From: a virus
Lineage: Duplodnaviria > Caudoviricetes
Length of the DNA: 64,000 nt
Strand: one strand, 5' to 3'
Virus record (IMG/VR): IMGVR_UViG_3300021400_000447
Coordinates: 17,403-81,402 of that record
In this document: positions 1 through 64,000 of the stretch, piece after piece
Layout of the letters: every line of letters starts with the position of its first letter
Position numbering within the stretch: position 1 is the stretch's first letter
Program-made: the position numbers and the translations under genes
Notes under the pieces: model-generated
Databases searched by the model: none
What the model saw: the letters and a program-made list of their open reading frames with translations, nothing else
Told to the model about the DNA's origin: nothing

Positions 1-2
1 AT

Positions 3-191
3 TTAGAGCCTAAAAAATATTTCTGGGACATAACCATTTATAATTCACCGGATTATGGGGATGACGAACCATATAAAGATAATAAAGACATTATGCCAAA
101 AAATGGCGCAGAGATACACTCTTATTATGCAGCATATAAACTTCCCATTTGCGATATACGGGAGGTGGCCGAGAATGTATCCCGCACGTGA
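3..191 (+). CDS. 3' end of an unknown gene running in from the left edge
   Basis: Frame 3 is open from the window start to TGA 189-191 and overlaps the GGAGGTG RBS of the next gene. Confidence 0.55.
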   Translation, partial: LEPKKYFWDITIYNSPDYGDDEPYKDNKDIMPKNGAEIHSYYAAYKLPICDIREVAENVSRT

Positions 192-648
192 GCGAAAACG
201 CACAAGAGATTTATTATTAGAATATGATATATCAATTATGCCGCCACGCCCACGTGCGGACGGCTTATCTATTGCCTTTCCTTGGGGAAATGCGAATTTA
301 GTAGATGATACAAATGGCACAATGCCTCCAACCCCGACCGCCGCAGAAATGGCAAGCTTATATCCGTGGGCAAATACAGCAATAACTATTTTAATGCATT
401 AGTTTTATATTGTTGCTGTACAACATGGATACACTGGCAGTGAGCAAGACTATTTCAATAGCTTTGGTACATATGTTGGAGATAAATGTATTATTTATGG
501 TACATTAATGAAATTCCCAAATCCTGGGAGTAAAGATAAATTATATTTTGATTTAGAAGAAAAAATATTGTATTATTGGGATGAAGGCTATATTCCCGTA
601 AATGCAATGCTTATTGCTAATACTTAGTTGGATGGAGGTGAAGCCTAA
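175..648 (+). CDS. Hypothetical virion/tail protein (2 in-frame TAG)
   Basis: GGAGGTG then ATG 175; reads through TAG 400 and 625 to TAA 646-648, which overlaps the next ATG (TAATG). Confidence 0.7.
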
Positions 649-1352
649 TGCCCAGCAATAGTGTACGAGTTACATTACAAATTAGACATGATGTTAAAGA
701 TAATTGGGTAATTAGGAATCCAATCCTCGCCCAAGGAGAATATGGTTTAGAAACTGATACATTTTTAATTAAAGTGGGAGATGGCGTTTCTGATTGGAGC
801 CATCTCCCATATTTAAATAAATTAGATGCATCATATTTTAAAACCAATGATGAAGACGGCACAATTACTTTTAGTGATAGTTTTATGAATACTATCGCTA
901 CTCTGGAGGCCGCGGCTGGATAGGCAATTACTAAATTAGAAGTAACGGATCCTCCAGTTAAAGACATTGATGTACCAAATAAAAAATATGTAGATGATGC
1001 TATTCGTTAGGCTGGCCATTTACATCGTGAAGTTGTATCTACATTACCAGATGCGGCCGCAGCTGATGAGAATACACTTTATATGATACTTTCAACTAGT
1101 GGAGATCATTATGAAGAATATATGGTCATTAATGGTAATTGGGATATGGTCGGTTCAACAGGAGATGGCACTGGTGGCGCATATGAATTACCGGTCGCAA
1201 CTAACGCACGTTTAGGTGGCGTTAAATCATCTACACAAGATGGCTTTTTAGCAGTGACAGAAGAAGGATTTATTACTTTTAATGGAGTCCCAACAACAAA
1301 ACTTTATGTTCCTACAGGAGATACGTTTATTATATATGGCGGCAGTGCTTAA
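648..1352 (+). CDS. Tail fibre-associated protein, Mtd_N/hyaluronidase-like N-terminus
   Basis: W..RNPILAQGEYGLETDT..IKVGDG..W..LPY motif; ORFs 648-923 and 1083-1352 join across 2 TAG; ends TAA. Confidence 0.75.
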
Positions 1353-1368
1353 TAAGGAGGTGGCGTAA

Positions 1369-3306
1369 ATGGCGGAGGAACATCAGATCGAAGCACGCAT
1401 ATTATTACGCTACGATACTTATTAGAATTGGATGAGCAGTTCGGTTATTTTGCTAAAAGGGGAGGCAGCGATTGCTGTATTTCCAACGCCAACTAGAATA
1501 ATAGAAAATTTATCTAATAGTTAGCCAGATAATACTCCACCAGCTATTGGTATTAAAATTGGTGATGGTCGTCATTATTTCTATGAACTACCATGGGTAT
1601 AGGCTGTCGCGGCGGATGTTTATGAATGGGCGAAATCATCTACTAAGCCATCTTATAGCGCACAAGAAATACAAGGTTTATAGAACTATATTGAAAATTA
1701 TATTAATGGTGATGTAGACGTAAATATTAGTCCACGCATCTATTCGCTTGTACAAGGCACTGGTGATAATATCAATAGATATTATTTACGATATAAAGAA
1801 ACTTCTACTGACAACGATTGGATAATTGACACCAGTTCATATATTGATTTAAGCGATATATAGCGTTTATTAAATTGGATTGGAGAAAATTATGTAGAAG
1901 AATACGCAAATTTAGTTTCTTTAAACGCAGATTAGATTAGATTTTTCTTAGGACAATTAAATTATAATGACACAGAATAGCCAAATTAGTTTGTAACGTC
2001 CGTATCGGAATCTAATGGTATTGTTTCAGTAACACGCGCGCAACCATCGTTTAATAATATTAAGGGCATTGTGAGCGTTGAACAAGGTGGCACTGGTAAA
2101 GCAACATTTAATGAAAATGAAGTCTTAGTTGGTAACGGGAATGAAATAAAAACGATTCCAATAGCAGAATCTATTGAAAATAATTATAATTTAGTTCCAA
2201 ATTATTTAGTAAAATAGTATGTAGATTCTGCAACTAGCGGCCTTACGGGAGCAATGCACTTTAAAGGAGAGGCTACTGTTCAAATTATTAATGGTTCTTC
2301 TGTTAATCCGCGAATTAATGATTATAATTTTTCAAAAGCGGAGCCAGGCGATGTAATCTTAGGTAGTAATAAAGAAGAGTATGTTTGGACTGGAGGATAC
2401 TGGCGCCTTTTGGGTGATGAAGGCTCTTATGCTATTAAGGGCTCAATTACTAATGCTGATATTGCCGATGACGCTAATATTGCCATTAGTAAGATTGCTA
2501 GTTTATCAGATTTACTCAACGCAAAAGTTGATAAAGTGGAAGGCAAGTCACTCTCTACCAACGACTTCACTACCGAATACAAACAAAAACTTGATGACAT
2601 TGAGGATAATGCTTAGCGCAATCTTATTGAGCATATTTATATAAACGGCACCGAAGCGACTCCAATTACCATTGATGGTAAACCTAATTCACTTGCTATA
2701 CGACTTAGTTCACTTACACCTGAAGAAGAGGAAAAACTTCGTGGTATTGAAAATAATGCACAGGTAAATGCTATTGAACACATTTTTTTAAATGAAGAAG
2801 AAATAGCAATAAAAACTGTTAAAACATTACCAAAATCAATTAATATAGAATTAATACCATACACCGAAGAAGAACAAACAAAATTGGCTGGTATCGCTGA
2901 AGGTGCACAAGTTAATACTGTTGAGGGCATAACAGTTAATGGTACACCAATTTCGCCTGATAGTTCTAAAATAGTAGCTATCACAATCCCAGACCATGCA
3001 GAACATGAAAATAAAATTGAACGTATTTATTTTAATGACATTGAATTTGCTCCAAATAAGGATAAAGAAGTCCGAATCACTATCGACGAGGCCGCGCTTA
3101 AATTACAGGTACTTAAAGGAGCGATTATTCCTAAAGAAACAAATCCAAATGAAACTGAAGATGTAGATATTGATAGTACGTCGAAAAAATTAAAGTTAGC
3201 TCGTATCGCTGCGACTGGAAATATAGAAGATATTTTGCAGAACGCAAATTCATATATTGTATTGAACTGCGGTTCAAGTACAGTAAATATTCAAGATCTT
3301 GGCTGA
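1369..3306 (+). CDS. Tail fibre-type protein with internal KL.GI..NAQ.N..E.I..NG repeats
   Basis: AAGGAGGTG RBS; one frame with about 10 TAG to TGA 3304-3306; KIGDG...LPW.QAVAADVY.WAK motif. Confidence 0.75.
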
Positions 3307-3331
3307 AAATGATGCCAAGGAGGTGTTATAT

Positions 3332-3895
3332 ATGGCTGCGAAAACCATAAATACACGCATTCAGTTGAAAAATGATACTGAGCTACATTGGAGATAGTCT
3401 GTCCTTAGAACAGACCACAGGGATGGTCTTAAAGATTCTGGCACTTCTTTTGTGCCTCTTTTGGGTGAGCTCATCATTTTTTCAAGTGATGATGCTCACC
3501 CTTTTTCTCGTTTAAAGGTCGGAGACGGAATGCAGAATGTTTTGGCATTGCCTTTTATTGACGCGGGGACAATTGATGGTGAAATCTTAGCTGACGTGAT
3601 AGTTACAGGAGCAAATAGATATTCTTTCCCTTCTATGGGATAGGAACATAAATTGTATGTTGATTTAGATAAGAATGTGATATATTGTTATAAACCTAAT
3701 ACTGGCTTTACACAATTATCTAACTTTAAATATAAACCAACAAAAACATAGATTCAAACAATAAATAGTTGGGACCCAGGAGTAATGACCACCGCGACGG
3801 TAACCAATAATAATTTAGTTATTGAGAATGGAGCCGCGCCTATACTTAAACTGGGAACATTAAATGTGGTCACAGATATAAGTGAGGTGAATTAA
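3332..3895 (+). CDS. Tail-associated protein (Mtd_N-like GE.....D....KVGDG motif)
   Basis: AAGGAGGTG RBS, ATG 3332, TAG readthrough, TAA 3893-3895. Confidence 0.7.
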
Positions 3896-3897
3896 GA

Positions 3898-5409
3898 ATG
3901 GCAGTAGGGAGTTATATTGGATAGGTAAATATAGGTGCGAATACACATGCTATTGGCTCTACATTGTTTGGCGCAAGTAATACAATAGCTACAGAAGCAG
4001 CAAAAGTTGCGTTATTAGATGGATTTAATTCGCTTGCTACAGGAGTTACCGTGCATATATTATTTACCACGGCAAATACAATATCAACTGGAGTAACGCT
4101 AAAAGTTGGTAGTACCGAGGCGAAACCAATTACAAATCCTAATGGTTCATTATTATGGAATGCGAATTCAATTATTAGTTTCACATATGATGGTACTACA
4201 AATTGGGTTATTAATAGTGCATAGATTGATACAAGTAACATTACAATTGATATGAATCAATTAAAGAATTTATCTTTAGGTAATATAACCAATGAAGGTA
4301 AAATAAATAATTCTCCAAATAGAATAGTTGTTACAGATAATAATTCATTAGTTACTACAGGAGCGACTTTAGGAAGCATCGCTGATGGTACATTTTTAGA
4401 TAATACTGGAACTTTTAGAAGTTTACTTGATACAGATGTTCCTGGTACAATCGCACGATTAGATTCACCAGATTTTACAGGCACACCTACTGCTCCAACA
4501 GTAGTAGACGCAACAGATAGTTCTACTAATATTGCTACTACTGCATTCGTCGCGGCGGCAATCAATAGCAAATTAGCCGCGAATGATGCCATGTAGTTTA
4601 AGGGAACAATAAGTGATCCAGCAACAATTCCATCAACACATCAAGCAGGTGATACATATAGAATTACCGCAGCCGGCAATTATGCTGGGTATAAATGTGA
4701 GGTTGGCGACTTATTAATTTGTACTACGGATGGCACTTCTGCAAATGACAGCCATTGGACAGTTGCTTAGACCAATATTGATGGTTCATTATTTATGGGC
4801 TCTAATTCGCTTACATCTGGCGAATTATTGATTGCTGATGGTGCTGCTGGTAAAGTAAAGAGTAGTGGTTTCACTATTGAAGCGCCATCTGCCGGCGGTA
4901 TTTTATATGGTAGCAGCACTAACGCCTATAATGTTTTAGCTGCTGGCGGGGCTGCTAATGCTAATAAAGTATTAACCATGAACGCGACTGGGACTGCTCC
5001 AGAGTGGGCAGATGCGCAGCATTATACTTCTTATTTGTATGTTACATCTGCAAATGGTACAAATAATACTTCAACCATATTATCTAATAATAATGTTTAT
5101 TTACGTTTATTTGAAAATAGCACTGCTCGTTCTACGCATAAAATTAGTGGTGCTGGCGCGACTTTAGTTACTACAGATGCAAGCGCAAATATTATTATTA
5201 CTAGTACTGATACTCAATTTACTTCTGCAGGTAGCGCAAATGCATTAACTAATTTAACATTAGCATATACAGCTAATGGAACAACCAACACTGAGACTCC
5301 AAGTACCGCTACTGCTGTTGGAGTGGTTGAAAACGGTATATTATATATGAAATCTATTACTTATAGTACTACATCTGTAAGCACAGGAGTAGTAGCTGTA
5401 ACAACTTAA
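3898..5409 (+). CDS. Tail fibre protein
   Basis: ORFs 3964, 4252 and 4795 are in one frame joined by TAG; SP.FTGTPTAPT...IATTAFV fibre motif; T/S/G/N-rich. Confidence 0.8.
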
Positions 5410-5423
5410 GTGGGGTGAACTAA

Positions 5424-8400
5424 ATGGGTTATGTAAATAAAGTAGTAGATAATGTAGGAACTCATTTAGTAGAGCCAACATTATACACTGCTGCAGGCGG
5501 CACTGCTGCCGCGTACACTGCAGCGATCAGTACTTTTGAATTGGTAGAAGGCGTCATGATTAATTTAAAGATTCCGACTACCAATGCAGCATCTGCTACA
5601 TTAAGCATTAATAATACAACAGCGAAAAATATTTATTATAATAATGCAGCTATCGCGGAAAAAGTATTAAAAGCTAATCATATTTATAATTTAACATACG
5701 ACGGTACAAATTGGGTATTAGTTGGGGATTTAGATGCCGAAGTAAACATAACGAATACTTCATTGCCCTCATCTGGAAATAAGATTTATTATTTAACTTA
5801 TAGTGTAAGCACTACTACTGGTAATCAAAAATTAAATAACAGCGATAGACTATATTTATATGAAAATACAACAGATTCATATTTAGCTGTTGGCAGTGGC
5901 TCTACCAGTGGTGGCTTAACCATACGTAATAAAAATGGAAAATATATGAATATAGTTACATCTGCATTTAGTGACAATTAGACTTTAACATTACCAGATA
6001 AAACTGGTATTATTGCATTAACAGGTGATATACCAACTAAAGTAAGCCAATTAACTAATGATTCTGGATATGTAAAATCTTCTGGTGTTACATCCATTAC
6101 ATTAAAAGCGGGCGCCGGTATAACATTAGATACAGATAATACAGCAATTACAAATACTGGGGAACGTACCATTAGTATAAGTGGATTAAATACTTCATCT
6201 GGTTCCACTACAAAATGGCTTAATTAGAAAGGAGGATGGAGCACGCCAACAGCGGCGTAGGTTGGCGCAGCTCCTGCAGTTACTGGCGGTTATTTACCAT
6301 TAAGTGGCGGAGCAATGACGGGCAATATTCGCCGTTATTATGATGCTGCAAGTACTGAACCTATGATTACTATGCTTTCTAATAATTTGGATATCATTTT
6401 ATGGGAAGCAGGACATGGCGCTGCCGCCGCGGCAACAACTACATCTAATCATTATAAATTATTATATAAAGGGACAGGCTATACTGGAAATAATGAGAAT
6501 TATTTATAGCTAATTGCACATAAATCTGATGATAACATTGCAGTTCAAATAGATGAGGCAGGTAAAATTATTTTGCCACAGATGGCTACTGGCGCTGTAG
6601 ACACACCAATTTATATTAATAGTGATGGTGTGATTACTGCTGGCACTAAATTAGGAGCAAGCGCTTATCATGCTGACTCTTATTTTGCATTAGCGTCTCA
6701 TGGTACGCATGTTACTGCTGCAACAGTTAAATCAGCTTTAGGAACGGTTACTACAACCGCAAAAAAATTCTTAAAAGATACTGGCGCATGGGCATAGGTT
6801 AATTGGAGTGATTTGAGTGGTGTGCCAGATACGTTTACGCCTGAAACACATACGCATAATTCTGATAATACTTTAATGCATGGATATACACGTTCATAGA
6901 TTGGCACATCGCCAAATTATGATAATCCATAGTATGATGGCAAAAAAATTAATGGTATTTATGAAATACGCAAAGCTTCTGAAGTGAGCGGGCAAACTGG
7001 CACAAGACCGCCAGCCGCCGATTATTATCCAATGTTAAGCTTGCAAACAGAAAACGTAATGATGTAGCTTGGCGGTAGTAACTCATAGGGTTGGTTTATT
7101 CGTGGAAAATAGGCAGCAAATGTTACACTTGCAAATGTTGATTGGCAACAATTAATAACAGATGCAAATTATAAATCTTATGCATGGGCGCGTCCATCAT
7201 CCATTGCATCTGGTTAGATATTAGTAAGTAATGGAGCTGCAGGAGAAACTACATTACGCGGTATATATACCTTAAGTACGACTGATGACACTGGATGGAG
7301 CACAACGGCAAATAGAACTAAAATTCCAGACATGAGTTTTATGGCATATTGGAATGGCGCGTATAATGGTACTAGCAGTAATTTATCAGTTCTTGGTACA
7401 ATTACTACTGGTACTTGGAACGCTTCTGTAATTGAATCAGCTTACATAGATACAGCGATAGCACGACTTGCATCTCCAGCTTTCACAGGTACTCCGACAG
7501 CGCCCACCGCGGAAGATGGTACTAATAACACTCAAATTGCTACTACAGCTTTTGTTATGAATGCTTTTAAAACAAATGATGCAATGCTCTATAAAGGAGT
7601 AATAAATGCTGATTCTGATTTACCAACTACACATTATCAAGGATGGACTTACAAGATAGGCACGGCGGGAAAGTATGCTGGTATTTAGTGTGAAGTCGGT
7701 GATATGATTATATGTAATACCGATGGTACAACTGCGAATAATGCTCATTGGAATATCATTCAAACCAATATTGATGGAGCAGTTACAAGCTCTTCCGATA
7801 GCTCAACAGACAATGCATTGGCTGTATGGAGCGGCACTAGCGGAAGAATTATTAAAAATCAATCATATGTCACATATTTAAATCATAGTCAGATTACAGG
7901 TAAAAACTTTTATTAGGATGGTTTATTAATAAATGGTGTCACCGAAAACGGAACACCTGTATTTGGAGATGCAGGCCCATAGCTACAGTTTAATGATAGC
8001 GGTCAGCAAGGTAGCATTATATTTACTAGATTTGATAACGGATTTGCTAATTCTGCGTCATGGCATTTTGTTGCAAATCAATCATCTGGCACTAATGTTA
8101 CATCAACCGGTTTTACTGCGAAAACATATTTAACTATTGGACAAAATGCATTGGATACAGATTATAATTTATCCGTGACAGGAACAACAAAACTTAGTGG
8201 AAATGTTAATGTAATAAGTAATACTCCAAGAATATTATTTAAAGAAATGGATGCAGATAAATCAGTCGCGCCATCAAGTGCTACACAATAGGGTATATTT
8301 TTTACTGACCAAAATGGTGCAACACTTGGCCTATTGGATTAGCGTATTTATTCTGAGTCAAATCGTATGGAATATTTAGTGCTTGAACCAAATAATAACA

Positions 8401-10352
8401 CTAACGTTTACCATGGCTTGCGTCTTTACGCGCCGTTCCCTGTAAACAATACACGCACATCAGCTTACGCAGAATTTGATGCTGGGTCGTATCTCAAATT
8501 AAACAACGATACAGACGCAACAGCAGCAGATACTGGCGCATTACGTGTGTTGGGTGGCGCAAGCATATCCAAATCATTGTATGCTAAACTTGGTATATTT
8601 GACGCAATTTAGAATTATGTCATCGTAGATCGTACATCCACAACAATGACTGCTGGCGAACCATATACAGTCTTTTAGGCAAAATATAAAAACACAACTG
8701 GCGATGGTACTGCAACAATTAGTGCAATACGTGTTATTGGCACAGATGAAGCCGCAACAAGCTCTGGCGCGTTAAATAATGGATGTGTTTTAATTGGTAG
8801 CGGTACTGGTTGTGTATGGTTCTCCGCTGGTGAGAGTAGTTCTGCGTTCCCGAAAGTAGTTAGTTATAATGATGAGAACGCATATATTAGCGCAGACGCA
8901 CATATTGAATTTTATTCTAGCAATAGTACGAATGCGGCCAACTTATCTACCGATAATATAAGACATATCGCGCACTTTGACAAGACAGGCACAACTACAT
9001 TCTATAATAACATGACACTAGAAGCTGGTAGTATAACAGCAAATGCAGGTAATATTTTTTCTGGGACCGACAGCGCAAATGTGGAACGTGACGTTGGAGT
9101 TAAAACAACAGGCGGCGATTTGTATCTATACTCTACGCCAGCAGGCAATCGCGGTTTATATACTCACGCGCACGGTACTGGTGCGGCGAAAAATATTATA
9201 TCAATAGATACAAATAACAATGCTACTTTTGCTGGTCATAGTTCATTAGATATACCAATTAACTGGACAATTAGCAATGTAACACGCGGCATGGCAAATC
9301 CCTCTTCCGACCTGTGGTATGGCGGCCGCACATTAATAGATTCGTCTGGTTTAACTGGCGATTTAACAAAACGTCTATATCGCGAAGAAGCATTAATAGA
9401 AACAAATGGAAATAACAGTTATTTTTTCCGCACTTACAACAACGCCGGCACGACAGCCGAACACGTTTATTTACGTCTACTTGCAGGCCCAGCGTCTACA
9501 GGAATTAATAAACAAATAATAACAAATTCCGACTTCATAAGAGTAAATTCTGATACAGATCGTAATCTTGGTAGAGAGTTCAGAGCTACACGTGGAACTC
9601 GTTCTATTGAATTTGGATTTGGAACTGCCGGTGTTAATCGTGGTATTTATGATACAACATTAGCATAGTGGGTGTTTTATTCAGATGATTCAAATACTTA
9701 TTTAAGAACAGTATTACCTCTCGCAACAGAAACACAAGACTTAGGATCTGCGACTTACAAATGGCAAAATCTTTATACCAAAGGCATCTAGGCAGATACA
9801 ATTACAATTACAGACACAAACGCAGTTAGACACTTGAGGTTCTCACGTACAGGTTGGAACTATATTACTGCACCGAAAGGTGGCAGCCTTGCTTTTAGTG
9901 TAGGAGATTTCGCTGGCACTGGCACATGTCCACTATTAATTACTGGCACAATAAATGACAGCAATCAACTTACAGCTGGCGCACTATTTGCAGGATTGAC
10001 TAGTGTAGTTGATTTGGGTAGAAATACTAATTACTTCAAAACAGCATATATTAACACAGTTTCTGCATATGAATTATTATATTTAAATTCTGGTTCAAAT
10101 ACTAAAGCAATAGTATTCTAGCAAGGCGGTACTGAGCGTGCACGAATCAATACCAAAGGCCATCTACAAGTCAATACAAAAGTAGCACAAGATGCATTTG
10201 GTATTTTAGCTAACGATGCTATTGGTACAACTTCTCGCTATAGCTTTACATCTATACCTGTTAATGACGACGCAACAGCGCAAACAGTAAATGAGCACGC
10301 ATATATGCAATACAACACTGCTGATGATAGTATAGACTTTATTTTTAATTAA
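5424..10352 (+). CDS. Large tail fibre protein, about 1642 aa
   Basis: Eight track ORFs lie in the same frame separated only by TAG (21 counted); first TAA at 10350-10352; SPAFTGTPTAPT motif. Confidence 0.8.
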
Positions 10353-10369
10353 TACGAGGTGGTAATTAT

Positions 10370-12877
10370 ATGAGTCTAAAACTATGGTTACCACTTCGTG
10401 GTAATTTAAATAATTAGGGCATTAGTGACGCTACGGCAACCAATGGCGGCGGTGTCACTTTTGCCTCATCTGGCAATTTTGGTAGCAACGCAAGATTCCC
10501 TGGGTCATCTACAGGTTTCTTGCGGTTGCCACCACTACTACAAGCAACAGATGAGTTTACAATAGCCTTTTGGATGAAGCTAGATAGCATTACTTCCAAT
10601 GTTACATTTTATAGCCAACGCAACGCAGCGAATGCAACAGGATTTACAATATTTTATGTTTCAAGCAATACAGTTATTAGATTTGATGACGGCAGCACAT
10701 TAAATGCCACATTGCCATCCGCCGCTGCTAATAAATGGTATCATGTTGTTTGTTGCCGCGACTCAGAAAAGAAATATATTTATATTAATGGAATTCTTGC
10801 AGCTTCTGGAAATAAAGGCACGCCAAGCGCAGTAAATAGCAATTACTCTTTAATCGGCGGTTCTCAAGCGAATGCAGCAGGGTCTACACCAACAGCAAAC
10901 TATATGGCAGGATATCTTAATGATTATCGTATATATGACCATTGTATTTCCGCGGTTGAAGCGCATGAACTGTCACAAGGTTTATTATTGCATTATACAT
11001 TTGAAACAGCCAATTGCGGTCGTCCAAATTTAATTCTTAATGGTTTGCCGCATCTAAAAAATGTTACAAGCAATTGGAGTGCTTGGGTAAATAGTGGCGG
11101 CTGGCAAGCACCAATTTACTGTGAAGAGAATGGATATAGTTTTATGCGAGCAAAGTGTTTAATCAGCGGAAAGCAAGGTGGTATACACCATCCACCAGCA
11201 GATTATACTGCTTTAAAAAATGGAGTAACATATACATTATCAGCTTTTATCCGTGCTAGCGCGCCATGTCAAATTCGTTTTTATCAGGAATACATGACCA
11301 CGACTAATATAATAGACATATCCACTGAATGGAAATTTTATTCTTATAGTTGCGCATTAGATACTAGTAAAGCAAATCACTCGGACGTATTTTACTGCAT
11401 GCCAGAAACAGCAGTTGAAGGTTTAACTATTGATATCAGAATGGTCAAACTAGAAGAAGGCGATGGAGCAACTGCGTGGCGGCCGCACGTTAATGATTCA
11501 ATTGCAAGTCTGTACAATGGAGGCATCTCAAATGACGCAGGATATAAAATTCCAAATAGCATTACAGGCACTATAATTAGTGCAGGAACAAATGCAAGAG
11601 GTAAAAGTGGTATATATCTGCCGCATGATACTGCGACTACAATAGACATTTGTCTACCAAATGAAGACACAAATACCTGCGATTTTTCTAAAATACCACA
11701 AGGTACATTTAGTATGTGGATAAATAGACATAGTACGAATACTGGATGGCGGCATTATGCGTATTTTGCTAGCAATTATAACTGGACTGGAGTTACTGCT
11801 GACTTTTTAATTATTGGCTCCACTGGCGGCGCAGGGCTTACAATGGATTGTTGTAGCAATACTTTTGGTTATACTCCGAATTTAAATGAATGGAACATGT
11901 ATACAATTAGTTGGGACTTGGATGCGCATATTGCAAAGATGTATGTAAATGGGGAACTCAAAGCAACAAAAAATGATGATAAAATAAATACTACCTATGC
12001 AGCAACGTCCGCTACGTCACACTACATTGGTAATGCATGGAATGATACTAGCGCCTCACACGGTGCGCTTGGTATTCAAAGTGACTATTCTATAGATGAT
12101 GTGCGCATCTACAGCACTTGTTTACTTGACTCAGATATAAAAATGTTATATAATACTAGTATGAGAATAGACAAAAATAATAACATTCATCCATTTAATT
12201 TATTTGAAGGCGCGAAAAATGACATTGATAGACGAGGAAATCTAAATTGTAATACATTCTCAGAATATAATGGAATGTCCTTTTTAAAATATGATCCTGA
12301 TTTATATATAGAAGATGACGGTAGCTGTTGGGTTCATATTTTTCACCATTGCAATCCACATGGCGCAGCTTTTACTCAAGGTGATACATTTGATACATCA
12401 TGTTATATTGATGCAGATCGTTGGTTTAATGTAGAAGTTTGTAATTATATAGATAAATGGGAATTAATGACTAAATTTACTAAAACATATCTGGATACAG
12501 TAAGAGTATCACGATGGATACAGACAGCAAATCCATTAACTGCCACTTTTGCAGAAACAACAGCGAGTAAAATTACACGTATTCGCGCGGATGATGGAGT
12601 TAATAGTTATTGGGGCGGAATTTATAAATTAAATAATTCTAAAACTTATTTAACAACTAACGATGGGACAGATGGACACTGGTATGGCGACTATGGTTGT
12701 TTTATAACGGATTGGGCAAATGGCGGTATTCCTGGTTTTTCTAGTGGTACAAATGACTGTATTTCCACTGGCACTATTGATTTATACGTGCGCATAGATA
12801 ACGTAGATTTCAACAATGCTTCTGCAAAAACTACAAAAAATAACATGTGGATTGGAAATCAAATCATAGAGCGTTAA
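10370..12877 (+). CDS. LamG/concanavalin-A-like domain virion protein (probable receptor binding)
   Basis: MSLKLWLPL.GNLNN start; FTIAFW..., WYHVV..., YING, LNDYRIYDH LamG pattern twice; single TAG at codon 16. Confidence 0.8.
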
Positions 12878-12891
12878 AGGAGGAGAAAAGT

Positions 12892-15474
12892 ATGGCGTAG
12901 CTTAAGTGTACACTAATTTAGGGCAGTGCTAGAATTACTGACACGCTCTATGTAAATAGTATTTTGAATAAAAACTTTAATACAGATTTATTAAACGTAA
13001 GTGTTGGCACAAGCGGATCTGATGTTGATTATGGCATTAATTATGTAGATGAGAATGGTACTGTAAAAATGCACATTGGTACTGCGCCGGGTGGTGGAAG
13101 TGGAATTTATGGGACTGGCGATATTTGGCTTAGGCCAGGCTCTGGCGCAATAAATACTGCATATGGCGCGAGAATGACAACGACATCTTTTTATCCAACA
13201 GCAACAGATGCATTAACTCTTGGCACATCTTCCATGAGATGGGGAGATTTGTTTGCAAACCATGCTGATATTAAAGGAGAACTTTTGATTTCTAGTGATA
13301 CCACAACATCCGATGACATCCCGGCTAGAATTAAATTCTAGGTTAACGACACTACAACAGGAAAAACTTATGAAAGATTTGTGTTTGGCGCATATCAAGA
13401 TCATAAAGCTACCGGTTCAACTGGCTTTAATTTTATTATTAATCCTGGTGGAGCTTTAATAATGGGTGGCGGAGAAAGTGCATAGAGTTTTTATTCAGCT
13501 CGCATGAAAAACAGCGGCGAGGAAAGCGCGCATTTATTAGCAGACACTTATATTTGCATTGAATCTAATGCTCAAACAATTGGTAACTAGAACGGTATGT
13601 ATATAAATAGTGATCATACAATTGTTCCATCAGTTAATAGCACATAGGCAAATAATGTCGGTTCAATAGGTAGCAGTGCGAATAAATGGGCTAATATGTA
13701 TGCGACTACGTTTCATGGCGATAAGGGTAAATTTAAAGCGACAGACGAGGACAATCTTGTTAATATTAGCACTGGCAAAAATCCATGGCCATATATTTCT
13801 TTTGGTTCGCTTGAAAACTCAAGTTCAACTTCATATAGTTTTGGCTCTGATGAAAAATGGGGACAAGTATATTGTCAAATTAGGGCGTCAAATAAAGCAG
13901 GAACAACATATTATGCGCCACGATTTTTCTTTAGGGTTTATAGTCCAGTAGCTAATTCACTTAGTCACGCTCAAACAACAGGCAACGATCCAAGTCCAAC
14001 CTATGAGACATATCAATTACCTGTCGTTACCACTGGTTTAACCAGTAATAAAACATATCAAATTTTAAATACAAAAGAATTATCTCCGATTACTGATATG
14101 ATATTCAGCTATGGTGGCGACACATCTAAAATTCCCGCATTAGACAATGGAACCGATCTTAATACACTAGGCATAGGTATTACACGAATAATTAATAGTA
14201 CTGCCGCAAAAACAATGTCAAACACACCAAATGGAACTAATATTAGTTGCGGAGGCACAGTATACACAATTGGTGGATACAACAATACAACAAGCCAATT
14301 TGGTATGCAAATTTACCGTGGTAGTAATCCGCAAAAAACATGGGTACGTTATGAAGGCAGCACGCATGGCACATATGGAGGATGGTATAAATTCCCTTAT
14401 ATCGCGCCAGCAGAAAGTTCGATTGGCGGTAGTACAACTAGCGTTTATGTTAATGGTTCTGGGCAATTAGTACAAGGTAGTGCATTTGTCCCAAAAACTG
14501 GCGGTGCGTTTACTGGGGATATTTCTACGAGTGGAAAATTAACCGTTGGAACAAATTTATATACCGGGCCAGATGGATCACATGGACTCAATATGAACAA
14601 CAGCGATCTTGTGAATGTTAATGGCATTTTCACAAAGGATCTCGCTGATACTTTTGGCGAAGGATATATGTTTAAACGTTCTAATAATAATTGGGATGGT
14701 TTTGCTGCTCATGATGGAATTTTCTATTTTGGCGCTAATTTGGGTGCATATAACAGCGGTTTAGGCGGAACAGCCACATTAAATGCTTATAATTTTATTC
14801 GTGATGGTATTAATACAAATTGGATACAAGGTCGTGATGCAGCCCTTTTAAAAATGTAGAGTAAAACTACTGCTGATCACTATAATGCGTGTATTAGTAT
14901 GGTCGGAACAACATATTCATGGGAAGAAGGATTATACACAAATGATACATTATGTTGGACAGCATGCCCAACATCTAACTATTCAACTAATACCAACAGT
15001 GGATATAAGCAAATGAAGCTCACGACAGACGGCGTTTTAGAGGCTATACAAGTTAAAAACGCAGTCTGGAATGACTACGCAGAATACCGTAAAACCAACC
15101 CAGACGTAAAATATGGCCAAACAGTAATCGATAACGATGATGGCTCACTATCCATCGCAAATGCACGCTTACTCCCTGGCGCACAAGTAGTATCCGACAC
15201 TTGGGGTCACATCATGGGCGAAACTGATGATGCAAAGACTCCAGTTGCAGTTGCTGGACGAGTTCTAGCCTATCCATATCGTGATAGAAATGAATATCAC
15301 GCAGGTCAAGCAGTTTGCACAGCACCAAATGGTACAATAGACATCATGACACGAGAAGAAATTCGTGACTATCCAGATTGTATTGTTGGAATAGTAAGCG
15401 AAATCCCATCATATGAAACATGGGGCAGCAACAATATTAATGTTGATGGACGCATTTGGATAAAAATAAAATAA
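12892..15474 (+). CDS. Tail fibre protein with C-terminal WNDYAE...GRV...GRIW.K chaperone-like domain
   Basis: AAAGGAGG RBS; MA(TAG)LK start; ORFs 12964, 13696 and 14899 in frame; ends TAA. Confidence 0.75.
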
Positions 15475-15558
15475 TTTAAATGATTCTTATTGAATAAATC
15501 TCACATAAATATAGAATAGATAGTATATCCAACTATCTAAATAAAAGAGGTGTTTTTT

Positions 15559-15879
15559 ATGGCTCAAATAATTTTTAATGGACTTTCTTCTAAGCCATTT
15601 ACTCTAAATTCTTACAATCGTACGACAACACTCGATGGCGCAAACAACATCTCCAGTACTGCTTATATGCAAATTATTCCAGATGGCAGCACTATTGCAA
15701 CATTAACCTCCCTAATGACACAGGGAATTAACCACATTCTAATTAAGAATGATGCTGGTGAAACTATTTATGTACTAGGCGATCTTGCTGGTAAAATCAC
15801 TTCCATGCAAGAAGCATTTAATGGCGGCGAACGTGTAGAGGTTTATCTAAACTTAACAACAAACGCCGCAGAACAATAA
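15559..15879 (+). CDS. Hypothetical protein
   Basis: GAGGTG RBS; clean ORF; followed by a terminator. Confidence 0.65.
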   Translation: MAQIIFNGLSSKPFTLNSYNRTTTLDGANNISSTAYMQIIPDGSTIATLTSLMTQGINHILIKNDAGETIYVLGDLAGKITSMQEAFNGGERVEVYLNLTTNAAEQ

Positions 15880-15880
15880 T

Positions 15881-15903
15881 AGGAGGGGCAACCCTCCTTT
15901 TTA
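15881..15903 (+). terminator. Intrinsic terminator
   Basis: AGGAGGG-GCAA-CCCTCCT followed by TTTT. Confidence 0.75.
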
Positions 15904-15927
15904 ATTACCTAAAAGGAAGTGATTGAT

Positions 15928-16185
15928 ATGAATATAATGAGTCGTCGCGGCCAACTAGATAATGTGGTCACATACGAGCACATTTGCGACACACGGGCGG
16001 ATATGGCTAATATTGATCCGCAATACATTACTTTAGGTACAATTTGTTTGGTTTTAAAGGGTGAAGTCGGTCTTGAAGTCTATATGGCTGGTAGTGATAA
16101 ACAATGGGTAGACATTCTTACAGCCTTTAATTCCCAAGAAGAAGAAACAACTCCTGATGAGGGCGATAACGGTGGTGAAGGATAA
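15928..16185 (+). CDS. Hypothetical tail-module protein
   Basis: AAAGGAAG RBS; acidic C-terminus; TAA overlaps the next ATG. Confidence 0.65.
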   Translation: MNIMSRRGQLDNVVTYEHICDTRADMANIDPQYITLGTICLVLKGEVGLEVYMAGSDKQWVDILTAFNSQEEETTPDEGDNGGEG

Positions 16186-18191
16186 TGGCGATTGATATAA
16201 TTGATGTTATATTAGGACGCGCATTGTCTTCAACCGGCCAGATAGATACATATGCTGCAAAGGCAGCCAAAGCAGCGAAGGACGCTACTGCTGCGGCAAC
16301 AAACGCGCAAACAGCAGTAACTAATATAACAACTATAACTGAAGAAACACAAGCAAATAATGAACTTGCGCAGCAAACTGTAACACAAGTACAGACTGCA
16401 TTGCAGGATTTGCAAAACGCAATTGATTCTATGGAATCTCCACAGATAGACATAGCCGCGGTTCAAGAAGAGATAAAGAAAATTTATTTCTACGAATTAA
16501 CGCACAATTATGGCACATCCGCGACCGGCACAGATTATTTTATTGTCTATCCAGATGGAGAAGAAGATGGACTTTTTTCTACAAAATTATACAAACAAAC
16601 AGGCCAGAATACCGATGCACCAATGACGCAAAAGGCAGTAACAGACGCAATATCTTCTGAAATTAATGTTGCAATTACTAACCTTTCTAACACAATTAAT
16701 CAGCGTATCAATAATCTTGTTATTGAAGGCGGTACTGGTTCTATTAATCTTGGTATGGATAATGAAGGCCATTTGATTATTGTAGGCCCAGATGGACAGC
16801 CAATTGCGGCATCCTCCACAGAAGAAGAATTGATAGAGGCTTTAGTAAAGTCTGGTTCTTATCACTTGAAAGGTAGTGTAGGCGTAGAGAATGACTATGA
16901 AAATAAAGTTACCCTTCGTTCACAGGATGCGCTAACCGATGGTTCATTAACTGAAGTCTTTGATGCGCTACCAATGTTTGGAGGCAGAAAGCGTTGCAAT
17001 GTAGATGATAACGGACAAATTACTGCCTTTTATGGTGACGCAAATTACGCTGAAGATGGCAGTAATGGTTAGGTTATGGTATATCAACCTAAATTCTACT
17101 ATTCTCGCGTTATTATTAAGTCTACATCTTCTACAAATGGTACAGCTATTCGTAAGGAAGCATTAATCTTAACACCCACAAAGCAAGGGCCAAATTTCAA
17201 AATCCATCCGCTATTTATAAATGAAGATGGAGAAGAAGTAGAATATGTGCTACTTGCCGCATATGATGGCTGTGTATATGATGCTTCTGACTCCGCTTAT
17301 GCAACAACATCTGCGCTTACTATTGATTATGCCAACGATAAACTTTCTTCTATTGCCGGCGCAAAACCAATTACAGGCGTTTATGGTAGCGGGTTAACCA
17401 TGACAAACGCAGAACAGCTCGCGCGCAATCGTGGCGCTGGATGGCACATCACCAATCTTGCGGCAGAAAGTGCACAATAGATGCTTATGATGACAGAATT
17501 TGGCTCACCTAACGGACAATTCTCATTAGAGCGCGGCATTGTTGACATCACAAGCGTAAGCGGGAAAAACTGTACATCCTTAACTGGCTCTACCAATATC
17601 CTTGGAAATGCAACTGGTGCAGCAGAAGTAACAACAAATGAGGCGGGTGGTAATGTACAAGATTACACTGTTGATGGTAAGCGCGCGATTAGCTATCGTG
17701 GAGTAGAAAATCCATGGGGTAACATTTGGCGTTATGTTGGAGGAACATTTATTTCCGGTCATGGCGCATCTAATGGCGGCCATCCATATGTATGTAAGAA
17801 TTTTAACTATAATTTTAGTGAAGATTCTGAAGATTTTGATCAGCTTCCATTTGTCCTTCCAGCCGCACATACATGGATTTATGCGCTAGCAGATTGCGGA
17901 GCAGATTATGACTGGGTTTATATGCCGATTGAGTGCTCTAGCAACCTTGCCAACAGTGCGTTACCTTTTGGTGACAATCTATGGACTTCACCAAGTCTAA
18001 ATGGCGTAAATTCTTGCTTGGCTGGCGGTAGTTGGGGCAGCGCAGAAAATGCTGGTATGTTCTACTATGGATGCGATATGGGTATTAATGAATCTGGTAA
18101 TTCAAGTGGTGCAAAGTTAATGTTCATTCCTCACAAAGATTCTATTTATCAAGCAAATTATACTAAATGGCAAGCATTAGCAGGAGGTTGA
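16185..18191 (+). CDS. Tail protein with C-terminal C-type-lectin (Mtd/FGE-like) fold
   Basis: ORFs 16185, 17076 and 17481 join through 2 TAG; YRGVENPWGNIW and GGSW...AG.F...G.KL motifs; ends TGA. Confidence 0.7.
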
Positions 18192-18196
18192 TAATA

Positions 18197-18442
18197 ATGG
18201 TTAATTATGGCATTGTGCATAGCGAATCATCTCCAGCTGAAATAGAGATTACAGATTATAACGTATATGTTGCAAGTAATATCCATCAATACCATGCAGA
18301 GATAGACGGGCATGAAGTAAACGGTTATGAATATAATTATGTTAAATACACAAAAGATGAATATATTCAATTGCTTGCATAGCAATCTCAACGTCTAGAG
18401 GAAGAACTCGCTGCCACTAAAATACTTTTGGGGGTGGAGTAA
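18197..18442 (+). CDS. Small tail-associated protein (1 TAG)
   Basis: GGAGG RBS; Y.KDEYI.L motif; TAA 18440-18442 after readthrough. Confidence 0.6.
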
Positions 18443-18445
18443 TCT

Positions 18446-18856
18446 ATGACATTAATTGAATTAGCACGTAAATTACGCCCCTTTATAGAAAAAGCAGCAA
18501 TTTCTCTTGATGATGCTGATGCACTTGAAGCAACAAATTTATTTCCAAATTGGACTGCCACTAAGGCTGACGGCTACAAAGCAGGTGAACGAGTAAGATA
18601 TGAAGGCATTTTGTACAAATGCCTACAAGATCATACTCCACAGGAAGATTGGAATCCAATCGCGGCGGCCAGTTTATGGGCAAAAGTATTGATCCCAGAC
18701 GAGAATGCAATCCCAGAGTGGGAGCAACCAAGCGCAAATAACGCATACAAAACTGGCGATAAAGTTATGTTTGAAGGAAAGGTTTATGAATCTTTAATTG
18801 ACAATAATGTATGGTCTCCCACAGCCTATCCGGCAGGGTGGAAAGAGATTCCATAA
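18446..18856 (+). CDS. Carbohydrate-binding (CBM5/12-like) small protein
   Basis: Two W....Y..G..V.Y.G..Y repeats (YKCLQDHT; YESLIDNNVWSP..YPAGW). Confidence 0.7.
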   Translation: MTLIELARKLRPFIEKAAISLDDADALEATNLFPNWTATKADGYKAGERVRYEGILYKCLQDHTPQEDWNPIAAASLWAKVLIPDENAIPEWEQPSANNAYKTGDKVMFEGKVYESLIDNNVWSPTAYPAGWKEIP

Positions 18857-18861
18857 AAAAA

Positions 18862-18890
18862 TTGACTTTTTCAAATATTTATGTTATAAT
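18862..18890 (+). promoter_or_regulatory. Sigma-A/70 promoter at the start of the early/tRNA region
   Basis: TTGACT-17 nt-TATAAT. Confidence 0.8.
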
Positions 18891-18974
18891 ACTTTTAGTG
18901 AATGGGAGATGAGATTCTCCCATCCACTAAAAATGCGGGAAAGGAACCGCAAGAAATAAGGAGAGGAACTTATT

Positions 18975-19325
18975 ATGATTCGTATTTATTCTGACAAGAC
19001 ACAGCGTTTCTATGATTCAGTAGAAGAGGCAACTAAGGCTGAAGTTGAAGCCAAGGAAGCCGAAAATCGTGAGAAGATTCTGGCCGAACGTAAGGCCGCT
19101 GAAGCGAAGGCGGCCAAGGCAAAGGAAGCGGCTGACCGCAAGGCTAAGGCAGATGAAATTGAAGCTCTGCGCAAGGCTATGGTAGCGGCGCAGCAGAAGT
19201 ATCGGGACGCCCTAACCGAGTTCTGCAAGAAGTATGGCACATATCACACTTCTATCAGCTCTGCCGATGGTATTCCTACACTATTTGATATGTTTGATGT
19301 ACCAAATCTACTTTCTCTACTGTAA
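18975..19325 (+). CDS. Hypothetical Ala/Lys/Glu-rich protein
   Basis: AAGGAG RBS; clean ORF, no TAG. Confidence 0.7.
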   Translation: MIRIYSDKTQRFYDSVEEATKAEVEAKEAENREKILAERKAAEAKAAKAKEAADRKAKADEIEALRKAMVAAQQKYRDALTEFCKKYGTYHTSISSADGIPTLFDMFDVPNLLSLL

Positions 19326-19349
19326 AAAACGGGGCGAAAGCCCCTTCAT

Positions 19350-19417
19350 CGGTATGTCGTTTGGAGCAAAGACCACATTATATAATGGTGACGAGAGTTT
19401 AAGTCTCTTCATACCGA
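19350..19417 (+). pseudogene. Degenerate tRNA-like element
   Basis: 7-bp acceptor CGGTATG/CATACCG and T-arm GAGAG-TTTAAGT-CTCTT; D arm and anticodon loop are non-canonical. Confidence 0.4.
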
Positions 19418-19424
19418 AAGTAAT

Positions 19425-19915
19425 CTGTGCTTGAACATGGATTGCAATGCTTCTAAAGAAGCGAATTTTCGTAAGGTTTTGTTCAGTTCAAGCTAAAAAA
19501 ATCTTACCGTGAGTTGTTTCTTATTCATGAATTACAGGTGGATAGGAAGATTGACGTTACAAATACCGAGAAACCCCTTCTTGTTAAGCTATTCCGGAGT
19601 AGCAAGGAACCTGTAGTCGGATTATTATACCCGTTAAAGTATAATAGCGGGCATCCAGCTATATCGAGGGCCGTTGAGACATCCGTTATTTGCTCGTCTT
19701 ACGCAGATGTAACATGCGTACTATGGCTTGCCGCAGCGATGTAAAAATTGCGGCCGCTCGGAGACAATACGCGATTGTTCCCGGCAAAATTGCTCGTAAG
19801 AAAGAAAATTATTGAATGTTTAACCGTGGATGTTTATGACCTTGTGGTTTCACAAGCGATAAAATGGAAGCTTAGTCAAATGTTTAATCATGAGTAATTC
19901 TTACGAGCGATTTTA
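19425..19915 (+). ncRNA. Candidate structured non-coding RNA of about 490 nt
   Basis: No credible ORF; 17-bp stem 19786-19802/19898-19914; TACAGGT/ACCTGTA 19533/19609; several hairpins. Confidence 0.55.
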
Positions 19916-19916
19916 T

Positions 19917-19945
19917 TTGACCAAAATGGGAAAATCAGCTATAAT
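19917..19945 (+). promoter_or_regulatory. Sigma-A promoter upstream of tRNA-Ser
   Basis: TTGACC-17 nt-TATAAT. Confidence 0.75.
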
Positions 19946-19958
19946 AAATATAGACAGT

Positions 19959-20044
19959 GGGGAGGTACCCAAGTGGCCGAAGGGAGCGACCTACTAAGTC
20001 GCCAGCGCCTCACGGCGGCGTGGGTTCGAATCCCACCCTCCCCG
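19959..20044 (+). tRNA. tRNA-Ser, unusual anticodon ACT
   Basis: Acceptor GGGGAGG/CCTCCCC; anticodon arm GCGAC-CT ACT AA-GTCGC; long variable arm; G73. Confidence 0.85.
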
Positions 20045-20066
20045 TTGAAAAGAAAGGAGCCATACT

Positions 20067-20732
20067 ATGGAGAAGTACCATAAAATTGAGACGATGTTTG
20101 AGCGCGATACCGAAGGTAAGCATCAGCTTCGTTACGGCGTGTTTCGTGATGAGACTGTTGAATATCTTTCTCACATGGATTGGGAATGGACTGAGAAGGT
20201 CGATGGTACGAACGTTCGTGTACATTGGGACGGCTATCATGTTGAATTTGGTGGCCGCACCGATAATGCACAGATGCCAGTCTTTCTTATGGAAAAGCTA
20301 ACGCAAATTTTCAAGACGCCCGCGGCTGAAGAGATGTTTGAGCAGCTTTTTGGAGAAAAAGATGTTATTCTCTTTGGCGAAGGATATGGTAATAGAATCC
20401 AGAAGGTTGGCTCTTGTTATATTCCTGATGGTGTTGGTTTTATCCTGTTCGATGTGATGATTGGCGGAAACTATCAGCCTCGTGATAGTGTTGTAAAGAT
20501 CGCAGAAGCGTTCTCTATTTCTGTTGTGCCGATTGTTGGGCGTGGAACTCTGTTCGATGCTCTTCGATATGTCGCAACGCATCCTACTTCCATTGTCGCG
20601 CAGAAGGAATGCGGAATGGAAGGCGTTGTTTGCCGACCAATGATTGAGCTTCGTGACCGTTGTGGTAAGCGTGTGATTGTTAAAATTAAGTGGAATGATG
20701 TAAAGGAGCTAATTGAAAGTGATCAGATTTAA
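20067..20732 (+). CDS. RNA ligase (Rnl2-like nucleotidyltransferase)
   Basis: Motif I TEKVDGTN, then LFGEGYG, FILFDV, EGVV, VKIK. Confidence 0.85.
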   Translation: MEKYHKIETMFERDTEGKHQLRYGVFRDETVEYLSHMDWEWTEKVDGTNVRVHWDGYHVEFGGRTDNAQMPVFLMEKLTQIFKTPAAEEMFEQLFGEKDVILFGEGYGNRIQKVGSCYIPDGVGFILFDVMIGGNYQPRDSVVKIAEAFSISVVPIVGRGTLFDALRYVATHPTSIVAQKECGMEGVVCRPMIELRDRCGKRVIVKIKWNDVKELIESDQI

Positions 20733-20931
20733 GATTAGTTATTGGGATGAAGATGCAAAAGACGCCATCACTGAACATGGTATTGCGGCAATTAAGACTT
20801 CAATTGGAGCTACTGTGGATGAAATTTATCAGTATTATGGCGCGGAGAACGTTTATGAACTATTCTTTTATGAGCTTGAGAGTTCAATTGTTCCTGATGA
20901 ACTACATGGTTTTCTTCGTGAGAATGAGTAA
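20719..20931 (+). CDS. Hypothetical protein
   Basis: AAGGAG RBS with GTG start; short acidic ORF. Confidence 0.55.
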   Translation: MIRFKISYWDEDAKDAITEHGIAAIKTSIGATVDEIYQYYGAENVYELFFYELESSIVPDELHGFLRENE

Positions 20932-20982
20932 TTGACTTTAGAAAAAAATTTTGATATAATACTTATAGACAGTGAGGGATGG

Positions 20983-21058
20983 GCTCCTGTGGCGCAGTTG
21001 GTAGCGCAACGGACTTTTAATCCGTGTGCCGCGGGTTCAAATCCCGCCAGGGGCACCA
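20983..21058 (+). tRNA. tRNA-Lys(TTT)
   Basis: Canonical cloverleaf; ACGGA-CT TTT AA-TCCGT; encoded CCA. Confidence 0.92.
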
Positions 21059-21060
21059 TT

Positions 21061-21240
21061 ATCCAAGACAGTAAGGATATAAAACTAAGCTGCGGTTTCT
21101 CACTCGAAGTCAGTAGAAGAGTGTGCGCTACACTTCGGAAATGGGAAGTGGGGATAAGCAAAGACCAGACCTGATGTTTTATGACGGTCGCCACGTAATG
21201 TGGAACAAAGGTAATTCCGTTCATAAGGCTATATGGAACA
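21061..21240 (+). ncRNA. Candidate structured intergenic RNA
   Basis: Begins with hairpin ATCC-AAGACAGTAA-GGAT; further hairpins CCAC/GTGG and GTTC..GAAC; no RBS-led ORF. Confidence 0.35.
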
Positions 21241-21244
21241 ACAA

Positions 21245-21319
21245 CGGGGAGTAGTTCAGTTTGGCTAGAATGGTCGATTTGGGATCGACAGGTCGCAAGT
21301 TCAAATCTTGTCTCCCCGA
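21245..21319 (+). tRNA. tRNA-Pro(TGG)
   Basis: CGGGGAG/CTCCCCG acceptor; GTCGA-TT TGG GA-TCGAC. Confidence 0.9.
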
Positions 21320-21321
21320 CT

Positions 21322-21790
21322 TGTCCAAGGCAGTGAGGACATTAAATTTATACTGTAACCTTACCCAAAGTTTATCTTTGGGAACATGGTGAAAACCGGA
21401 GCTGTGACGCCGGCCGGGATATAAAATTATTAGGCCACCGCTTATAGGAGAGATTGCTTAATGTGTTCTTCACTCCTTGCCCGTAAGCTAAATAAAGAAT
21501 CCTCACATTGCCGATGTAGTTAAAGCTACTACTGCCGGCGACCTCAGTGAAATTCTGGGGCGAGTACAATAAAAAAGCTTACAATGCATTTGGGTTGTAG
21601 GTATCCCTCTCCACGGAGGAAAACCTTCTATATGCTGACGAAAAACGGGAGACGAGAGAAGTGTTGGATGCTCTCACTGCGCGGGAAGTCGCAGAATCGC
21701 GGACTATGACCACCGACCCCGTCACATAGTGTAGTCAGTATTTTGGGCTTTGGTAAGAGGACCATATAAGTAGTTGATAGTGGAACAATA
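21322..21790 (+). ncRNA. Candidate structured non-coding RNA of about 470 nt
   Basis: Begins with hairpin TGTCC-AAGGCAGTGA-GGACA; multiple hairpins (CCCAAAG/CTTTGGG, GACTA..TAGTC); no credible ORF. Confidence 0.45.
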
Positions 21791-21800
21791 ACCCAAACTT

Positions 21801-21877
21801 CGGAACTTAACTCAGTTGGTTAGAGTGGCGGTCTTATAAACCGCAAGTCCTGGGTTCAAGTCCCAGAGTTCCGACCA
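21801..21877 (+). tRNA. tRNA-Ile, anticodon TAT (reads AUA)
   Basis: CGGAACT/AGTTCCG acceptor; GCGGT-CT TAT AA-ACCGC; encoded CCA. Confidence 0.9.
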
Positions 21878-21951
21878 TCTACCCAGCGTGCTGGGTGAAA
21901 TCTTTGGCGGGGATGTTCCCCGCCAATATTATAATCTAGGAGCATTTCTAA

Positions 21952-22236
21952 ATGGATCATTTTTATCGAATTATTGTATTTTTTCAAATTCCATCAGGCA
22001 CAAGACTTCCTAATTATGACACCGTAGGATATTATAAATATTTCAAAGATGCAGAACAATGTGTTAGAAATAATTCATATGACATAAACGAACAAGGTGC
22101 GCATCCAGCGGCTATGATTATTGAAACCGAATATGGCATGTATCCATTTTGTCCTGCTCGAGCATATTATGAATGGAAAAATGGGGAATATATTCGAGAA
22201 AAAGAACCTAAAGTGCTTCATGGATATAATATCTGA
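21952..22236 (+). CDS. Hypothetical protein
   Basis: AGGAG RBS; clean ORF. Confidence 0.6.
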   Translation: MDHFYRIIVFFQIPSGTRLPNYDTVGYYKYFKDAEQCVRNNSYDINEQGAHPAAMIIETEYGMYPFCPARAYYEWKNGEYIREKEPKVLHGYNI

Positions 22237-22308
22237 TCTAAAAATTTGACCTCTAATAAAAATTTTGCTATAATATATATGCAAGGTTGAGAGAAGGAGC
22301 TGATTCCT

Positions 22309-22434
22309 ATGCCGGATGATTTCGTAACGAATGATTCATATGACGCATATGATGCTGATTATGAAGAAGAAGAACAGACTTGGGACGAGTATTGCCGAGA
22401 ACTGGCGCGGGAAAGCGATGATTTGACAGATTAA
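22309..22434 (+). CDS. Very acidic 41-aa protein
   Basis: AAGGAG RBS just after promoter 22246; MPDDFVTNDSYDAYDADYEEEEQTWDEYCRELARESDDLTD. Confidence 0.55.
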   Translation: MPDDFVTNDSYDAYDADYEEEEQTWDEYCRELARESDDLTD

Positions 22435-22451
22435 AAAAATTATGATATAAT
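22423..22451 (+). promoter_or_regulatory. Sigma-A promoter driving the leader and suppressor tRNA
   Basis: TTGACA-17 nt-TATAAT. Confidence 0.8.
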
Positions 22452-22457
22452 TTATTA

Positions 22458-22712
22458 TGGGCTTGGGATAACTTTGGACACAGCTTATCCTGCCTAAAAT
22501 TAACAGGTGTTACAGAGCCACCTTTAAAGCCCTGGCTTCTGGGCGCAATCCCAAAAATCTACGACCGTTAACACGGATTTAGCACTTCAACTACCACCGG
22601 CACGAAATCCGCCGCGAAAGCGAACGAGTATGCTTGGTTTAACAAGCGGGCGGCTCAGTAGTGATATGTGGCTTAGCGGAAAACGGTATATAAAGAAGCG
22701 AAGTAAAGTGCA
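22458..22712 (+). ncRNA. Structured leader/ncRNA upstream of the suppressor tRNA
   Basis: Hairpins GGATAA/TTATCC, CGGATTT/AAATCCG, GCCC/GGGC; no ORF. Confidence 0.4.
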
Positions 22713-22717
22713 ATTGT

Positions 22718-22982
22718 AGCCCCTTAGTTCAACGGTAGAACACCGGTCTCTAGTCTTAATTTGGAGCTTCATATGGGGACATATGAATGAAAACGCCGCT
22801 AATTCGGAGAAAGCTTAACTGCCAACCCCGAGCAAGGAGAAATCCGTGTGTAGAGACTTTACACGGCGCATCTAGAACAGATGAAGATAAAGTCCGGACC
22901 ACAATGCAAAAGCAATGCGTGTGAAGAAAACCGTTATATCCCTCTGAAGGAGGTAGTCTGGGTTCGAATCCCAGAGGGGCCA
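22718..22982 (+). tRNA. Amber suppressor tRNA (anticodon CTA) interrupted by a group I intron; exons 22718-22751 and 22927-22982
   Basis: Joined exons give AGCCCCT-TA-GTTC AACGGTA GAAC-A-CCGGT CT CT|A AA ACCGT-23 nt arm-CTGGG TTCGAAT CCCAG-AGGGGCC-A. Mismatches at 1:72 and 27:43. Confidence 0.85.
22752..22926 (+). mobile_element. Compact group I intron (IC-type core, 175 nt, no ORF)
   Basis: P1 CTCT|AG/TTGGAG with U.G at the splice site; P2 TTCATATG-GGGA-CATATGAA; P3 CGCCG/CGGCG; AATTCGGAGAAA..CAACCCCGAGC (P4-P6); AGAGACT and AAGATAAAGTC (P7); P8 CATCT/AGATG; terminal G. Confidence 0.85.
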
Positions 22983-23035
22983 CAATATTGACTTTTCTTA
23001 CAAAATATACTATAATATATTTGTAAGAAAAATTT

Positions 23036-23106
23036 GGGGGATTCGCTAATCGGATTAGCACGCGGCTGTTAACCGCGCTAGAGAGGTTCAACTCCTCTAT
23101 CCCCCG
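23036..23106 (+). tRNA. tRNA-Asn(GTT)
   Basis: GGGGGAT/ATCCCCC; CGCGG-CT GTT AA-CCGCG; promoter at 22988-23016. Confidence 0.88.
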
Positions 23107-23200
23107 TTCGTGCTTTGATGACCAAATGTAGCTTGGCAGTAAATAAATATTAATGCAGATGTGGGGTTATGATGAAAGCCTTTACCTTAAAAGACTATAT

Positions 23201-23271
23201 GCGCGATTAGTGTAATGGTAACATTCGACCCTTCCAAGGTTGCGTTGACGGTTCGAGCCCGTTATCGCGCT
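23201..23271 (+). tRNA. tRNA-Gly(TCC)
   Basis: GCGCGAT/ATCGCGC; CGACC-CT TCC AA-GGTTG; U73. Confidence 0.9.
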
Positions 23272-23308
23272 CTTACACAAAGAGAAAATAAAATATCGTG
23301 GGAGAATA

Positions 23309-23542
23309 ATGAAAATGAGAAACGACAAGACTCTCGAACAGGCAGTTTCTGATACTGTTGCATACATTAAGCGTGCTGAAGCAGAACGCTTAGATGAAAA
23401 TCTGCGAATGAATCATTCTCAGATTGCGGAAATCGTGAGAGAAGAATTTACATTATTCGCCCGGCCAGAAGAAGACTATCAAACCACCATTGAGCGGGTC
23501 GGCCGCAGTATCATTGAAGAAACCGATCTTACCAGGTGGTAA
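23309..23542 (+). CDS. Hypothetical protein
   Basis: GGGAG RBS; ORF between tRNAs. Confidence 0.55.
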   Translation: MKMRNDKTLEQAVSDTVAYIKRAEAERLDENLRMNHSQIAEIVREEFTLFARPEEDYQTTIERVGRSIIEETDLTRW

Positions 23543-23545
23543 TTT

Positions 23546-23618
23546 GCTGGATTAGCTCAATTGGTAGAGCATTTGATTTGTAATCAAAGGGTTCTCGGTT
23601 CAAGTCCGACATCCAGCT
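23546..23618 (+). tRNA. tRNA-Thr(TGT)
   Basis: GCTGGAT/ATCCAGC; TTTGA-TT TGT AA-TCAAA. Confidence 0.9.
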
Positions 23619-23627
23619 CTTTATAAT

Positions 23628-23699
23628 GGGTTCATATATCAATGGTAGATGGCCTGCTTTGCAAGCAGGAGGTTGAGGGTTCAAATCCCTCTGGATCCA
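23628..23699 (+). tRNA. tRNA-Ala(TGC)
   Basis: CCTGC-TT TGC AA-GCAGG; G3.U70 Ala identity pair. Confidence 0.9.
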
Positions 23700-23704
23700 C
23701 TTCA

Positions 23705-24060
23705 ACCCAAGTAAAACGGGAATTGACTCGTTATAACCAGCCAATTTTAATTGGCGGCCTGATGAACGTTCGACTCGTTCGTTGCTTAAGTCGGTCTGAG
23801 GGCGGAACTGGCATCCGCCGCCTAAATGGAGATACAGGATTGTCACCCTGTCTACTTAAGCAAGTAGTTTAATGGCTAAAACCGTAGGCGACGTGGCGCG
23901 GACACTGGTTTGGGTGAGGTTTCTGCTATGACCAAAAAGACATAAAATATAGCAGCAATGTGTGCTTATGACGGTATTGTTACGTTGCGGAGCAATACTT
24001 GAGGCTTCATAGCAGTTAGCGTTAATCTGTGCGCAACAGTTAAAAAACGCATTTTGTGTT
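23705..24060 (+). ncRNA. Candidate structured non-coding RNA of about 350 nt
   Basis: TTGCTTAAGT 23782-23791 pairs with ACTTAAGCAA 23854-23863, enclosing hairpins GGCGGA/TCCGCC and ACAGG/CCTGT. Confidence 0.45.
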
Positions 24061-24081
24061 TATTTCTCTGGAGGAAAATAA

Positions 24082-24621
24082 ATGGCTGAACCTAGACTAA
24101 AGATTCTACCCCCTTGGACTATTACTATTCGTAAGTTTGAAGCTCTATTTGATGGTGATCCCCAGATTGCATGCAACTGCAACTTTGGCGGCACAGAACC
24201 TTCTATTACGCTCGCCTGTAACAATGGCGACAAGGTTGCAGCACTTCTACAGCTTCTACCTGATGAGATTGGTTTCGGGCATGTAAAGCTTAAGGTTGTG
24301 GTAGATGGCACTCCATCTAATCGTGTTTTTACAAGCAAGGTCGAACTTTTTGACACAGCGTTTAAGGGCAACCCAGCGTATGCCTATTCTGTTTGCCCTG
24401 CCGAGGAAGGTTATCAGTGGATTGGAACGACATATGTTGTATTCAATAATTGTGTAGTACAGTTTGCAGCGGATAATCTAAATGATTGCCATGGTGTTAT
24501 TAGCACACTTTATGAGACAATTGCTGATGAACTACTAACTGGGCCTGCGACTGAGGGCGTGTTCTTCAACACCAACGTTGAACGTGCTAATCTTGGTATG
24601 CCGCTTGGCGAGTGGCCGTAA
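24082..24621 (+). CDS. Hypothetical protein
   Basis: GGAGG RBS; 179-aa ORF, no TAG. Confidence 0.75.
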   Translation: MAEPRLKILPPWTITIRKFEALFDGDPQIACNCNFGGTEPSITLACNNGDKVAALLQLLPDEIGFGHVKLKVVVDGTPSNRVFTSKVELFDTAFKGNPAYAYSVCPAEEGYQWIGTTYVVFNNCVVQFAADNLNDCHGVISTLYETIADELLTGPATEGVFFNTNVERANLGMPLGEWP

Positions 24622-24679
24622 TATCTGACCTACTAGTGTAGGTACAGTTTCTGGGAGCGTGTATAAGCGCTTCCTGCTT

Positions 24680-24757
24680 CGGGATGTAGCACAGTTGGTT
24701 TAGTGCAGCGCTCTGATAAGGCGAAGACCGGTGGTTCAAGTCCATCCATCCCGACCA
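24680..24757 (+). tRNA. tRNA-Ile(GAT)
   Basis: CGGGATG/CATCCCG; loop CT GAT AA; encoded CCA. Confidence 0.88.
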
Positions 24758-24854
24758 GTGCGGGCGACCGGTCCGCAGAAGCGTCCGATCAACGCAAAAC
24801 CGGCCATGTGTGTTCCGCAACTCCACATGTAAAATTAAAAAAGTTGCGGCGCGT

Positions 24855-24927
24855 GCGAGATTAGCTCAGCTGGTAGAGCATTTGGCTTACATCCAAAGGG
24901 TCAGCGGTTCGAATCCGTTATCTTGCA
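24855..24927 (+). tRNA. tRNA-Val(TAC)
   Basis: GCGAGAT/ATCTTGC; TTTGG-CT TAC AT-CCAAA. Confidence 0.9.
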
Positions 24928-24951
24928 CTATAAAATATTGGAGGTTATATT

Positions 24952-25337
24952 ATGAAGGAAGTTGTAGTTTATTTTACCAATGGCAATCGTGCAACGTTTG
25001 AAATGGATAAAGTACAATTTGTTGATGTTATTACTCCAAAAATGCTAGAAGAGCTCCAAGTTACTGATGGATATTCACTAGTACGGAGCGATACGATTAG
25101 TTTCGTCAAGGTACGAGAAAAGAAAGAGGAAGTATAATGAGGGACATTAATCGCATTCCTAAGATGCTTAAACTTATTGAGACTGTGTGGCGCGAAGTCC
25201 CAGATTGGCGGCTTGGGCAACTGCTTGTAAATGTTGTAAATACACTAGGCGGCGTGCCTATGGATAATAATTTGTTCTACATCGAGGATGAAGATCTAAT
25301 GAAGGCACTAGAGAAAATTGCTGAGAGGGATGGCTAA
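24952..25337 (+). CDS. Two small coupled hypothetical genes (24952-25137, 25137-25337)
   Basis: GGAGG RBSs; TAATG overlap. Confidence 0.6.
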
Positions 25338-25670
25338 ATATGGAAACATTTCTTGTAATTTTTTCCGCAATTGGTGTTTGTGCGCTACTCTTTGGTCTTG
25401 GCTTATTTATTGTTAACCTACAGTAGCTTTTTGAGCGCGTGAGAAGTCTTGAAGAAACTGTATATAAGATTCAATATGGGGACAACGTGACTTTTAGTAC
25501 GAAAGATTAATGCCGATGATTAATGACGTGCTTATGATTATTCTGATTGTTTTTTACAGCATCTTCCTACTGCTCTTTCTGGCAATGGTCGGCTTCGGCG
25601 TATACGAGTTTGTCGCTATGTGCAAAGATGAAAAAGAAGCCAGGAAGGCCAGGAAGGAGAGGGAAGAGAG

Positions 25671-28600
25671 GTGGAAGAAATGAGACTTATTGATGCTGAC
25701 GCGCTGTTAGAGAAAATGAAACACAGAAAAGAGTATGTCGGCAGACCGTCCGACCCGGTGTGCCTCGTTGAGGATGCGCCCGCCGTTGCAGAATGGATAA
25801 ACGTAAAGGACAGGACGCCGAAGATTGGACAAATGTGCCTTATCTGGGATGGGAAGAATGTGAAGGCTGGGGTTCATCTTTCGTGCGGCGTGTGGAGCGT
25901 TTCAAACACGCTCGAATACCCTGAATTTTGGATGCCACTACTGCTTGAGCCTCCGAAGGAGATGAGTAGAGATGCGACTAATTGATGCGGACACGCTAAA
26001 AGAAATCATTGGTGAATGTCCGGAAAACTGGACAGATTCGCCAGAAGAAGTTGAAGCATTTAATATGTGGCATCGTATTATGGATGACATAGATTCTACT
26101 CCCACCGTGAAACCAGATTTTTGGATTAGCGTTGAGGAGCGCTTGCCTGATGACAGCATGGAAGTCCTTGTCTTACTAAAAATAAAAGATGTTCTTGTCC
26201 CAGACATGGGTGTATTAATAAGCGGCAATTGGTGGAGTACAATGTCTTACAATATGATGGTTGGTGACCCACTATTCTGGGCTGAGATTCCTCGCGGCCC
26301 TGATAATTACAAGTGATACACAGATGTGGAGGTAGACGGAGATGCGGCTGATTGATGCAGATAAGCTAATACGTAGTATCAATAGCATATCAGTTTTGAC
26401 CGGTCTTGGCCTTCAGCCTGTAATAACAATTGCAGATGTAAAAGAATTAATTAATGCAATACCAACAGCAAGTGACTGGATTAGCGTTAAAGAAAAACTG
26501 CCTGCAACAAATGTTGAGGTGCTGGCAATGTATGTATACGATGACAAGCCTGGTGAGCGTTACGTTGAACCAACATTCTATTTTGATGATGGTAATGGTA
26601 AAGGACATTGGCACTTAGGTGATGAGCACACCTTTGGGCCTGTACGAAAAACAATAATAGCGTGGATGCCAATGCCAAAGCCGTATGAGGTGAGTTAAAA
26701 ATGGCTGAATTTGATTTTGAAAACATCATTAAAAAAGGCGTTGAGGCGGCTATCAACGAGCCTGTATACGATGGCAAGAGTATCACAGAATGGGCGGCTG
26801 TCGGCATGAAAGCGCCGCAATGGATCAACGTGGAAGATAGAGTACCAGAAGATGCGCAAGATTACATCATATGCGTTCTCGCAGGTGACGGGACGAAGCA
26901 TGTAACGATCGGAACATATGATGGGTGGCGCAAACGTTGGAATGATAAGTTCGGTGTCATATGGGTGCCTGACCGTGTGACCCATTGGATGCCATTCCCA
27001 GAACCACTAGCTTGACGCTAAAAGAATCAAATGGGAGACAGAACCATGAAAATCATTGATTTTTCCAAAAAGGGCAATATAGTGCGCTTTTATTTGGGCG
27101 CTGATGACTTGCAAGAATGGTATGGCGACGATTGGAATGATGCGCCATATGAATATAATGCAGGAAAAGTATACGATCGATTTATCGTCGGTCACAAAGA
27201 CATTGCCTTTCCGTTTGATACGTTTGTGCTTGAACCGTGTGAAGGACACGTGAATAGCAGATGGTGTAAGAATGATATGGTAACAAGACGTGTGCCATGC
27301 ATCATTGCTGTACCAAAAGAAAAGACAGAGGATAGCTGGTATGGACAGGATTTTGAGCACTGGGTTTGGACGGATGGAGTACAGCGATTTTTCTTTGGAG
27401 ATAGAATGGAACTTGATGCAGAGGATGCGAGCGAAGATGCTTGACAGGAAGAAGGTTATTAAAGGGCTAGAGTGCTGTACCAAATCACCTGACACCATAG
27501 AGTTAGAGGATTGCCGCAGATGCCAATATAGGGATGAAAAGGATTGCTCCTGTGTGGTCATGCAGGACGCTCTCGCCCTGCTGAAAGAGCAGGAGCCTGT
27601 GGAACCGAAGAAACCAATCAGCGCGGATGACCCGTTCTACGAGTGCGGCAACTGTGGAATGCCCATTGCCAGCACCATGTATCAATTCTGTCCGTATTGC
27701 GGAAGGAAGGTAGATTGGAATGTCTGACCGGGAGAAGGTTATTAAGGAACTGGAAGAATGCCTCACTGCTTCGTGCAGAGGATTCTGGACTTGTCCGTAC
27801 AGCGACAATGCGTGGGATGCCGTTAGAGAAGCGCTGGCCCTGCTGAGAGAGCATGAGCCGATTGCACCTGTGAAGGTGAATAGGTACATCGAAACTAACG
27901 AACACGGCGGCTGGTTTCCATCTGAAACTTATGATTGTGGAAATTGCGGCGCAGAATTGTGTAACAAGGCGAATTATTGTTACGTTTGTGGAAGGCCGGT
28001 GAAGTGGGATGTATCTGCTTGGCGGATGGCTATCTACACCGAGACAAGATAAGAAAGAATGAGGGCAAAGATGTGGATCCGATAAGCCATTTTAGGAACA
28101 GATTCTATTATGGAGCAAATGAAGCTCATATTCCTTATTCAGATCTTGATGAAGAAGATCTCGAAGATGAAGAGCGCGACAGGTACTATCGGGCTAAGGA
28201 GTTCATTAAAGACACGCTTGACGATCCATGCGTATCTGTCTATTTGCGAACCAACTACCAAGGTATATTTGGCAATACTATGAGTCAAACTAAGTGGGAC
28301 AACCACGATTGGAGCGTTTACGCGGAAGTTGTTGCACAAAAATCAGACGAGGAACTCGAACCTTATCTTGCGGAACTTTTTGATTGGTGCAGCTTTATCT
28401 ACGATGATGGGACGGATGCAGACGTAATTGCTGAGAGGTTGAAGAAGTTTAAGCGTACTGATGGTTTTATGTATGCTGCAAAGATGGCAATACGAAGAGC
28501 AATGAATGATAGAACGATGAACCTATCCTCGAATTTTGACGTAGGTCTTCGGTGTGCGTTTTTGCCGGGAGAATATGAAATCTTGCTTGCAGAGATTAAA

Positions 28601-29194
28601 AATGAGGTGCAATTTGATGCGGTTAATTGATGTCGATGCTGTGATTTCTCATTTCGATAGCTAGCCTCCTAATTACTATACTTCAAGTTACATTGTTTCT
28701 GTACTTAAGGCAGCACCAGCAGCATTAACAGGCATATATGGAACTTGTAAACCATTCCATAAATGTCTTGGCGAATATTATTCTCTTGTTGACAATCCAA
28801 GTTATAGTTATTGCCCGTATTGCGGGAAGAAAGTGGAAACAGAATGAGGCATATTGATGCAGACGCCCTTGTCAGAACAATTGAAGATAAACGCTGTGCA
28901 GACTGTCCAGAAGTAAAGTCGCAACGATGCGGGGCATGTCAATGGGATGACGCGATCGCAATGATTGAGGAAGCACCAACCGCGGGTGGCTGGGTAAACG
29001 TAAATGACAGGCTGCCAGATGGTGAATGCATTGCATATAGCGCGAAGTGGTTTGAGATGATAATCGGTTATGTCTACAAGGCAACGGCAAGTGATACAGG
29101 GTACGAGGCAGAAAGTGAAAACGAAGTTTTGCGTGATGTCACACATTGGATGCCATTTCCAAAACCACCGGACGAGGTGAACACGAATGCCTGA
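25671..29194 (+). other. Array of about 10 small overlapping genes, mostly DUF551-like and Zn-ribbon paralogues (25671, 25972, 26342, 26701, 27031, 27437, 27720, ~27977, 28617, 28844)
   Basis: Recurring MRLIDADAL, WI(S/N)V.DRLP...WMP.P.PP and C..CG...(Y/F)CP.CG.KV motifs; coupled start/stop overlaps. Confidence 0.7.
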
Positions 29195-29534
29195 GTGGGT
29201 GGTTGTAGTGAACTGTCAAGGCCAGCCATTCTTCTATCCGCAGAAAAATCTATTTTGTGGGCTTGTTGCGTTGACATGGCATTATTTGAAAAAGCGAAAG
29301 TATAGAACAATGAATTTCAAACTTAAACAGAGGTGGAGGTGAGCTAGTGTGGGTGATGTGATGATGCTGATTCTAGGGTTCATTGCTGGCTTCCTTTGCG
29401 TTGCTTTAGGAGAGACAAAGGTTCTTGAGAACGCAGTTCACACAGCTTATCAGGACGGTCTCCGGGACGGCGCGGAAGAAGCACTAGCTCGTTAGGAGGC
29501 AAGAGAAAAGCTAGATAATTGAGGTGATTTAGTA

Positions 29535-29795
29535 ATGGGTACTATTATAGCAATAGTGATTTTTGTAGTTGTGGTACTTAGCTCATTCATTGCCGGCTAT
29601 ACAACAGGTTATGAAACTCAATGGATTTCAGACGAGAAACTTGCTAATCGTTATAATGGGTGGCTTACAAAAAGAGTTAAACACTTTGTATGCGGTATGG
29701 TTCATGGGCATGACTGGGAGGATGACACTCCTCTACTCGACCAGGGTATTAAATTCCAAACTTGTAAGAGATGCGGCAAGGAAAGAATGGTTTAA
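29535..29795 (+). CDS. Small protein with N-terminal membrane anchor
   Basis: GAGGTG RBS; hydrophobic N-terminus; C...GHDW...C.RCG. Confidence 0.6.
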   Translation: MGTIIAIVIFVVVVLSSFIAGYTTGYETQWISDEKLANRYNGWLTKRVKHFVCGMVHGHDWEDDTPLLDQGIKFQTCKRCGKERMV

Positions 29796-29874
29796 TCATC
29801 TCGTAAAAAAATTGACTAGAGAAAAAAATTTTGATATAATATATATGAAAGATGAGGAAAGGAAGTAACAAAGC

Positions 29875-30147
29875 ATGCTGTTTAGGTACAAGGTCATGGT
29901 GGCTGAGACTTCTGAATCGCGCAATTATCGAGATGCTGGTATCGTTTCTGCTAATGACCTCATTAGTGCTGTAAAGCGCATTGCAGAGTATCATGGCGAA
30001 GAAAACATTATCGAGCTCCGAATTGAGTCAGTAAATGATATTGTAAGCGATGAAGAGCTTGGTGAAGTGATCGTTCCTGATTACAGAAAAGAGCGAGATT
30101 GGTGCGATCACACTGCGCCGCTATTCTCTCTTGACAGCGAGGATTAA
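29875..30147 (+). CDS. Hypothetical protein
   Basis: Follows promoter 29812-29840; AAAGGAAG RBS. Confidence 0.6.
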   Translation: MLFRYKVMVAETSESRNYRDAGIVSANDLISAVKRIAEYHGEENIIELRIESVNDIVSDEELGEVIVPDYRKERDWCDHTAPLFSLDSED

Positions 30148-30160
30148 ACCCCGCTAACAT

Positions 30161-30245
30161 GCTGGTATGGTGAAATAGGCAAACACAGCAGACTTAAAAT
30201 CTGCCGCCGTAAGGCTTGCCGGTTCAAGTCCGGCTACCAGCACCA
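30161..30245 (+). tRNA. tRNA-Leu(TAA)
   Basis: GCTGGTA/TACCAGC; GCAGA-CT TAA AA-TCTGC; long variable arm; CCA. Confidence 0.92.
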
Positions 30246-30254
30246 CCTAAATCA

Positions 30255-30505
30255 ATAGGAGTTTTGAGACGGCTATTAGACTTAATACTCGGTCATACTA
30301 CAAATCCTATTGCCATCATGCGTCTGTAAACGCATGTGCGTCTGTTACAGCAGACAAAAGCGAAGCGACGAATGAGCTGGTACGCTCCCAGCCCTAAAGG
30401 ATATATGTCGCCGGACACCTCGCCCGTTGAGGAGGAAAGAATAGGGTAAATGTTCTACCCCTATCACCAAAATGCAAGGGCATGCAGAATGGTTAATTTG
30501 AACAT
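30255..30505 (+). ncRNA. Candidate structured intergenic RNA
   Basis: CAATAGGA/TCCTATTG, ATGCGT/ACGCAT, GTCTG/CAGAC, GCTGG/CCAGC and ATAGGG/CCCTAT stems. Confidence 0.4.
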
Positions 30506-30510
30506 TTTAT

Positions 30511-30592
30511 GCCCGAGTGGCGGAATGGCAGACGCGCTTGACTCAAAATCAAGTTCACAAGAGTGTGGGTTCAAGTCCCACCTTGGGCACCA
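30511..30592 (+). tRNA. tRNA-Leu(CAA)
   Basis: GCCCGAG/CTTGGGC; CTTGA-CT CAA AA-TCAAG; CCA. Confidence 0.92.
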
Positions 30593-30595
30593 TAT

Positions 30596-30668
30596 GCTCC
30601 ATTAGCCCAATGGCAGAGGCGATGCGCTTAGAACGCATACAGTGAGAGTTCGAATCCCATCGAGAGTG
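30596..30668 (+). pseudogene. Degenerate tRNA-Leu(TAG)
   Basis: Good D and anticodon arms (ATGCG-CT TAG AA-CGCAT); T stem and 3' acceptor strand do not pair. Confidence 0.55.
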
Positions 30669-30694
30669 CTGTAAAAATATTGAAGGGAAAAGAA

Positions 30695-31171
30695 ATGCCG
30701 ACTTTATATATCATTTGCGGCCCTAGTGGTAGCGGGAAATCTACTTGGGCAAAGAACTACATGATTGAACATGATGAACAAGATATTCGTTATGTTTCGC
30801 GCGATGAAATTCGTTATTCAATCGTTCATGATGATGAACCTTATTTTTCTCATGAACGTGAAGTTTTTCGCAAGTTTGTATCTACCATTGTAAACACGCT
30901 AATTGACGGATTTGACGTTATTGCTGATGCAACGCATCTTAATAGTGCTTCCCGCGCGAAGCTAACAAATGCAATCGATGCACGCTATTCTGATTATGAT
31001 ATTATTTACGTAGTATTTAATGTTCATATTTCTGAGTGTATTCGGCGTAATGGTCTGCGAGAAGGACGAATGTGTGTGCCTGATGGTGTTATCGATCGGC
31101 AATTCCATGATTTTTACGCTCCTACGCTTGAAGAAGATGTACGAGCGACTCGCATAATTTACGTATATTAA
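30695..31171 (+). CDS. P-loop kinase, polynucleotide-kinase-like (AAA_33)
   Basis: LYIICGPSGSGKSTWAK, SRDEIR, DATHLN...R, R.R.VP..VI..Q. Confidence 0.8.
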   Translation: MPTLYIICGPSGSGKSTWAKNYMIEHDEQDIRYVSRDEIRYSIVHDDEPYFSHEREVFRKFVSTIVNTLIDGFDVIADATHLNSASRAKLTNAIDARYSDYDIIYVVFNVHISECIRRNGLREGRMCVPDGVIDRQFHDFYAPTLEEDVRATRIIYVY

Positions 31172-31238
31172 AATTTGACTTTTAAGAAAAAATGTAATAT
31201 AATATATATATATGTAAGATGAGAAAGGGGCTAGAAAT

Positions 31239-31544
31239 ATGAAACCGTATAGTATGGGAAGCCACAAGCGTCGTAAGCATCAGCGCTGGCTGAATGCGTT
31301 CTGCCGTGAAGTGAATAAAACAATGGAACATGATCCTCTGTGGATGGGCAGATTCGTTGTCGAGCAGAAGCGGACTGAAATGCATTGGTTTCCTGACAAT
31401 AGCGGCGGCGTACTTTGGTGTGTGCTTCAGTTTAGAGACAAGAAAACTGGCCAAACCAAATTCTGGCCAACAACCTGCTTTACTGCGACTTGGGACATTT
31501 GGGAACGTATGAATGATTTCATTGTAAATGATTGTAAGGCATGA
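31239..31544 (+). CDS. Hypothetical protein
   Basis: Follows promoter 31175-31203; clean ORF. Confidence 0.65.
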   Translation: MKPYSMGSHKRRKHQRWLNAFCREVNKTMEHDPLWMGRFVVEQKRTEMHWFPDNSGGVLWCVLQFRDKKTGQTKFWPTTCFTATWDIWERMNDFIVNDCKA

Positions 31545-31729
31545 AGAAAAGAAGGAGTACACAAATGAACGATAATGCAGCAAGAATTGAACTTACATAT
31601 TATCCGGCAGATAATAGCAGAGAACGTTATCGCGAACTTGTCTGCGATGTAAACGAAGATCTAACGTTTGAAGAATTTGCGTAGATTTGTAATTATTTTG
31701 GAGCTGTATTGGGTTTCAGAGACAGATAT

Positions 31730-31758
31730 TTGACTCCAAACTAAGAATATGATATAAT
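31730..31758 (+). promoter_or_regulatory. Sigma-A promoter for the large ncRNA
   Basis: TTGACT-17 nt-TATAAT; the predicted start (~31765) coincides with the first base of the closing stem. Confidence 0.8.
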
Positions 31759-31765
31759 AAATATA

Positions 31766-32361
31766 AGGAGCATTTTCCTTAATAAATGATTGACCCAAGT
31801 GCAGATGTGCCAACCACACTGCTTGGGCTATCTGAATAACAGCCATACGTTACGGCCCGGGATACTAGGCACACGCGGCCGCCGAAACAGCAATGCTAGG
31901 CGATAGGAAGAAACTTCTAATGTTAAGGATAGGCGCTTAAATATTCGCAATCAAAAGTATTATTCCTCTTGGCCACATAATAGAAAGCTCATTGAATAGG
32001 TGAGCCGAATCCAGATAAGGTGGTAGCTGGTAACTGCTGCAAACTCTGGAATTACCATAAGTGGCTAATGTCGATGAAAGCCAGAAATGGCATATAAAAG
32101 AGGTTTAAAGTAAAAGTAGGCCAATACGACATTAATTGTATGTTAACACATAAGCAAGTATGCTTAATATGATTATTGCTGAATGGTTTGGCTGAAATTT
32201 CAGGGTAAGCAATCCCTGCTATACATGGCTGTAAAGCGGGTTAAGAAAGTTACGGGGTAGCTCCTTGTGGCTCAGCTCTTAATTCTATAGTGACTGAATA
32301 TGATTGAAGAATATTATAAGTATGGCGAAGGCTGCAATCATTTGTTAAGGAAAATGCTCCT
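31766..32361 (+). ncRNA. Large (~596 nt) ornate non-coding RNA, ROOL/GOLLD-class candidate
   Basis: 27-bp terminal helix 31766-31792 with 32335-32361 (one G.U); many internal stems; own promoter; no ORF. Confidence 0.75.
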
Positions 32362-32382
32362 AATTTTTATTTAGGTGATTCT

Positions 32383-33327
32383 ATGGCAGAAAACAAATTT
32401 ACCGCGACAGATTTGAAAGAAATGCAATCATAGGATTTGGCATGGAAAATCTAGCGTACTGTTGCGAAATTATTGGAATTTTATAATTATTATGACGGAA
32501 AAGTATATATAAGTTTTTCTGGCGGGAAAGACAGCACTGTTTTACTACATATTGCACGAAGGTTATTTCCTGATATAAAAGCCGTATATTCAGATACCGG
32601 TTTGGAATATCCTGAGATAAAAGAATTTGTAAAAACATGGGATAACGTAGATATAATTCGTCCAAAAAGAACTTTCAGGCAAGTAATAGAATAGTTTGGA
32701 TATCCTGTTGTAAGTAAATATGTCGCTGGTTACGTTTCAACCGCGCGAAAACATCCAGAATCAACTCGCGCGCAATATTTACGCGGTGAAATACAATCCA
32801 AAGCGTTCGGCTTTGGAGATGGAAAGTGGGCATATTTAGTAGACGCACCATTCAAGATTAGCGCTTGGTGCTGCGATGTAATGAAAAAATAGCCACTACA
32901 TCAATATCAACGTGAAACTGGCCTGTATCCAATCGTTGGAACGCTCGCAGAAGAATCTATGTCCCGTAGGAATCAATGGTTAAAACAAGGCTGCAATGTT
33001 TTTGATACTAAAGAACCAATTAGTAAGCCTTTGTCATTTTGGACGACAAATGATATTCTCCAATATTTAAAAGAGTTCAATGTGCCCTATTGCCCAATAT
33101 ATGGAGAAATCATAGAAGATAAAAATGGTAAGTTACATACATCTAAACTACGCGCAACTGGTTGCATTTTTTGTATGTTCGGCGCGCACTTAGAAAAAGA
33201 ACCAAATCGTTTTTAGCAGTTAAAGATAACCCATCCAAAAATTTGGGAATATTGCTTAAGACCATGGGACAAAGGCGGATTAGGCATGAAAGAAGTGTTA
33301 GAATATTTAAATATCAAATATGAATGA
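32383..33327 (+). CDS. PAPS-reductase-family (PP-loop) protein
   Basis: YISFSGGKDSTVLL, CCDVMKK.P, RATGCIFC; joined across 5 TAG; ends TGA. Confidence 0.85.
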
Positions 33328-33766
33328 CATTAAATTATATATTAGCTACTGGTGGCAAGTAAGAAATTTTCCAAAAAATCTCATTGGTTTAAATACTACG
33401 ATTTGGCCACCAAAATATCGACCGTTAGGGCAAGATAATCGTGGCGTTTGGGTACTTGATTGCCCGCCACTTAAACCAGGAGCAAGTTGTAATAACCTTT
33501 GTAGAGGGGATTGTTGCCCAAAACATCCACATAATTGTGATTTCTTACGAAAATATAAACAACAATTGGATGCCATAGATTTTAATGAATTTATGGCCAA
33601 GCTAAATGCAATTAAAGAAAAGATTAGCAACGGTGAACAACTACAAGATATTGCTTTTGCCTTCATTGTTTTTGAAGCGCCAAATAACCCATGTAGTGAA
33701 CGTGTGATGATTCGTAAGTGGTTTTTAGAGCACAATATTGATATTCCAGAATGGAAGAAAAATTGA
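33320..33766 (+). CDS. Hypothetical protein
   Basis: Coupled to the upstream stop; Cys-rich centre; E....CSER..I..W. Confidence 0.65.
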   Translation: MNDIKLYISYWWQVRNFPKNLIGLNTTIWPPKYRPLGQDNRGVWVLDCPPLKPGASCNNLCRGDCCPKHPHNCDFLRKYKQQLDAIDFNEFMAKLNAIKEKISNGEQLQDIAFAFIVFEAPNNPCSERVMIRKWFLEHNIDIPEWKKN

Positions 33767-33999
33767 CTTAACTATAAAATTTTGTTATAATAATATTGAA
33801 CGATGAAGAAAGGAGAAAATATTCTATGCGTCATACAGTGTTTTCCTCTTCTTGGAGCCGCGTACAGCAAGCGATTGAGCTAGACGACGGCGAGTAGTTC
33901 AAGCCGGTACGAAGATGAAAATTCTTTAGAGCAGACAAATTGCGGCCAATCGAATGCCGGTACCGCACTCTAATATGAGGATATATTGAGGAAATAAGA

Positions 34000-34563
34000 A
34001 TGAATAAAATCTTTTTTACAAGCGATACACATTTTTGTCATGATAAAGATTTTGTATGGCAGAAACGTGGTTTTTCTAGTGTTCAGGATATGAATGCAGC
34101 ACTAGTGTGCAGATGGAACGAAGTTGTTGATGAAGACGACACAGTTTTTCATCTTGGCGATTTAGCACTTGGCGACGTTGAAGAAGCTATGACGTACATT
34201 CGCCAGTTAAAAGGACAAATAATTTGGATCGGCGGTAATCATGATACAGAAAATAAAATTCAAAGGATTACACGGCATAATCTAAATATTAATTTTGTAG
34301 GTTATGCGTATATTATGAAATATCATAAACTTCATTTTTATCTTTCTCACTATCCTACCATCACAGCCAACTTTGATGATAAATATTTTTCGCAGCACGT
34401 AATTAACCTTCACGGACATACGCATCAAGTAGATCACTTTATGACTGTTGAAAACCCTTTTATGTATAACGTTGGTGTTGATGCTTGCAATAATACGCCG
34501 ATTGAAATTGACAAGGTAATTGATGATATATCTTGTAGATGGAGGGCGTTGCAAGAGGAATAA
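34000..34563 (+). CDS. Calcineurin-like metallophosphoesterase
   Basis: FTSDTHFCH, HLGD, GNHD, HGHTH, NVGVD. Confidence 0.85.
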   Translation: MNKIFFTSDTHFCHDKDFVWQKRGFSSVQDMNAALVCRWNEVVDEDDTVFHLGDLALGDVEEAMTYIRQLKGQIIWIGGNHDTENKIQRITRHNLNINFVGYAYIMKYHKLHFYLSHYPTITANFDDKYFSQHVINLHGHTHQVDHFMTVENPFMYNVGVDACNNTPIEIDKVIDDISCRWRALQEE

Positions 34564-34580
34564 TTAATTGGGGTGATTGC

Positions 34581-35558
34581 ATGCCCACTTTGACAGCAAC
34601 AAGTTGGACAGAGACAAAAACGACTAATATATATATTGGTACTGAAAATCACTATGGTTCAACATTCAGTTTTAATTATAATTTAGAAGCATCAAATTTA
34701 GAAATATTAGACGCATATTTAACAGTAACTAATCCGCCCGTACAATGTCAAAGTTATGCCTATGTAACAATTGGCGGGATTAATTATGGCCTTTTAAGTG
34801 ATGATGCAACAAAAGGTATTTGTTAGAAAAATGGTACTACAATAATACACTATGATGGCGCAGGTGGCTACAAATCTAAAGATGACTTTCCACAACCAAG
34901 TGGAACTGTATCTGTTAGATTTCGTCATAGTGGCACAACCACTTATACAATACCATCAATTACATTAACAATTGAATTTGGAGCAAGCGTAAAATTGGTC
35001 TGGCCAGCAACAAGCGGAGCAACCACTTATACGTAGCACCCACGCTTTCGCTTAAAAAATCCAACATCTTCAACGATAACATATAAATATAAGATAAAGG
35101 ACAACACAAACAATACAACTATTACTAGCTCAAATGTATCTGTTGGTAGTGTAAATGCAAACGCTGAAGCATAGTTTAGATATACAAGCACCAATTTAAC
35201 GCGAAATCATGAATATAGTTTGCAAATATTTAATAACAATGGCACTGCATCGATTGCCTCTAAAATATTCTATGTAGCCGCGGCAGCGCCAACAGCAGTA
35301 TCACAAAATGGCAAAATAAAAGCATCTGATATGCAGAATTTGGCGCAATATATAAATAATCTATCAAGTTATTATGGATCAACCGCGACCGCGCCTACAG
35401 TACCAACGGCAGGTAGCAAGATTTAGTTAGCAGATTTTAGCACATTTATAACGGCGGCTAATGCACTGCCATCTACAACAACAGTGAGCGCACCGTCAAA
35501 TCCGATTAGCGCATCGTATTACAATACATATATTAACAATATAATTAAAGATTGGTAA
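34581..35558 (+). CDS. Thr/Ser/Asn-rich beta-rich protein, probably virion-associated (4 TAG)
   Basis: GGGGTG RBS; continuous frame through TAG to TAA 35556-35558. Confidence 0.7.
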
Positions 35559-35567
35559 GGAGTTAAA

Positions 35568-35954
35568 ATGAATCTAGATACCACCCTTTACACAAACAAG
35601 CAAGTTCTTTTTAAGCATAACGGCGCATGGTGTGCTGGCAAGCTACTCGCCGCGCATCTAACCGAATCAGACCTTGTTTTCTCAATAATGGACACATCAA
35701 ATATGATGCACGAGGCTGACATTAATCATCTTTATCTTTATGCACGTAAAATCGCTCCATATGAACAAGCATATCTTATTTCTAAGGATTCGTTCATTCC
35801 AATGATTGATGAGCTAGAACTTACAAATGGAGATTGTGAAGATGGCGCCATGAGCGATGGAGAATATATTTATTATCCGCTTGCTAAAATGAATAGCAAT
35901 TGGCTAGAAAAGCAACCGTTTGAATACGTTTTCTGGACTGGTCGCACGATGTAA
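35568..35954 (+). CDS. Hypothetical protein
   Basis: AAGGAG RBS; clean ORF. Confidence 0.65.
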   Translation: MNLDTTLYTNKQVLFKHNGAWCAGKLLAAHLTESDLVFSIMDTSNMMHEADINHLYLYARKIAPYEQAYLISKDSFIPMIDELELTNGDCEDGAMSDGEYIYYPLAKMNSNWLEKQPFEYVFWTGRTM

Positions 35955-36015
35955 AAAATTTTTCTGGAGAAAAACTTGTATTTTCTCCATTTTTTTGCTA
36001 TAATAATTATAGTAA

Positions 36016-36876
36016 ATGAAAGGAGCAAGGTTGATGGCAGTCGCAAAATCTTATGAAAATATGACTATTTCTGGTGAACCGTTTTCCCAAGATGGAAAAA
36101 TGTACGTCAAAGTCATCGGGCCTTGCTCTCGTTGCGGCGGCACCGGAAATTACTCTTATAATCAAGTGTACGGTACAACATGCTTCAAATGTAATGGAAG
36201 CGGGAAAAACGCGTTGGTTGTCCGTTGGTATACTGATGCGCAGCGTGCGACAATGGACAAGGCAGCTGAAAAACGTGCGGCGATAAAGAAGGATAAAGTT
36301 GAAGAACGCCGCATTAAGTTTTCTGCTCGAAACGCATTTGGATTTGGTGATGCTGGTTACATTACCATCTTTAAAGGTAACAATGATATTCTGAACAATT
36401 GGGCGCATGAAACGAACCCGTGTCGCGCAAGATTTAATTTGCTCTTTGGATGGTTTTGCCCGTCCACATTAGAAATTGTAAATCTGCCGAGTGAAGTAAC
36501 TCCGATTGTTCTTAATTGGGATATGGTTCGTGATCCGAATGATGCGAAAAATTTAACCATGCGTAGCGATGATGAGGTTCGTAAAATTATTCGCAATCTA
36601 ATTGGTGAAAATAGTACAAGCACTTATCAGGGTGAAGTTGGTGACTGGATTGAACGGAAAGTAACCATCAAAAAGAATATCGCTACAGAAAGTAAATATG
36701 GAAAAAGCCGTATCCATATTATGGAAGATGAAGATGGTAATGTCTATGTATGGATAACCGCGTCAAAAAGCATTGCAGTTGATACTACTTGTTTGATGCG
36801 TATGAAAGTCAAAGAGCATAAAGAGTATGAAGATGTTCAGCAGACTGTAGTGTATTATTGTAAGGTTAAGGAGTAA
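36016..36876 (+). CDS. Zn-finger (CxxCxGxG x2) protein with OB-fold-like C-terminus
   Basis: CSRCGGTG...CFKCNGSG; start codon uncertain. Confidence 0.65.
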   Translation: MKGARLMAVAKSYENMTISGEPFSQDGKMYVKVIGPCSRCGGTGNYSYNQVYGTTCFKCNGSGKNALVVRWYTDAQRATMDKAAEKRAAIKKDKVEERRIKFSARNAFGFGDAGYITIFKGNNDILNNWAHETNPCRARFNLLFGWFCPSTLEIVNLPSEVTPIVLNWDMVRDPNDAKNLTMRSDDEVRKIIRNLIGENSTSTYQGEVGDWIERKVTIKKNIATESKYGKSRIHIMEDEDGNVYVWITASKSIAVDTTCLMRMKVKEHKEYEDVQQTVVYYCKVKE

Positions 36877-36879
36877 AGT

Positions 36880-37128
36880 ATGATCCTATATTTTGAAAAC
36901 AGCGATGGTGAGTGGCGCCCAATCGCTGATTGCAAAGATAAGATTGAAGTCGGAATCGCAATCAAGAGATTTCTTGATGAGCATCATTATAAAGCACCGT
37001 ATACACGAATATGGGAGAAAAACGGCTGGCGGCATTATGATTGCGGCAGTTGGACAGAATTTTTCCATTGGCAAATTTCATCAGATGCAGTTGTACCTAG
37101 TAAGGTAAAAGGAGAAGAACATGAATAA
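36880..37128 (+). CDS. Hypothetical protein
   Basis: AAGGAG RBS; Y.R.W......YD.GSW.EFF. Confidence 0.6.
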   Translation: MILYFENSDGEWRPIADCKDKIEVGIAIKRFLDEHHYKAPYTRIWEKNGWRHYDCGSWTEFFHWQISSDAVVPSKVKGEEHE

Positions 37129-37261
37129 TAAGACTAAGATTGCAGTACTTACTGCTCGTATGGCAGTTCTTGAATCTCGTGGCGGCGCGCAAAACTGGAA
37201 CATTATTGCAAAGATTAAGCGTCGTATTAGGAAGCTCATGGCAATGGATGAAGGTTGAAGA

Positions 37262-38110
37262 ATGCTACATAAGGTGTACTTTTTTACTGATATTCACGGG
37301 CAAGAACAGCTATACGACAATATTGTAAATTGGTGCAAACAAAACGATAAACATTGTACAATTATTTATGGTGGAGATGCGTGTGATCGCGGTGAAAGTG
37401 GATATATGATTATGAAAAAGTTGCTTCAAGACCATAATATTGCATATTTAAAAGGAAATCATGAGGATACTTTTGTTCGCGCCGCGCGAGCATTAAAAAA
37501 TTCTGAAGTGTGCCATTATGCGTATAAAGACAGAAAAAGCATTTCAAAAGCACTTTTAGATTATGCAAATCATGTAAGTTTTTATTACGAAGATGGTTCA
37601 TCTGTCCGCCTATCTATTACCAATGGCGGCGAATCCACATTGTGTGATTGGATAGCCGATGGAATGCCAATGGATATTGTTGAAGCAATAGATGCACTAC
37701 CCTATACTTATTCATATGGCTCATTAGATTTTTGTCATGCTGGTGGCACATACGAAGGATTTTTTAGAATTAAATATGATCAAGGTGACATGTGGGATAT
37801 AAATGAAATTCTGTGGGAAAGATCATATTTTGGAGTTTCTTGGCGACCTGGCCGCGTTTGTGTTTATGGCCATACGCCAACAACTTATATTGATCCAAAC
37901 CTACATACACTTGGCCCACTAACAATCGATAAAATTCGACCAGTACGACTATTGTCTGATAGAATTATTATGGATGTCGGATCTGCATTTACAGATAAAT
38001 GCTATGTTCTAGATTGCGACACAATGTTGGCACATGAATTTTTAACTAAAGATCATATCATTCATATCGATGAACATATATTTGATTTAAACAAGGAGGA
38101 AAACAGTTAA
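37262..38110 (+). CDS. Ser/Thr phosphatase-like metallophosphoesterase
   Basis: FTDIHG, GGDACDRG, LKGNHE, CHAG, ILWER, YGHTP, D.G. Confidence 0.85.
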   Translation: MLHKVYFFTDIHGQEQLYDNIVNWCKQNDKHCTIIYGGDACDRGESGYMIMKKLLQDHNIAYLKGNHEDTFVRAARALKNSEVCHYAYKDRKSISKALLDYANHVSFYYEDGSSVRLSITNGGESTLCDWIADGMPMDIVEAIDALPYTYSYGSLDFCHAGGTYEGFFRIKYDQGDMWDINEILWERSYFGVSWRPGRVCVYGHTPTTYIDPNLHTLGPLTIDKIRPVRLLSDRIIMDVGSAFTDKCYVLDCDTMLAHEFLTKDHIIHIDEHIFDLNKEENS

Positions 38111-38219
38111 TGATTAGTGCTTGGTGGCTACTATTAATTATACCGATAAGCGCAACAATCGGTGCGTTTGCTTCTGCGCTTATGATGGCTGTTTCCCAAC
38201 ATCATAAGGAGTGACATTT

Positions 38220-38636
38220 ATGAAGATTTTTTTGAGTTTACTTTTTACTATTATGCTTTTATTTAATTTTTCTGCCGCGGAAGCGCCGTCTCCAGATGCA
38301 GAAACACTTGTGCGGTTTATCCCAGATTTATACTTTACATCAATTTATGCGCTTGAAGATGATCCATGGGTGTTAATTAATGAGTTTTCTGAAGAAGATA
38401 GCACCATGTTTGTTGTTGATGAAGCGCTTGAAGTGCAATTGGATGAAGAGCTAGATGAAGTTACAATGTTTTGTACTAGATATTACAATGCCGAAGATAG
38501 CATCTTTGTAATCTGGCACAATGATAGTAATACTATTATTATATCTCCTGATGTAATTGATGGTTGTTTACTATTGGACATGCATGAAATTTAGCCAAGC
38601 GTATATCGTGTTTATGTAATGTTTATGGAGCCGTGA
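38220..38636 (+). CDS. Hypothetical exported acidic protein
   Basis: Signal-peptide-like N-terminus; 3' end ambiguous (TAG 38592 or TGA 38634). Confidence 0.5.
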
Positions 38637-38649
38637 GGCTCTTTTTTTT
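38628..38649 (+). terminator. Intrinsic terminator
   Basis: GAGCC-GTGA-GGCTC followed by a T run. Confidence 0.75.
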
Positions 38650-38680
38650 ATTGTATCAATAGGTATTGGAGGCTATTTTA

Positions 38681-41182
38681 ATGAGAAAAAAAGCAATAAA
38701 AAGCTCATCAACAAGCTCAAAAAAAAGAACAGCCAACATGGGTAGTGGAGCATCATCTGTCTAGCCAGCAATACCCGGGATAAATTTGCCTGCATTTAAG
38801 TTAAATGATTTATTTGTATATTTTTCAGATTTATAGAGAAATACAGGTTAGAAAGACTGGGTAGCGTAGCGTCACGCATTGTACAAGGCTGCATCAGGTA
38901 CATTCAAAACTGGTATAACAGCTATTTCAGTGATGAGTAATAAAAATGAAGGAGGCCGGCGATATGGCGGCAACCAATTAATATAGGCAATTGAACTCCT
39001 TAAAACTCTCGCGCAGTCTGAGCAAGCAAAAGAAATGGCGGCAATACGATCATATGTAGATCATAAAAGACAAATAATGCATGAAATGGATCGAATGGGA
39101 ATACAATTTCCAGGCATAAAAATGGATAAATTAACTATTACAAATGGTCTTGGAACTTATACGTCTAATTATGGAGACATAACTTCACAAGAATTCTACA
39201 AATTCTATGTGCAAGAGATACAATGGTTAGCAAGAATAAATGCGATTAATAAAGATGCATTAAAAAAATTAATAGACGCACGAAATAGATTAGAATCAAT
39301 TTAGTATAGAGAAACAAAAGGAAAAGAACGCAGACAACTATGGGAATACACAAGAGATACTGCAGAAATGGCGGTCTCAAGAGAATATTTAGAACCATTT
39401 TTAAATAATTTATTACAAACCAACAAACAAAAAGGATATAAAGGTGATTAGACGATAGATGCAAGTTTTTAGACGATAGTCTAGGAAGCTGTTATGAAAG
39501 TCATGACATCATCTCAAGTTGTATCAAATTTAGTCGCTAGATTTCTTACAACGAGCAACGGTTTTAATGGTTCTTCATAGCAAGATTTTGTTGCTCTAGC
39601 CAGTGCGCTTTTAGGTGATATAGTAAAACAAGTAGAAATGCATTTATTACAATCATTGGGGCGGAACGGCCAAAGAACTGGAATGAATTACTTTACTGAC
39701 ATTCATGGAGTAGAGGGAAGAGAAGCTGTATTTGATCTTGTTGAAGAGTATATTAAGAAAATAGACAAAGGCGCAGCGTATGATGATTTTGACTCCAGTT
39801 TTTAGAGGGCATTAAGTTATTCTGCTTCCGATTATGATACAATCCGTGCTCAAGGAGTCCAGCAATTGCAAGAAGACTTAGCATCGTGGGCATCTGCTAT
39901 TGGAATTGAAACACCAGCTCTATAGAAAACATTGAAAGAAATTTTGGTACAAGATAAAGTAAAATTACGAAAAGAAGAAACAATTCGCAGAAAGACTGAT
40001 AAGTTAGTAGAGCAAATGAGAGATGATTTATACAGTATTATGATATCGGAAAAAGGCTTTAAATCTTTTAGCAGCCGTCAAATGAGAGCTGCAATTCAGC
40101 GATGGGGAAAAAGTATAAAATTTAAATTTAACCCTAACAATGCCCGCCAAGGCTCAATAAATGAAGCAATGTAGCAAATTTTGGTAGGTGGTATACGACG
40201 TGCAGGTCTTATCGGCACTGATAGAACGTATGTAGTGGGAGAATTTAATATAGAATTTTTGAATCCAATAGAATCTCTCAGCGATCCAAAACAATCTACA
40301 TCTAAACTGTATAAAGCACTTCAAGATTATGGTAGAGAATTAGCAAAAATTAGAGACGACGCGTCTGGCCGAGAAAATCTTACACAGAGATATAACGACG
40401 CAAAAAAACAATTAGATCAAGCAATAAATTTAATACAAAAATTTCTGTAGGAGCATAATGAACAGGTATTTATTGTGCATAGCAGCGATAAATTATCTGT
40501 AAATGCAGAAACTGGCGGTGTTATTGGACAAAAAGGATTCCAAGGAACAGAGTTTACAGGTTTTAGAGCCTTAGATCAATTGAACGCAGGTTTAAATCAT
40601 CTCGATGTATCAGCGCCCGGTGCGACAATAAATATTGATATAATTAAATTTTTATTATTAAACATGTCTAGTAATGCATTGGGTGGCGGTAATGAAGATG
40701 CAATAAAAGATAGATTAATACAATATTTATCTGCGTTTGGTGCTATCTTAATGTTTGATGACATCGATCAAATGGTAATTGATCAAACAAAAACTGCGAA
40801 GGCAGTAACAAATTCTTTATCTACAATGTCAGGCGGTTTATATGCAATTCATATATTTACAATAAATGGTGTCTAGTTACCGCTATCATTAATACTATTT
40901 TAGCTCGCCAAGCAGTATGAAAATTTGATAGCAGGAGCTAAAAATGGTTTTGGAAACGACCCAACGGATACTGTTAAGGTAAAAATTAGTAGTGGAGTAG
41001 GTGGCGTTGTTAGTGCATGGGTATCTAAAGCGCAACAAGGCAGAATGACAAACACATCATATTATGATCCTGATGATTGGGCTAATGTGGCAAATGCCGC
41101 AACTAGTTCAATAAAATTAAATATTATCTTTTTACAAAATTTTACAAAACTAATTAAAAATTTAACAGACCAAATATAGTAA
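38681..41182 (+). CDS. Large unknown protein, about 833 aa, with about 17 TAG (probably late/virion)
   Basis: GGAGG RBS; track ORFs 39035, 39932, 40181, 40475 and 40925 share one frame; ends TAG-TAA. Confidence 0.75.
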
Positions 41183-41197
41183 TGGTGGGTGATACCG

Positions 41198-41647
41198 ATG
41201 GGTAGAATCTTAGATTTCTTAAAAAACTTTAAGAAACGTTATGATGCCAAATTAATTCGCGACCAAAAAATGGACGAATTTCTTAATGACACGCAAGACA
41301 ATAGAATCCGAATAGAGAACATTAACACAAGCATTTCCAATCTTAATCATTCTGTGATTTGCATTGATAAAAAAGTTGATGCCTTATCTACAGAAGTTGA
41401 TGGAATAGGCCAAAAGATAAAAATAATTGGTAAGGGGACAAAAATGGAATTGTTTGATACCCTATATCATTGGAAAAAAATCTTGACCGACCGCGGCTGG
41501 GGCAGTCCGGCAGAGAAACACGAAGTAGAAGAAATATATAAAATCTATCACGATGGCCTCGGCGGCAATGGTCAAGGTGAGCATTATTATAATGAAATAA
41601 TGAATCTTCCTGAAAGTGAAGAGGAAATGAAAAAGAATATGAGGTGA
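41198..41647 (+). CDS. Holin-adjacent phage protein
   Basis: Coiled-coil followed by the Y..YH..LGGNG....Y..I..LP motif common next to holins. Confidence 0.65.
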   Translation: MGRILDFLKNFKKRYDAKLIRDQKMDEFLNDTQDNRIRIENINTSISNLNHSVICIDKKVDALSTEVDGIGQKIKIIGKGTKMELFDTLYHWKKILTDRGWGSPAEKHEVEEIYKIYHDGLGGNGQGEHYYNEIMNLPESEEEMKKNMR

Positions 41648-41652
41648 TTCTT

Positions 41653-41877
41653 ATGACTAATTTTAAGAAATGGATTAAGGCCGCTGGTATTCGCGCGATA
41701 AAGACTGTAGCTCAAACAGCAGTAGCAACAATAGGCACATCTTTAGTATTGTCTGAAGTAAACTGGGTTGCAGTAGCATCTGCATCTGCCCTTGCGGGAA
41801 TCCTTAGCTTGCTAACTAGCGTTGCTGGTCTACCAGAGTTAAAAGAAGATGGCACAATAGAGCCAGAAGCTGAATAA
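41653..41877 (+). CDS. Holin (r1t-type)
   Basis: KAAGIRAIKTVAQTAVATIG...NW..V.S...LAGILSLLTSVAGLPE. Confidence 0.85.
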   Translation: MTNFKKWIKAAGIRAIKTVAQTAVATIGTSLVLSEVNWVAVASASALAGILSLLTSVAGLPELKEDGTIEPEAE

Positions 41878-41935
41878 TATTTGACTTATCCTCCATTTTC
41901 TAGTATAATAAAATAAAAGAGAATGGAGGATAAAT

Positions 41936-42457
41936 ATGTTTGTTATTGAGCGAAAAAGTAAAGAAAAAATAAGCGAATTAGAAATATATACTGATGGCTC
42001 GCTCAAGAAATTCGGCGCAGAAATGACATTTGGCGGCTGGAGCTTTATAGCGATTCGTAATATGGAGAAAATTTATGAAGCTAGTGGCAGCGAATATGGC
42101 ACAACTAGTCAAAGAATGGAACTTACTGCAATCGTTAATGCATTAGAATATGCAAATGAAATGCGTGATAAGAACGAGCGAGTTATAATTTATAGTGACT
42201 CTGCTTATGCTATTAATTGTTTTCAACAACATTGGTATGAGAAGTGGATCGCCAATGGATGGAAAACATCAGCGCGAACAGATGTTTTAAATCGAGATCT
42301 ATGGGAAAAAATTATACCATATTTTGATAACTTTTGGTTTTTCTTTGAAAAAGTAAAAGGACACGCAAATGTTTTCTGGAATGAACAATGCGACATATTG
42401 GCGTAGAACGAGGCAGAGAAGCAAAAAGTAAATTGGAGAGGTATAAATAATGGATAA
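41936..42457 (+). CDS. rnhA: Ribonuclease HI
   Basis: IYTDGS, TSQRMELTA, IYSDSAY, KVKGHA..NEQCDILA(TAG); TAA 42455-42457. Confidence 0.88.
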
Positions 42458-42776
42458 CAATGATATTTATCGTGTTGATAGAGATGAATATGTTGGATTT
42501 TTAAGCTCTATTAAACCAACCGCTCGACTCACAGAAACAATTAAAGACAACGGATATACTTTTATCAAAACCAGAAGTAATACAACTGATGTTCATTTTT
42601 GCACACGTATTGTTCCTCCAAATGAATCGGATGAAAATGAACAGTATTATATATTTAATATGCCCAATGAAGATGAAAGGCAACCTGAATAGCCGCGAGT
42701 AAAGATTAGGCTAGAGACACAAGAAGAAGTTCAAATTTTCTTTGATGTTCTTAAAAAGTTACAAGAGCGAGGTTAA
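42450..42776 (+). CDS. Hypothetical protein (1 TAG)
   Basis: GAGAGG RBS; frame continues through TAG 42690 to TAA. Confidence 0.6.
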
Positions 42777-42967
42777 CATGGAAGAATTATTTAATGATAT
42801 TAGTGTTGATAAAAAAAAGTAGCATTAGCTATTTATTGATTTGACCTTAATGCACAATGGGCCAATTTCAGCAGTTAATAAAATTAATGATTATGCAAAT
42901 TTTTGCTCTTAGCGAGAAAGAGATTTCATTCATTTTTATTTAAAGACATTGGTGGAGCGAAAAAATA

Positions 42968-43522
42968 ATGAAAGTAATAATGATTAGCGGTAAAAGCTAT
43001 TCTGGAAAAGATACTTTTGCAAACATAATGAAGCGAGAACTAGAACAATCTGGCAAACGATGCACAATTTTACATTACGCAGATCCAGTTAAGTTTTTCG
43101 CTAAGCAAGTATATAATTGGGATGGAGTTAAAGACAAAGCTGGTAGGACACTATTACAGCATTTAGGCACAGATTGCGTCAGAGCATATGACCAAGATTA
43201 TTGGGCAAAAACTATTGCAATTTTTATTGCCGCGATAAAGAACGATTTTGATTATATTTTTATCCCAGATGCCCGTTTTGAAAATGAAATAAATATTACA
43301 TCATATTATAATCCAGGCGCTATAACAATTAGAATCAACCGCATAAATAGTGATGGTTCACCATATATTAATCCTAATTTTACATTAACCCAGCTTGTCC
43401 ATCCAAGCGAAACATCATTAGATAATTGGAAGTATTTTGATTATATTGTTTCCAATTCTGATGATATGCAATCTTTTGAAGCAGAAGCTAAACGGATAGC
43501 AAAACTTATAGAGAGGAAATAA
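42968..43522 (+). CDS. Deoxynucleoside monophosphate kinase
   Basis: ISGKSYSGKDT, ADPVK, RTLLQHLGTD..R..D.DYW, IPDARFENE. Confidence 0.85.
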   Translation: MKVIMISGKSYSGKDTFANIMKRELEQSGKRCTILHYADPVKFFAKQVYNWDGVKDKAGRTLLQHLGTDCVRAYDQDYWAKTIAIFIAAIKNDFDYIFIPDARFENEINITSYYNPGAITIRINRINSDGSPYINPNFTLTQLVHPSETSLDNWKYFDYIVSNSDDMQSFEAEAKRIAKLIERK

Positions 43523-43523
43523 A

Positions 43524-44633
43524 ATGAATTATTTTGAGATGGGCGTACAAAAATATTGGAGTCCAACCGCGGCAATGCCAAAAGAAGTTCGCCAACAACA
43601 TCTACAACAGATGATAGAAAGTGGTCAGTATTTGTGGTCTGAAAAATTTGATGGTAATTTTACACGAGCAGTAATTACAAAAGATCGCAATGCACTCCAA
43701 ACGAGGGGAATTTCTAAAGTAACTGGTACATACTCTGAATTGCAGGATAAAGTATTTTTTTGGGATGCTGTAGTAAATGCATTTCAAAATGGTGATACTG
43801 TAATTCTTGGAGAGCTGTATCTTAGCGGCGGCCGCGACAAGGATGTCGGTGCAATTTGTCGTTGTCTTACTCCAAAGGCACGAGCGCGGCAAAAAGATCA
43901 AAAGTTGGAATGGAAAATTTTTGATGTGCTTGCATTAGACGGTAGAGATATGATTAATGAGCCAATTGAGGTTCGATCAAAATATATTGAGCAAGTCGTT
44001 GCGCGAATCAATCATCCTCTCGTAACAGGTGTTCCATATCACGAGATGAATAATAAGTTTTTTGATGAACTCAATGAAATTTTTGCTCGGGGCGGAGAGG
44101 GTGCAGTGTGTTATAGAAAGCATATTGTTTATACGCCAGATAAACGAACAAGTGCGTGGGATACTGTAAAAGTGAAGCAGGAAATTACAGATTATATAGA
44201 TTGTGTAATTATGGATGTCGTTCCATGCGAAAAAAACTACAATGGGGACGATATGGCGCATTGGACAATGTGGAAAAATACAAGAACTGGAGAAATTGTT
44301 CAGGGAGAATATTTTTCTGCTTATCAACTTGGTGAACCCTATATTCCAATCTCACGTAATTATTTTTACAACTATCCTGGTGCTATGACAGTTGGCGTTT
44401 ATAATGATAAGCATGAATTAATTCCATTGTGCAACGTAGCAGGTCTAACGGATGAACTAAAAGCACGACTGAGGGATGATTTTGATAGTTTATATCTATG
44501 TCCAGTGTCCATAGGCGGTATGATGATAAGTAATACTGATTCTGGGCTTAGCATTAGACACCCATATTTGCACAGCATTCGCGAGAATGATATTCGTCCA
44601 GAAGATTGCACTTTAAATAAGATTTTAAAATAA
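43524..44633 (+). CDS. ATP-dependent DNA ligase
   Basis: SEKFDG, LGELY, IFDVL, EGAV, VKVK; OB-fold tail SIRHP. Confidence 0.88.
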   Translation: MNYFEMGVQKYWSPTAAMPKEVRQQHLQQMIESGQYLWSEKFDGNFTRAVITKDRNALQTRGISKVTGTYSELQDKVFFWDAVVNAFQNGDTVILGELYLSGGRDKDVGAICRCLTPKARARQKDQKLEWKIFDVLALDGRDMINEPIEVRSKYIEQVVARINHPLVTGVPYHEMNNKFFDELNEIFARGGEGAVCYRKHIVYTPDKRTSAWDTVKVKQEITDYIDCVIMDVVPCEKNYNGDDMAHWTMWKNTRTGEIVQGEYFSAYQLGEPYIPISRNYFYNYPGAMTVGVYNDKHELIPLCNVAGLTDELKARLRDDFDSLYLCPVSIGGMMISNTDSGLSIRHPYLHSIRENDIRPEDCTLNKILK

Positions 44634-44671
44634 AAACGAGTTGTTATCCTCAAACAACGAGGAGGTTTATT

Positions 44672-45271
44672 ATGGAGTTTGAATTTCTAGAAATCCCAGA
44701 AAAATTCGGCCTAGACCCAGTATCATATCAATATTTTAATCAACTTTTAAATCATCGTACTATAATTTTTAATCAAGAAGTCACGAGTGATATTGTCGAG
44801 AGTATATATGTGCCTCTTAAACAATTTGAAGAAGATAATGATATGACACCAATAACAATGATTTTTAACAGCGTTGGTGGTTCAGTTACTGATGGATTTT
44901 TCCTAGCGCATTATTTAACCCACTATTCAAAGCCACTAACAATCATCGTTACTGGTCAAGCTTCGTCTATGGCCGCGATTTTACTAAGCGCAGGAGGAAA
45001 AAATCCAAACGTAACGCGCGTGTGTTATCCTAGCACATATGCACTTATTCATGATGGATATGTTGCCGTACCTGCTAGTGAAGCAAAAACTGCGGAAGAT
45101 ATAATGGCATTTAATCATCAAGTTGATTTACAAATCCGCGATTTTATTATTAATAACACAAATATTACAGCTGAATTATACGATTCCAAAACTAGGCGGC
45201 AATGGTTCTTAACAGCGCCAGAAATGAAGGAATTAAATTTAATTGATAAAATTATCGGATGTGATGATTAA
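44672..45271 (+). CDS. clpP: ClpP-like protease subunit
   Basis: NSVGGSV.DG, GQASSMAAILL, LIH, WFLTAPE..L.LID.I. Confidence 0.8.
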   Translation: MEFEFLEIPEKFGLDPVSYQYFNQLLNHRTIIFNQEVTSDIVESIYVPLKQFEEDNDMTPITMIFNSVGGSVTDGFFLAHYLTHYSKPLTIIVTGQASSMAAILLSAGGKNPNVTRVCYPSTYALIHDGYVAVPASEAKTAEDIMAFNHQVDLQIRDFIINNTNITAELYDSKTRRQWFLTAPEMKELNLIDKIIGCDD

Positions 45272-46512
45272 TGACTATGCATGTATTAGATACATCAGCA
45301 ATTCTAAATGGTGCGCTAAATGATTATAACACTTCTTGGATTTCACCATTGGTACTAGCTGAGTTGGAATAGATAAAAACTTCTGCGCATAAAGATAATA
45401 ATATCAAATTCCAAGCCCGTGCCGCAATACGGGCTATTATTAATGAAAAAAATATTAATTATATTATTGCGCCATAGAAAAAAATAGAAAAAATTATAAA
45501 GCAATATCAATTTCTATCTGACATCAATGATCATAAAATTTTAAGTGAAGCTTTTTGGATGGCCAAACGTACATGCGAGCCAGTAGAATTTATTACAAGC
45601 GATGGTGCACTATATGCAATCGCATGCCAGATGCCATATCTTTATCCGATATTATATAATCCGAATGTAACAGATACAACTGAATATTGTGGATGGGGAA
45701 AATATTATCCTAATGATAATACATTAACAATGTTATATGAGGATCCAAAAGTTAACACTTTAAAATGCAGAACAAACGAATATGCGCAAATCTTTTACGA
45801 AGATAAATTAAAAGACATCTTAGTATGGAATGGAAACGAATATAGAAAATTAAAATATAAAGACATGAAAAATCCATACATTGATGAAGTCCTAAAGCCA
45901 CGAAATCTAGAGCAGAAAATGGCGTTTGACCTCCTACAAAATCAGGACATTAAAGTAAAATTACTAACCTCCACTTGGGGCGGCGGAAAAACTTTAATGG
46001 CATTAACATATGCACTAGAATAGGTATATAAAGGAAGATATGCTAAATTAATTTTTGTACGCAATAATATAATTGTTGCAGGAACAAATGATATTGGTTT
46101 CTTGCCCGGCGACCTTAATGCAAAAATGAGTATTTGGGGTGGTCCTTTAGCAGACCACCTTGGCGGTCAAGAAGTGTTAGAGCAGCTTATTGAAGATAAT
46201 ACGATTGAAATTCTGCCATTATCACACATTCGCGGACGGTCAATTAGAAATTCAATTGTTATATGCGATGAGTGCGAAAACATGGACGACAAACTTGTTA
46301 CTTTATTAATGAGCCGTATTGAAGAGAATAGTGAATTGATTTTCTGCGGCGACGTTGCTCAAATTGATAGCCATCGTTTTGAGGAAAATAATGGTATTAG
46401 GTCTATGGTAAGTCATTTATCTGGTTAGCCTTTATTTGGTTTAGTTAAATTAATTAAATCAGAGCGTGGGCCTATAGCCGAATTATGTAATTTAATTCGA
46501 CCACCCGTTTAA
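45271..46512 (+). CDS. phoH: PhoH-family protein with N-terminal PIN domain (4 TAG)
   Basis: VLDTS PIN start; PRNLEQ, GGGKTLMA, IGFLPGD, HIRGRSI, DECEN, GD..QID. Confidence 0.85.
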
Positions 46513-46638
46513 TACTTGACTTTTTAATATGTATATAGTATAATATAATAGAGGGAGCAAAGGAGTAATTAACCTTTGAGATAATGCTACTTACTTAGCA
46601 AGCTCTATTTAATAATTGCTTAGTAAGGAGTGATTTAT

Positions 46639-47451
46639 ATGTGGAAAATTTATAAACATGTTTTTCCTAATGGAAAAATTTATATTGGTTAGACAAAATA
46701 GAGATTAACAAAACGTTTTGGACATGGGGCTGGATATGCTTTTTGTCCATTAATGGCCAAAGCCATCGATAAATATGGATGGGATTCAATAGTAACTGAA
46801 ATATTAGAAAATAATATAACATCTCAAGAACTAGCTAACGAACGAGAAATTTACTATATAAAATTATATGACAGTCGTAACCCTGATAAAGGATATAATA
46901 TAGGTTATGGCGGTGGAGTAGTCGATCGATGTGAGGATGAACGTATTTTAACATTATGGAATGAAGGAAAAAGCCAAACTGAAATAAAATCTCTGTTACA
47001 TTATGATATGCAAACTATTAGATTATTTTTAGAAGCTCATGGCGTTAATGAAGAAATGCGTTATGAACGTCGTAATCAAATTATTAGTAACAAGTCTAAA
47101 TATTTTGATAATGAGCAAATTTATCAGTTATGGCAAGAGCATAATTCTTACCCAGAAATTATAAAGCAATTGGGTTGTTCTCGAGATACAATACGTAGAG
47201 CTTTAGAATAGAAAGGAATTACCGAAGAACAAAGACGAGAAAATGGTAAATTAATGTCAGCTGATAACAAAACTTGCCAAAAACCTGTTAACTAGTATGA
47301 TTTAAATAATAATTATATTCAAACTTTCAAAAGTATTGCCGCGGCAAATATAGCTTTAGGAAAAATTTCTAACTCTTCTAATATAGTACAAGTCTGTAAA
47401 GGAAAAAGAAAACAGGCTTATGGTTTTGTTTGGCGGTATACAGATTCTTAA
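46639..47451 (+). CDS. Free-standing GIY-YIG homing endonuclease with NUMOD1-like tail
   Basis: IYKH...IYIG(TAG)T, A.DKYGW, E.YYI..YDS...GYN; KPVN(TAG)YDL..F.SI. Confidence 0.82.
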
Positions 47452-47454
47452 TTA

Positions 47455-47479
47455 TGGCACCTTCGGGTGCCACTTTTTT
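47455..47479 (+). terminator. Intrinsic terminator
   Basis: GGCACC-TTCG-GGTGCC followed by a T run. Confidence 0.78.
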
Positions 47480-47537
47480 ATTTGACTTTTTTTAAATGTT
47501 ATATTATAATATAAAAAAAAGATAGAGGTGTATAAAT

Positions 47538-47801
47538 ATGGATCAATTAAAATTCAATGATCTAACACGTGAATATATGGAAGATTTTATTAAGAAATTA
47601 CCGAAAGACGAGAAAAAGAAATTAAAGGCTTATATCGAGGATCATCCTAGAAATAGTTCAGCCGGTATGTTTGCAATGATTAAGAGTTATATTTATAATA
47701 CTTATATTCGACAAAATAATTCGAGTAATTTTAAGAACAAAAATACAACTTTTGTTGATACAATCGAAGAAATTTTAATGGAAGATGACCTAGATGAGTA
47801 A
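47538..47801 (+). CDS. Hypothetical protein
   Basis: GAGGTG RBS; clean ORF. Confidence 0.6.
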   Translation: MDQLKFNDLTREYMEDFIKKLPKDEKKKLKAYIEDHPRNSSAGMFAMIKSYIYNTYIRQNNSSNFKNKNTTFVDTIEEILMEDDLDE

Positions 47802-48675
47802 TAAAATTACTTACATAAAAAGTCCTATGAATTATGTGGGTAATAAATATAAATATTTACCTCAAATATATCAATATTTTCCTTCTAATATAAATAATTT
47901 TATTGATTTATTCGCCGGTGGGTTAGATGTATCAATTAATACTTCGGCGAAAAAGAAATATGCAAATGATATAAACTCTAATATAATTAATATTTACAAA
48001 GAATTTCAAGCGCATTCTATCGATTACGTATTAGATTTTATTAATAGCCGCATTAAAGAATTCCATTTATCTCGAACCAATTTTGAAGGTTATATGGAAT
48101 ATCGTAAATTATATAATACAGATGAAAAATATCATACATCGTTAGATTTATTTACCATTTCTAGATTTTCTTTTAATAATAAAATTTCTTTTAACACTAA
48201 TTTTGAATTAAATTCATCATTTGGATGGTATCATAGCGATTTTAATTTAAATCAGCGTGCTAATTTACGTGCAATGCACCCAATGTTAAAAGATATAAAT
48301 TTTTCTTCAATTGATTTCAGGAATTTTGATATAAATGAATTTAAAGATGCAAATGATTTTCTATATGTTGATCCGCCCTATTTAATTTCTGCGGCTCAAT
48401 ATAATGATGGCTCAAAAATATTAAATGAAAATTGGGACATTAATGATGAATTGACATTATATGATTATTTAGATAATGCCACAGAATGCGGACTAAAATG
48501 GGCTTTTTCAAATGTGATTGCACATAAAGGAATGGAAAATATTTACTTAATTGAATGGATAGAAAAATATAATGTTTATGATATTTATTCAAATTATTCT
48601 AAAGCAGTATATAATAAAGCCTAGACAACAGAGCCAACAATAGAAGTATTAATTACTAATTATGATAAAGATTAA
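47794..48675 (+). CDS. dam: DNA adenine methyltransferase (Dam/D12 class)
   Basis: KSPMNYVGNK, DLFAGG, NDIN, YVDPPY; readthrough of TAG 48622 restores the terminal EVLITNY. Confidence 0.85.
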
Positions 48676-48882
48676 ATATTATTATAAGGAGAGACGTGGC
48701 ATGGAACATGAAAATAATTTCAATAAAGATCTATATGATGCATTAATTGACGAATACTTCAATCGTCACCCCGATGCAGGACTCGCTTGGTGGATGCTGC
48801 CACTAAACGAACAGCCTGAAGGTTTTAAGCAGGAAATGTATGATATTCTGTGGGATTTGACGCATAAGGAGGAAAAGTAAAT

Positions 48883-49431
48883 ATGAGAATTTATTTGGCT
48901 GGGCCCATCTTTACTTATGGAGATCTTCTACGTAACACCGAGTGGGCACAAAAACTAAGAGCCGCTTTACCTGGAGTGGATTTATATTCTCCTGTCGAAA
49001 ACACAGATATCAATGGAGTTGAGGGGAAGAAGAAATTTGCGGGCTCTCAAGAAATCGCAAATGGAGATAATATACGTTTAAATAAAACTGACATTCTTGT
49101 AGCTTGTATAGATGGTGACGTTCTCCCAGCAGGCACTTGCGCTGAAATTGGTAAGTTCCATGAAAAGATTGAACGCGGCGACCATAAATATATTGTTGGT
49201 ATTTGTACTGACAACAGACAAATGTTCTTGACTCATAGTGAAGCTAAGAATAAAGGCGGCGCAGCATCGCTTGGCGAACAGCAATACAGTTATCAAAATC
49301 TATATGTCACTGGCCTTATCAAGCAAGGTGGTATTCTTGTATCTAATATAGAAGATGCTATTACTTTCATAAAAGAGAAAGAATATGAATTTATTGAAAA
49401 TACAAGTGATTCTGTGTCTGATTGGAGGTAA
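48883..49431 (+). CDS. Nucleoside 2-deoxyribosyltransferase-like protein
   Basis: IYLAGPIF, YSP.E, D..R....DILVA..DG.....GT..EIG. Confidence 0.8.
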   Translation: MRIYLAGPIFTYGDLLRNTEWAQKLRAALPGVDLYSPVENTDINGVEGKKKFAGSQEIANGDNIRLNKTDILVACIDGDVLPAGTCAEIGKFHEKIERGDHKYIVGICTDNRQMFLTHSEAKNKGGAASLGEQQYSYQNLYVTGLIKQGGILVSNIEDAITFIKEKEYEFIENTSDSVSDWR

Positions 49432-49874
49432 TTATGGAAATAGATAATACAACTACTGGCACTTCTTATAATTATAAATCTCCTCCAACCTATTAGATTG
49501 AAAAAGGATGGGAGTGCCCTCGTTGCGGCAGCATTAATGCTCCATGGGTAAGACAATGCGATTGTGATAAAAATAATTGGTATCTTACATGGAAGAGAGC
49601 CACTGACGGAGACGAATGGTGGAAAAAATATGTAACATGTGATAGTGATACTTTTAAAATCCATCCCAATGAAGTAGTATATACTACCAATTATAATTCT
49701 ATTATAGACTGATAATTATTATTAGAATAATACGAAAAAGTATATTAATTAGGTAAAATGGAAAATAATTAATTTTCATAATAAAACGCGAAAAATACCA
49801 TAATATGTATTCAATCATACTACAAATATAATAGCGGAAATCCGTTACTAAAAAAATTTTAGGAGTATGATTTT

Positions 49875-50729
49875 ATGGGAATTATATATTGTATTACAAA
49901 TTTAGTTAATAATAAAATGTATATTGGACAGACATCAAGAATATGGCAAGAACGATGGAAAGATCACATTGATACTGCAAGAGATTTAAATAATCAACGT
50001 CCGCTTTATAGAGCAATGCGTAAATATGGAATAGAAAATTTTTCATTTTCAATAATTGAACATTGCCCAGATGACAAATTAAATGAACGAGAACAGTATT
50101 GGATTAACGAAAAATAGACTTGGATGGCCAAATATCCAGACCTCGGATATAATCTGACCTGTGGCGGGAGTAATGGCACAAAATATTCTTATAATTATAT
50201 AAGATTGTTATATAAAAATGGAATGACACAATCAGAAATTCGAGAAGAATTACAATGCGATCCTTGGGTTATAAGGCAGGCCATTGCCGCAGATGAAACT
50301 GTTACGAACCTTGATAAATATGAACACAGGCATACAGCCGCGGTCAAAGGACAAAAACGCTCGATGAAATCAGTGCAAGCTATTGATCCATCAACTAATG
50401 AAATTTACAAAGTCTTTAATAGTATATCCGAAGCAAGTAAGTTTTTTAATATTGATCATGCTTGTATTTCTACGGCGATACGAAAAGGTAGACCACATAA
50501 ATGTAAAGACTATTATTGGGAGTATAGCGATAAAAATGCTATTGCGAAAAAGACAGTTAGTGTTATAAGTACTAATATTAACACTAATGAAAAAATTATC
50601 TATCCGAGTATTGCGGAAGCGGCGAGGAAATGTAATTTAAATTCATCAAATATTATAGAAGCAATAAATAAAAATTGGCGATGCGGCCAATGGAAATGGG
50701 AATATAATAAGGAGATAATAAATGAATAA
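49875..50729 (+). CDS. Second free-standing GIY-YIG endonuclease with NUMOD1 repeats (1 TAG)
   Basis: GIIYCITNLVNNKMYIGQT, LYRAMRKYGIENF, EQYWI, GYN; two F.SI.EA repeats. Confidence 0.85.
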
Positions 50730-52032
50730 CACTAATTTAATTTATAATATTAACGACAAGCCAAAAACGACCAAAGAATTAATTGGTTATTCACTACAAG
50801 TAATGTTTTCTTGTATTACTGCAACACTACTTATTGCTTTAATTTGCGGCACAAACCTTACAGCTGGTCTTGTAGCCGCGGGTATTTCAACAATTTTTTT
50901 CTTATGTATCACAAAATTCAGAGCACCAATTATGATTTCTAATAGTGGAGCAACCGTTTCAGCAGTAATTGGAGCAATCGCCCTTGCTGGCCCTGTAGAA
51001 AAAAATTTCCTTGGAGTAATTATCGGTGGCGCTACAATTGCTATTATTTATAGCTTAGCCGGACTCCTTGTAAAAAAATTTGGAATCAATTGGATTACGA
51101 AATTAATCACTCCTGTAATGTCGGGTGCAATTATTTTAATTATTTCAATACAACTAGGATTTTTTATTCCAACATACGCACAAATTTCTGGGCAATATTC
51201 ATTATTAGGTATTGGTGTAACATTCTTTAGTATGCTACTGGTTTTACTTTGTGCTTTTTATGGAAAAGGGCTTATGAAACGTTGGCCAATTCTTTTTGGA
51301 GTGCTTGGCGGATACATTTTATGTATTATTTTAGCTCTATGCGGAGTACAAAATTTAGTAGATTTATCTCATTTCCAAAACATGAAATTATTTGTACTAC
51401 CAGATTTTGCTTTCTTCCATGTATCATTTAATAATTTTGATTGGAGTACTATACCTCAAATTTTAGTAAGTTTTACATTAGTTTCTCTTGGAGCACTTGC
51501 AGAGCATTTAGGTGATATTATTAATGCTTCTAACATTTGTGAACGAGATTTTCTTACAGATCCATCACTTACTAGAACTCTAATTGGCGATGGAGTTGGT
51601 TCATTAATTGGTACTGTTATTGGCGCACAACCAAATACAACATATACAGAAAATTTATCTACAATTCTGATTAGTAAATGTGCTAGTGTTTATGTGACAC
51701 TTTTAGCCGCTATTGAATTAATCATCCTTGGTTTCTTCGGCCCATTTAACAGTTTTATTTTAGCATTACCAAACGCCGTATTTGCTGGCGCGAGTATTTG
51801 TTGTTATGGCATGATTGGCGCATCCGCTATTAAATTTTTAAAGAAAGCCACGATAAACTTTGATGACCAAAAAACAATTTGGATTTTTGCTATTATGCTA
51901 ATGGTAGGAACATCTGGCTTAGCAATTAATTATGAATCGTTTAATATTAGTGGCATTTGTTTAGCTATTATCATCGGTATTATTCTTAATCTTGTGTTAA
52001 AGGAGAAACATGAACCATCCAGTAATAATTGA
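50722..52032 (+). CDS. Nucleobase:cation symporter-2 (uracil/xanthine permease, UraA/PyrP-like)
   Basis: Many hydrophobic segments; EHLGD, GDG...IG..PNTTYTEN NAT signature, P.AV..G, YGMIG.S. Confidence 0.88.
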   Translation: MNNTNLIYNINDKPKTTKELIGYSLQVMFSCITATLLIALICGTNLTAGLVAAGISTIFFLCITKFRAPIMISNSGATVSAVIGAIALAGPVEKNFLGVIIGGATIAIIYSLAGLLVKKFGINWITKLITPVMSGAIILIISIQLGFFIPTYAQISGQYSLLGIGVTFFSMLLVLLCAFYGKGLMKRWPILFGVLGGYILCIILALCGVQNLVDLSHFQNMKLFVLPDFAFFHVSFNNFDWSTIPQILVSFTLVSLGALAEHLGDIINASNICERDFLTDPSLTRTLIGDGVGSLIGTVIGAQPNTTYTENLSTILISKCASVYVTLLAAIELIILGFFGPFNSFILALPNAVFAGASICCYGMIGASAIKFLKKATINFDDQKTIWIFAIMLMVGTSGLAINYESFNISGICLAIIIGIILNLVLKEKHEPSSNN

Positions 52033-52531
52033 ACCATATTATATTCCAACTACAATGCATTTTGAGCAAATTCCAGTTACAAATGCAAAAGATCACGATT
52101 TATACCTAATGGTTGAAAAATTCAAATGTCCCGATGATATTGGTTTTCAATGGCCAAAACTGCGGCTTTCAATTATGCAAAAGCATCCAAAGAAAATTAT
52201 TCGTACATTTCATAGAAATTATTGGCAAGTTCCACCTATAATTTACACAGAACAAAACAATCAAAAATATGTAATAACCAGCCGTGATTATCAATGTATA
52301 TCTGTATACAATGTCTCGCAAGATATATTCACAGATTATGTGTACGGCGGTGAAGAAGCATATGCGAACGCAAGAGGATTTTGCCCATCCGTATATAAAT
52401 GGGATGGGCAAAACCTAACAGTTATTGGTAGTGTATTTAACGGCCCTCCAGAAATTATGATAATAAAAAATGTTGATTTAAACGATATTAATTTTAATGA
52501 AGTCGAATGGCAAGATTATTATGAGGATTAA
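52010..52531 (+). CDS. Hypothetical protein
   Basis: AAGGAG RBS; clean ORF. Confidence 0.6.
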   Translation: MNHPVIIEPYYIPTTMHFEQIPVTNAKDHDLYLMVEKFKCPDDIGFQWPKLRLSIMQKHPKKIIRTFHRNYWQVPPIIYTEQNNQKYVITSRDYQCISVYNVSQDIFTDYVYGGEEAYANARGFCPSVYKWDGQNLTVIGSVFNGPPEIMIIKNVDLNDINFNEVEWQDYYED

Positions 52532-52584
52532 AATTTGATTTTCATTAAAAAATAAATTATAATAAATATAGAAAGTGAAAGGAT

Positions 52585-52965
52585 GTGAATTGCATGGGTA
52601 TGGATGCACGTATCATTAGATGTCGTAATGTCCTGCAACCTGAAAATGCAAATTTCTGGGAAATTTGCAGAACTATTAATGAAGGAACCTATGATGATCT
52701 TAAAACGCCAGCAATTGTTTGGGAAGCTAGAAAATGGTATGACATGCATAATTTTATTGTGTCATTGCTGCCAGGCAAAGAATATGAATCTGGCGATTAT
52801 GTAGCTTTAACTAAACAGCAGCTAGAAACGATTCTTGCTTATGCCACACATCATACTGACTATTGGTGTGGCTTTGGATCGGTGCCAAATCTATGTAGGG
52901 CATTACTCAACTATGATGATGTTATTGAGAATGGATACATTTATGTTTATGAATGTGATTGGTAA
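52585..52965 (+). CDS. Hypothetical protein
   Basis: MGLD-type start (MGMDA), W..RK...H.; promoter upstream. Confidence 0.6.
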   Translation: MNCMGMDARIIRCRNVLQPENANFWEICRTINEGTYDDLKTPAIVWEARKWYDMHNFIVSLLPGKEYESGDYVALTKQQLETILAYATHHTDYWCGFGSVPNLCRALLNYDDVIENGYIYVYECDW

Positions 52966-53036
52966 AAACAACAATAATACTAATGGCGCCAACCGGGCGC
53001 CAATTTTGCGTACATAAAAATATTTAAAGGACTAAT

Positions 53037-53393
53037 ATGGCTAACTATGCAAATCAAATAAAAATAATAACAGGCCACGCAAAAGATATCGCGCACATAG
53101 AAGGCCAAAAAGAATCATGGTTACAACCAGTAAAATGGGAGCCATTAAAAGAAGCAATGCGCCTTTTGCGTGGAAACGCTTTTAAACTATATATGTATTT
53201 ATTATCTTGGGATGGACAAACATATTACAATTTTTCACCAGCAGGTATTGCAAAAGAATTAAAGATTAGCGACGAAGGCGCACGAAACGCCAGAAAAGAA
53301 CTCGTAGATAAAGGATATTTAATTGAAATAGATGATAATGTATTAGAATTTTTCCCTATTTCCAGAACAACTGTTTCACCAAAAAATTTTTAA
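53037..53393 (+). CDS. Helix-turn-helix DNA-binding protein (possible replication initiator)
   Basis: AFKLYMYL...FSP..IAKELKIS....RNA.KEL..KGYL winged-helix pattern. Confidence 0.65.
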   Translation: MANYANQIKIITGHAKDIAHIEGQKESWLQPVKWEPLKEAMRLLRGNAFKLYMYLLSWDGQTYYNFSPAGIAKELKISDEGARNARKELVDKGYLIEIDDNVLEFFPISRTTVSPKNF

Positions 53394-53555
53394 TCTTTCT
53401 GCCAAATTTTTTTGGACTTCAATCACTAAATTTTCTGACATGCATAGCCAAAAAATTTGGCCATCATCGCCAAAAAATTTGGCGATACTCCAAAAAAATT
53501 ACCAAAGAAATATAAATATATAATAATATATAAATATAAATATAAATAAAAATAT
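53379..53555. repeat. Iteron-like CCAAAAAATTTGG quasi-palindromes plus an AT-only tract
   Basis: Copies at about 53379, 53401, 53447, 53468 and 53490, then AAATATAAATATATAATAATATATAAATATAAATATAAATAAAAATA. Confidence 0.6.
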
Positions 53556-53620
53556 GGCCGCGCGAATTGACAAAAAGAAAAAAATCATATATAATAAAAA
53601 TGTACAAGGAGGAAAAGTAT

Positions 53621-53914
53621 ATGAAAACAATCATTCGTGAACGTGATTCAGGAAAGGCATATGAGCTACTTGAAGCCGCGAATAAAGAAAACGGCATTGT
53701 TGTGACTGAAAATAAAGCCGCGTTGCAAGTAAAAGCTAATGCATACGGTTTCTATCAAGCAACTATTATTGATTATGATGATCTAATGTCTGGTAATTAT
53801 TATCTTGGAATGCCAGTATTCATTCATAATATTGATAAGTTTGCAAAGTGGCTGTGCCTTGAACAATATGGATTGATTTTTTCTGGTTTTAGTGCAACTA
53901 TGGAAGAGGAGTAA
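53621..53914 (+). CDS. Hypothetical protein
   Basis: AAGGAGG RBS after promoter 53567-53595. Confidence 0.65.
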   Translation: MKTIIRERDSGKAYELLEAANKENGIVVTENKAALQVKANAYGFYQATIIDYDDLMSGNYYLGMPVFIHNIDKFAKWLCLEQYGLIFSGFSATMEEE

Positions 53915-53917
53915 TAT

Positions 53918-54316
53918 ATGGAACATTATGATTATATGGCCGCAATGCGTGCTGATCTTATCGAGTACTTTGATCTAAATAACATTAATTATCATGTACA
54001 TGATTATGAAATTGATCGTCGCGTAGACGAGTTAAGTGAGGAAGTTTGGGCTGAAGATTGCATAACAGGAAATGGGCCTCAAGGCTATGGTTCTGATGAA
54101 GAATGCGCTGAATATATCTGCTACAATCTTCATGATGTACTGGATGCAGCATATGAATTTGATGTTACTCTTAAAGATATGATTACGCCGCATGGCCTAA
54201 CTACTACACAGTATCTAGATTGTCTTTATAGATGCTATATTCTTAATAGTTGTATTTATGATCTTCTAATAGAATTTAGAATAGAAGAAGATGATAATGA
54301 AGATGACAATGAATAA
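53918..54316 (+). CDS. Hypothetical acidic protein
   Basis: GAGGAG RBS; D..TGNG..Y motif. Confidence 0.6.
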   Translation: MEHYDYMAAMRADLIEYFDLNNINYHVHDYEIDRRVDELSEEVWAEDCITGNGPQGYGSDEECAEYICYNLHDVLDAAYEFDVTLKDMITPHGLTTTQYLDCLYRCYILNSCIYDLLIEFRIEEDDNEDDNE

Positions 54317-54397
54317 TTGTATTGAAAGTCAACAAAAAAGTTGACTTCTTTTATTTTTTCTGTTATAATATTATAGAAACTAAAAGGAGATGATGAT

Positions 54398-55867
54398 GTG
54401 GCTTATGATGCAAACTCAATTCAAGTAAGGGATTTTAGAACCGCAGCCAGATCGACACCTGGTATGTACATAGGCGCTGACGGGCAAGATGCCACATTCA
54501 ATTGCTTTCTAGAAATTCTTAATAATTCATGTGATGAAGCAATTATGGGTCGCGGGAAAAGAATCGAAGTCAAAGTAGAAGATGATGGAATAACAATTTA
54601 TGATGAAGGCGCTGGCGTACCAAGAGGCCCAAACAAAGATTGTGATGAAGTTCTAATTGAACTTTATACAACAGCGCATAGCTCGGGAAAATTTGACTCT
54701 AATAACTATTCTCGTGTTCGTGGTATGCACGGCGTTGGCGCGAGTACCGTTTGCGTCTGTTCTGAAATCTTTGAAGTATGGACACGAAGAGACGGTTATG
54801 AATGGCATCTACAATTTAAAGATGGCATTCCGCAGGCGCGCACCGCTCAAAAAATAAGAAAAACAAATGAAACTGGTACAACAATTTATTTCAAACCTGA
54901 TAAAAATATTTTTCATATAGATGAAAATACGCCAGCCTTCGATATTCATAGAATTAGAGATGAACTGGAGTTAACAAGTTATTTTATTCCGAATGTTGAA
55001 TTTCTTCTCAATACCGGCGAACAATCATCAGCACTCTTTCTATCAAAGAATGGATTAAAGGATTTTGCCGCAGCTAAAATAACTGAACCATTACATAAAA
55101 ATTATATTTATGGAACAAAGCATTTTCCTGATGATGTTGATATTGAAGTCTTCGCACAATGGACTGCTGGGAAGGAACAATGTTTTGTATTCTCAAATGG
55201 TGCTGCTAATGTTAATGGCGGAACTCCTGTAAGTGGCATGCGTGCAGCATTCACACGCACAATAAATGATTCTGCGAAAGAAAAATTTGATAGTGATATG
55301 ATTCGTAAAGGACTAGTCACTATTATTAATATTAAGCATCCGCATCCTATTTATAAAAATCAGGTAAAGGATCAAATTCAGAATCAGGAATTACGCGGTT
55401 ATACACAAACAGTATTCACAGACGCTATTAAAGATTGGATTATCAAAAATCAAAGTGATTTTGATAAGATTATAGCGTTATTAGTTAGAGACAAGAAAGC
55501 TGAAGTTGCAGCTGAAAAGGCTAGGCAATCTATTCTTACTGCTGCAAACAATATAGAGAAAAATCAAAAGCGAAAGACATTTGCATCTGATAAACTTAAA
55601 GATGCAGAATTTCTTGGACAAGATTCAACATTGCTAATTGTTGAGGGCCTAAGTGCGGCTTCAAGTATGGCAGTCGCACGAGATATTAAACATTATGGTA
55701 TCTTAGCAATTAGAGGAAAGCTAGTTAATTGTTTGGCTCATACGGAAGAAAAAATCTTTGAAAATGAAGAAATTAATTTGCTACTCAGCGCGATGAATAT
55801 TGTTCCAGGAAAATATAACGCAAATAAATTGCGCTATGGGAAAATAGCTATCTGCAGCGATTCGGAT
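54398..55867 (+). CDS. gyrB: Type IIA topoisomerase subunit B, exon 1
   Basis: PGMYIG, EILNNSCDE, GMHGVGAS, VEGLSA, IRGKL.N; ends within the TOPRIM motif at ICSDSD. Confidence 0.9.
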
Positions 55868-57017
55868 TAACCTTCGTTGAGTCCGAGTAAAATCTCTTAA
55901 ATTGCGGGAAGTCCCTTAGAGCCTTTATAACCAAACATTTATAGTAATATAAATGCGGCGAAGAGTAACGGCTTCGGTAAGGTAAAATCATAAAGGATTG
56001 GGTAATCAAACGCAGCGAAATCTCCTATTAGGAGAGACGTTCAACGACTATAATAGAGACCTTAATTTAAGGATGGTATAGTCTAATCCCTATAAAATTT
56101 TTGGAATAAATTATATGATATACCACCCATCTCTATCACCATATGAATGGAGGTGATAGGCATGGCATGGAAAACGCTAGAAGAAAGTCTATCCGATCAA
56201 GAGAAACAGAATATTATTACTGATTATCAAAATAATATATCTTTACGTGAATTAGAAAAAAAATATCATCATAATCGTGCAAATATAAGTAAATGGTTAG
56301 AAAAAATTGGAATTAAAACCACCAAAGGAAATCATTATAGAAAGTATTTTCACGACGAAGATTTTTTTGAGAATATAGATACTGAGGAAAAAGCATATTG
56401 GCTAGGTTTTATGTTCGCGGATGGTTATATAGTTAATAATGAAAATAACTATGGCCAAGATCAATTCGGTATTAGTGTAGCGGAAGATAGCGCAGATGTT
56501 ATAGAAAAATTTAAGAAAAGCATAAACGCTACTAATCCTATTCAATATGACACTAGCCGAAAAGCAGAAGGAAAGCAAACAATGCATAAATTAGTTCTTC
56601 GTTCTCAAAAAACTGTAGATGATTTAATAGATAAAGGTTGTGTAAAACAAAAAACTTTAATTTTAGAACCCCCAAAGCATGTTCCTGATAATTTAATAAA
56701 GCATTTTCTTCGTGGATTCTTTGATGGAGATGGATCATTATGCCGTTCTCAAAAGAAAAATTCTACTTATATTAATTTTACAGTAAATTTTACCACGACT
56801 GAAGCTGTAGCAAAATGGATTTTAAAAATTATCGGAATGGGAACAGTTTCTAAAGAGCAACGTAGAGAATATACTTGGTATTGGAAATTAAGTGGTAATC
56901 AGCAAGTGATAAAATTCTATCATTATTTATATGATGATGCAACGATTTGGATGGATAGAAAATATATTAAATTCCAAGAACTTTTAGAAAAATACGGCTA
57001 AAGCCGGGGTATTAATG
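55868..57017 (+). mobile_element. Group I intron in gyrB carrying a LAGLIDADG endonuclease
   Basis: P1 TCGGAT|..GTCCGA with U.G; P AAATTGCGGGAA, Q AAACGCAGC, R GTTCAACGACTA, S GGTATAGTC; terminal G; splicing restores DSD-SDGFHI. Confidence 0.9.
56162..57001 (+). CDS. Intron-encoded LAGLIDADG homing endonuclease
   Basis: AYWLGFMFADGYI and FLRGFFDGDGSL motifs; GGAGGTG RBS; no TAG. Confidence 0.87.
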   Translation: MAWKTLEESLSDQEKQNIITDYQNNISLRELEKKYHHNRANISKWLEKIGIKTTKGNHYRKYFHDEDFFENIDTEEKAYWLGFMFADGYIVNNENNYGQDQFGISVAEDSADVIEKFKKSINATNPIQYDTSRKAEGKQTMHKLVLRSQKTVDDLIDKGCVKQKTLILEPPKHVPDNLIKHFLRGFFDGDGSLCRSQKKNSTYINFTVNFTTTEAVAKWILKIIGMGTVSKEQRREYTWYWKLSGNQQVIKFYHYLYDDATIWMDRKYIKFQELLEKYG

Positions 57018-57398
57018 TCTGACGGTTTCCATATTGGCTTACTAATTATGGCTGCAATTTACAAGCTAGCCCCTCAATTCCTCGAAGAGAATAGACTATG
57101 TTGGCTGCGTTCGCCTCTCTATATTGAAAAAATCGGTAAAAAAGAAAAATATTACTTTACAGATGATGAGATTCGCGATGTAGAAATAACTGGAGAACTT
57201 CAACGTAATAAGGGTCTTGGTAGTCTATCAGCAGAGCAAGCAAAGAACTCAATGTTTAATCCACTTAATCAACGCATGGATGTATTAGTTCCTGATGAGA
57301 CTTCATTAATGCTTCTTTCTCAGCTCATGGGAGAAGATAATTCTTATAGAAAAGAATTTATATTTAAAAATGTTGACTTCTCAGAAATACATGAATAA
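57018..57398 (+). CDS. gyrB: Type IIA topoisomerase subunit B, exon 2
   Basis: SDGFHI.LL, PLY, RNKGLGSL, RKEFI. Confidence 0.88.
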   Translation, partial: SDGFHIGLLIMAAIYKLAPQFLEENRLCWLRSPLYIEKIGKKEKYYFTDDEIRDVEITGELQRNKGLGSLSAEQAKNSMFNPLNQRMDVLVPDETSLMLLSQLMGEDNSYRKEFIFKNVDFSEIHE

Positions 57399-57453
57399 TT
57401 TGATTTTTATGAAAAGTTATAGTATAATATAATTATAGAGTGAGGAGGAAGCA

Positions 57454-59820
57454 ATGGCTGAGTTAAAACAAGTAATTGAGCAATCGTTTAGCCAGTATGC
57501 TGGCGCGGTTTTACAATCACGAGCTCTTGTTGATGTGCGTGATTGCCTTAAACCATCAGCAAGACAAATTTTCTATTGTCTTTATACTGATAAATTTACA
57601 CATGATAAACAATTTAAAAAGACTCTAAAAGCGATTGGTAGCGCTAGTAGAATGTATATCCATGGTGATGCAAGCGCGGAAGGAATTATAATGCGTGCCG
57701 GGCAACCATTTGCAATGCGGTATCCGCTTATTGAAGTCGAAGGTTCATTTGGTAATCTTATGGAAAGCGGCAACTGGGCGGCTCCTCGTTATACTGCATC
57801 ACGCCTTACAGAATTTAGTGAAAAAATGTTTAATGGTATTAATAAAAATACCATTGATACATGGCTTGATAATTATGACGACACAGAACAATATCCTACT
57901 GTTCTGCCATCAATTGGATTTTATAATATTGTGAATGGCACAATGGGCATCGGTATTGGAGCTTCATCATCGATTCCTCCAACCAATCTAAGAGAAGTGA
58001 ATGAAGCAATTATTAAGCTGATTCAAAATCCTGAAATTGATTTTGATGAAATTGTTTGTTATCCAGACTTTCCAACTGGTGCAACAATCCTTAATAAAGA
58101 AGAGGTCAAAGAAAGTCTACGGGCTGGCCGCGGCGCTTCATGTAAAATTCGTTCAACAATTGAATATAATGCTGATGAAAATTGTTTAATTGTTACTGAA
58201 ATTCCATATATGGTTTATACAAACACCATTTGTGGAGAACTTGAAGCGATCATTGCAGCTAATGAAGAGTCAACCTTTATTGATAGATTTAATGATCTTA
58301 CTGGATCAACGCCGTTAATTAAGATTTATTTAAAGAAGGGTGTTAATCCAAAAAAGGCGATTGATTACCTATATAAAAATACATCGCTTGAATCATATTA
58401 CTCTATTAATTTCACAATGCTTAAAGATGGCCGCTGGCCAATGGTATTTAGTTGGAAGCAGTGCCTACAAGAATACATTACTCATATTCGTATTTGTAAG
58501 CGGCGTGAAATTCAATTCGATCTAGACAAGGCGCTCGCACGAAAAAATATTGTAGATGGTCTAATTAAAGCATATTCAATTATTGATGAGGTTGTTGCAT
58601 TAATTCGTTCATCTAATAGTCCAGCCGATGCATCAATTGGGCTGCAAACTCAGTTTCAGTTTAATGAAGAGCAAGCAAAGGCGATTTTGGCGATGAAGCT
58701 TTCTTCATTAACAAAGCTTGATATAGTAAAATTGAATAATGAAGCTGAAGAACTTGCCAAAAAAATTGAATGGTATCGTTACTTATTAAATGATTCTTCA
58801 GCTTTGGATAATGAATTAATTAAAATTCTTCGCGATGTTGCCACAAGATTTGGTGATGAACGTAGAACTAAGATACTAAATGTAGTTGATACTGAAGAAC
58901 AACCGCAAGAAGTGACCGTTGAAAAAGAACTTGGTGTAATGTTATTTGATAATAACATTATTCGTGCAGTAGAAAGAGAATCTTTGCAGGGCTCTAAACG
59001 TGGCACAAAAGGCACAAATATTAAGGCGCCGAAGGGTGCTACATTAATTGATACATTGTATACAACTGATTTTAGAAATATAGCGTTAATTACAAGTTCT
59101 GGAAAGATTTTCTTTATAAACTTAAGTGAGCTTGAATTGAATCATGATTATTCAATTTATGAATTAATTAATCTATCTGCTGATGAAAAAGTTAAATTAA
59201 TCATTGATTCAACTATTTTCAATTCTTATAAAAATCTTGTAACAGTAAGCAAGTATGGCTATATCAAAAAGACTGACATAAAAGAGTATAATCTACGAGC
59301 TCGACGTGGAGTTGCCGCTGTCAAACTTGAAGATAATGATGAGCTTGTTGGCGCGTACTTCAGTAATAATGATAATGATAAGATTATGATTGCTTCAAAC
59401 AATGGTAATTATAATTATTATTCCGTAGGCTCAATTAGTGCTACTGGTCGTGTAACTCGTGGTGTTCGCGCAATAAAATTAGCAGAACATGAATTTGTGC
59501 AGTCAGCAACAGTTGTAAAAGATAATATTGAATATCTTGGTATTCTTACTGTAAATAGTAATGGCAACGGAAAAATTACACCAATTAGTGAATTTTCTGA
59601 AACTAGCCGCGGCATTAAAGGCTTCTCAGTAATGAATACTAAAGATGGCTCATTAGCACTTATTTATGCAGTGCCGTTAAACAAAACTAAATTTTACTTT
59701 ACTGCAAACAATAAAGCAGTATTGCTAGACGTTAATTCTATTCCTGTACAAAATAGAACAACTACTGGTGTTCGTATTATTGATACACGAGTATCACAAG
59801 CAGAAATTAATATAATGTGA
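57454..59820 (+). CDS. gyrA: Type IIA topoisomerase subunit A with beta-pinwheel C-terminal domain
   Basis: DVRDCLKPSARQI, YIHGDAS, RYPLIE..G.FG, AAPRYT (catalytic Tyr), R..RGV..I repeats. Confidence 0.92.
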   Translation: MAELKQVIEQSFSQYAGAVLQSRALVDVRDCLKPSARQIFYCLYTDKFTHDKQFKKTLKAIGSASRMYIHGDASAEGIIMRAGQPFAMRYPLIEVEGSFGNLMESGNWAAPRYTASRLTEFSEKMFNGINKNTIDTWLDNYDDTEQYPTVLPSIGFYNIVNGTMGIGIGASSSIPPTNLREVNEAIIKLIQNPEIDFDEIVCYPDFPTGATILNKEEVKESLRAGRGASCKIRSTIEYNADENCLIVTEIPYMVYTNTICGELEAIIAANEESTFIDRFNDLTGSTPLIKIYLKKGVNPKKAIDYLYKNTSLESYYSINFTMLKDGRWPMVFSWKQCLQEYITHIRICKRREIQFDLDKALARKNIVDGLIKAYSIIDEVVALIRSSNSPADASIGLQTQFQFNEEQAKAILAMKLSSLTKLDIVKLNNEAEELAKKIEWYRYLLNDSSALDNELIKILRDVATRFGDERRTKILNVVDTEEQPQEVTVEKELGVMLFDNNIIRAVERESLQGSKRGTKGTNIKAPKGATLIDTLYTTDFRNIALITSSGKIFFINLSELELNHDYSIYELINLSADEKVKLIIDSTIFNSYKNLVTVSKYGYIKKTDIKEYNLRARRGVAAVKLEDNDELVGAYFSNNDNDKIMIASNNGNYNYYSVGSISATGRVTRGVRAIKLAEHEFVQSATVVKDNIEYLGILTVNSNGNGKITPISEFSETSRGIKGFSVMNTKDGSLALIYAVPLNKTKFYFTANNKAVLLDVNSIPVQNRTTTGVRIIDTRVSQAEINIM

Positions 59821-59827
59821 GGTAAAC

Positions 59828-60214
59828 ATGAATAGATATATTACAGTTTTTAATGAGGTTACCAATATTGGTGATGCAATTATTCAGCAGGTAAGTAAGC
59901 TTACCAATGAAGAAGATTCTGAAACCTCTAATAAAGCAAAGCTTCTGATTCCTGCAATGGATCAACTAAAGAATAAGCTAAAGAATGATAATCCACAATT
60001 TGATGCGCAGGATTATCAAATGCTTTATCTAAGCGCGGCTTTAACAAATAATAATCTAAAGACGCGCATGGATCAACTTTCACAGGCCCGTGACAACATT
60101 CAATCTCTTATTATGCCCCAACTAAAGGAGATTGTAGATTGCCAAGGTAATGAGGAAGAAATTAATAAGTTGGTTGAAAAATATTTCAATAATTTCTCTG
60201 ACCAAGAAAATTGA
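59828..60214 (+). CDS. Hypothetical protein
   Basis: GAGGT RBS; clean helical ORF. Confidence 0.6.
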   Translation: MNRYITVFNEVTNIGDAIIQQVSKLTNEEDSETSNKAKLLIPAMDQLKNKLKNDNPQFDAQDYQMLYLSAALTNNNLKTRMDQLSQARDNIQSLIMPQLKEIVDCQGNEEEINKLVEKYFNNFSDQEN

Positions 60215-60415
60215 CTTTAATCAAAAAATCATTTATAATAATAACAGAAAGTGAGAAGAGAACTTAAAGGCTTGATTAAAAAAAGCACGACATGAAAAAT
60301 TTGACTCTTACTCAAATTTCATATATAATATAAAGCATAAAGAGGAAGGAAGAAAGGAAACCCTTACCGCTTTAAATAATCAAACATCAATCGATATAAA
60401 AGGAGACGATTTATT

Positions 60416-60775
60416 ATGACAGTAAACGCAGAACTAATTCTAAACACACTTAAGCAGAATTATGGTAAGGAATTTAGCAAGCAGGAGCTTGTGCAGAAGC
60501 TTGGAGTTTCTATGCCGACAGTTACAGCAACTATTCGTGCACTAACTAATAAGGGATATGTTATTGGTACTCGTGAAGAGACCGTTGAGCTAGAGCCTGC
60601 AACTGAGACTCGTAAGGCCAAGACCCGCGTAATTAAGTATCACACTCTAACTGAGGCTGGTCTAGCCTATGATCCTGTAGCGGAAGCCGCCGAGAAGGAA
60701 GCTGCTAAGGAGGCCGCAAAGGCTGCTCGTGCTGCTGAGCGCGCTGCGGCTAAGGCTGCAAAGGAAAACGCCTAA
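60416..60775 (+). CDS. Winged-helix DNA-binding protein with Ala/Lys-rich tail
   Basis: IL..LK......SKQEL...LGVS..TV....R.L..KGYV; two upstream promoters (60211, 60301). Confidence 0.7.
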   Translation: MTVNAELILNTLKQNYGKEFSKQELVQKLGVSMPTVTATIRALTNKGYVIGTREETVELEPATETRKAKTRVIKYHTLTEAGLAYDPVAEAAEKEAAKEAAKAARAAERAAAKAAKENA

Positions 60776-60890
60776 TAGTGCCCTCAATTGGGTGGCTCAA
60801 CTACAAAGAGCCACCCAATATTAAAAATTGACATAAAATAAAAAAATATACTATAATAAAAGCATAAAGAAAAAAAGGGGATAAAATAAA

Positions 60891-61787
60891 ATGAGTAAGG
60901 ATATTATGAAGGATCAGGCACTAAACAAGGTAACAATTATTGGTAAGCTTCTTGATGTAACTTTCCGCGATGGCCAGCTAAAGGATGGTCGTGCGTATGA
61001 AAGTGCTAATATGACAATTCGTGTAACTCAGACTTATGGTGGACGTGAGGAAACCAGCGAAATTCCAGTAAGTATTTTTGCGGCGAAGTACACGCTTGCA
61101 AATAAGCTCAATCCTGCTTATGAACAAGTTCAGGCGCTGAAGACTCTAAAGACGGCGCAGAATGTTGGTATTGATGCTGCTGACATTATTCGCATTAACA
61201 GCGGTTCTCTGCGCGAGAATAACTTTGTAAGCCGTAGTGGTCAGCTTGTAAATGGTTGGCAGATTAATGCTTCATTTATTGGGACTGGCAATGGCCCGGA
61301 TGTTGCATCTTTTACAACTGATATTTTCATTATGGATATGCATCCTGAAGAGGATAGGGAAGGAGAGCCCACTGGACGACTCATTATTAAGGGCGGTGTC
61401 GTACAGTATGGTGGCAACCTTGACGTACTGGAATTTGTTGTGGAAGATCATAATGCGGTTGACTATATTGAACGTAACTGGGAAGTAAATGACACACTAA
61501 ATGTTCGTGGTCGTGTGCGTATTACCGCGGTTGAAGAGAAGGTCTCCGGTAGTGATAGTGGATGGGGCGAAGACATTCCAGAAACCACAACTCGCACCAC
61601 TCGTGAGCTAGTCATTACCAAGGGTGAAGACAGTGGCCGCGATGAAGAGTTTGCTTACGATCCTGCCGATATTAAGAAGGCATTCAACGTTCGTAAGGCA
61701 AAGATTGAACAGATGCAAGTAGATGCTACGCACAAGTCTCAGCCTGCTGCAGCAGCCAAGAGCGCTAGCAAGTATGATTGGGAGTAA
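60891..61787 (+). CDS. Single-stranded DNA-binding protein
   Basis: N.V.I.G.L OB-fold pattern twice; acidic/aromatic C-terminus KYDWE; replication context. Confidence 0.65.
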   Translation: MSKDIMKDQALNKVTIIGKLLDVTFRDGQLKDGRAYESANMTIRVTQTYGGREETSEIPVSIFAAKYTLANKLNPAYEQVQALKTLKTAQNVGIDAADIIRINSGSLRENNFVSRSGQLVNGWQINASFIGTGNGPDVASFTTDIFIMDMHPEEDREGEPTGRLIIKGGVVQYGGNLDVLEFVVEDHNAVDYIERNWEVNDTLNVRGRVRITAVEEKVSGSDSGWGEDIPETTTRTTRELVITKGEDSGRDEEFAYDPADIKKAFNVRKAKIEQMQVDATHKSQPAAAAKSASKYDWE

Positions 61788-61826
61788 GGCGTAAGCCTTA
61801 CCCCTTTTTAAATCGGAGGTGCGCTT

Positions 61827-62825
61827 ATGGCAGATATTAATATATTTGAGCTGGAGCCGTCTAAGATTTCACGCGATCTTAAGGGAAAGTTCCTAATGAT
61901 TTATGGACTACCTAAAGTTGGTAAATCTACTTTTGGATCATAGCTTCCACGTTCACTTTTCCTTAACTTCGAGCAAGGTACTAATGCTCTCGCTGGTATT
62001 CGCAGTGTTCCGATTCTGCGGTGGTCAGATTTTAAGAAGGTATTGACTCAGCTTCGTAAACCGCAAGCGAAGGAAATGTATGATAGCATTGTAGTTGATA
62101 CCGCTTCAATCGCTTGGCAGCTATGCGAAAAATATGTGTGTCAGCGTGAAGGTGTTGAAAGCATAAGAGACATACCATGGGGCCAGGGCTGGGGAATGCT
62201 GCGCAATGAATTCTCTGAGTGCTGGCGTGAGATCACGCTTCTTGGTTTCGGAATACTCTTTATTGCACACAGTAAAGAGCGGCCAACAGAAATGCGCGAT
62301 GAAGAAGGTAATACAATTACAGCAGTTGCGCCCGACCTGCCGAATCAATGTTATACGATTATCAATTCTATTGTTGATATTATTGGTTATGTACAGGTTC
62401 AAATGAATCCGGATGGCTCTACAGAACGATATCTTTATACAAGAGCCACTCCAACAGTATTCGCAGGTTCACGATATCAATACTTAGCTCCAAAAATTAA
62501 GTTTGGATATCAAGAGCTAGTCAATGCAATTGGAGAAGCAATTGATAGCGCAGTAACAAATGATGGCGCGCAAGTTACAGATCATACTGAATTTGCGCAG
62601 ATTAAAGATCGTCCGTTCTCAGTTATTATGCAAGAAGCTAAGGAGCTTTGGGGAAGTTATTTGAATAAGGCTACTAGTGAAGAAGAAAAGGAACAGCATC
62701 TTCGTGTTATGAAGGATATTATTCGTAAGATTTTCGGCACAGAAGATTTCAAACTAAGCGGCGCAGTTCCTTCACAAGCGGATCTGGTTGAATTGTTTAT
62801 TGATGAAATGAAAAATCTTGATTAA
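61827..62825 (+). CDS. AAA_24/Sak4-like ATPase (1 TAG)
   Basis: GGAGGTG RBS; IYGLPKVGKSTFGS(TAG)LP, FEQG, IVVDT, FIAH, DIIGY. Confidence 0.82.
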
Positions 62826-62923
62826 ACATTATGCGCGATGCTCATTTTCAGTATCGCGCATTTTGTCTTTATAAATTTGCCAAAAGCGCAAAAAGATGAT
62901 ATAATATAATAAGAGGTGAAATA

Positions 62924-63412
62924 ATGAAGACAAAAAAATGTTTTGGATGTAAGATTAGTTTTACTGAAGATCAATTAACTTTTTATACTACCGCCACGGC
63001 GCAAACAGGGCATTGGTATTGTAAAAATTGTTTGCATGATAAACTCGAGCGAGAAAAATTTTCAACAACTGTATGTACAATTTTTGGTTTAAGAACACCT
63101 GGACCAAGAATATGGACAGAAAGAAAACGTTTAATTGATAAATATGGTTATACTGATAATACAATAATAAAATGTTTAAATTATCTGTATAATGTTGAAA
63201 AGAAAAAGAAACTAGCTGATTCATTATGTTTAGTTAATCCAACAAATGTTGATAAAAGCATTCGATGGGAAAAAGAACAACAATATAATGCAAATAAATT
63301 ATTAAGCGCTGTTGAAAAGATGGGTAACGCAAATGAGCAAGCTGTTCAAATAAAAGAACATTTAAATGAGAAAAAAGAATTAAATCCAGATGAATGGTTA
63401 GATTTTGATTAA
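62924..63412 (+). CDS. Hypothetical Zn-finger protein
   Basis: KCFGC...YCKNC; GAGGTG RBS. Confidence 0.65.
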   Translation: MKTKKCFGCKISFTEDQLTFYTTATAQTGHWYCKNCLHDKLEREKFSTTVCTIFGLRTPGPRIWTERKRLIDKYGYTDNTIIKCLNYLYNVEKKKKLADSLCLVNPTNVDKSIRWEKEQQYNANKLLSAVEKMGNANEQAVQIKEHLNEKKELNPDEWLDFD

Positions 63413-63433
63413 ACAGAAAGAGGGTGTTTAAAA

Positions 63434-64000
63434 TTGGTTCTTTCTGATAAAATGGCATATAGACAAGTGCTGGGTTGTCTAATGCAAAATCCACTTTTAT
63501 TTTTACAGTATACAGACCTTGAGCCAACAGATTTTGATATCAATGTGGCGCGAGTTTGTTATATTATAATTAAAAAATTATATGAATAGGGCGCAACAAC
63601 ACTAACACCAATTGAAGTAGATCAAGAAGTTAGCAAATACGAGCGCAGCGCATTGATTTATGAGCGTGATGGTGGGCTTGAATTTCTTAAAACAGCTTAT
63701 GAATTTGCTGAACCTGGTAATTTTCAATTGTATTATGATCGTGTAAAGAAATATTCTTTATTGCGCAGATTGCGGAAAGAGAAGTATGATATAAGTGATT
63801 ATTATCTTGAAGATAATGAAATTACTGATCCAATGGCCGCAACTGCTATACAGGAGCATTTTGAAGAAAGCTCAATTGAGGATATTCTAAATAGCGTTGA
63901 AAGCAAATATAATGTTATTAGAAATGATTATTTAAAAGGCGGCAGGTCTAAAGGCGATCCATCAGAGGGAATCGTTCAATTAATTGAAGAATTACGTACA
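63434..64000 (+). CDS. Replicative helicase (DnaB-like), N-terminal part, runs off the window
   Basis: QVLGCLMQNP.L, NF.LYY.RVKKYSLLR.L; TAG 63587 read through; follows SSB and AAA genes. Confidence 0.65.

What the first reader, a model, noticed from the sequence alone, without database searches (positions are those of the whole stretch)
22718..22982. Amber-suppressor tRNA whose CUA anticodon is split by a group I intron
Seen in sequence: a tRNA 5' half (22718-22751) ends in ...CCGGT-CT-CT. A 175-nt insert with every group I core element follows, then a 3' half beginning A-AA-ACCGT. The U.G pair in P1 and the terminal G fix both splice sites, and ligation gives anticodon CUA with the intron between positions 35 and 36. 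No other CUA tRNA is present in this window, yet dozens of genes need TAG readthrough. Established: group I splicing needs a guanosine cofactor and Mg2+; tRNA introns are known in cyanobacterial Leu/fMet and proteobacterial Ile/Arg tRNAs. Inference: the unspliced RNA cannot decode UAG, so splicing could act as the switch that enables the recoded tail, virion and some replication genes. A consensus sigma-A promoter (22423) suggests early transcription, so any timing control would be post-transcriptional. Standard tRNA scanners may miss this gene.
Basis: partly seen in the sequence, partly recalled or inferred. Interest (0 to 1): 0.95.

Follow-up and report, generated by a model that had tools for sequence, protein, structure and literature searches.

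The report
Intron-split amber suppressor tRNA in phage
A phage that reads the stop codon TAG as glutamine has its only TAG-reading tRNA gene cut in two, inside the anticodon, by a very small self-splicing-type (group I) intron that hides it from tRNA finders. Sister phages carry the identical tRNA without the intron, so it looks like a mobile passenger and not a purpose-built code switch.

Summary
Window 22718-22751 and 22927-22982 are the two halves of a tRNA with anticodon CUA. The 175 nt between them (22752-22926) is a group I intron lying between anticodon positions 35 and 36. Default ARAGORN and the Rfam tRNA model miss the gene; ARAGORN with introns allowed finds it. Rfam Intron_gpI scores 32.4 bits, below its threshold, but covariation in P1-P6, P8 and P9 across relatives is strong. 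Intronless alleles in other phage contigs are identical to the predicted ligated exons, which fixes the junction. It is the only CUA tRNA in the 81-kb contig and in two near-complete relatives. TAG is a sense codon (188 in-frame TAG) that aligns with Gln.

The switch reading is not supported. About 57 IMG/VR contigs carry this tRNA family without the intron and only 7 carry it with. Intron presence is scattered over at least five allele types. The same intron family sits in ordinary phage Lys, Tyr and Ser tRNAs. It is homologous to classical bacterial tRNA-Leu IC3 introns. Splicing itself is untested.

This scan has found the same arrangement before on other phage genomes. I rate it a new member of a known kind, of moderate interest.

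The parts
22423..22451 (+). Sigma-70/sigma-A-type promoter-like site, TTGACA-17 nt-TATAAT with TG extension, about 265 nt upstream of the tRNA
   Evidence: 12 of 12 consensus matches. Four more 11/12 sites lie in the tRNA island (19917, 20932, 22246, 22988). These are consensus matches only; function was not tested.
22718..22751 (+). 5' exon of tRNA(CUA): acceptor 5' strand (A1 opposite C72), D arm, anticodon stem 5' strand, and loop C32 U33 C34 U35
   Evidence: It is 100% identical to the intronless alleles L061 and L094. Cloverleaf covariation on 34 intronless alleles.
22752..22926 (+). Group I intron, 175 nt, no ORF, ending in omega G22926
   Evidence: It is a clean indel relative to the intronless alleles.
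22748..22766 (+). P1: exon CUCU 22748-22751 pairs with the internal guide GGAG 22763-22766. U22751.G22763 marks the 5' splice site
   Evidence: U.G in 17/19, and the -2 pair covaries with the host anticodon (CG 7, UA 5, GC 3, UG 3, AU 1). U.G in 11/11.
22768..22787 (+). P2 hairpin, 8 bp, with GNRA tetraloop L2 (GGGA, 22776-22779)
   Evidence: every pair covaries. L2 is GGGA, GAAA, GUAA or GAGA in the relatives.
22794..22868 (+). P3 (22794-22798 with 22864-22868), which encloses P4 (22803-22807/22828-22832), P5 (22813-22814/22821-22822), P6 (22836-22838/22843-22845) and the P7 5' strand (22855-22861)
   Evidence: P3 is 100% paired, with CG/GC/UA at all 5 pairs. P3, P4, P5 and P6 are recovered independently by MAFFT plus RNAalifold.
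22855..22894 (+). P7 pseudoknot (GACUUUA 22855-22861 with UAAAGUC 22888-22894), which encloses the P3 3' strand, P8 (22869-22873/22879-22883) and J8/7 (AAGA)
   Evidence: 7 bp are complementary in the sequence and invariant in relatives, so there is no covariation. The segment matches the Rfam consensus AGACUAAA...AGAUAUAGUC. P8 covaries.
22900..22919 (+). P9 hairpin. Loop L9 is AAAA (22908-22911) in this window but GAAA in all 7 relatives
   Evidence: P9 pairs covary (GC, AU, CG, UA). The window-specific G-to-A change at the first loop base is seen in alignment A1.
22927..22982 (+). 3' exon: A36 A37 A38, anticodon stem 3' strand, extra arm, T arm, acceptor 3' strand, discriminator A22982. No CCA is encoded
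22939..22951 (+). Extra ('variable') arm: a 3-bp stem (UCC/GGA) closing the 7-nt loop CUCUGAA, which copies a tRNA-Gln(CUG) anticodon loop
   Evidence: the loop is invariant except for one A-to-C change in 2 alleles. The stem covaries (UCC/GGA, CAC/GUG, UGC/GCA, GCC/GGC, ACC/GGU) and is 100% paired in the cells counted.

Best explanation
This is a functional phage gene for an amber-reading tRNA that inserts glutamine at UAG. A small, ORF-less group I intron of the tRNA anticodon-loop (IC3-like) family interrupts it between anticodon nucleotides U35 and A36.

Inferred mechanism:
1. The gene is transcribed, possibly from the consensus promoter at 22423.
2. The intron folds into P1-P9.
3. An external guanosine attacks after U22751, which is held in P1 by a U.G pair with G22763.
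4. Omega G22926 then enters the G site and the exons are joined. This gives the loop CUCUAAA.
5. The host end-processes the tRNA, adds CCA and charges it with Gln.

Because no other CUA tRNA is present, all TAG-containing genes depend on this splicing step. The intron itself is most likely a tolerated mobile or optional passenger that splices constitutively, not a timing device.

Shown here: gene anatomy, junction, fold covariation, sole-copy status, TAG = Gln, and intron presence/absence polymorphism. Inferred only: self-splicing activity, its speed, charging with Gln, and the promoter actually used.
For: Anatomy and junction. Intronless alleles L061 and L094 are identical to the ligated exons, with blastn breaks at 22752/22927.

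Intron fold:
- On 19 intron-tRNAs, 92.2% of cells are paired against 65.7% in shuffles. 54 of 61 pairs show double changes. The covariation score is 0.616 against 0.156 in shuffles (0/500) and 0.06-0.12 in slid controls.
- An independent MAFFT plus RNAalifold run recovers P1-P6, P8 and P9.

Homology: model R1 hits bacterial tRNA-Leu(UAA) CUU/a...g/AAAA introns at 68-79 bits.

tRNA reality: the cloverleaf is 90.3% paired against 72.7% in shuffles (0/500) on 34 alleles.

Sole CUA tRNA: in the contig and in relatives that are 100% and 98% complete.

TAG = Gln:
- PhoH residue 251 aligns with Q in 105/120 homologues.
- Q is the commonest partner of TAG in both directions in cross-phage tblastn, 12/31 and 16/26.

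Passenger status:
- 57 intronless loci against 7 intron-bearing loci plus this window.
- Intron-bearing alleles fall in at least 5 exon types, 4 of which have intronless twins or near-twins.
- Intron identity is 83-90% regardless of exon identity of 67-100%.
- The same family occurs in Lys(UUU), Tyr(GUA) and Ser(UGA) phage tRNAs, with at least 4 such tRNAs in one 10-kb contig.
- Sister tRNA introns carry endonuclease ORFs.
Against:
- Rfam Intron_gpI is below its gathering score, 32.4 against 50.
- P7 is invariant, so covariation says nothing about it.
- This window's allele has three unusual features: L9 is AAAA instead of the GAAA tetraloop of all relatives, the discriminator is A instead of G, and no CCA is encoded. 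It could therefore splice or charge less well than its relatives.
- The contig has no terminal repeat and may be incomplete, since relatives are 100-180 kb. A second CUA tRNA in a missing part cannot be excluded.
- The intron has no endonuclease gene, so how it moves is unknown.
- The flat intron identity could partly reflect stronger constraint on the ribozyme rather than transfer.
- 'Passenger' does not exclude a secondary regulatory effect.
Confidence: 0.75

Rival explanations
1. Splicing-gated code switch. The suppressor is transcribed early but is made decoding-competent only when the ribozyme splices. Splicing rate, set by folding, guanosine or Mg2+ levels or a phage or host factor, would then time translation of the TAG-rich virion and other genes.
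For: - It is the sole CUA tRNA in the contig and in two near-complete relatives.
- TAG is concentrated in the structural genes 55-18191 and in several others, while many genes have none.
- A consensus promoter lies upstream.
- This allele's L9 is AAAA rather than GAAA, which could slow folding.
- Borges et al. (bioRxiv 10.1101/2021.08.26.457843) propose that recoding regulates late genes.
Against: - Identical or near-identical tRNA alleles lack the intron in most related TAG-recoded phages. The recoding strategy therefore works without it.
- The same intron family sits in sense tRNAs, where no switch is at stake.
- No conserved extra domain or ligand-binding element is present: at 173-177 nt the intron is a minimal core.
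Confidence: 0.1
2. Protective role. The intron is kept because it disrupts the DNA target of a homing or other nuclease aimed at the anticodon region of this tRNA gene. Alternatively, the precursor escapes host anticodon nucleases or tRNA-targeting defences until it is spliced.
For: - The window's tRNA island holds an RNA ligase (20067-20732), a P-loop kinase (30563-31171) and a metallophosphoesterase (34000-34563). This suggests tRNA damage is a pressure.
- A free-standing GIY-YIG/NUMOD1 endonuclease gene lies at 46630-47451, and endonuclease ORFs sit in sister tRNA introns.
- Intron insertion is known to protect homing sites (general knowledge of intron homing; review PMC3984707).
Against: - No nuclease specific for this site is identified.
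- Most alleles do without the intron.
- The mature tRNA would be as exposed as any other tRNA after splicing.
Confidence: 0.07
3. Decaying or inactive copy. This particular allele no longer splices or charges well, and TAG is read by another tRNA in an unsequenced part of the genome or by the host.
For: - Three features are unique or unusual to the window allele: L9 is AAAA rather than GAAA, the discriminator is A73, and GCCA has become ACAA so that no CCA is encoded.
- The contig has no terminal repeat, and relatives are 100-180 kb.
Against: - Both exons are 100% identical to the intronless alleles up to position 72.
- All helices are intact.
- A73 and a missing encoded CCA also occur in other alleles of the family.
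- 188 in-frame TAG codons need a reader.
- In two near-complete relatives the intron-bearing gene is the only CUA tRNA.
Confidence: 0.06

Closest known systems
Group I introns in bacterial and plastid tRNA anticodon loops, subgroup IC3: tRNA-Leu(UAA) 'Leu.3Ug', fMet.2Ug, Arg.5Ug, Ile2.5Ug (Azoarcus, 205 nt). Sources: Williams 2020, bioRxiv 10.1101/2020.01.27.920355; PMC3984707; PMC3895272
   Same: - A self-splicing-type ribozyme core P1-P9, with U.G at the 5' splice site and an omega G.
- It sits in the anticodon loop and has no ORF.
- L2 (and, in the relatives, L9) are GNRA tetraloops.
- Direct homology: model R1 hits alphaproteobacterial tRNA-Leu(UAA) introns at 68-79 bits. These share the strings AAUUCGGUGAA, CCCCGAGC, GUGUAGAGACUUUAC and GAAGAUAAAGUCC.
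   Different: - The host is a phage, not a bacterium or plastid.
- The host gene is a stop-codon suppressor.
- The insertion is between positions 35 and 36 ('site 4'), not at the four classical sites.
- It is smaller, at 173-177 nt against 205 nt for Azoarcus and about 230-250 nt for Leu introns.
- In this window L9 is not a GNRA loop.
Introns in Lak megaphage tRNAs ('enigmatic introns', Devoto et al. 2019, PMC6784885)
   Same: - Phage-encoded tRNAs in TAG-recoded phages that contain conserved introns.
- Some alleles have the intron and some do not.
- They were found only by non-default tRNA prediction.
   Different: Those introns were reported in Tyr(GTA), Thr(TGT) and other tRNAs. In the text I read they were left unclassified: they were tested against Rfam but not called group I, and none was reported in the CUA suppressor. 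I did not compare their sequences.
Intronless tRNA-Sup(CTA) of code-15 phages, e.g. the second Sup-CTA of phage phAss-1 (OQ749652, PMC10607447)
   Same: - The same tRNA family: identical anticodon arm and the same extra arm with loop CUCUGAA.
- 93.9% identity over the 3' exon.
- TAG is read as Gln.
   Different: - phAss-1 has no intron.
- It has A1-U72 rather than A1.C72.
- It carries additional CUA tRNAs, including a class I one next door. This contig has only the split gene.
E. coli su+7 (tRNA-Trp with anticodon CUA, charged with Gln). Recalled from my own knowledge: Yaniv, Folk, Berg and Soll 1974
   Same: A CUA anticodon on a body with A1, a weak 1-72 pair and the loop CUCUAAA (tRNA-Trp has CUCCAAA). 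It is read as Gln.
   Different: - The resemblance to phage tRNA-Trp genes is not discriminating by simple identity: 72% at best, against 79% for Arg(UCU).
- The phage tRNA has an extra Gln-anticodon-like arm and an intron.

Membership tests
Group I intron (Rfam RF00028) | P1 helix with a U.G wobble pair at the 5' splice site, formed with an internal guide sequence | tested here: met
   U22751.G22763. The U.G is kept in 17/19 and 11/11. The neighbouring pair covaries with the host tRNA's anticodon.
Group I intron (Rfam RF00028) | Conserved core helices P3, P4, P6 and P8 supported by covariation | tested here: met
   P3 and P8 are 100% paired with double changes, P4 is 91.6% paired and P6 is 97.6% paired. 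One search recovers them without my structure as input.
Group I intron (Rfam RF00028) | P7 pseudoknot holding the guanosine-binding site, plus J8/7 | tested here: inconclusive
   GACUUUA and UAAAGUC are 7 bp complementary and match the Rfam consensus strings. They are invariant in all relatives, so there is no covariation. G binding was not tested.
Group I intron (Rfam RF00028) | Terminal guanosine (omega G) before the 3' splice site | tested here: met
   G22926. All 8 CUA alleles end ...AG before AAAACCG. The intronless alleles fix the junction.
Group I intron (Rfam RF00028) | Score at or above Rfam's gathering threshold | tested here: not met
   32.4 bits against 50, so there is no hit at gathering. 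Williams 2020 used 18-20 bits for tRNA introns, because none of the Rfam seed sequences was bacterial.
Group I intron (Rfam RF00028) | Self-splicing with guanosine and Mg2+ | not testable with these tools
IC3 tRNA anticodon-loop introns | Sequence homology to the classical tRNA-Leu(UAA) intron | tested here: met
   R1 scores 69.9 and 68.1 bits on the Rhodospirillales and Reyranella tRNA-Leu CUU/a...g/AAAA genes, and 79 and 75 bits on two other bacterial Leu genes. Part of each score comes from the tRNA exons.
IC3 tRNA anticodon-loop introns | Peripheral GNRA tetraloops L2 and L9 (as in Azoarcus; recalled from knowledge) | tested here: inconclusive
   L2 is GGGA, which is GNRA. L9 is AAAA in the window but GAAA in all 7 relatives. 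Receptors were not identified.
IC3 tRNA anticodon-loop introns | Insertion at one of the four classical sites (Leu 34/35, fMet, Arg and Ile2 36/37) | tested here: not met
   The site is 35/36, CUCU/a...g/AAA. The Tyr and Lys members of the phage subfamily use the same site. Table 1 of Williams 2020, which lists the 17 newer classes, is an image and could not be read.
Amber suppressor tRNA reading UAG as Gln (code 15 phages) | Cloverleaf with anticodon CUA, conserved and covarying | tested here: met
Amber suppressor tRNA reading UAG as Gln (code 15 phages) | In-frame TAG codons that align with Gln in homologues | tested here: met
Amber suppressor tRNA reading UAG as Gln (code 15 phages) | Aminoacylation with Gln | not testable with these tools
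   Only indirect signs: a weak or mismatched 1-72 pair in 31 of 34 alleles, G73 in most alleles (A73 here), G10, and an extra CUG loop.
tRNA-Pyl (ARAGORN's label) | Pyl-type body: very short variable loop, small D loop, long anticodon stem (recalled from knowledge) | tested here: not met
   The variable region is 23 nt with a hairpin, the anticodon stem is 5 bp (4 of them Watson-Crick) and the D loop is ordinary at 7 nt. ARAGORN's label follows from the anticodon alone.
Class II tRNA (Ser/Leu/Tyr) | A long variable arm together with the matching amino acid at the codon it reads | tested here: not met
   A long arm is present, but TAG aligns with Q, not S, L or Y. The arm's loop is a conserved CUCUGAA.

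The most novel reading that the evidence does not exclude
The phage's alternative genetic code is gated by a ribozyme. In this lineage the suppressor is the only UAG reader and becomes usable only after self-splicing. Splicing efficiency may be tuned by the weakened L9 loop, guanosine or Mg2+ levels, or a phage factor. It would then set when the TAG-rich virion genes can be translated.
Probability: 0.08. Interest if true: 0.85.

Novelty: new member of a known kind. Interest (0 to 1): 0.5.

Why it matters
Practical point. Recoded phages are often reported as lacking a suppressor tRNA (stated in PMC10607447). Default tRNA finders and Rfam thresholds miss this gene. Intron-split suppressors may therefore account for some of those cases, and annotation pipelines should allow group I introns in phage tRNAs.

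Biological points:
- A 2014 review stated that all known phage group I introns were in protein genes (PMC3984707). Here a small ORF-less family sits in several phage tRNAs (Sup, Lys, Tyr, Ser), sometimes four to a contig.
- At 173-177 nt these are smaller than the 205-nt Azoarcus ribozyme. They could be useful minimal ribozymes.
- A whole alternative code hangs on one RNA-catalysed step. This is directly testable with natural intron-plus and intron-minus alleles.

Tried and rejected
- Rfam at gathering found no intron.
- blastn of the locus against INPHARED phages found only the 3' exon in phAss-1 and weak tRNA-Ser matches, and no intron homologue.
- The 16-base pattern CGGTCTCTA..TTGGAGC gave 61 IMG/VR loci. 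ARAGORN called an intron-split CUA tRNA only in contigs already known, so the rest are probably chance matches.
- The P7 pattern in genome contigs is generic across many phyla and says nothing about the host.
- MFE folding of the intron alone is not distinctive (z = -1.58) and prefers a local hairpin over P7. Single-sequence folding is uninformative here.
- The idea that the tRNA body is specifically tRNA-Trp-derived is not discriminated by simple identity to phage tRNAs.
- An Rfam search of the 250-nt leader found nothing.
- I considered and rejected tRNA-Pyl and Ser/Leu/Tyr identity.
- Literature searches found no paper describing a group I intron in a phage suppressor tRNA. Subscription journals are not covered.

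Full report
**1. What is in the sequence**

Window 22718-22982 (+ strand) reads as a tRNA whose two halves are separated by 175 nt.
- The 5' half, 22718-22751, ends in the anticodon stem CCGGU followed by C-U-C-U.
- The 3' half starts at 22927 with A-A-A and ACCGU. It continues through a 23-nt extra region, a normal T arm and the acceptor 3' strand, and ends at discriminator A22982.
- Default ARAGORN finds 13 other tRNAs in the window but not this one. The Rfam tRNA model at gathering also misses it.
- With introns allowed, ARAGORN calls a 91-nt tRNA with anticodon CUA and a 175-nt intron at exactly this junction. The same call results whether the precursor or the in-silico spliced sequence is given. 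Its 'tRNA-Pyl' label only reflects the anticodon.

**2. The insert is a group I intron**

*Rfam.* RF00028 aligns 22740-22912 over its whole length at 32.4 bits, E 1.5e-6 in a 501-nt search. This is below the curated 50-bit threshold, so it is absent at gathering.

*Core elements read from the sequence:*

| Element | Coordinates |
|---|---|
| P1 | 22748-22751 with 22763-22766; U22751.G22763 at the splice site |
| P2 | 22768-22775 / 22780-22787, with GNRA loop GGGA |
| P3 | 22794-22798 / 22864-22868 |
| P4 | 22803-22807 / 22828-22832 |
| P5 | 22813-22814 / 22821-22822 |
| P6 | 22836-22838 / 22843-22845 |
| P7 | 22855-22861 / 22888-22894 |
| P8 | 22869-22873 / 22879-22883 |
| P9 | 22900-22907 / 22912-22919 |
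| omega G | 22926 |

*Covariation, fitted alignment.* Pattern searches of IMG/VR and a covariance model of my own (R1) gave seven further CUA-tRNA genes with 173-177-nt introns at the same place. They also gave the same intron family in other phage tRNAs. On 19 such sequences:
- 92.2% of cells pair, against 65.7% in shuffles.
- 54 of 61 pairs show changes on both sides.
- The covariation score is 0.616, against 0.156 in shuffles (0 of 500 reach it) and 0.06-0.12 when partners are slid.
- P3 is 100% paired with three pair types at every position.
- The U.G at the splice site is kept in 17 of 19. The pair next to it changes with the host tRNA's anticodon.

*Covariation, independent alignment.* That alignment was fitted to my structure, so I repeated the test with plain MAFFT plus RNAalifold on 11 introns from four host tRNAs. 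It recovered P1 (U.G in 11/11), P2, P3, P4, P5, P6, P8 and P9 on its own. P7 is invariant, so covariation neither supports nor opposes it. Its two strands match the Rfam consensus strings.

**3. The splice junction is fixed by intronless alleles**

- A pattern for the uninterrupted anticodon arm plus the extra arm found 57 IMG/VR loci.
- After splicing in silico, the window's tRNA is identical to the uninterrupted genes in L061 and L094, except for the discriminator and the following bases.
- L019's spliced tRNA equals the intronless L045.
- blastn of six intronless loci against this genome breaks at 22752 and resumes at 22927. Exon identity is 100% for L061 and L094, although the flanks are barely alignable.
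- An A stands on both sides, so comparison alone allows 35/36 or 36/37. The U(-1)/omega-G rule selects 35/36.

**4. TAG is a sense codon, read as Gln**

- Treating TAG as sense raises the DNA in frames of at least 400 codons from 8.8 to 35 kb. Doing the same for TGA has no such effect.
- About 40 of the 72 ORFs listed carry in-frame TAG. Examples are 21 in 5424-10352, 18 in 38633-41182 and 4 in PhoH.
- In PhoH, the TAG at residue 251 aligns with Q in 105 of 120 homologues. The three other TAGs fall in N/Q, D/E/Q/N and H/N columns.
- In tblastn against related loci, Q is the commonest residue opposite the window's TAG (12 of 31; next best 3). It is also the commonest opposite the relatives' in-frame stops (16 of 26).
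- Ser, Leu and Tyr, which a long extra arm might suggest, are not supported.

**5. Is it the only amber reader?**

- ARAGORN with introns finds one CUA tRNA in the whole 81,402-bp contig.
- The contig has no terminal repeat and may be incomplete.
- I therefore checked relatives. In G002 (179 kb, CheckV 100%) and G003 (177 kb, 98%), all Rfam tRNA hits lie in one island each. Those islands hold no uninterrupted CUA tRNA.

**6. Switch or passenger?**

- Intronless alleles of this tRNA family outnumber intron-bearing ones about 57 to 8. Several intronless loci also show the TAG-sense signature.
- Intron-bearing alleles fall into at least five exon sequence types. Four of these have an intronless twin or near-twin.
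- Intron identity between alleles is flat at 83-90%, while exon identity ranges from 67 to 100%. This fits movement or exchange of the intron between alleles better than strict co-descent. Stronger constraint on the ribozyme could contribute.
- The same family interrupts Lys(UUU), Tyr(GUA) and Ser(UGA) tRNAs in other phages. One 10-kb contig (L013) has at least four split tRNAs.
- Larger sister introns in phage tRNAs carry endonuclease ORFs: PD-(D/E)XK at 74.6 bits and a weak HNH. This window has a free-standing GIY-YIG/NUMOD1 gene at 46630-47451.
- Model R1 also hits classical bacterial tRNA-Leu(UAA) introns (CUU/a...g/AAAA) at 68-79 bits. The element therefore belongs to the well-known IC3-type tRNA intron lineage.

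Together these points favour a tolerated mobile or optional element. I could not obtain RNA reads, so neither splicing nor its timing was observed.

**7. Peculiarities of this allele**

- L9 is AAAA here but the GNRA loop GAAA in all seven relatives.
- The discriminator is A, where most alleles have G.
- No CCA is encoded.
- Position 1 is an A opposite C72. Across 34 intronless alleles the 1-72 position is U-A (12), A-U (8), mismatched (10), G.U (1) or C-G (3).
- A weak first pair and G73 are features of Gln identity in E. coli. This is my own knowledge and was not tested here.

**8. The extra arm**

- The extra arm, 22939-22951, is a 3-bp stem closing the loop CUCUGAA.
- The loop is invariant apart from one base in two alleles.
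- The stem covaries: UCC/GGA, CAC/GUG, UGC/GCA, GCC/GGC and ACC/GGU.
- The loop copies a tRNA-Gln(CUG) anticodon loop. It may help host enzymes charge a stop-codon reader with Gln, but this is inference.
- It is not part of the finding I was given, and other notes of this scan describe it.

**9. Literature**

[quoted passage not shown] Williams extended them from 4 to 21 classes (bioRxiv 10.1101/2020.01.27.920355).
- A 2014 review states that all phage group I introns then known were in protein genes, despite the many phage tRNA genes (PMC3984707).
- Devoto et al. 2019 reported 'enigmatic' unclassified introns in Lak phage tRNAs (PMC6784885).
- The phAss-1 paper and the Borges preprint do not mention introns in suppressor tRNAs.
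- I found no paper describing this arrangement, but subscription journals are not searched.
- This scan has reported the same arrangement repeatedly on other phage genomes, with the same 'passenger' verdict.

**10. Verdict**

The element is a new member (phage host, suppressor tRNA, site 35/36, 175 nt) of a known kind. Interest is moderate. The value lies mainly in annotating recoded phages, in a very small natural ribozyme family, and in a cleanly testable dependence of an alternative code on RNA catalysis.

Noticed in passing
window 22939-22951; also L002:3005-3025 and the alleles in A4: The tRNA's extra arm is a covarying 3-bp stem with an almost invariant 7-nt loop CUCUGAA. This copies a tRNA-Gln(CUG) anticodon loop on a CUA suppressor. 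It is conserved in about 40 distinct alleles.
   Followed up: partly
window 22908-22911, 22982-22985: This allele alone has L9 = AAAA instead of the GAAA tetraloop. It also has A73 instead of G73 and ACAA instead of GCCA after the acceptor stem.
   Followed up: partly
L022:936-1233 and L035:11888-12185: A phage tRNA-Leu(UAA) appears to carry a group I intron in the D-arm region while its anticodon arm is intact. This is not a classical insertion site.
   Followed up: no
L013:1134-1418, 2443-2720, 3811-4092, 5493-5766: At least four tRNA genes in one 10-kb phage contig are each split by a member of the same small intron family.
   Followed up: partly
L007:9246-10057; L027:653-1390 and 2423-3167: Phage tRNA genes with larger introns. 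A 726-nt intron in tRNA-Leu(UAA) holds a weak HNH-like ORF. Two 663-nt introns hold a PD-(D/E)XK endonuclease ORF (74.6 bits).
   Followed up: partly
window 31771-32353 and 23791-23858: A full-length ROOL RNA (311.8 bits) and a skipping-rope RNA (38.1 bits, just over threshold) lie in or next to the tRNA island.
   Followed up: no
window 22458-22712: The roughly 250-nt stretch between the consensus promoter and the tRNA has no Rfam match. Parts of it recur at 73-89% identity in L094 and L050 at places not adjacent to the CUA tRNA, so it may be an independent element.
   Followed up: partly
window 20067-20732, 30563-31171, 34000-34563: An RNA ligase (Pfam RNA_ligase), a P-loop kinase (AAA_33/Zeta_toxin-like) and a metallophosphoesterase are dispersed in the tRNA island. 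This is a possible tRNA repair set.
   Followed up: no
window 19958-20045, 21801-21877, 30595-30669: ARAGORN calls a tRNA-Ser with the unusual anticodon ACU, a tRNA-Ile(UAU), and a 75-nt tRNA-Leu(UAG), which is short for a Leu tRNA.
   Followed up: no
window 50722-52032 and 57454-59820: TAG-free genes for a xanthine/uracil-type permease and a gyrase/topoisomerase IV A subunit are encoded by the phage contig.
   Followed up: no

What the first reader, a model, noticed from the sequence alone, without database searches (positions are those of the whole stretch)
22927..22982. The suppressor tRNA carries a second anticodon-like arm with the Gln anticodon CUG
Seen in sequence: between the CUA arm and the T arm lie 23 nt, TATATCC-CTCTGAA-GGAGGTA-GT. 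This is a 7-bp stem (one A.G, one U.G) closing a canonical-looking 7-nt loop CU-CUG-AA (22942-22948). Deleting the CUA arm and its intron leaves a normal-sized tRNA(CUG) cloverleaf. The molecule therefore looks like a tRNA-Gln(CUG) body with an extra amber anticodon arm inserted after the D arm. Inference: the extra arm could be a synthetase identity decoy, allow alternative folds that read CAG or UAG, or record how the suppressor evolved. I know of no described natural tRNA with this arrangement.
Basis: partly seen in the sequence, partly recalled or inferred. Interest (0 to 1): 0.82.

Follow-up and report, generated by a model that had tools for sequence, protein, structure and literature searches.

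The report
Stop-codon tRNA with spare glutamine anticodon
A phage that reads the stop codon TAG as glutamine has a TAG-reading tRNA with a conserved extra hairpin showing the normal glutamine anticodon; related phage tRNAs show a tryptophan anticodon there when the codon means tryptophan, so the hairpin probably tells host enzymes which amino acid to load.

Summary
Window 22935-22957 is a 23-nt hairpin between the CUA anticodon arm and the T arm of an intron-split amber-suppressor tRNA (22718-22982). Its 7-nt loop, CUCUGAA, is at 22942-22948.

It is neither chance nor an assembly artefact. I collected 41 distinct phage tRNA(CUA) sequences with this extra hairpin.
- In all of them the loop keeps Y-U-G, the two glutamine anticodons CUG and UUG. 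An A follows in 40 of 41.
- The three loop-proximal stem pairs change by compensatory substitutions.
- In this window TAG means Gln.

Two sister designs link the hairpin to amino-acid identity.
- tRNA(CUA) with a tryptophan-type second loop (CUCCAAA) occurs in a phage where TAG aligns with conserved Trp.
- tRNA(UCA) also occurs with that Trp-type loop.

The second loop therefore follows the amino acid, not the stop codon.

My best reading, at about 0.6, is a spare cognate anticodon loop. It would let the host GlnRS (or TrpRS) accept a tRNA whose real anticodon has lost an identity base. Direct binding is not shown, and the geometry for GlnRS is unsolved.

I found no paper describing this design. 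Other agents of this scan noted the same design in at least 8 other genomes.

The parts
22718..22751 (+). 5' exon of the suppressor tRNA. Acceptor 5' strand AGCCCCT (22718-22724); U8 A9; D arm GTTC-AACGGTA-GAAC (22727-22741); A26 (22742); anticodon stem CCGGT (22743-22747); loop C32 U33 C34 U35 (22748-22751).
   Evidence: Sequence. ARAGORN -i calls tRNA(cta) at 22718-22983 with the intron after base 34. Intronless relatives are collinear.
22752..22926 (+). 175-nt group I-type intron between anticodon bases 35 and 36. The 5' exon ends in U and the intron ends in G.
   Evidence: Rfam RF00028 gives 34.1 bits, E 6.5e-7, below the gathering score of 50. ARAGORN gives i(35,175). Contigs in two runs join 22751 to 22927 exactly. 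L003 has a 176-nt intron at the same site.
22927..22934 (+). Start of the 3' exon: A36 A37 A38 complete the loop CU-CUA-AA, followed by the anticodon stem 3' strand ACCGT. Position 27-43 is a C.U mismatch.
   Evidence: Sequence. The spliced form equals the intronless genes L004, L013 and L019.
22935..22957 (+). The second, anticodon-like hairpin in the variable-arm position. Stem TATATCC/GGAGGTA; loop CUCUGAA (22942-22948) carrying the Gln anticodon CUG followed by A; then GU.
   Evidence: Conserved in 41 distinct phage tRNA(CUA) sequences, with a covarying 3-bp core stem and invariant U-G.
22958..22974 (+). T arm CTGGG-TTCGAAT-CCCAG.
   Evidence: Sequence; ARAGORN.
22975..22985 (+). Acceptor 3' strand AGGGGCC (A1.C72 mismatch), discriminator A73 (22982), then CAA in place of an encoded CCA.
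   Evidence: Sequence. Relatives mostly have G73-CCA.

Best explanation
The segment is the extra arm of a phage amber-suppressor tRNA. It is a selected copy of the anticodon loop of glutamine tRNA.

Shown:
1. The phage uses TAG as a sense codon that aligns with Gln.
2. Its only tRNA(CUA) has a normal first arm that reads UAG, followed by a second small hairpin.
3. Across 41 distinct relatives that hairpin keeps Y-U-G-A in its loop, while its stem changes by compensatory substitutions.
4. Sister tRNAs carry a tryptophan anticodon loop (CUCCAAA) in the same place. One is a CUA tRNA in a phage where TAG aligns with Trp. The others are UCA tRNAs.
5. These phage genomes encode no GlnRS.
6. The tRNAs also carry a weak or mismatched 1-72 pair, G2, and usually G73 and G10.

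Inferred: host GlnRS, which depends on U35 and G36 of the anticodon, would charge a CUA tRNA poorly or ambiguously. The spare loop shows the enzyme's anticodon-binding domain the cognate bases. This fixes the amino acid, while the CUA arm does the decoding on the ribosome.

How one enzyme molecule reaches both the acceptor end and this loop is not known. One possibility is an arm swap, in which hairpin 2 stacks under the D stem during charging.
For: TAG is sense:
- There are 21 in-frame TAG in 5424-10352 and 18 in 38633-41182.
- In the PhoH-like gene, TAG at residue 251 aligns with Q in 106 of 119 homologues.

Family:
- Scans that put no constraint on the variable region found that every class-I-bodied long-arm tRNA(CUA) has YUG in the second loop: CTCTGAA 21, TTCTGAG 8, CTTTGAA 3, and others.
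- The stem covaries.
- The loop matches 6 of 7 bases of the tRNA-Gln loop, CUUUGAC, in 30 of 31 genes from the order of a candidate host bin.

Amino-acid tracking:
- 20 distinct tRNA(UCA) carry a CUCCAAA hairpin that is 98.6% paired, with covariation 0.734 against 0.21 in shuffles.
- CUA tRNAs with a CUCCAAA hairpin exist (L515, L520, L522, L475).
- In L515 a GIY-YIG gene has 6 TAG and no TGG. TAG36 and TAG87 align with the two Trp of I-TevI.
- In the window's own GIY-YIG gene the 5 Trp are TGG and TAG sits in YIG-Q-T.
- No UCA tRNA with a YUGA loop was found among the 118 rows returned.

Identity context:
- Position 1-72 is A.C, U.U, U.C, U.G, U-A or A-U, never G-C, and G73 is present in most members.
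- The review PMC9976931 gives 1-72, 3-70, the discriminator, 10-25, U35 and G36 as E. coli GlnRS elements. It also states that amber tRNA-Trp is charged with Gln.

Enzyme supply:
- GlnRS scores above the family cut-off in 25 of 41 genomes of that order.
- No GlnRS-like gene was found in 5 phage records, 3 of them complete.
Against: - No binding or charging data exist.
- From my own knowledge of the GlnRS-tRNA structure, GlnRS is a monomeric class I enzyme that approaches tRNA from the side away from the variable region. A loop on a variable arm should not reach its anticodon pocket in a canonical L shape.
- The second stem has only 3 conserved pairs, which is short for a stand-in anticodon arm.
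- Position 38 of the loop (A or G) differs from the host tRNA-Gln (C).
- The window's copy has A73 and no encoded CCA, unlike most relatives.
- Hosts are inferred only from MAG bins.
- Some homologues used for the TAG=Q tally may themselves come from recoded phages.
- The TGA=Trp check for the UCA family was inconclusive.
Confidence: 0.6

Rival explanations
1. It is a two-headed decoder. Either hairpin can take the anticodon position on the ribosome, so one tRNA reads both UAG and CAG/CAA as Gln (or UGA/UAG and UGG as Trp).
For: Each hairpin has one canonical junction: N26 before hairpin 1, and a 4-5-nt loop ending in U after hairpin 2, as in phage tRNA-Trp genes. In the Trp-type families hairpin 2 is a full 5-bp, 7-nt anticodon arm. 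A match between the second loop and the amino acid is also expected under this reading.
Against: In the Gln family only 3 stem pairs are conserved. The U33-equivalent is C or G in 6 of 30 hairpins. Position 33 is U in decoding tRNAs as far as I know. Hosts and several of these phages already have tRNA-Gln.
Confidence: 0.1
2. It is a handle for some other factor: a phage protein, a tRNA-modifying enzyme, GatCAB or ND-GluRS of the indirect pathway, a decoy for an anticodon nuclease, or a T-box leader.
For: The loop is conserved as sequence, which fits any protein or RNA that reads a Gln or Trp anticodon loop. A weak 1-72 pair is also the mark used by GatCAB and GluRS2 (PMC9976931). GlnRS was not found in 16 of the 41 genomes sampled.
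Against: C34-type loops dominate, whereas B. subtilis GluRS mainly needs a modified U34 (PMC9976931). No conserved protein gene sits beside the tRNA; neighbours differ between the window, Phass-1 and other loci. A nuclease decoy would not be expected to follow the amino-acid meaning.
Confidence: 0.17
3. It is an ordinary long variable arm, or a neutral relic of a tandem duplication of the anticodon arm, with no sequence-specific role.
For: Long variable arms are common in Ser, Leu and Tyr tRNAs. The two loops of the window tRNA differ by one base (CUCUAAA against CUCUGAA), as a duplication would leave.
Against: The D arm is class I-like. Canonical class II tRNA(CUA) genes found in the same scans have other D arms and no YUGA loop. 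The loop stays fixed while stems and tRNA bodies diverge. TAG does not align with Ser, Leu or Tyr.
Confidence: 0.07
4. It is an assembly chimera or sequencing artefact.
For: None found.
Against: The same arrangement occurs in an independent contig of another study, in GenBank phage Phass-1, and in dozens of IMG/VR and MAG contigs.
Confidence: 0.01

Closest known systems
Phage-encoded suppressor tRNA-Sup(CUA) of TAG-to-Gln ('code 15') phages, e.g. phAss-1 (OQ749652; PMC10607447) and the phages of Borges et al. (10.1101/2021.08.26.457843)
   Same: Both have a CUA anticodon, a phage with in-frame TAG in late genes, no phage aaRS, and predicted Gln. The second tRNA-Sup-CTA annotated in phAss-1 is a member of this very family.
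   Different: Those papers annotate the genes but do not mention the extra hairpin or its Gln anticodon loop. The window's copy is also split by an intron.
E. coli su7 (supU): tRNA-Trp with anticodon CUA, charged with Gln by GlnRS (as summarised in PMC9976931)
   Same: Both have a Trp-type anticodon arm with C35 changed to U, a weak 1-72 pair, and Gln as the outcome.
   Different: su7 has a normal 5-nt variable loop and mixed charging. Here a second loop showing the Gln (or Trp) anticodon is added and appears to decide the amino acid.
Class II tRNAs, in which the long variable arm is the identity element (tRNA-Ser and tRNA-Sec with SerRS)
   Same: Both have an extra arm between the anticodon and T arms that serves recognition rather than decoding.
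   Different: SerRS reads the arm's shape and orientation, not its sequence (PMC7609411). Here the loop sequence is conserved and equals an anticodon loop, and the D arm is class I-like.
Anticodon-arm mimics that bind synthetases outside tRNAs (viral tRNA-like structures such as BMV TLS-Tyr, PMC11791061; HIV-1 TLE with LysRS, PMC5113203; mRNA operators)
   Same: In both, a hairpin copies a cognate anticodon loop to recruit the matching synthetase. In BMV the mimic sits at an unexpected place and needs a conformational change.
   Different: Those are not decoding tRNAs. Here the mimic sits inside a working tRNA beside a different, real anticodon.
Group I introns in bacterial tRNA anticodon loops (tRNA-Leu(UAA), tRNA-fMet and others)
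   Same: Both are small introns in the anticodon loop, with the 5' exon ending in U and the intron ending in G. Intronless alleles exist.
   Different: The Rfam score is below the gathering score (34.1 against 50), and splicing is not shown here. The intron is a side feature of this finding.

Membership tests
tRNA (cloverleaf) | 7-bp acceptor stem, D arm with GG, 7-nt anticodon loop, and a T arm with GTTCGAATC | tested here: met
   ARAGORN -i calls tRNA(cta) at 22718-22983. Rfam RF00005 misses it because of the intron.
Class II tRNA (Ser/Leu/Tyr/Sec type) | Variable region longer than 10 nt that forms a stem-loop | tested here: met
   23 nt at 22935-22957.
Class II tRNA (Ser/Leu/Tyr/Sec type) | Class II-type D arm, and Ser, Leu or Tyr as the amino acid | tested here: not met
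   The D arm is GTTC-AACGGTA-GAAC, unlike the GGCAGAGCGG-type D arms of class II tRNA(CUA) genes found in the same scans. TAG aligns with Q, N, H, D or E, not with S, L or Y.
Phage tRNA-Sup(CUA) of code-15 phages | CUA anticodon in a phage whose genes carry in-frame TAG read as Gln | tested here: met
Two-arm suppressor tRNA family (defined here and by earlier notes of this scan) | Second hairpin with a 7-nt loop N-N-Y-U-G-A-N on a covarying stem, followed by 2-6 nt before the T arm | tested here: met
   The window loop is CUCUGAA. The family has 41 distinct sequences.
Two-arm suppressor tRNA family | Weak or mismatched 1-72 pair, G2, and G73 | tested here: inconclusive
   The window has A1.C72 and G2-C71 but A73. 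G73 is present in 35 of 40 members tabulated (L024 not tabulated there); A73 also occurs in L020, L130, L141 and L134, and L113 has U73.
tRNA-Gln as seen by E. coli GlnRS (identity set in PMC9976931) | U35 and G36 in the anticodon | tested here: not met
   The real anticodon is CUA, so U35 is present and G36 is absent. Y-U-G is present only in the second loop.
tRNA-Gln as seen by E. coli GlnRS | Weak 1-72, G2-C71, G3-C70, G73 and the G10-C25 pair | tested here: inconclusive
   A1.C72, G2-C71 and G10-C25 are met. C3-G70 and A73 are not. The host enzyme's rules are unknown.
su7-type tRNA-Trp(CUA) | tRNA-Trp sequence with only C35 changed to U | tested here: not met
   The anticodon arm matches phage tRNA-Trp apart from position 35 and position 43. 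The acceptor stem, discriminator and 23-nt extra arm differ. The crude body comparison is ambiguous for the window.
Group I intron (Rfam RF00028) | Score at or above the gathering score | tested here: not met
   34.1 bits against 50, E 6.5e-7, over the full model length.
Group I intron (Rfam RF00028) | 5' exon ends in U, intron ends in G, and the intronless allele is exact | tested here: met
   U22751 and G22926. The joint 22751>22927 appears in contigs of two runs. Intronless genes are L004, L013 and L019.
Group I intron (Rfam RF00028) | Self-splicing | not testable with these tools
   The RNA-library contig with the joint continues into a relative's flank, so it does not show splicing.

The most novel reading that the evidence does not exclude
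These are natural tRNAs that separate identity from decoding by carrying two anticodon arms in tandem. The molecule switches which arm stacks under the D stem. The synthetase then reads the cognate arm (Gln or Trp) in the normal anticodon position, and the ribosome reads the stop-codon arm. This would be a general phage device for assigning any chosen amino acid to a stop codon using unmodified host enzymes.
Probability: 0.3. Interest if true: 0.95.

Novelty: new variant of a known kind. Interest (0 to 1): 0.85.

Why it matters
An open question is how recoded phages get host synthetases, which read the anticodon, to load the right amino acid onto tRNAs with stop-codon anticodons. Borges et al. 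raise it explicitly.

A spare cognate anticodon loop that follows the amino acid gives a concrete, testable answer. The pattern seen here is Gln with YUG, Trp with CCA, and the same CUA anticodon in both cases.

It would also be a new kind of tRNA identity element. It could serve as a natural template for suppressor tRNAs in genetic-code engineering, where the anticodon can be changed without losing charging.

It also matters for annotation. tRNA finders label these genes Pyl, Sup or Undet (ARAGORN calls tRNA-Pyl). The second loop predicts which amino acid a recoded stop codon carries.

Tried and rejected
1. Rfam RF00005 gave no hit over the gene, because of the intron.
2. The Rfam intron model placed the splice sites at 22749 and 22919. 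I rejected this in favour of 22751 and 22926. Those positions restore a 7-nt loop, agree with ARAGORN, and match the exact joint and the intronless alleles.
3. The RNA-library contig with the intron-free joint continues into a relative's 3' flank (GCCAAAAC...), so it gives no evidence of splicing.
4. The alternative hairpin register (5 bp with a GAA triloop), which is the MFE for the window-type sequence, has no covariation support.
5. Two IMG/VR scans for CUA tRNAs with a CCA second loop found only ordinary tRNA-Trp genes and chance matches. The design turned up only in the metagenome scan.
6. Stop-free frame totals under different codes in the short tRNA-rich loci were too weak to assign codes: 1.51 against 1.42, and 1.40 against 1.23.
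7. The TGA=Trp check for the UCA family was inconclusive. A GyrB-like frame has its TGAs only at the end. A lysin has 7 TGA at Trp-like spots, but the only solved match has Phe at one of them.
8. The body comparison with phage tRNAs gave mixed nearest isotypes: Trp for several members, Gln for others, and unclear for the window.
9. The window's GIY-YIG protein did not match I-TevI by sequence.
10. Seven literature searches found no description of the design.
11. No RNA 3D or RNA-protein prediction tool was available, so the geometry was not tested.

Full report
**What is in the window.**

The window is part of an 81-kb phage record, about 46% complete by CheckV. It has a large tRNA island. Long genes are interrupted only by TAG: 21 in 5424-10352 and 18 in 38633-41182.

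Window 22718-22982 holds one tRNA gene that standard finders miss. Rfam's group I intron model matches 22740-22919 over its full length at 34.1 bits, E 6.5e-7, below the gathering score of 50.

Layout of the spliced gene:
- acceptor AGCCCCT/AGGGGCC, with an A1.C72 mismatch
- D arm GTTC-AACGGTA-GAAC
- A26
- CUA arm CCGGT-CUCU|AAA-ACCGT, where | marks the intron site
- 23 nt, TATATCC-CUCUGAA-GGAGGTA-GU (22935-22957)
- T arm
- A73, followed by CAA

**Not an artefact.**

An independent 1623-nt contig from a different study spans 22600-23070, including the intron and the hairpin, with no difference in 22935-22957. Contigs in two runs join 22751 directly to 22927. This fixes the exon borders. The RNA-library contig continues into another phage's flank, so it shows an intronless relative, not splicing.

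**The hairpin is conserved as a glutamine anticodon loop.**

GenBank phage Phass-1 has an intronless homologue annotated only as tRNA-Sup-CTA. I scanned IMG/VR and GTDB genomes with patterns that fix the CUA loop and the T loop but leave the region between them free. ARAGORN filtering and parsing followed.

This gave 41 distinct class-I-bodied tRNA(CUA) sequences with a long extra region. All 41 have Y-U-G in a hairpin loop there, followed by A in 40.

| Loop | Count |
|---|---|
| CTCTGAA | 21 |
| TTCTGAG | 8 |
| CTTTGAA | 3 |
| CTCTGAC | 2 |
| CCCTGAA | 2 |
| single variants | the rest |

CUG and UUG are the two Gln anticodons. The same scans also returned ordinary class II tRNA(CUA) genes, with different D arms and no such loop.

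On 30 distinct hairpins:
- the three pairs next to the loop are paired in 30/30, 30/30 and 22/30 sequences
- the pair types are CG, GC, AU, UA and UG
- the covariation score is 0.496, against 0.19 in shuffles (0 of 500) and at most 0.195 in slid controls
- the outer pairs of the window's 7-bp stem are not conserved

A rival register, which is the MFE for the window-type sequence, has no covariation support. The U33-equivalent is not U in 6 of 30 hairpins. The loop is therefore not kept to the standard of a decoding anticodon loop.

**Meaning of TAG, and who charges the tRNA.**

In the PhoH-like gene (45271-46512), TAG at residue 251 aligns with Q in 106 of 119 homologues. The other three TAGs align with N/Q, D/E/Q/N and H/N. 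Some homologues may themselves be recoded.

No GlnRS-like gene was found in five phage records, three of them complete. Family members binned with Bacillota MAGs suggest Clostridia-type hosts. In the order of one such bin, GlnRS scores above the family cut-off in 25 of 41 genomes. Its tRNA-Gln genes have U1-A72, G73 and the loop CUUUGAC in 30 of 31.

In the phage tRNAs, 1-72 is always weak or mismatched, G2 is always present, and G73 is present in most. The review PMC9976931 lists 1-72, 3-70, the discriminator, 10-25, U35 and G36 as E. coli GlnRS elements. It also notes that amber tRNA-Trp is charged with Gln.

**The key comparative test.**

Earlier notes of this scan pointed to tryptophan counterparts. 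I checked this.

A scan for UCA tRNAs with a CUCCAAA second loop found 20 distinct genes with tRNA-Trp-like bodies (A1-U72, G73). Their 5-bp second stem is 98.6% paired, with covariation 0.734 against 0.21 in shuffles.

A metagenome scan found CUA tRNAs with the same Trp-type second hairpin: L515, L522, L520 and L475.

In L515, beside that tRNA, a GIY-YIG endonuclease gene has six in-frame TAG and no TGG. TAG36 and TAG87 align with the two tryptophans of I-TevI. In the window's own GIY-YIG gene the five Trp are TGG, and TAG sits in the YIG-Q-T motif.

No UCA tRNA with a Gln-type loop appeared among the 118 rows returned.

With the same CUA anticodon, the second loop is therefore YUG where TAG is Gln and CCA where TAG is Trp. 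The loop follows the amino acid.

**Mechanism.**

The most economical reading is that the second loop is an identity signal for the cognate host synthetase. It replaces the anticodon base lost when the anticodon was turned into a stop-codon reader: G36 for GlnRS, and C35 or C34 for TrpRS. This is inference; nothing here shows binding.

From my own knowledge, GlnRS approaches tRNA from the side opposite the variable region. A loop on a variable arm would then not reach its anticodon pocket in a canonical fold.

The layout may offer a way out. The order is D stem, N26, hairpin 1, short linker, hairpin 2, 4-5 nt ending in U, T arm. The last linker has the length and ending of the variable loop of phage tRNA-Trp genes. 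Either hairpin could therefore take the anticodon position. This arm-swap idea is untested.

Rivals:
- a dual decoder
- a handle for another factor, such as GatCAB or ND-GluRS where GlnRS is absent
- a neutral relic

The identity-signal idea is the one the data favour.

The 'tRNA-Gln body' is not supported. The CUA arm is the tRNA-Trp anticodon arm with C35 changed to U, and bodies vary between Trp-like and Gln-like.

Seven full-text searches and four papers on recoded phages or unusual tRNAs gave no description of the design. Subscription journals are not covered.

Other agents of this scan reported the same design in at least 8 other genomes. Those are unchecked AI notes and I do not count them as evidence. 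I reproduced their Trp-counterpart lead independently.

Noticed in passing
window 22651-22713: A short element just upstream of the suppressor tRNA has very high depth in two metatranscriptome runs (up to about 1000 and 79) and many different flanks. Copies occur in L037 2356-2399, L065 5740-5784, L030, L045 and L019. It has no Rfam match. It may be part of a stable small RNA.
   Followed up: partly
window 31771-32353 and 23791-23858: Rfam finds a ROOL RNA (311.8 bits) and a skipping-rope RNA (38.1 bits) inside the tRNA island.
   Followed up: no
L515 6705-7517 (-) and 5673-5767 (-): A metagenome phage contig appears to read TAG as tryptophan. All six Trp positions of a GIY-YIG endonuclease gene are TAG, and its tRNA(CUA) carries a tryptophan-type second hairpin.
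   Followed up: yes
L262-L286 (e.g. L269 740-835): 20 distinct phage tRNA(UCA) genes carry a second hairpin that copies the tRNA-Trp anticodon arm.
   Followed up: yes
L001 1389-1463 and 1467-1557: Phass-1 and its relatives carry two amber suppressors in tandem. One is a short class I form (U1.C72, G73) and one is the two-hairpin form.
   Followed up: no
L050, L052, L056: Vicinamibacterales MAG contigs (up to 5.8 Mb) carry class II-type tRNA(CUA) genes with very long variable arms.
   Followed up: no
L405-L524, e.g. L408 2198-2251, 3281-3334, 5103-5156: A repeat, ATGACATCCTCCCCG-CTCTAAA-GAGCGGGG..., occurs more than 100 times in the metagenome contigs returned by the scan, with up to three copies about 1 kb or more apart per contig.
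   Followed up: no
window 19958-20045 and 21801-21877: The tRNA island includes tRNA-Ser(ACU) and tRNA-Ile(UAU), both unusual anticodons for bacteria.
   Followed up: no
L270 6922-8622: A GyrB/topoisomerase-like frame loses the expected sequence shortly after the motif ...NRMKGL. This suggests an interruption (intron, intein or frameshift).
   Followed up: no

What the first reader, a model, noticed from the sequence alone, without database searches (positions are those of the whole stretch)
22927..22982. The suppressor tRNA carries a second anticodon-like arm with the Gln anticodon CUG
Seen in sequence: between the CUA arm and the T arm lie 23 nt, TATATCC-CTCTGAA-GGAGGTA-GT. This is a 7-bp stem (one A.G, one U.G) closing a canonical-looking 7-nt loop CU-CUG-AA (22942-22948). 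Deleting the CUA arm and its intron leaves a normal-sized tRNA(CUG) cloverleaf. The molecule therefore looks like a tRNA-Gln(CUG) body with an extra amber anticodon arm inserted after the D arm. Inference: the extra arm could be a synthetase identity decoy, allow alternative folds that read CAG or UAG, or record how the suppressor evolved. I know of no described natural tRNA with this arrangement.
Basis: partly seen in the sequence, partly recalled or inferred. Interest (0 to 1): 0.82.

Follow-up and report, generated by a model that had tools for sequence, protein, structure and literature searches.

The report
Phage suppressor tRNA with two anticodons
Gut phages that read the stop codon UAG as an amino acid carry a tRNA with two anticodon arms, one that reads UAG and a second that appears to tell the host's charging enzyme which amino acid to load, since it switches from the glutamine to the tryptophan anticodon in a phage group that reads UAG as tryptophan.

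Summary
Confirmed, and it is a family. Window 22718-22982 is the amber (CUA) tRNA of a TAG=Gln phage, split by a 175-nt group I intron. After splicing it matches intron-less genes in other phages at 89 of 90 nt, so it is not a chimera. Scans that did not specify the arm's sequence gave 89 distinct amber tRNAs with a 19-27 nt extra region. In 87 the extra loop centres on a Gln anticodon (71 CUG, 16 UUG) and in 2 on the Trp anticodon CCA. YUG-arm phages read TAG as Gln (319 of 851 sites; Trp 3). The two CCA-arm contigs have TAG at a column that is Trp in 113 of 120 homologues. Best explanation, inferred: the second arm is a cis synthetase-identity arm. Host GlnRS or TrpRS reads it in a second fold, and the CUA arm decodes UAG. 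Ten literature searches found no description. No biochemistry exists, and the Trp link rests on two short contigs and one protein family.

The parts
22423..22451 (+). Sigma-70-type promoter-like site (12 of 12 match, extended -10) upstream of the unknown RNA and the suppressor tRNA
   Evidence: 8 sites found in the region against 4.3 in shuffles; this is the only 12/12 site; function not shown
22718..22751 (+). tRNA 5' exon: acceptor 5' strand (A1 unpaired with C72, G2-C71, C3-G70), D arm, 5' half of the CUA arm to U35
   Evidence: sequence; identity with intron-less L002
22752..22926 (+). 175-nt group I intron between anticodon positions 35 and 36; U35.G pair at the 5' splice site, terminal G at 22926
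   Evidence: the same intron in L001; skip 22751->22927 in an RNA-library contig, which could also be an intron-less gene
22927..22934 (+). 3' half of the amber arm (A36, A37, A38, positions 39-43); C27.U43 mismatch
   Evidence: sequence
22935..22957 (+). 23-nt extra region: 5' linker, second anticodon-like arm, 3' segment ending in U48
22939..22951 (+). Conserved core of the second arm: 3-bp stem closing the 7-nt loop CU-CUG-AA (triplet 22944-22946)
   Evidence: covariation and slid-register control
22958..22982 (+). T arm, acceptor 3' strand and discriminator A73 (G73 in 68 of 86 relatives); CCA not encoded
   Evidence: sequence

Best explanation
This is the phage's working amber suppressor, and it splits the two jobs of an anticodon between two arms. 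The CUA arm sits in the normal place after the D arm and decodes UAG on the ribosome, with the second arm carried like a class II variable arm. The second arm keeps the canonical anticodon geometry relative to the T and acceptor branch and shows the host synthetase its cognate triplet: YUG for GlnRS, CCA for TrpRS. Most likely the RNA takes a second fold in which this arm stacks under the D stem and the CUA arm is extruded. The phage so obtains efficient, unambiguous charging from a host enzyme without encoding its own, and changing the second triplet plus the acceptor stem changes what UAG means. Shown: the gene, the family, the covariation, the spacing, the TAG meanings by homology.
For: (1) In scans that left the arm unspecified, 45 of 48 viral loci were cloverleaves and all 45 had a YUG loop. 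Over three collections, 87 of 89 distinct tRNAs have YUG and 2 have CCA (3 of 92 long ones were set aside first). (2) U35' and G36' are invariant in the 87 while 34' is C or U, the Gln anticodon pattern. U35 and G36 are GlnRS determinants (PMC9976931, section 'Glutamine identity'). (3) 10-12 nt to the T stem in 89 of 89, against 5-13 nt from the CUA arm. (4) The inner three pairs are Watson-Crick in 195 of 222 cells against 32-100 in slid registers, with 23 different cores. (5) 1:72 is weak or unpaired in almost all; U1-A72, which amidotransferases need, is present in only 36 of 86 and is absent here. (6) TAG aligns to Gln in the window's genome at 21 of 39 sites; Gln is the top residue in 15 of 16 YUG-arm records; pooled Gln 319, Trp 3 of 851. 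(7) CCA-arm contigs L309 and L324 have A1-U72, G2-C71, G4-C69, G5-C68, G73, matching bacterial Trp identity, and an in-frame TAG at a column that is Trp in 113 of 120 homologues. Database homologues show Gln at Trp columns in 24 of 600 cells against 8 of about 9,500 other conserved cells. P0244 is the L309 protein with Gln written at the TAG. 6 of 7 short members stop just before a Trp column (two of the six are probably L309 and L324 themselves). (8) It is the only amber tRNA ARAGORN finds in 13 of 15 fetched records, and none of 20 two-arm phage records encodes a PF00749 synthetase. (9) In the 27-nt class the linker can re-form the D stem (4 of 4 pairs), a sequence basis for the second fold.
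Against: No experiment. So the arm is not generally required. Some two-arm phages also carry single-arm amber tRNAs (phAss-1, G011, G018, L025, L080). Energy folding of the window tRNA does not favour the CUG-centred hairpin: pair probabilities about 0.01, a shifted register equal in energy, and a non-cloverleaf MFE. The Trp link on the same contig is one shared TAG site in two 9-10 kb contigs; a second protein of that clade showed no Gln at its 2 Trp columns (0 of 240). One TAG at a mostly-Trp NrdG column occurs in YUG-arm phAss-like phages, although G006 has Gln there. The alternative D stem is seen only in the 27-nt class, not in the window's class. Sequences are related, so counts overstate independent events.
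Confidence: 0.72

Rival explanations
1. Bifunctional decoder: the charged tRNA presents either arm to the ribosome and reads CAG/CAA as well as UAG, and selection on the second loop comes from decoding.
For: The second loop looks like an anticodon loop (U33' in 82 of 89, A37' in 76 of 89), and removing the CUA arm gives a Gln or Trp tRNA in 80 of 88.
Against: The stem is mostly 2-3 bp, not 5; 33' is C or G in 7 and 37' a pyrimidine in 12 of 89, which fits enzyme reading better than decoding. Most of these phages carry ordinary Gln and Trp tRNAs. An extruded 17-nt arm would have to fit the A site (inference).
Confidence: 0.1
2. The second arm binds something other than a synthetase: a decoy for an anticodon nuclease, a modification enzyme, or a T-box.
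For: Any anticodon reader would select for a YUG loop; an RNA ligase gene lies in the same tRNA array (20067-20732, PF09414), which hints at tRNA damage and repair.
Against: It does not explain why the triplet follows the amino acid assigned to TAG and changes together with the acceptor stem, or why the spacing to the T stem is fixed. SD-less (Bacteroidota-like) phages carry it too (3 of 16), and T-boxes are mainly a Bacillota feature (recalled).
Confidence: 0.08
3. Relic of a duplication or insertion: the old anticodon arm survives as a structural variable arm, and identity comes from the acceptor stem and U35 of CUA alone.
For: The 27-nt class looks like a duplication of the D-stem 3' strand plus an inserted arm; L282 and L332 show similar duplications with degenerate arms; single-arm suppressors are glutaminylated.
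Against: The triplet is fixed while both flanks, the stem (23 cores) and the acceptor stem vary freely; 72 of 74 observed against 5.5 expected. Leu-type amber tRNAs from the same scans have unconstrained arms.
Confidence: 0.07
4. Precursor that is processed to two ordinary tRNAs by excising one arm and religating.
For: An RNA ligase is encoded nearby, and both products would be plausible tRNAs.
Against: No joint removing either arm was listed in 3 RNA runs and 1 DNA run; an RNA-library contig without the intron keeps the arm. These are contigs, not reads, so the test is weak.
Confidence: 0.03

Closest known systems
Phage amber suppressor tRNAs of TAG=Gln (code 15) gut phages (10.1101/2021.08.26.457843; PMC7886860; PMC10607447; PMC12636597; passages read)
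   Same: CUA anticodon in the canonical arm, recoded structural genes, no phage synthetase. The phAss-1 record OQ749652 holds a family member annotated tRNA-Sup-CTA.
   Different: Described as ordinary suppressors. No passage found mentions a long arm or second anticodon. Supplements could not be seen and may list or draw these sequences.
Class II tRNAs with a long variable arm (Ser, Leu, Tyr; Sec)
   Same: Extra stem-loop between the anticodon arm and the T arm; in Ser the arm carries identity (PMC9976931, passages).
   Different: Gln- or Trp-type acceptor and D arm; 19-27 nt region with a 2-3 bp core and an anticodon-specific 7-nt loop at canonical anticodon spacing, instead of a longer stem recognised by shape.
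allo-tRNAs and selC* tRNAs (PMC5389517, passages)
   Same: Non-canonical cloverleaf, long arm, identity uncoupled from the decoding anticodon, some phage-borne or nonsense suppressors.
   Different: Those have 8/4 or 9/3 acceptor branches and Ser, Ala or Cys identity; here the branch is 7/5 and identity appears to come from a second anticodon.
Amber suppressor tRNA-Trp of E. coli charged with Gln (PMC9976931); Balanophora tRNA-Trp(CUA) for UAG=Trp (10.64898/2026.01.09.698701, passages)
   Same: A CUA anticodon is ambiguous between GlnRS and TrpRS; many CUA arms here are one base from the phages' own Trp anticodon arms; UAG=Trp has a precedent in a plastid.
   Different: Both are single-arm point mutants. 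UAG=Trp in a phage was not found in print.
Group I introns in bacterial tRNA anticodon loops (RF00028)
   Same: U.G 5' splice pair, terminal G, model match.
   Different: Short (175 nt), below the family cut-off, between positions 35 and 36 of an amber anticodon; optional in this family (seen in the window, L001 and one RNA contig).

Membership tests
Amber suppressor tRNA | Cloverleaf with CUA in the canonical anticodon arm | tested here: met
   ARAGORN calls CUA in the window with the intron and in 88 of 88 family members
Amber suppressor tRNA | Genome uses TAG as a sense codon | tested here: met
   ORFs join under TAG=Q; TAG aligns to Gln at 21 of 39 sites
Amber suppressor tRNA | Is charged and inserts an amino acid at UAG | not testable with these tools
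   needs biochemistry; indirect support: sole amber tRNA in 13 of 15 records
tRNA-Gln (GlnRS substrate) | YUG at the decoding anticodon | tested here: not met
   the decoding arm has CUA; YUG is in the second arm
tRNA-Gln (GlnRS substrate) | Weak 1:72 pair, G2-C71, G3-C70, G73 | tested here: inconclusive
   window: A1.C72 and G2-C71, but C3-G70 and A73; family: G2-C71 72, G3-C70 28, G73 68 of 86. The 2-71, 3-70 and 73 base identities are recalled from E. coli work
Substrate of ND-GluRS plus GatCAB | U1-A72 | tested here: not met
   window A1.C72; 36 of 86 relatives have U1-A72
Class II tRNA (Ser/Leu/Tyr) | Long variable arm | tested here: met
   23 nt here; 19-27 nt in the family
Class II tRNA (Ser/Leu/Tyr) | Ser, Leu or Tyr identity | tested here: not met
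   TAG aligns to Gln 319, Ser 32, Leu 24, Tyr 19 of 851
allo-tRNA / selC* | 8/4 or 9/3 acceptor branch | tested here: not met
   7/5 branch in the window and all parsed members
tRNA-Pyl (ARAGORN's label) | 6-bp anticodon stem, 3-nt variable loop, PylRS (features recalled) | tested here: not met
   4-5 bp stem, 23-nt variable region, TAG=Gln; PylRS not searched
Group I intron (RF00028) | Score above the gathering cut-off | tested here: not met
   32.4 bits against 50, E 5.7e-8
Group I intron (RF00028) | U.G pair at the 5' splice site and terminal G | tested here: met
   read from the sequence
Group I intron (RF00028) | Self-splicing | not testable with these tools
   the intron-less RNA contig cannot be told from an intron-less gene

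The most novel reading that the evidence does not exclude
A natural, widespread class of two-anticodon tRNAs in which decoding and synthetase recognition are physically separated: one arm reads the stop codon and a swappable second arm sets the amino acid through a conformational switch. Phages have used it to install at least two meanings for UAG (Gln, and a previously unreported Trp) with unmodified host synthetases.
Probability: 0.65. Interest if true: 0.96.

Novelty: categorically new. Interest (0 to 1): 0.92.

Why it matters
How recoded phages get their suppressor tRNAs charged without their own synthetase is an open question in the recoding literature (10.1101/2021.08.26.457843). This gives a concrete, testable answer for a large group of them. 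It would break the rule that one anticodon serves both ribosome and synthetase, and it offers a modular design for suppressor tRNAs: choose the codon with one arm and the amino acid with the other. It also shows that phages translated by default with code 15 include a TAG=Trp clade, and separately a TAG=Glu phage, whose database proteins are mistranslated.

Tried and rejected
Assembly chimera: rejected. A 7-bp stem as the conserved structure: rejected. The shifted register that energy folding allows in the window: 108 of 296 cells Watson-Crick across the family, rejected. An apparent Glu (CUC) second arm in L015 was an ordinary tRNA-Glu mis-parsed by my pattern. L078 and L034 were chance matches. 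Before the count of 89 I dropped 3 of 92 distinct long-arm tRNAs: L208 (Leu-type body), L282 and L332 (degenerate duplications); 3 of 48, 0 of 11 and 15 of 120 loci failed the cloverleaf filter. More CCA-arm members in viral contigs: 6 hits, all chance; 0 hits. A complete genome of the Trp clade: not found; only G001, a 54% relative with no tRNA genes, and no match in GenBank phages. The idea that the arm is confined to SD-using (Bacillota-like) phages failed: 3 of 16 records lack SD signal. MAG titles for the 4 two-arm GTDB hits (Bacillota twice, Bacilli, Nanosyncoccus) are probably binned phage contigs and were not taken as hosts. The TAG tally for phAss-1 was uninformative (22 sites, Gln 3), as was G015 (3 sites). 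Putative intron-containing Tyr and His tRNAs at 26388-26970 lie in coding sequence and were dropped. Rfam found nothing over the gene at E<=10. No structure or complex prediction was run.

Full report
Setting. The window is part of an 81.4-kb IMG/VR phage record, 46% complete. Long ORFs join when TAG is read through and match tail, virion and ligase families. It holds a tRNA array, a ROOL RNA and a skipping-rope RNA. Sequencing runs holding the stretch are animal gut metagenomes.

The gene. A tRNA runs from 22718 to 22982, interrupted by 175 nt between anticodon positions 35 and 36. The insert matches the group I intron model weakly but significantly (32.4 bits, E 5.7e-8, cut-off 50), has the U.G splice pair and terminal G, and recurs in L001. 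The spliced sequence differs from the intron-less gene of L002 at 1 of 90 nt. A re-assembly of a DNA run, possibly the source sample, spans both arms with no difference, and an RNA-library contig lacks the intron but keeps the extra arm; no joint removing either arm was listed.

A family. My first patterns included the loop, so I repeated the search fixing only the D loop, the amber loop and the T loop. In viral contigs 45 of 48 loci were cloverleaves and all 45 had a YUG loop. Of 92 distinct tRNAs with an extra region of 19 nt or more, I set aside 3. The other 89 have CUG (71), UUG (16) or CCA (2) at the centre of a 7-nt loop. Single-arm amber tRNAs are more common overall (over 120 viral loci).

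Anatomy. The two inner pairs form in 74 of 74 distinct arms and the third in 58 of 74; outer pairs are unreliable, so the 7-bp stem is local. The register is fixed by covariation: 195 of 222 cells Watson-Crick against 32-100 when slid, 23 different cores. Shuffled arms would give 5.5 such hairpins; 72 are seen. The second triplet is 10-12 nt from the T stem in all 89, as a normal anticodon is (11-12 nt, established knowledge), while its distance from the CUA arm varies from 5 to 13 nt. Removing the CUA arm in silico gives Gln in 78 and Trp in 2 of 88. In the eleven 27-nt members the linker can re-pair the D stem (for two of them the D register was off by one in that script). Against this, energy folding of the window RNA gives the CUG-centred pairs about 0.01 probability and prefers a non-cloverleaf. 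Kinship inflates all counts.

The second triplet follows the code. Aligning TAG-containing frames between phage records, TAG faces Gln at 21 of 39 sites in the window's genome; Gln is the top residue in 15 of 16 YUG-arm records, and pooled counts are Gln 319, Lys 101, Glu 94, Trp 3 of 851. The two CCA-arm tRNAs (L309, L324; different samples, different stems) have A1-U72, G5-C68 and G73, the bacterial Trp set (PMC9976931, section read). Both contigs have an in-frame TAG in a 171-aa gene at a column that is Trp in 113 of 120 homologues, Gln in 5, gap in 2. Those Gln are gene-caller readings of TAG: P0244 equals the L309 protein with Gln there, Gln appears at Trp columns in 24 of 600 cells against 8 of about 9,500 elsewhere, two proteins have it at all five Trp columns, and 6 of 7 short members end just before a Trp column. 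So this clade reads TAG as Trp. Limits: one shared site on the tRNA-bearing contigs; no signal in a second protein (0 of 240); no complete genome found; and one TAG at a mostly-Trp NrdG column in YUG-arm phages, where G006 has Gln.

Who reads it. None of 20 two-arm phage records encodes a GlnRS/GluRS domain. The two-arm gene is the only amber tRNA found in 13 of 15 fetched records, so it should be the decoder of UAG. G36' never varies and U1-A72 is present in only 36 of 86, which points to GlnRS rather than the GatCAB route (PMC9976931, section read); this is inference. SD signal is present in 13 of 16 records and absent in 3, suggesting more than one host group and exchange between phages. 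Many CUA arms are one base from the phages' own Trp arms, and amber tRNA-Trp is known to take Gln, so a second cognate triplet would settle a real ambiguity.

Mechanism. Most likely (0.72) the RNA has two folds. For charging, the second arm stacks under the D stem and is read by host GlnRS or TrpRS. For decoding, the CUA arm takes that place and the second arm rides as a variable arm. Rivals: dual decoding (0.10), a non-synthetase binder (0.08), a relic (0.07), arm excision (0.03). That single-arm suppressors work (PMC12636597, passages) and sometimes sit beside the two-arm gene means the arm improves or specifies charging rather than being universally required.

Literature. Ten searches listed no paper describing a natural two-anticodon tRNA or a TAG=Trp phage; most hits were seen only as listings. 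I read passages of 10.1101/2021.08.26.457843, PMC10879173, PMC12386605, PMC10607447, PMC5389517, PMC12636597, PMC13037316, PMC7886860, 10.64898/2026.08.21.746148 and 10.64898/2026.01.09.698701, and passages plus two sections of PMC9976931. The gene itself is annotated in phAss-1 as a plain suppressor. Subscription journals and supplements (notably those of PMC10607447 and PMC12636597) were not visible and could hold a prior mention.

Verdict. Real, widespread and under selection. It is an amber suppressor by membership but its architecture fits no described class I could find. Interest 0.92.

Noticed in passing
G002 (IMGVR_UViG_3300021400_000126; L167), tRNA at C1:65805-65883: TAG aligns to Glu at 39 of 73 sites (Gln 2). 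Its single-arm amber tRNA has a Glu-like D arm and a paired C1-G72. Looks like a TAG=Glu phage.
   Followed up: partly
L309:1320-1832 and L324:2436-2948, minus strand; proteins P0121-P0255: A phage clade reading TAG as Trp whose database proteins are written with Gln or truncated.
   Followed up: yes
window 22564-22712: Conserved two-block element with a variable middle, found in tRNA arrays of about 20 related loci, deep in RNA-library contigs, no Rfam match. Probable undescribed ncRNA directly upstream of the suppressor.
   Followed up: partly
L202, L205-L209, L212, L262, L279, L305: Amber tRNAs with Leu-type bodies, several in Thermoguttaceae and Acidobacteriota MAGs.
   Followed up: no
L282:572-1125; L332: tRNA arrays with a duplicated D-stem strand and a CUA arm in front of a degenerate Lys-like or Ile-like arm; L282 has three CUA calls. 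Possible independent origins or decay.
   Followed up: no
L359:5910-6075 (phAss-1); L025, L080, G011: A single-arm and a two-arm amber tRNA side by side; division of labour unknown.
   Followed up: partly
window 19958-20045 and 30595-30669: A tRNA called Ser with anticodon ACU, and a 75-nt tRNA-Leu(UAG) without a long variable arm.
   Followed up: no
window 20067-20732, 23791-23858, 31771-32353: RNA ligase gene inside the tRNA array, skipping-rope RNA and ROOL RNA.
   Followed up: no
L210 (JAUNDJ010000001.1): The contig's name and length match phage S22M_St_77 in Table 1 of PMC12386605; it carries a UUG-arm member and is binned in a Bacillota MAG with two PF00749 genes of 564 and 491 aa.
   Followed up: partly

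What the first reader, a model, noticed from the sequence alone, without database searches (positions are those of the whole stretch)
31730..32361. Promoter-defined ~596-nt RNA closed by a 27-bp end-to-end helix
Seen in sequence: AGGAGCATTTTCCTTAATAAATGATTG (31766-31792) pairs with CAATCATTTGTTAAGGAAAATGCTCCT (32335-32361). The single difference is a G.U wobble, which favours RNA structure over a DNA repeat. A perfect promoter starts transcription at the helix. The interior has nested stems (CCCAAG/CTTGGG with GCAG/CTGC, GCTCA/TGAGC, TCCAGA/TCTGGA, GCCAC/GTGGC) and no ORF. Established: ROOL (~580 nt) and GOLLD RNAs are giant ornate RNAs of Bacillota phages found near tRNA clusters, with unknown function. 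This is either a ROOL-like member or a new class.
Basis: partly seen in the sequence, partly recalled or inferred. Interest (0 to 1): 0.75.

Follow-up and report, generated by a model that had tools for sequence, protein, structure and literature searches.

The report
ROOL cage-forming RNA in phage
The ~596-nt helix-closed region is a full-length copy of ROOL, a known large phage non-coding RNA that assembles into hollow RNA-only cages of unknown function, so it is real but not a new class.

Summary
A 27-bp end-to-end helix (26 Watson-Crick pairs and one U.G) joins 31766-31792 to 32335-32361. A near-consensus extended -10 promoter ends 7 nt before the helix. The interior is highly structured (MFE z = -5.85).

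It is not a new class. Rfam ROOL (RF03087) matches 31771-32353 over the whole model (1-574) at 311.8 bits, against a gathering score of 99.1 (E 7.7e-71). Twenty of 20 homologues fetched from IMG/VR are also full-length ROOLs (287-406 bits), and all lie in tRNA arrays.

An alignment made without the Rfam structure gives 87 consensus pairs. Of these, 71 show compensatory changes, including the closing helix, and the window copy forms 76 of 87. The loop-junction kissing pair that cryo-EM shows bridging ROOL subunits is kept here through a compensatory change (UGGUA/UACCA instead of UGGCA/UGCCA).

The host is an uncultivated TAG-recoded phage fragment (81 kb, about 46% complete). ROOL lies 1.1 kb downstream of a 14-tRNA array that includes an intron-bearing tRNA(CUA).

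Expression could not be tested, and the biological function remains unknown, as for the whole family. This scan has already confirmed ROOL copies on other DNA. Low interest.

The parts
31730..31758 (+). Sigma-70-type promoter: -35 TTGACT (31730-31735), 17-nt spacer, extended -10 TGATATAAT (31750-31758)
   Evidence: 11 of 12 consensus matches plus TG, the best site in 31400-32700; coordinates confirmed. Function as a promoter is inferred, not shown.
31766..32361 (+). ROOL RNA gene (596 nt counting the whole closing helix; Rfam model-aligned part 31771-32353)
   Evidence: RF03087 at 311.8 bits vs gathering 99.1, E 7.7e-71, model 1-574/574, not truncated. MFE z = -5.85. Forms 76 of 87 RNAalifold consensus pairs.
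31766..31792 (+). P1 closing helix, 5' arm
   Evidence: P1 columns 6-24/704-722 of alignment A1 show compensatory changes in every pair.
32335..32361 (+). P1 closing helix, 3' arm (one U.G wobble with the 5' arm)
31987..32005 (+). Apical hairpin (P7 in Kretsch numbering, P10 in Wang numbering; my assignment from stem order): GCUCAUU-GAAUA-GGUGAGC, 5 Watson-Crick + 2 U.G pairs
   Evidence: Its length matters because an ultrashort version goes with the hexameric L. salivarius ROOL (PMC12990946).
32028..32032 (+). L8 loop pentamer UGGUA, one partner of the conserved kissing interaction (bridge B4)
   Evidence: Pairs with 32053-32057. Covariation across 18 ROOLs: 87.5% paired, score 0.451 vs 0.206 in shuffles (0 of 500 reach it), slid controls at most 40%.
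32053..32057 (+). Junction pentamer UACCA, the other partner of the kissing interaction
   Evidence: The consensus is UGCCA, so the G-to-A change here compensates the C-to-U change in L8.
32125..32178 (+). Variable internal linker (non-conserved, A/T-rich)
   Evidence: Falls in the unaligned, length-variable columns about 406-490 of A1 and in the low-confidence loop of the Rfam alignment. The equivalent region is disordered and lies inside the cage in env-120 (PMC12286853).
32193..32215 (+). Most conserved ROOL core motif (TGAAA-N-TT-N4-GTAA-N-CAATCC)
   Evidence: Invariant columns in A1. Used as the probe that retrieved 76 IMG/VR loci.
32362..32372 (+). U-rich tract AAUUUUUAUUU directly after P1; possible 3'-end signal
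   Evidence: Sequence. No canonical terminator was called on the + strand. A similar U-tract follows P1 in some homologues but not all. Inference only.
19958..30669 (+). Upstream tRNA array (context): 13 intron-less tRNAs plus an intron-bearing tRNA(CUA) at 22718-22983
32383..33327 (+). Downstream gene (context): PAPS-reductase-domain protein, 314 aa with 5 in-frame TAG codons, RBS AGGTGA 32373-32378
   Evidence: PF01507, E 1.7e-20. Not found next to ROOL in any of the 76 fetched loci.

Best explanation
Window 31766-32361 (+) is a gene for a ROOL RNA (Rfam RF03087) carried by an uncultivated, TAG-recoded phage.

Shown here: it matches the family model end to end. It has the family's helices, which covary among homologues. 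It keeps the loop-junction kissing pair through a compensatory change. It sits just downstream of the phage's tRNA array.

Inferred from the sequence: host RNA polymerase starts at about 31765-31766 from the strong extended -10 promoter, so the first transcribed bases form the 5' arm of P1. The 27-bp P1 closes the molecule. The 3' end is made either at the U-tract that follows P1, or by processing of a read-through transcript that continues into the PAPS-reductase-like gene.

Inferred from solved relatives (env-120, E. faecalis and L. salivarius ROOLs): the folded monomer is a flat tile. Copies join through kissing loops and A-minor contacts into a closed, hollow, protein-free cage. An octamer is more likely than a hexamer here, because the apical hairpin is 7 bp and not ultrashort.

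Speculative: the cage acts within the phage's translation and tRNA module, for example by holding or shielding tRNAs or other cargo. No function is known for any ROOL.
For: The Rfam match is full length, and the score lies inside the 287-406-bit range of 20 IMG/VR ROOLs. RNAalifold on a MAFFT alignment, made without the Rfam structure, gave 87 pairs, 71 of them with changes on both sides, P1 included. The window forms 76 of 87, within the homologue range of 71-86. The kissing pair covaries (G:C to A:U at columns 300/330; C:G to U:A or G:C at 301/329), and the window has the U:A form. The terminal duplex energy of -46.9 kcal/mol is within the homologue range of -19 to -47. Promoter. tRNA context. 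Cage assembly, the intermolecular nature of bridge B4 and the interior linker come from PMC12286853. Hexamer versus octamer and the apical stem come from PMC12990946.
Against: Assembly and stoichiometry cannot be computed from sequence. My mapping of the window's loop and junction onto 'L8' and 'J6/8' rests on stem order in the Rfam consensus, not on the paper's figure. Eleven of 87 consensus pairs are not formed in this copy, and the Rfam alignment marks further non-canonical pairs, mostly in the 5' domain. Alignment A1 holds five near-identical rows, so cell counts overstate the number of independent events. About 12 lineages are really distinct.
Confidence: 0.95

Rival explanations
1. A new class of giant ornate RNA that only resembles ROOL in size and context.
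For: The copy has no nucleotide-level match in the deposited phage collection.
Against: The covariance-model match is full length at three times the curated threshold. Invariant ROOL motifs are shared with 17 other ROOLs. The family-specific kissing pair is kept.
Confidence: 0.01
2. A cis-acting 5' leader that regulates the PAPS-reductase-like gene starting 22 nt after the helix, with ROOL and the gene made as one transcript.
For: No canonical terminator lies between ROOL and the ATG at 32383, so the promoter at 31730-31758 may also drive the downstream gene.
Against: tblastn found no PAPS-reductase homologue in any of the 76 ROOL-bearing loci. In 20 of 20 checked homologues ROOL lies in a tRNA array. 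ROOL RNAs fold and assemble on their own in vitro (PMC12286853). Co-transcription is still possible, but it would not make ROOL a dedicated leader.
Confidence: 0.03
3. A DNA-level feature: 27-37-bp terminal inverted repeats of a small non-autonomous mobile element or a recombination site.
For: At the DNA level the repeat extends to 37 nt at 92%.
Against: The arms differ between homologues while staying complementary, with compensatory changes at every P1 pair. That selects for RNA pairing, not for a protein-recognised repeat sequence. The one mismatch is a U.G on the + strand only. The interior is a conserved RNA family. The extra 10 nt are A/T-rich promoter and U-tract sequence.
Confidence: 0.01
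4. A protein-coding gene visible only under the phage's TAG=sense code (92-aa frame 31790-32068).
For: The frame opens when TAG is read as Gln, and the phage does recode TAG.
Against: It has a TTG start, and I see no Shine-Dalgarno-like sequence upstream of it. It covers only the 5' half of a full-length ROOL. Substitutions among homologues preserve base pairs, not a reading frame. Reading one stop codon as sense lengthens chance frames everywhere: ORFs of at least 100 aa rose from 102 to 130.
Confidence: 0.01

Closest known systems
ROOL RNA (Rfam RF03087; Weinberg et al. 2017, PMC5737381; cryo-EM env-120 octamer PDB 9MDS, PMC12286853; E. faecalis octamer 9J3T and L. salivarius hexamer 9J6Y as tabulated in PMC12990946)
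   Same: Full-length model match, and a length of 583-596 nt against a family mean of 581 nt. It shares the closing P1, the multi-junction architecture with covarying stems, the conserved core motifs, the L8-junction kissing pair, the variable internal linker, and the phage location beside tRNA genes.
   Different: It has a dedicated near-consensus promoter abutting P1. Only 3 of the 20 homologues checked have a comparably strong site, and most lie directly behind a tRNA. It is separated from the last tRNA by three small ORFs (about 1.1 kb). P1 is 27 continuous pairs, whereas the Rfam consensus draws 16-17. The kissing pentamers are UGGUA/UACCA. The host phage reads TAG as sense.
GOLLD RNA
   Same: It is also a large ornate phage/prophage RNA found near tRNA arrays, and it also forms RNA-only cages (PMC12286853).
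   Different: Its sequence and fold are unrelated. No GOLLD match appeared in the Rfam scans, even at E up to 0.1. GOLLD is larger (often over 800 nt) and forms 10- to 14-mers.
OLE RNA
   Same: It is a large ornate bacterial RNA that homo-oligomerises (as a dimer).
   Different: It is chromosomal in extremophilic/anaerobic Bacillota, works with Oap proteins, and has no phage or tRNA context. No Rfam match here.

Membership tests
ROOL RNA (RF03087) | Covariance-model score at or above Rfam's gathering score, over the whole model | tested here: met
   311.8 bits vs 99.1; model 1-574 of 574; E 7.7e-71; not truncated.
ROOL RNA (RF03087) | Size near the family mean of 581 nt (PMC5737381) | tested here: met
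   583 nt model-aligned, 596 nt with the full P1. Homologues run 564-648 nt.
ROOL RNA (RF03087) | Complex multi-junction secondary structure closed by P1, supported by covariation | tested here: met
   RNAalifold on 18 ROOLs gave 87 pairs, 71 with both-sided changes. The window forms 76 of 87.
ROOL RNA (RF03087) | Conserved loop-junction pairing (L8 with J6/8; bridge B4, intermolecular in the cryo-EM cage) | tested here: met
   UGGUA 32028-32032 is complementary to UACCA 32053-32057. In the family the pairing is 87.5% formed, with covariation 0.451 vs 0.206 (0 of 500 shuffles) and slid controls at most 40%. Sequence cannot tell whether the pairing is inter- or intramolecular.
ROOL RNA (RF03087) | Non-conserved internal linker between conserved domains | tested here: met
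   32125-32178 aligns to the length-variable, unconserved columns.
ROOL RNA (RF03087) | Phage/prophage location, often near tRNA genes | tested here: met
   The source is a virus record. A 14-tRNA array ends 1.1 kb upstream. 20 of 20 homologues lie in tRNA arrays.
ROOL RNA (RF03087) | Self-assembly into a closed homo-oligomeric cage (hexamer or octamer) | not testable with these tools
   Needs mass photometry or cryo-EM of the transcript.
ROOL RNA (RF03087) | Expressed as a discrete, abundant RNA | not tested
GOLLD RNA | Match to the Rfam GOLLD model | tested here: not met
   No GOLLD match at gathering score in the whole window, nor at E up to 0.1 in 19000-32500.

The most novel reading that the evidence does not exclude
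In this phage ROOL may be one working part of a translation-takeover module. That module also holds a 14-tRNA array with an intron-bearing amber-suppressor tRNA(CUA), and it supports TAG-to-sense recoding. On this reading the ROOL cage would store, shield or time the release of phage tRNAs, or engage ribosomes, during the switch of genetic code. Its dedicated strong promoter would let it be made independently of the tRNA operon. No paper in the searched library links ROOL to stop-codon recoding.
Probability: 0.07. Interest if true: 0.65.

Novelty: new member of a known kind. Interest (0 to 1): 0.18.

Why it matters
On its own this adds little. It is one more ROOL copy, found by the standard Rfam model, and this scan has already confirmed several others.

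It has modest value as a specimen. It is a natural ROOL with an unusually clean transcription unit, with promoter, start at the helix base, 27-bp clamp and U-tract. That would make it a convenient construct for expression and assembly studies.

It also places ROOL in a TAG-recoded phage, beside a suppressor tRNA. That is one more hint that the family's unknown function is tied to phage control of translation.

The L8/junction compensatory variants collected here (UGGCA/UGCCA, UGGUA/UACCA, UGAGA/UCUCA, UGACA/UGUCA) independently support the published inter-subunit bridge.

Tried and rejected
1. Nucleotide searches of the ROOL region (blastn) and of a 14-kb surrounding stretch (megablast) against deposited phage genomes found nothing. 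A conserved 788-aa protein reaches only about 33% identity. The phage lineage and its host therefore stay unassigned.

There is no evidence on expression or transcript ends, and read laying was not used.

3. Measuring P1 length with RNAduplex on 60-nt ends also captured inner helices. It is usable only as a rough comparison of end-pairing energy, not as a P1 length.

4. I tested whether PAPS reductase is a conserved ROOL neighbour. There were no hits in 76 loci, so the leader hypothesis is downgraded.

5. I looked for tRNAs embedded in ROOL linkers, as occurs in some GOLLDs. ARAGORN found none in 21 ROOLs.

6. A coding-density test for recoding on the other ROOL loci is noisy, because the loci are short and tRNA-rich. 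A few look TAG-recoded (L052: 0.41 to 0.75), but I draw no conclusion about enrichment.

7. I did not build my own covariance model. ROOL exceeds the 400-column limit, and the Rfam model already decides membership.

Full report
**Observation.** The arms 31766-31792 and 32335-32361 form 27 consecutive pairs, 26 Watson-Crick and one U.G. The repeat finder extends the complementarity at the DNA level to 37 nt at 92% (31756-31792 / 32335-32371). The added bases are the A/T-rich -10 and spacer region on one side and a U-tract on the other, and they lie upstream of the predicted start.

The promoter scan gives TTGACT, 17 nt, then TG-n-TATAAT at 31730-31758. It matches 11 of 12 positions with an extended -10 and is the best site in 31400-32700. 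The -10 ends 7 nt before the helix.

The 596-nt RNA folds to -192.9 kcal/mol against -153 +/- 6.8 for shuffles (z = -5.85, none of 100 as good), and the MFE keeps all 27 closing pairs. Under table 11 no + strand frame inside exceeds 38 aa.

**What it is.** A scan of the whole window against Rfam 15 matches ROOL (RF03087) at 31771-32353 on the + strand. The score is 311.8 bits against a gathering score of 99.1, E 7.7e-71, covering model positions 1-574 of 574 without truncation. The same match comes back from the genome-level search and the permissive scan. No GOLLD or OLE match appears at either threshold.

**Homologues and covariation.** The most conserved ROOL core motif, used as an exact pattern, retrieved 76 IMG/VR contigs. 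I ran Rfam over 20 of them. All 20 hold a full-length ROOL of 287-406 bits, each inside a tRNA array, and seven have a tmRNA gene nearby. The window's score is therefore ordinary for the family.

I aligned 18 ROOLs on their model boundaries with MAFFT, using no structural information (A1). RNAalifold on that alignment predicts 87 pairs, 71 of which show at least one sequence changed on both sides with pairing kept. The closing helix (columns 6-24 with 704-722) is included, and every pair in it has compensatory variants. The window copy forms 76 of the 87 pairs, within the homologue range of 71-86.

One caveat: five rows are near-identical, so roughly a dozen lineages are independent.

**A family-specific tertiary feature.** Kretsch et al. 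(PMC12286853) report that the most conserved inter-subunit bridge of the ROOL cage (B4) is base pairing between loop L8 and junction J6/8. In the Rfam consensus, the loop of the long hairpin after the apical stem reads GUGGcAa, and the junction after it reads AAUgCCAAUAA. These can pair as UGGCA/UGCCA. The window has UGGUA (32028-32032) and UACCA (32053-32057), a both-sided change that keeps five pairs. Other homologues carry UGAGA/UCUCA (L048) and UGACA/UGUCA (L068).

Counted formally on A1, the four alignable pairs are 87.5% formed. The covariation score is 0.451 against 0.206 in shuffles, and 0 of 500 shuffles reach it. Sliding the partner by 1-3 columns drops pairing to 12-40%. My assignment of these elements to the paper's L8 and J6/8 follows stem order and is an inference.

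**Other anatomy.** The stretch 32125-32178 falls in the unconserved, length-variable columns. It corresponds to the linker that is disordered inside the env-120 cage.

The apical hairpin at 31987-32005 has 7 pairs. The review PMC12990946 attributes the hexameric form of the L. salivarius ROOL to an ultrashort apical stem, while env-120 and E. faecalis ROOLs are octamers. I therefore lean towards an octamer here, as inference only.

The terminal duplex energy (-46.9 kcal/mol) is at the strong end of the homologue range of -19 to -47. That measure also captures inner helices.

**Transcription unit.** A comparably strong upstream promoter is present in only a few homologues (L030 12/12, L070 11/12, L077 10/12). 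Most lie directly behind a tRNA and have no promoter-like site. This fits Weinberg et al.'s suggestion that the proximity of ROOL to tRNAs could arise from co-transcription (PMC5737381). The window copy is the self-contained variant.

No canonical terminator follows it. P1 is followed at once by AAUUUUUAUUU, and similar U-tracts follow P1 in some homologues but not all. The next gene starts 22 nt after the helix and encodes a PAPS-reductase-domain protein (PF01507, E 1.7e-20). No homologue of that gene occurs in any of the 76 ROOL loci. ROOL is therefore not a dedicated leader for it, although read-through is possible.

**Genomic setting.** The window is bases 17403-81402 of an 81,402-bp IMG/VR virus record that CheckV rates about 46% complete. 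It has no nucleotide relatives in the deposited phage collection and only about 33% protein identity for a conserved 788-aa protein.

The phage reads TAG as a sense codon. Reading through TAG raises + strand ORF coverage from 0.66 to 0.84 with the same number of ORFs. The PAPS-reductase-like gene has 5 in-frame TAGs, and an 849-aa frame has 18. With introns allowed, ARAGORN calls a tRNA with anticodon CUA and a 175-nt intron at 22718-22983.

The recoding opens a 92-aa frame across the ROOL 5' half. I dismiss it for three reasons. It starts at TTG and I see no Shine-Dalgarno-like sequence upstream of it. It covers only half of a full-length RNA family member. The substitutions among homologues conserve pairs, not codons.

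**How it most likely works.**
- *Shown:* family membership, covarying architecture, the retained bridge-forming pair, and the phage/tRNA context.
- *Inferred:* transcription from its own promoter starting at the base of P1; folding into the flat ROOL tile; self-assembly into a hollow RNA-only cage, as in the solved relatives.
- *Speculative:* a role in the phage's tRNA and translation programme. Both Kretsch et al. and the 2026 review only hypothesise encapsulation of cargo such as tRNAs, and no function is established.

**Novelty and verdict.** This is a new copy of a well-described family and is detectable with the standard model. Earlier follow-ups in this scan already confirmed ROOL in other genomes. 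The only mildly new points are the clean stand-alone transcription unit and the occurrence in a TAG-recoded phage. The searched library does not link recoding to ROOL. Interest is low.

Noticed in passing
window 1-64000 (examples 32383-33327 and 38633-41182): The phage reads TAG as a sense codon. Reading through TAG raises + strand ORF coverage from 0.66 to 0.84 with an unchanged ORF count. A PAPS-reductase-like gene has 5 in-frame TAGs and an 849-aa frame has 18.
   Followed up: partly
window 22718-22983 (+): With introns allowed, ARAGORN calls a tRNA with anticodon CUA interrupted by a 175-nt intron after position 35. It is a likely amber suppressor that fits the recoding. Rfam gave no group I intron match there, even at E up to 0.1.
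   Followed up: partly
window 19958-20045 (+): A class II tRNA-Ser with the rare anticodon ACU (loop CU-ACU-AA). ARAGORN draws it with an 8-bp acceptor stem and a 3-bp D stem.
   Followed up: partly
window 23791-23858 (+): A match to Rfam skipping-rope RNA (RF02924) just over threshold (38.1 bits vs 36.7), inside the tRNA array.
   Followed up: no
window 30680-31171 (+) and 34000-34563 (+): A P-loop kinase-like protein (AAA_33, also KTI12/Zeta-toxin-like) lies directly after the last tRNA-Leu. A calcineurin-like phosphoesterase lies 1.6 kb downstream of ROOL. Together they could be RNA-end-repair enzymes beside the tRNA/ROOL block.
   Followed up: no
L048:3426-3737, L067:495-915, L065:1088-1508, L006:3098-3399, L031:4686-5103, L063:2102-2519, L070:5807-6083: Phage-borne tmRNA genes lie within a few kb of ROOL in 7 of the 20 ROOL-bearing IMG/VR loci examined.
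   Followed up: no
L077, ROOL linker (alignment A1 columns about 455-485): The variable linker of this ROOL contains GGTTCGAATCC, a tRNA T-arm-like motif. ARAGORN finds no complete tRNA there.
   Followed up: partly
L052, L035, L005, L016 and others: Some other ROOL-bearing viral contigs also gain much ORF coverage when TAG is read through (L052: 0.41 to 0.75). Others gain with TGA read-through. The test is noisy on short tRNA-rich loci.
   Followed up: partly
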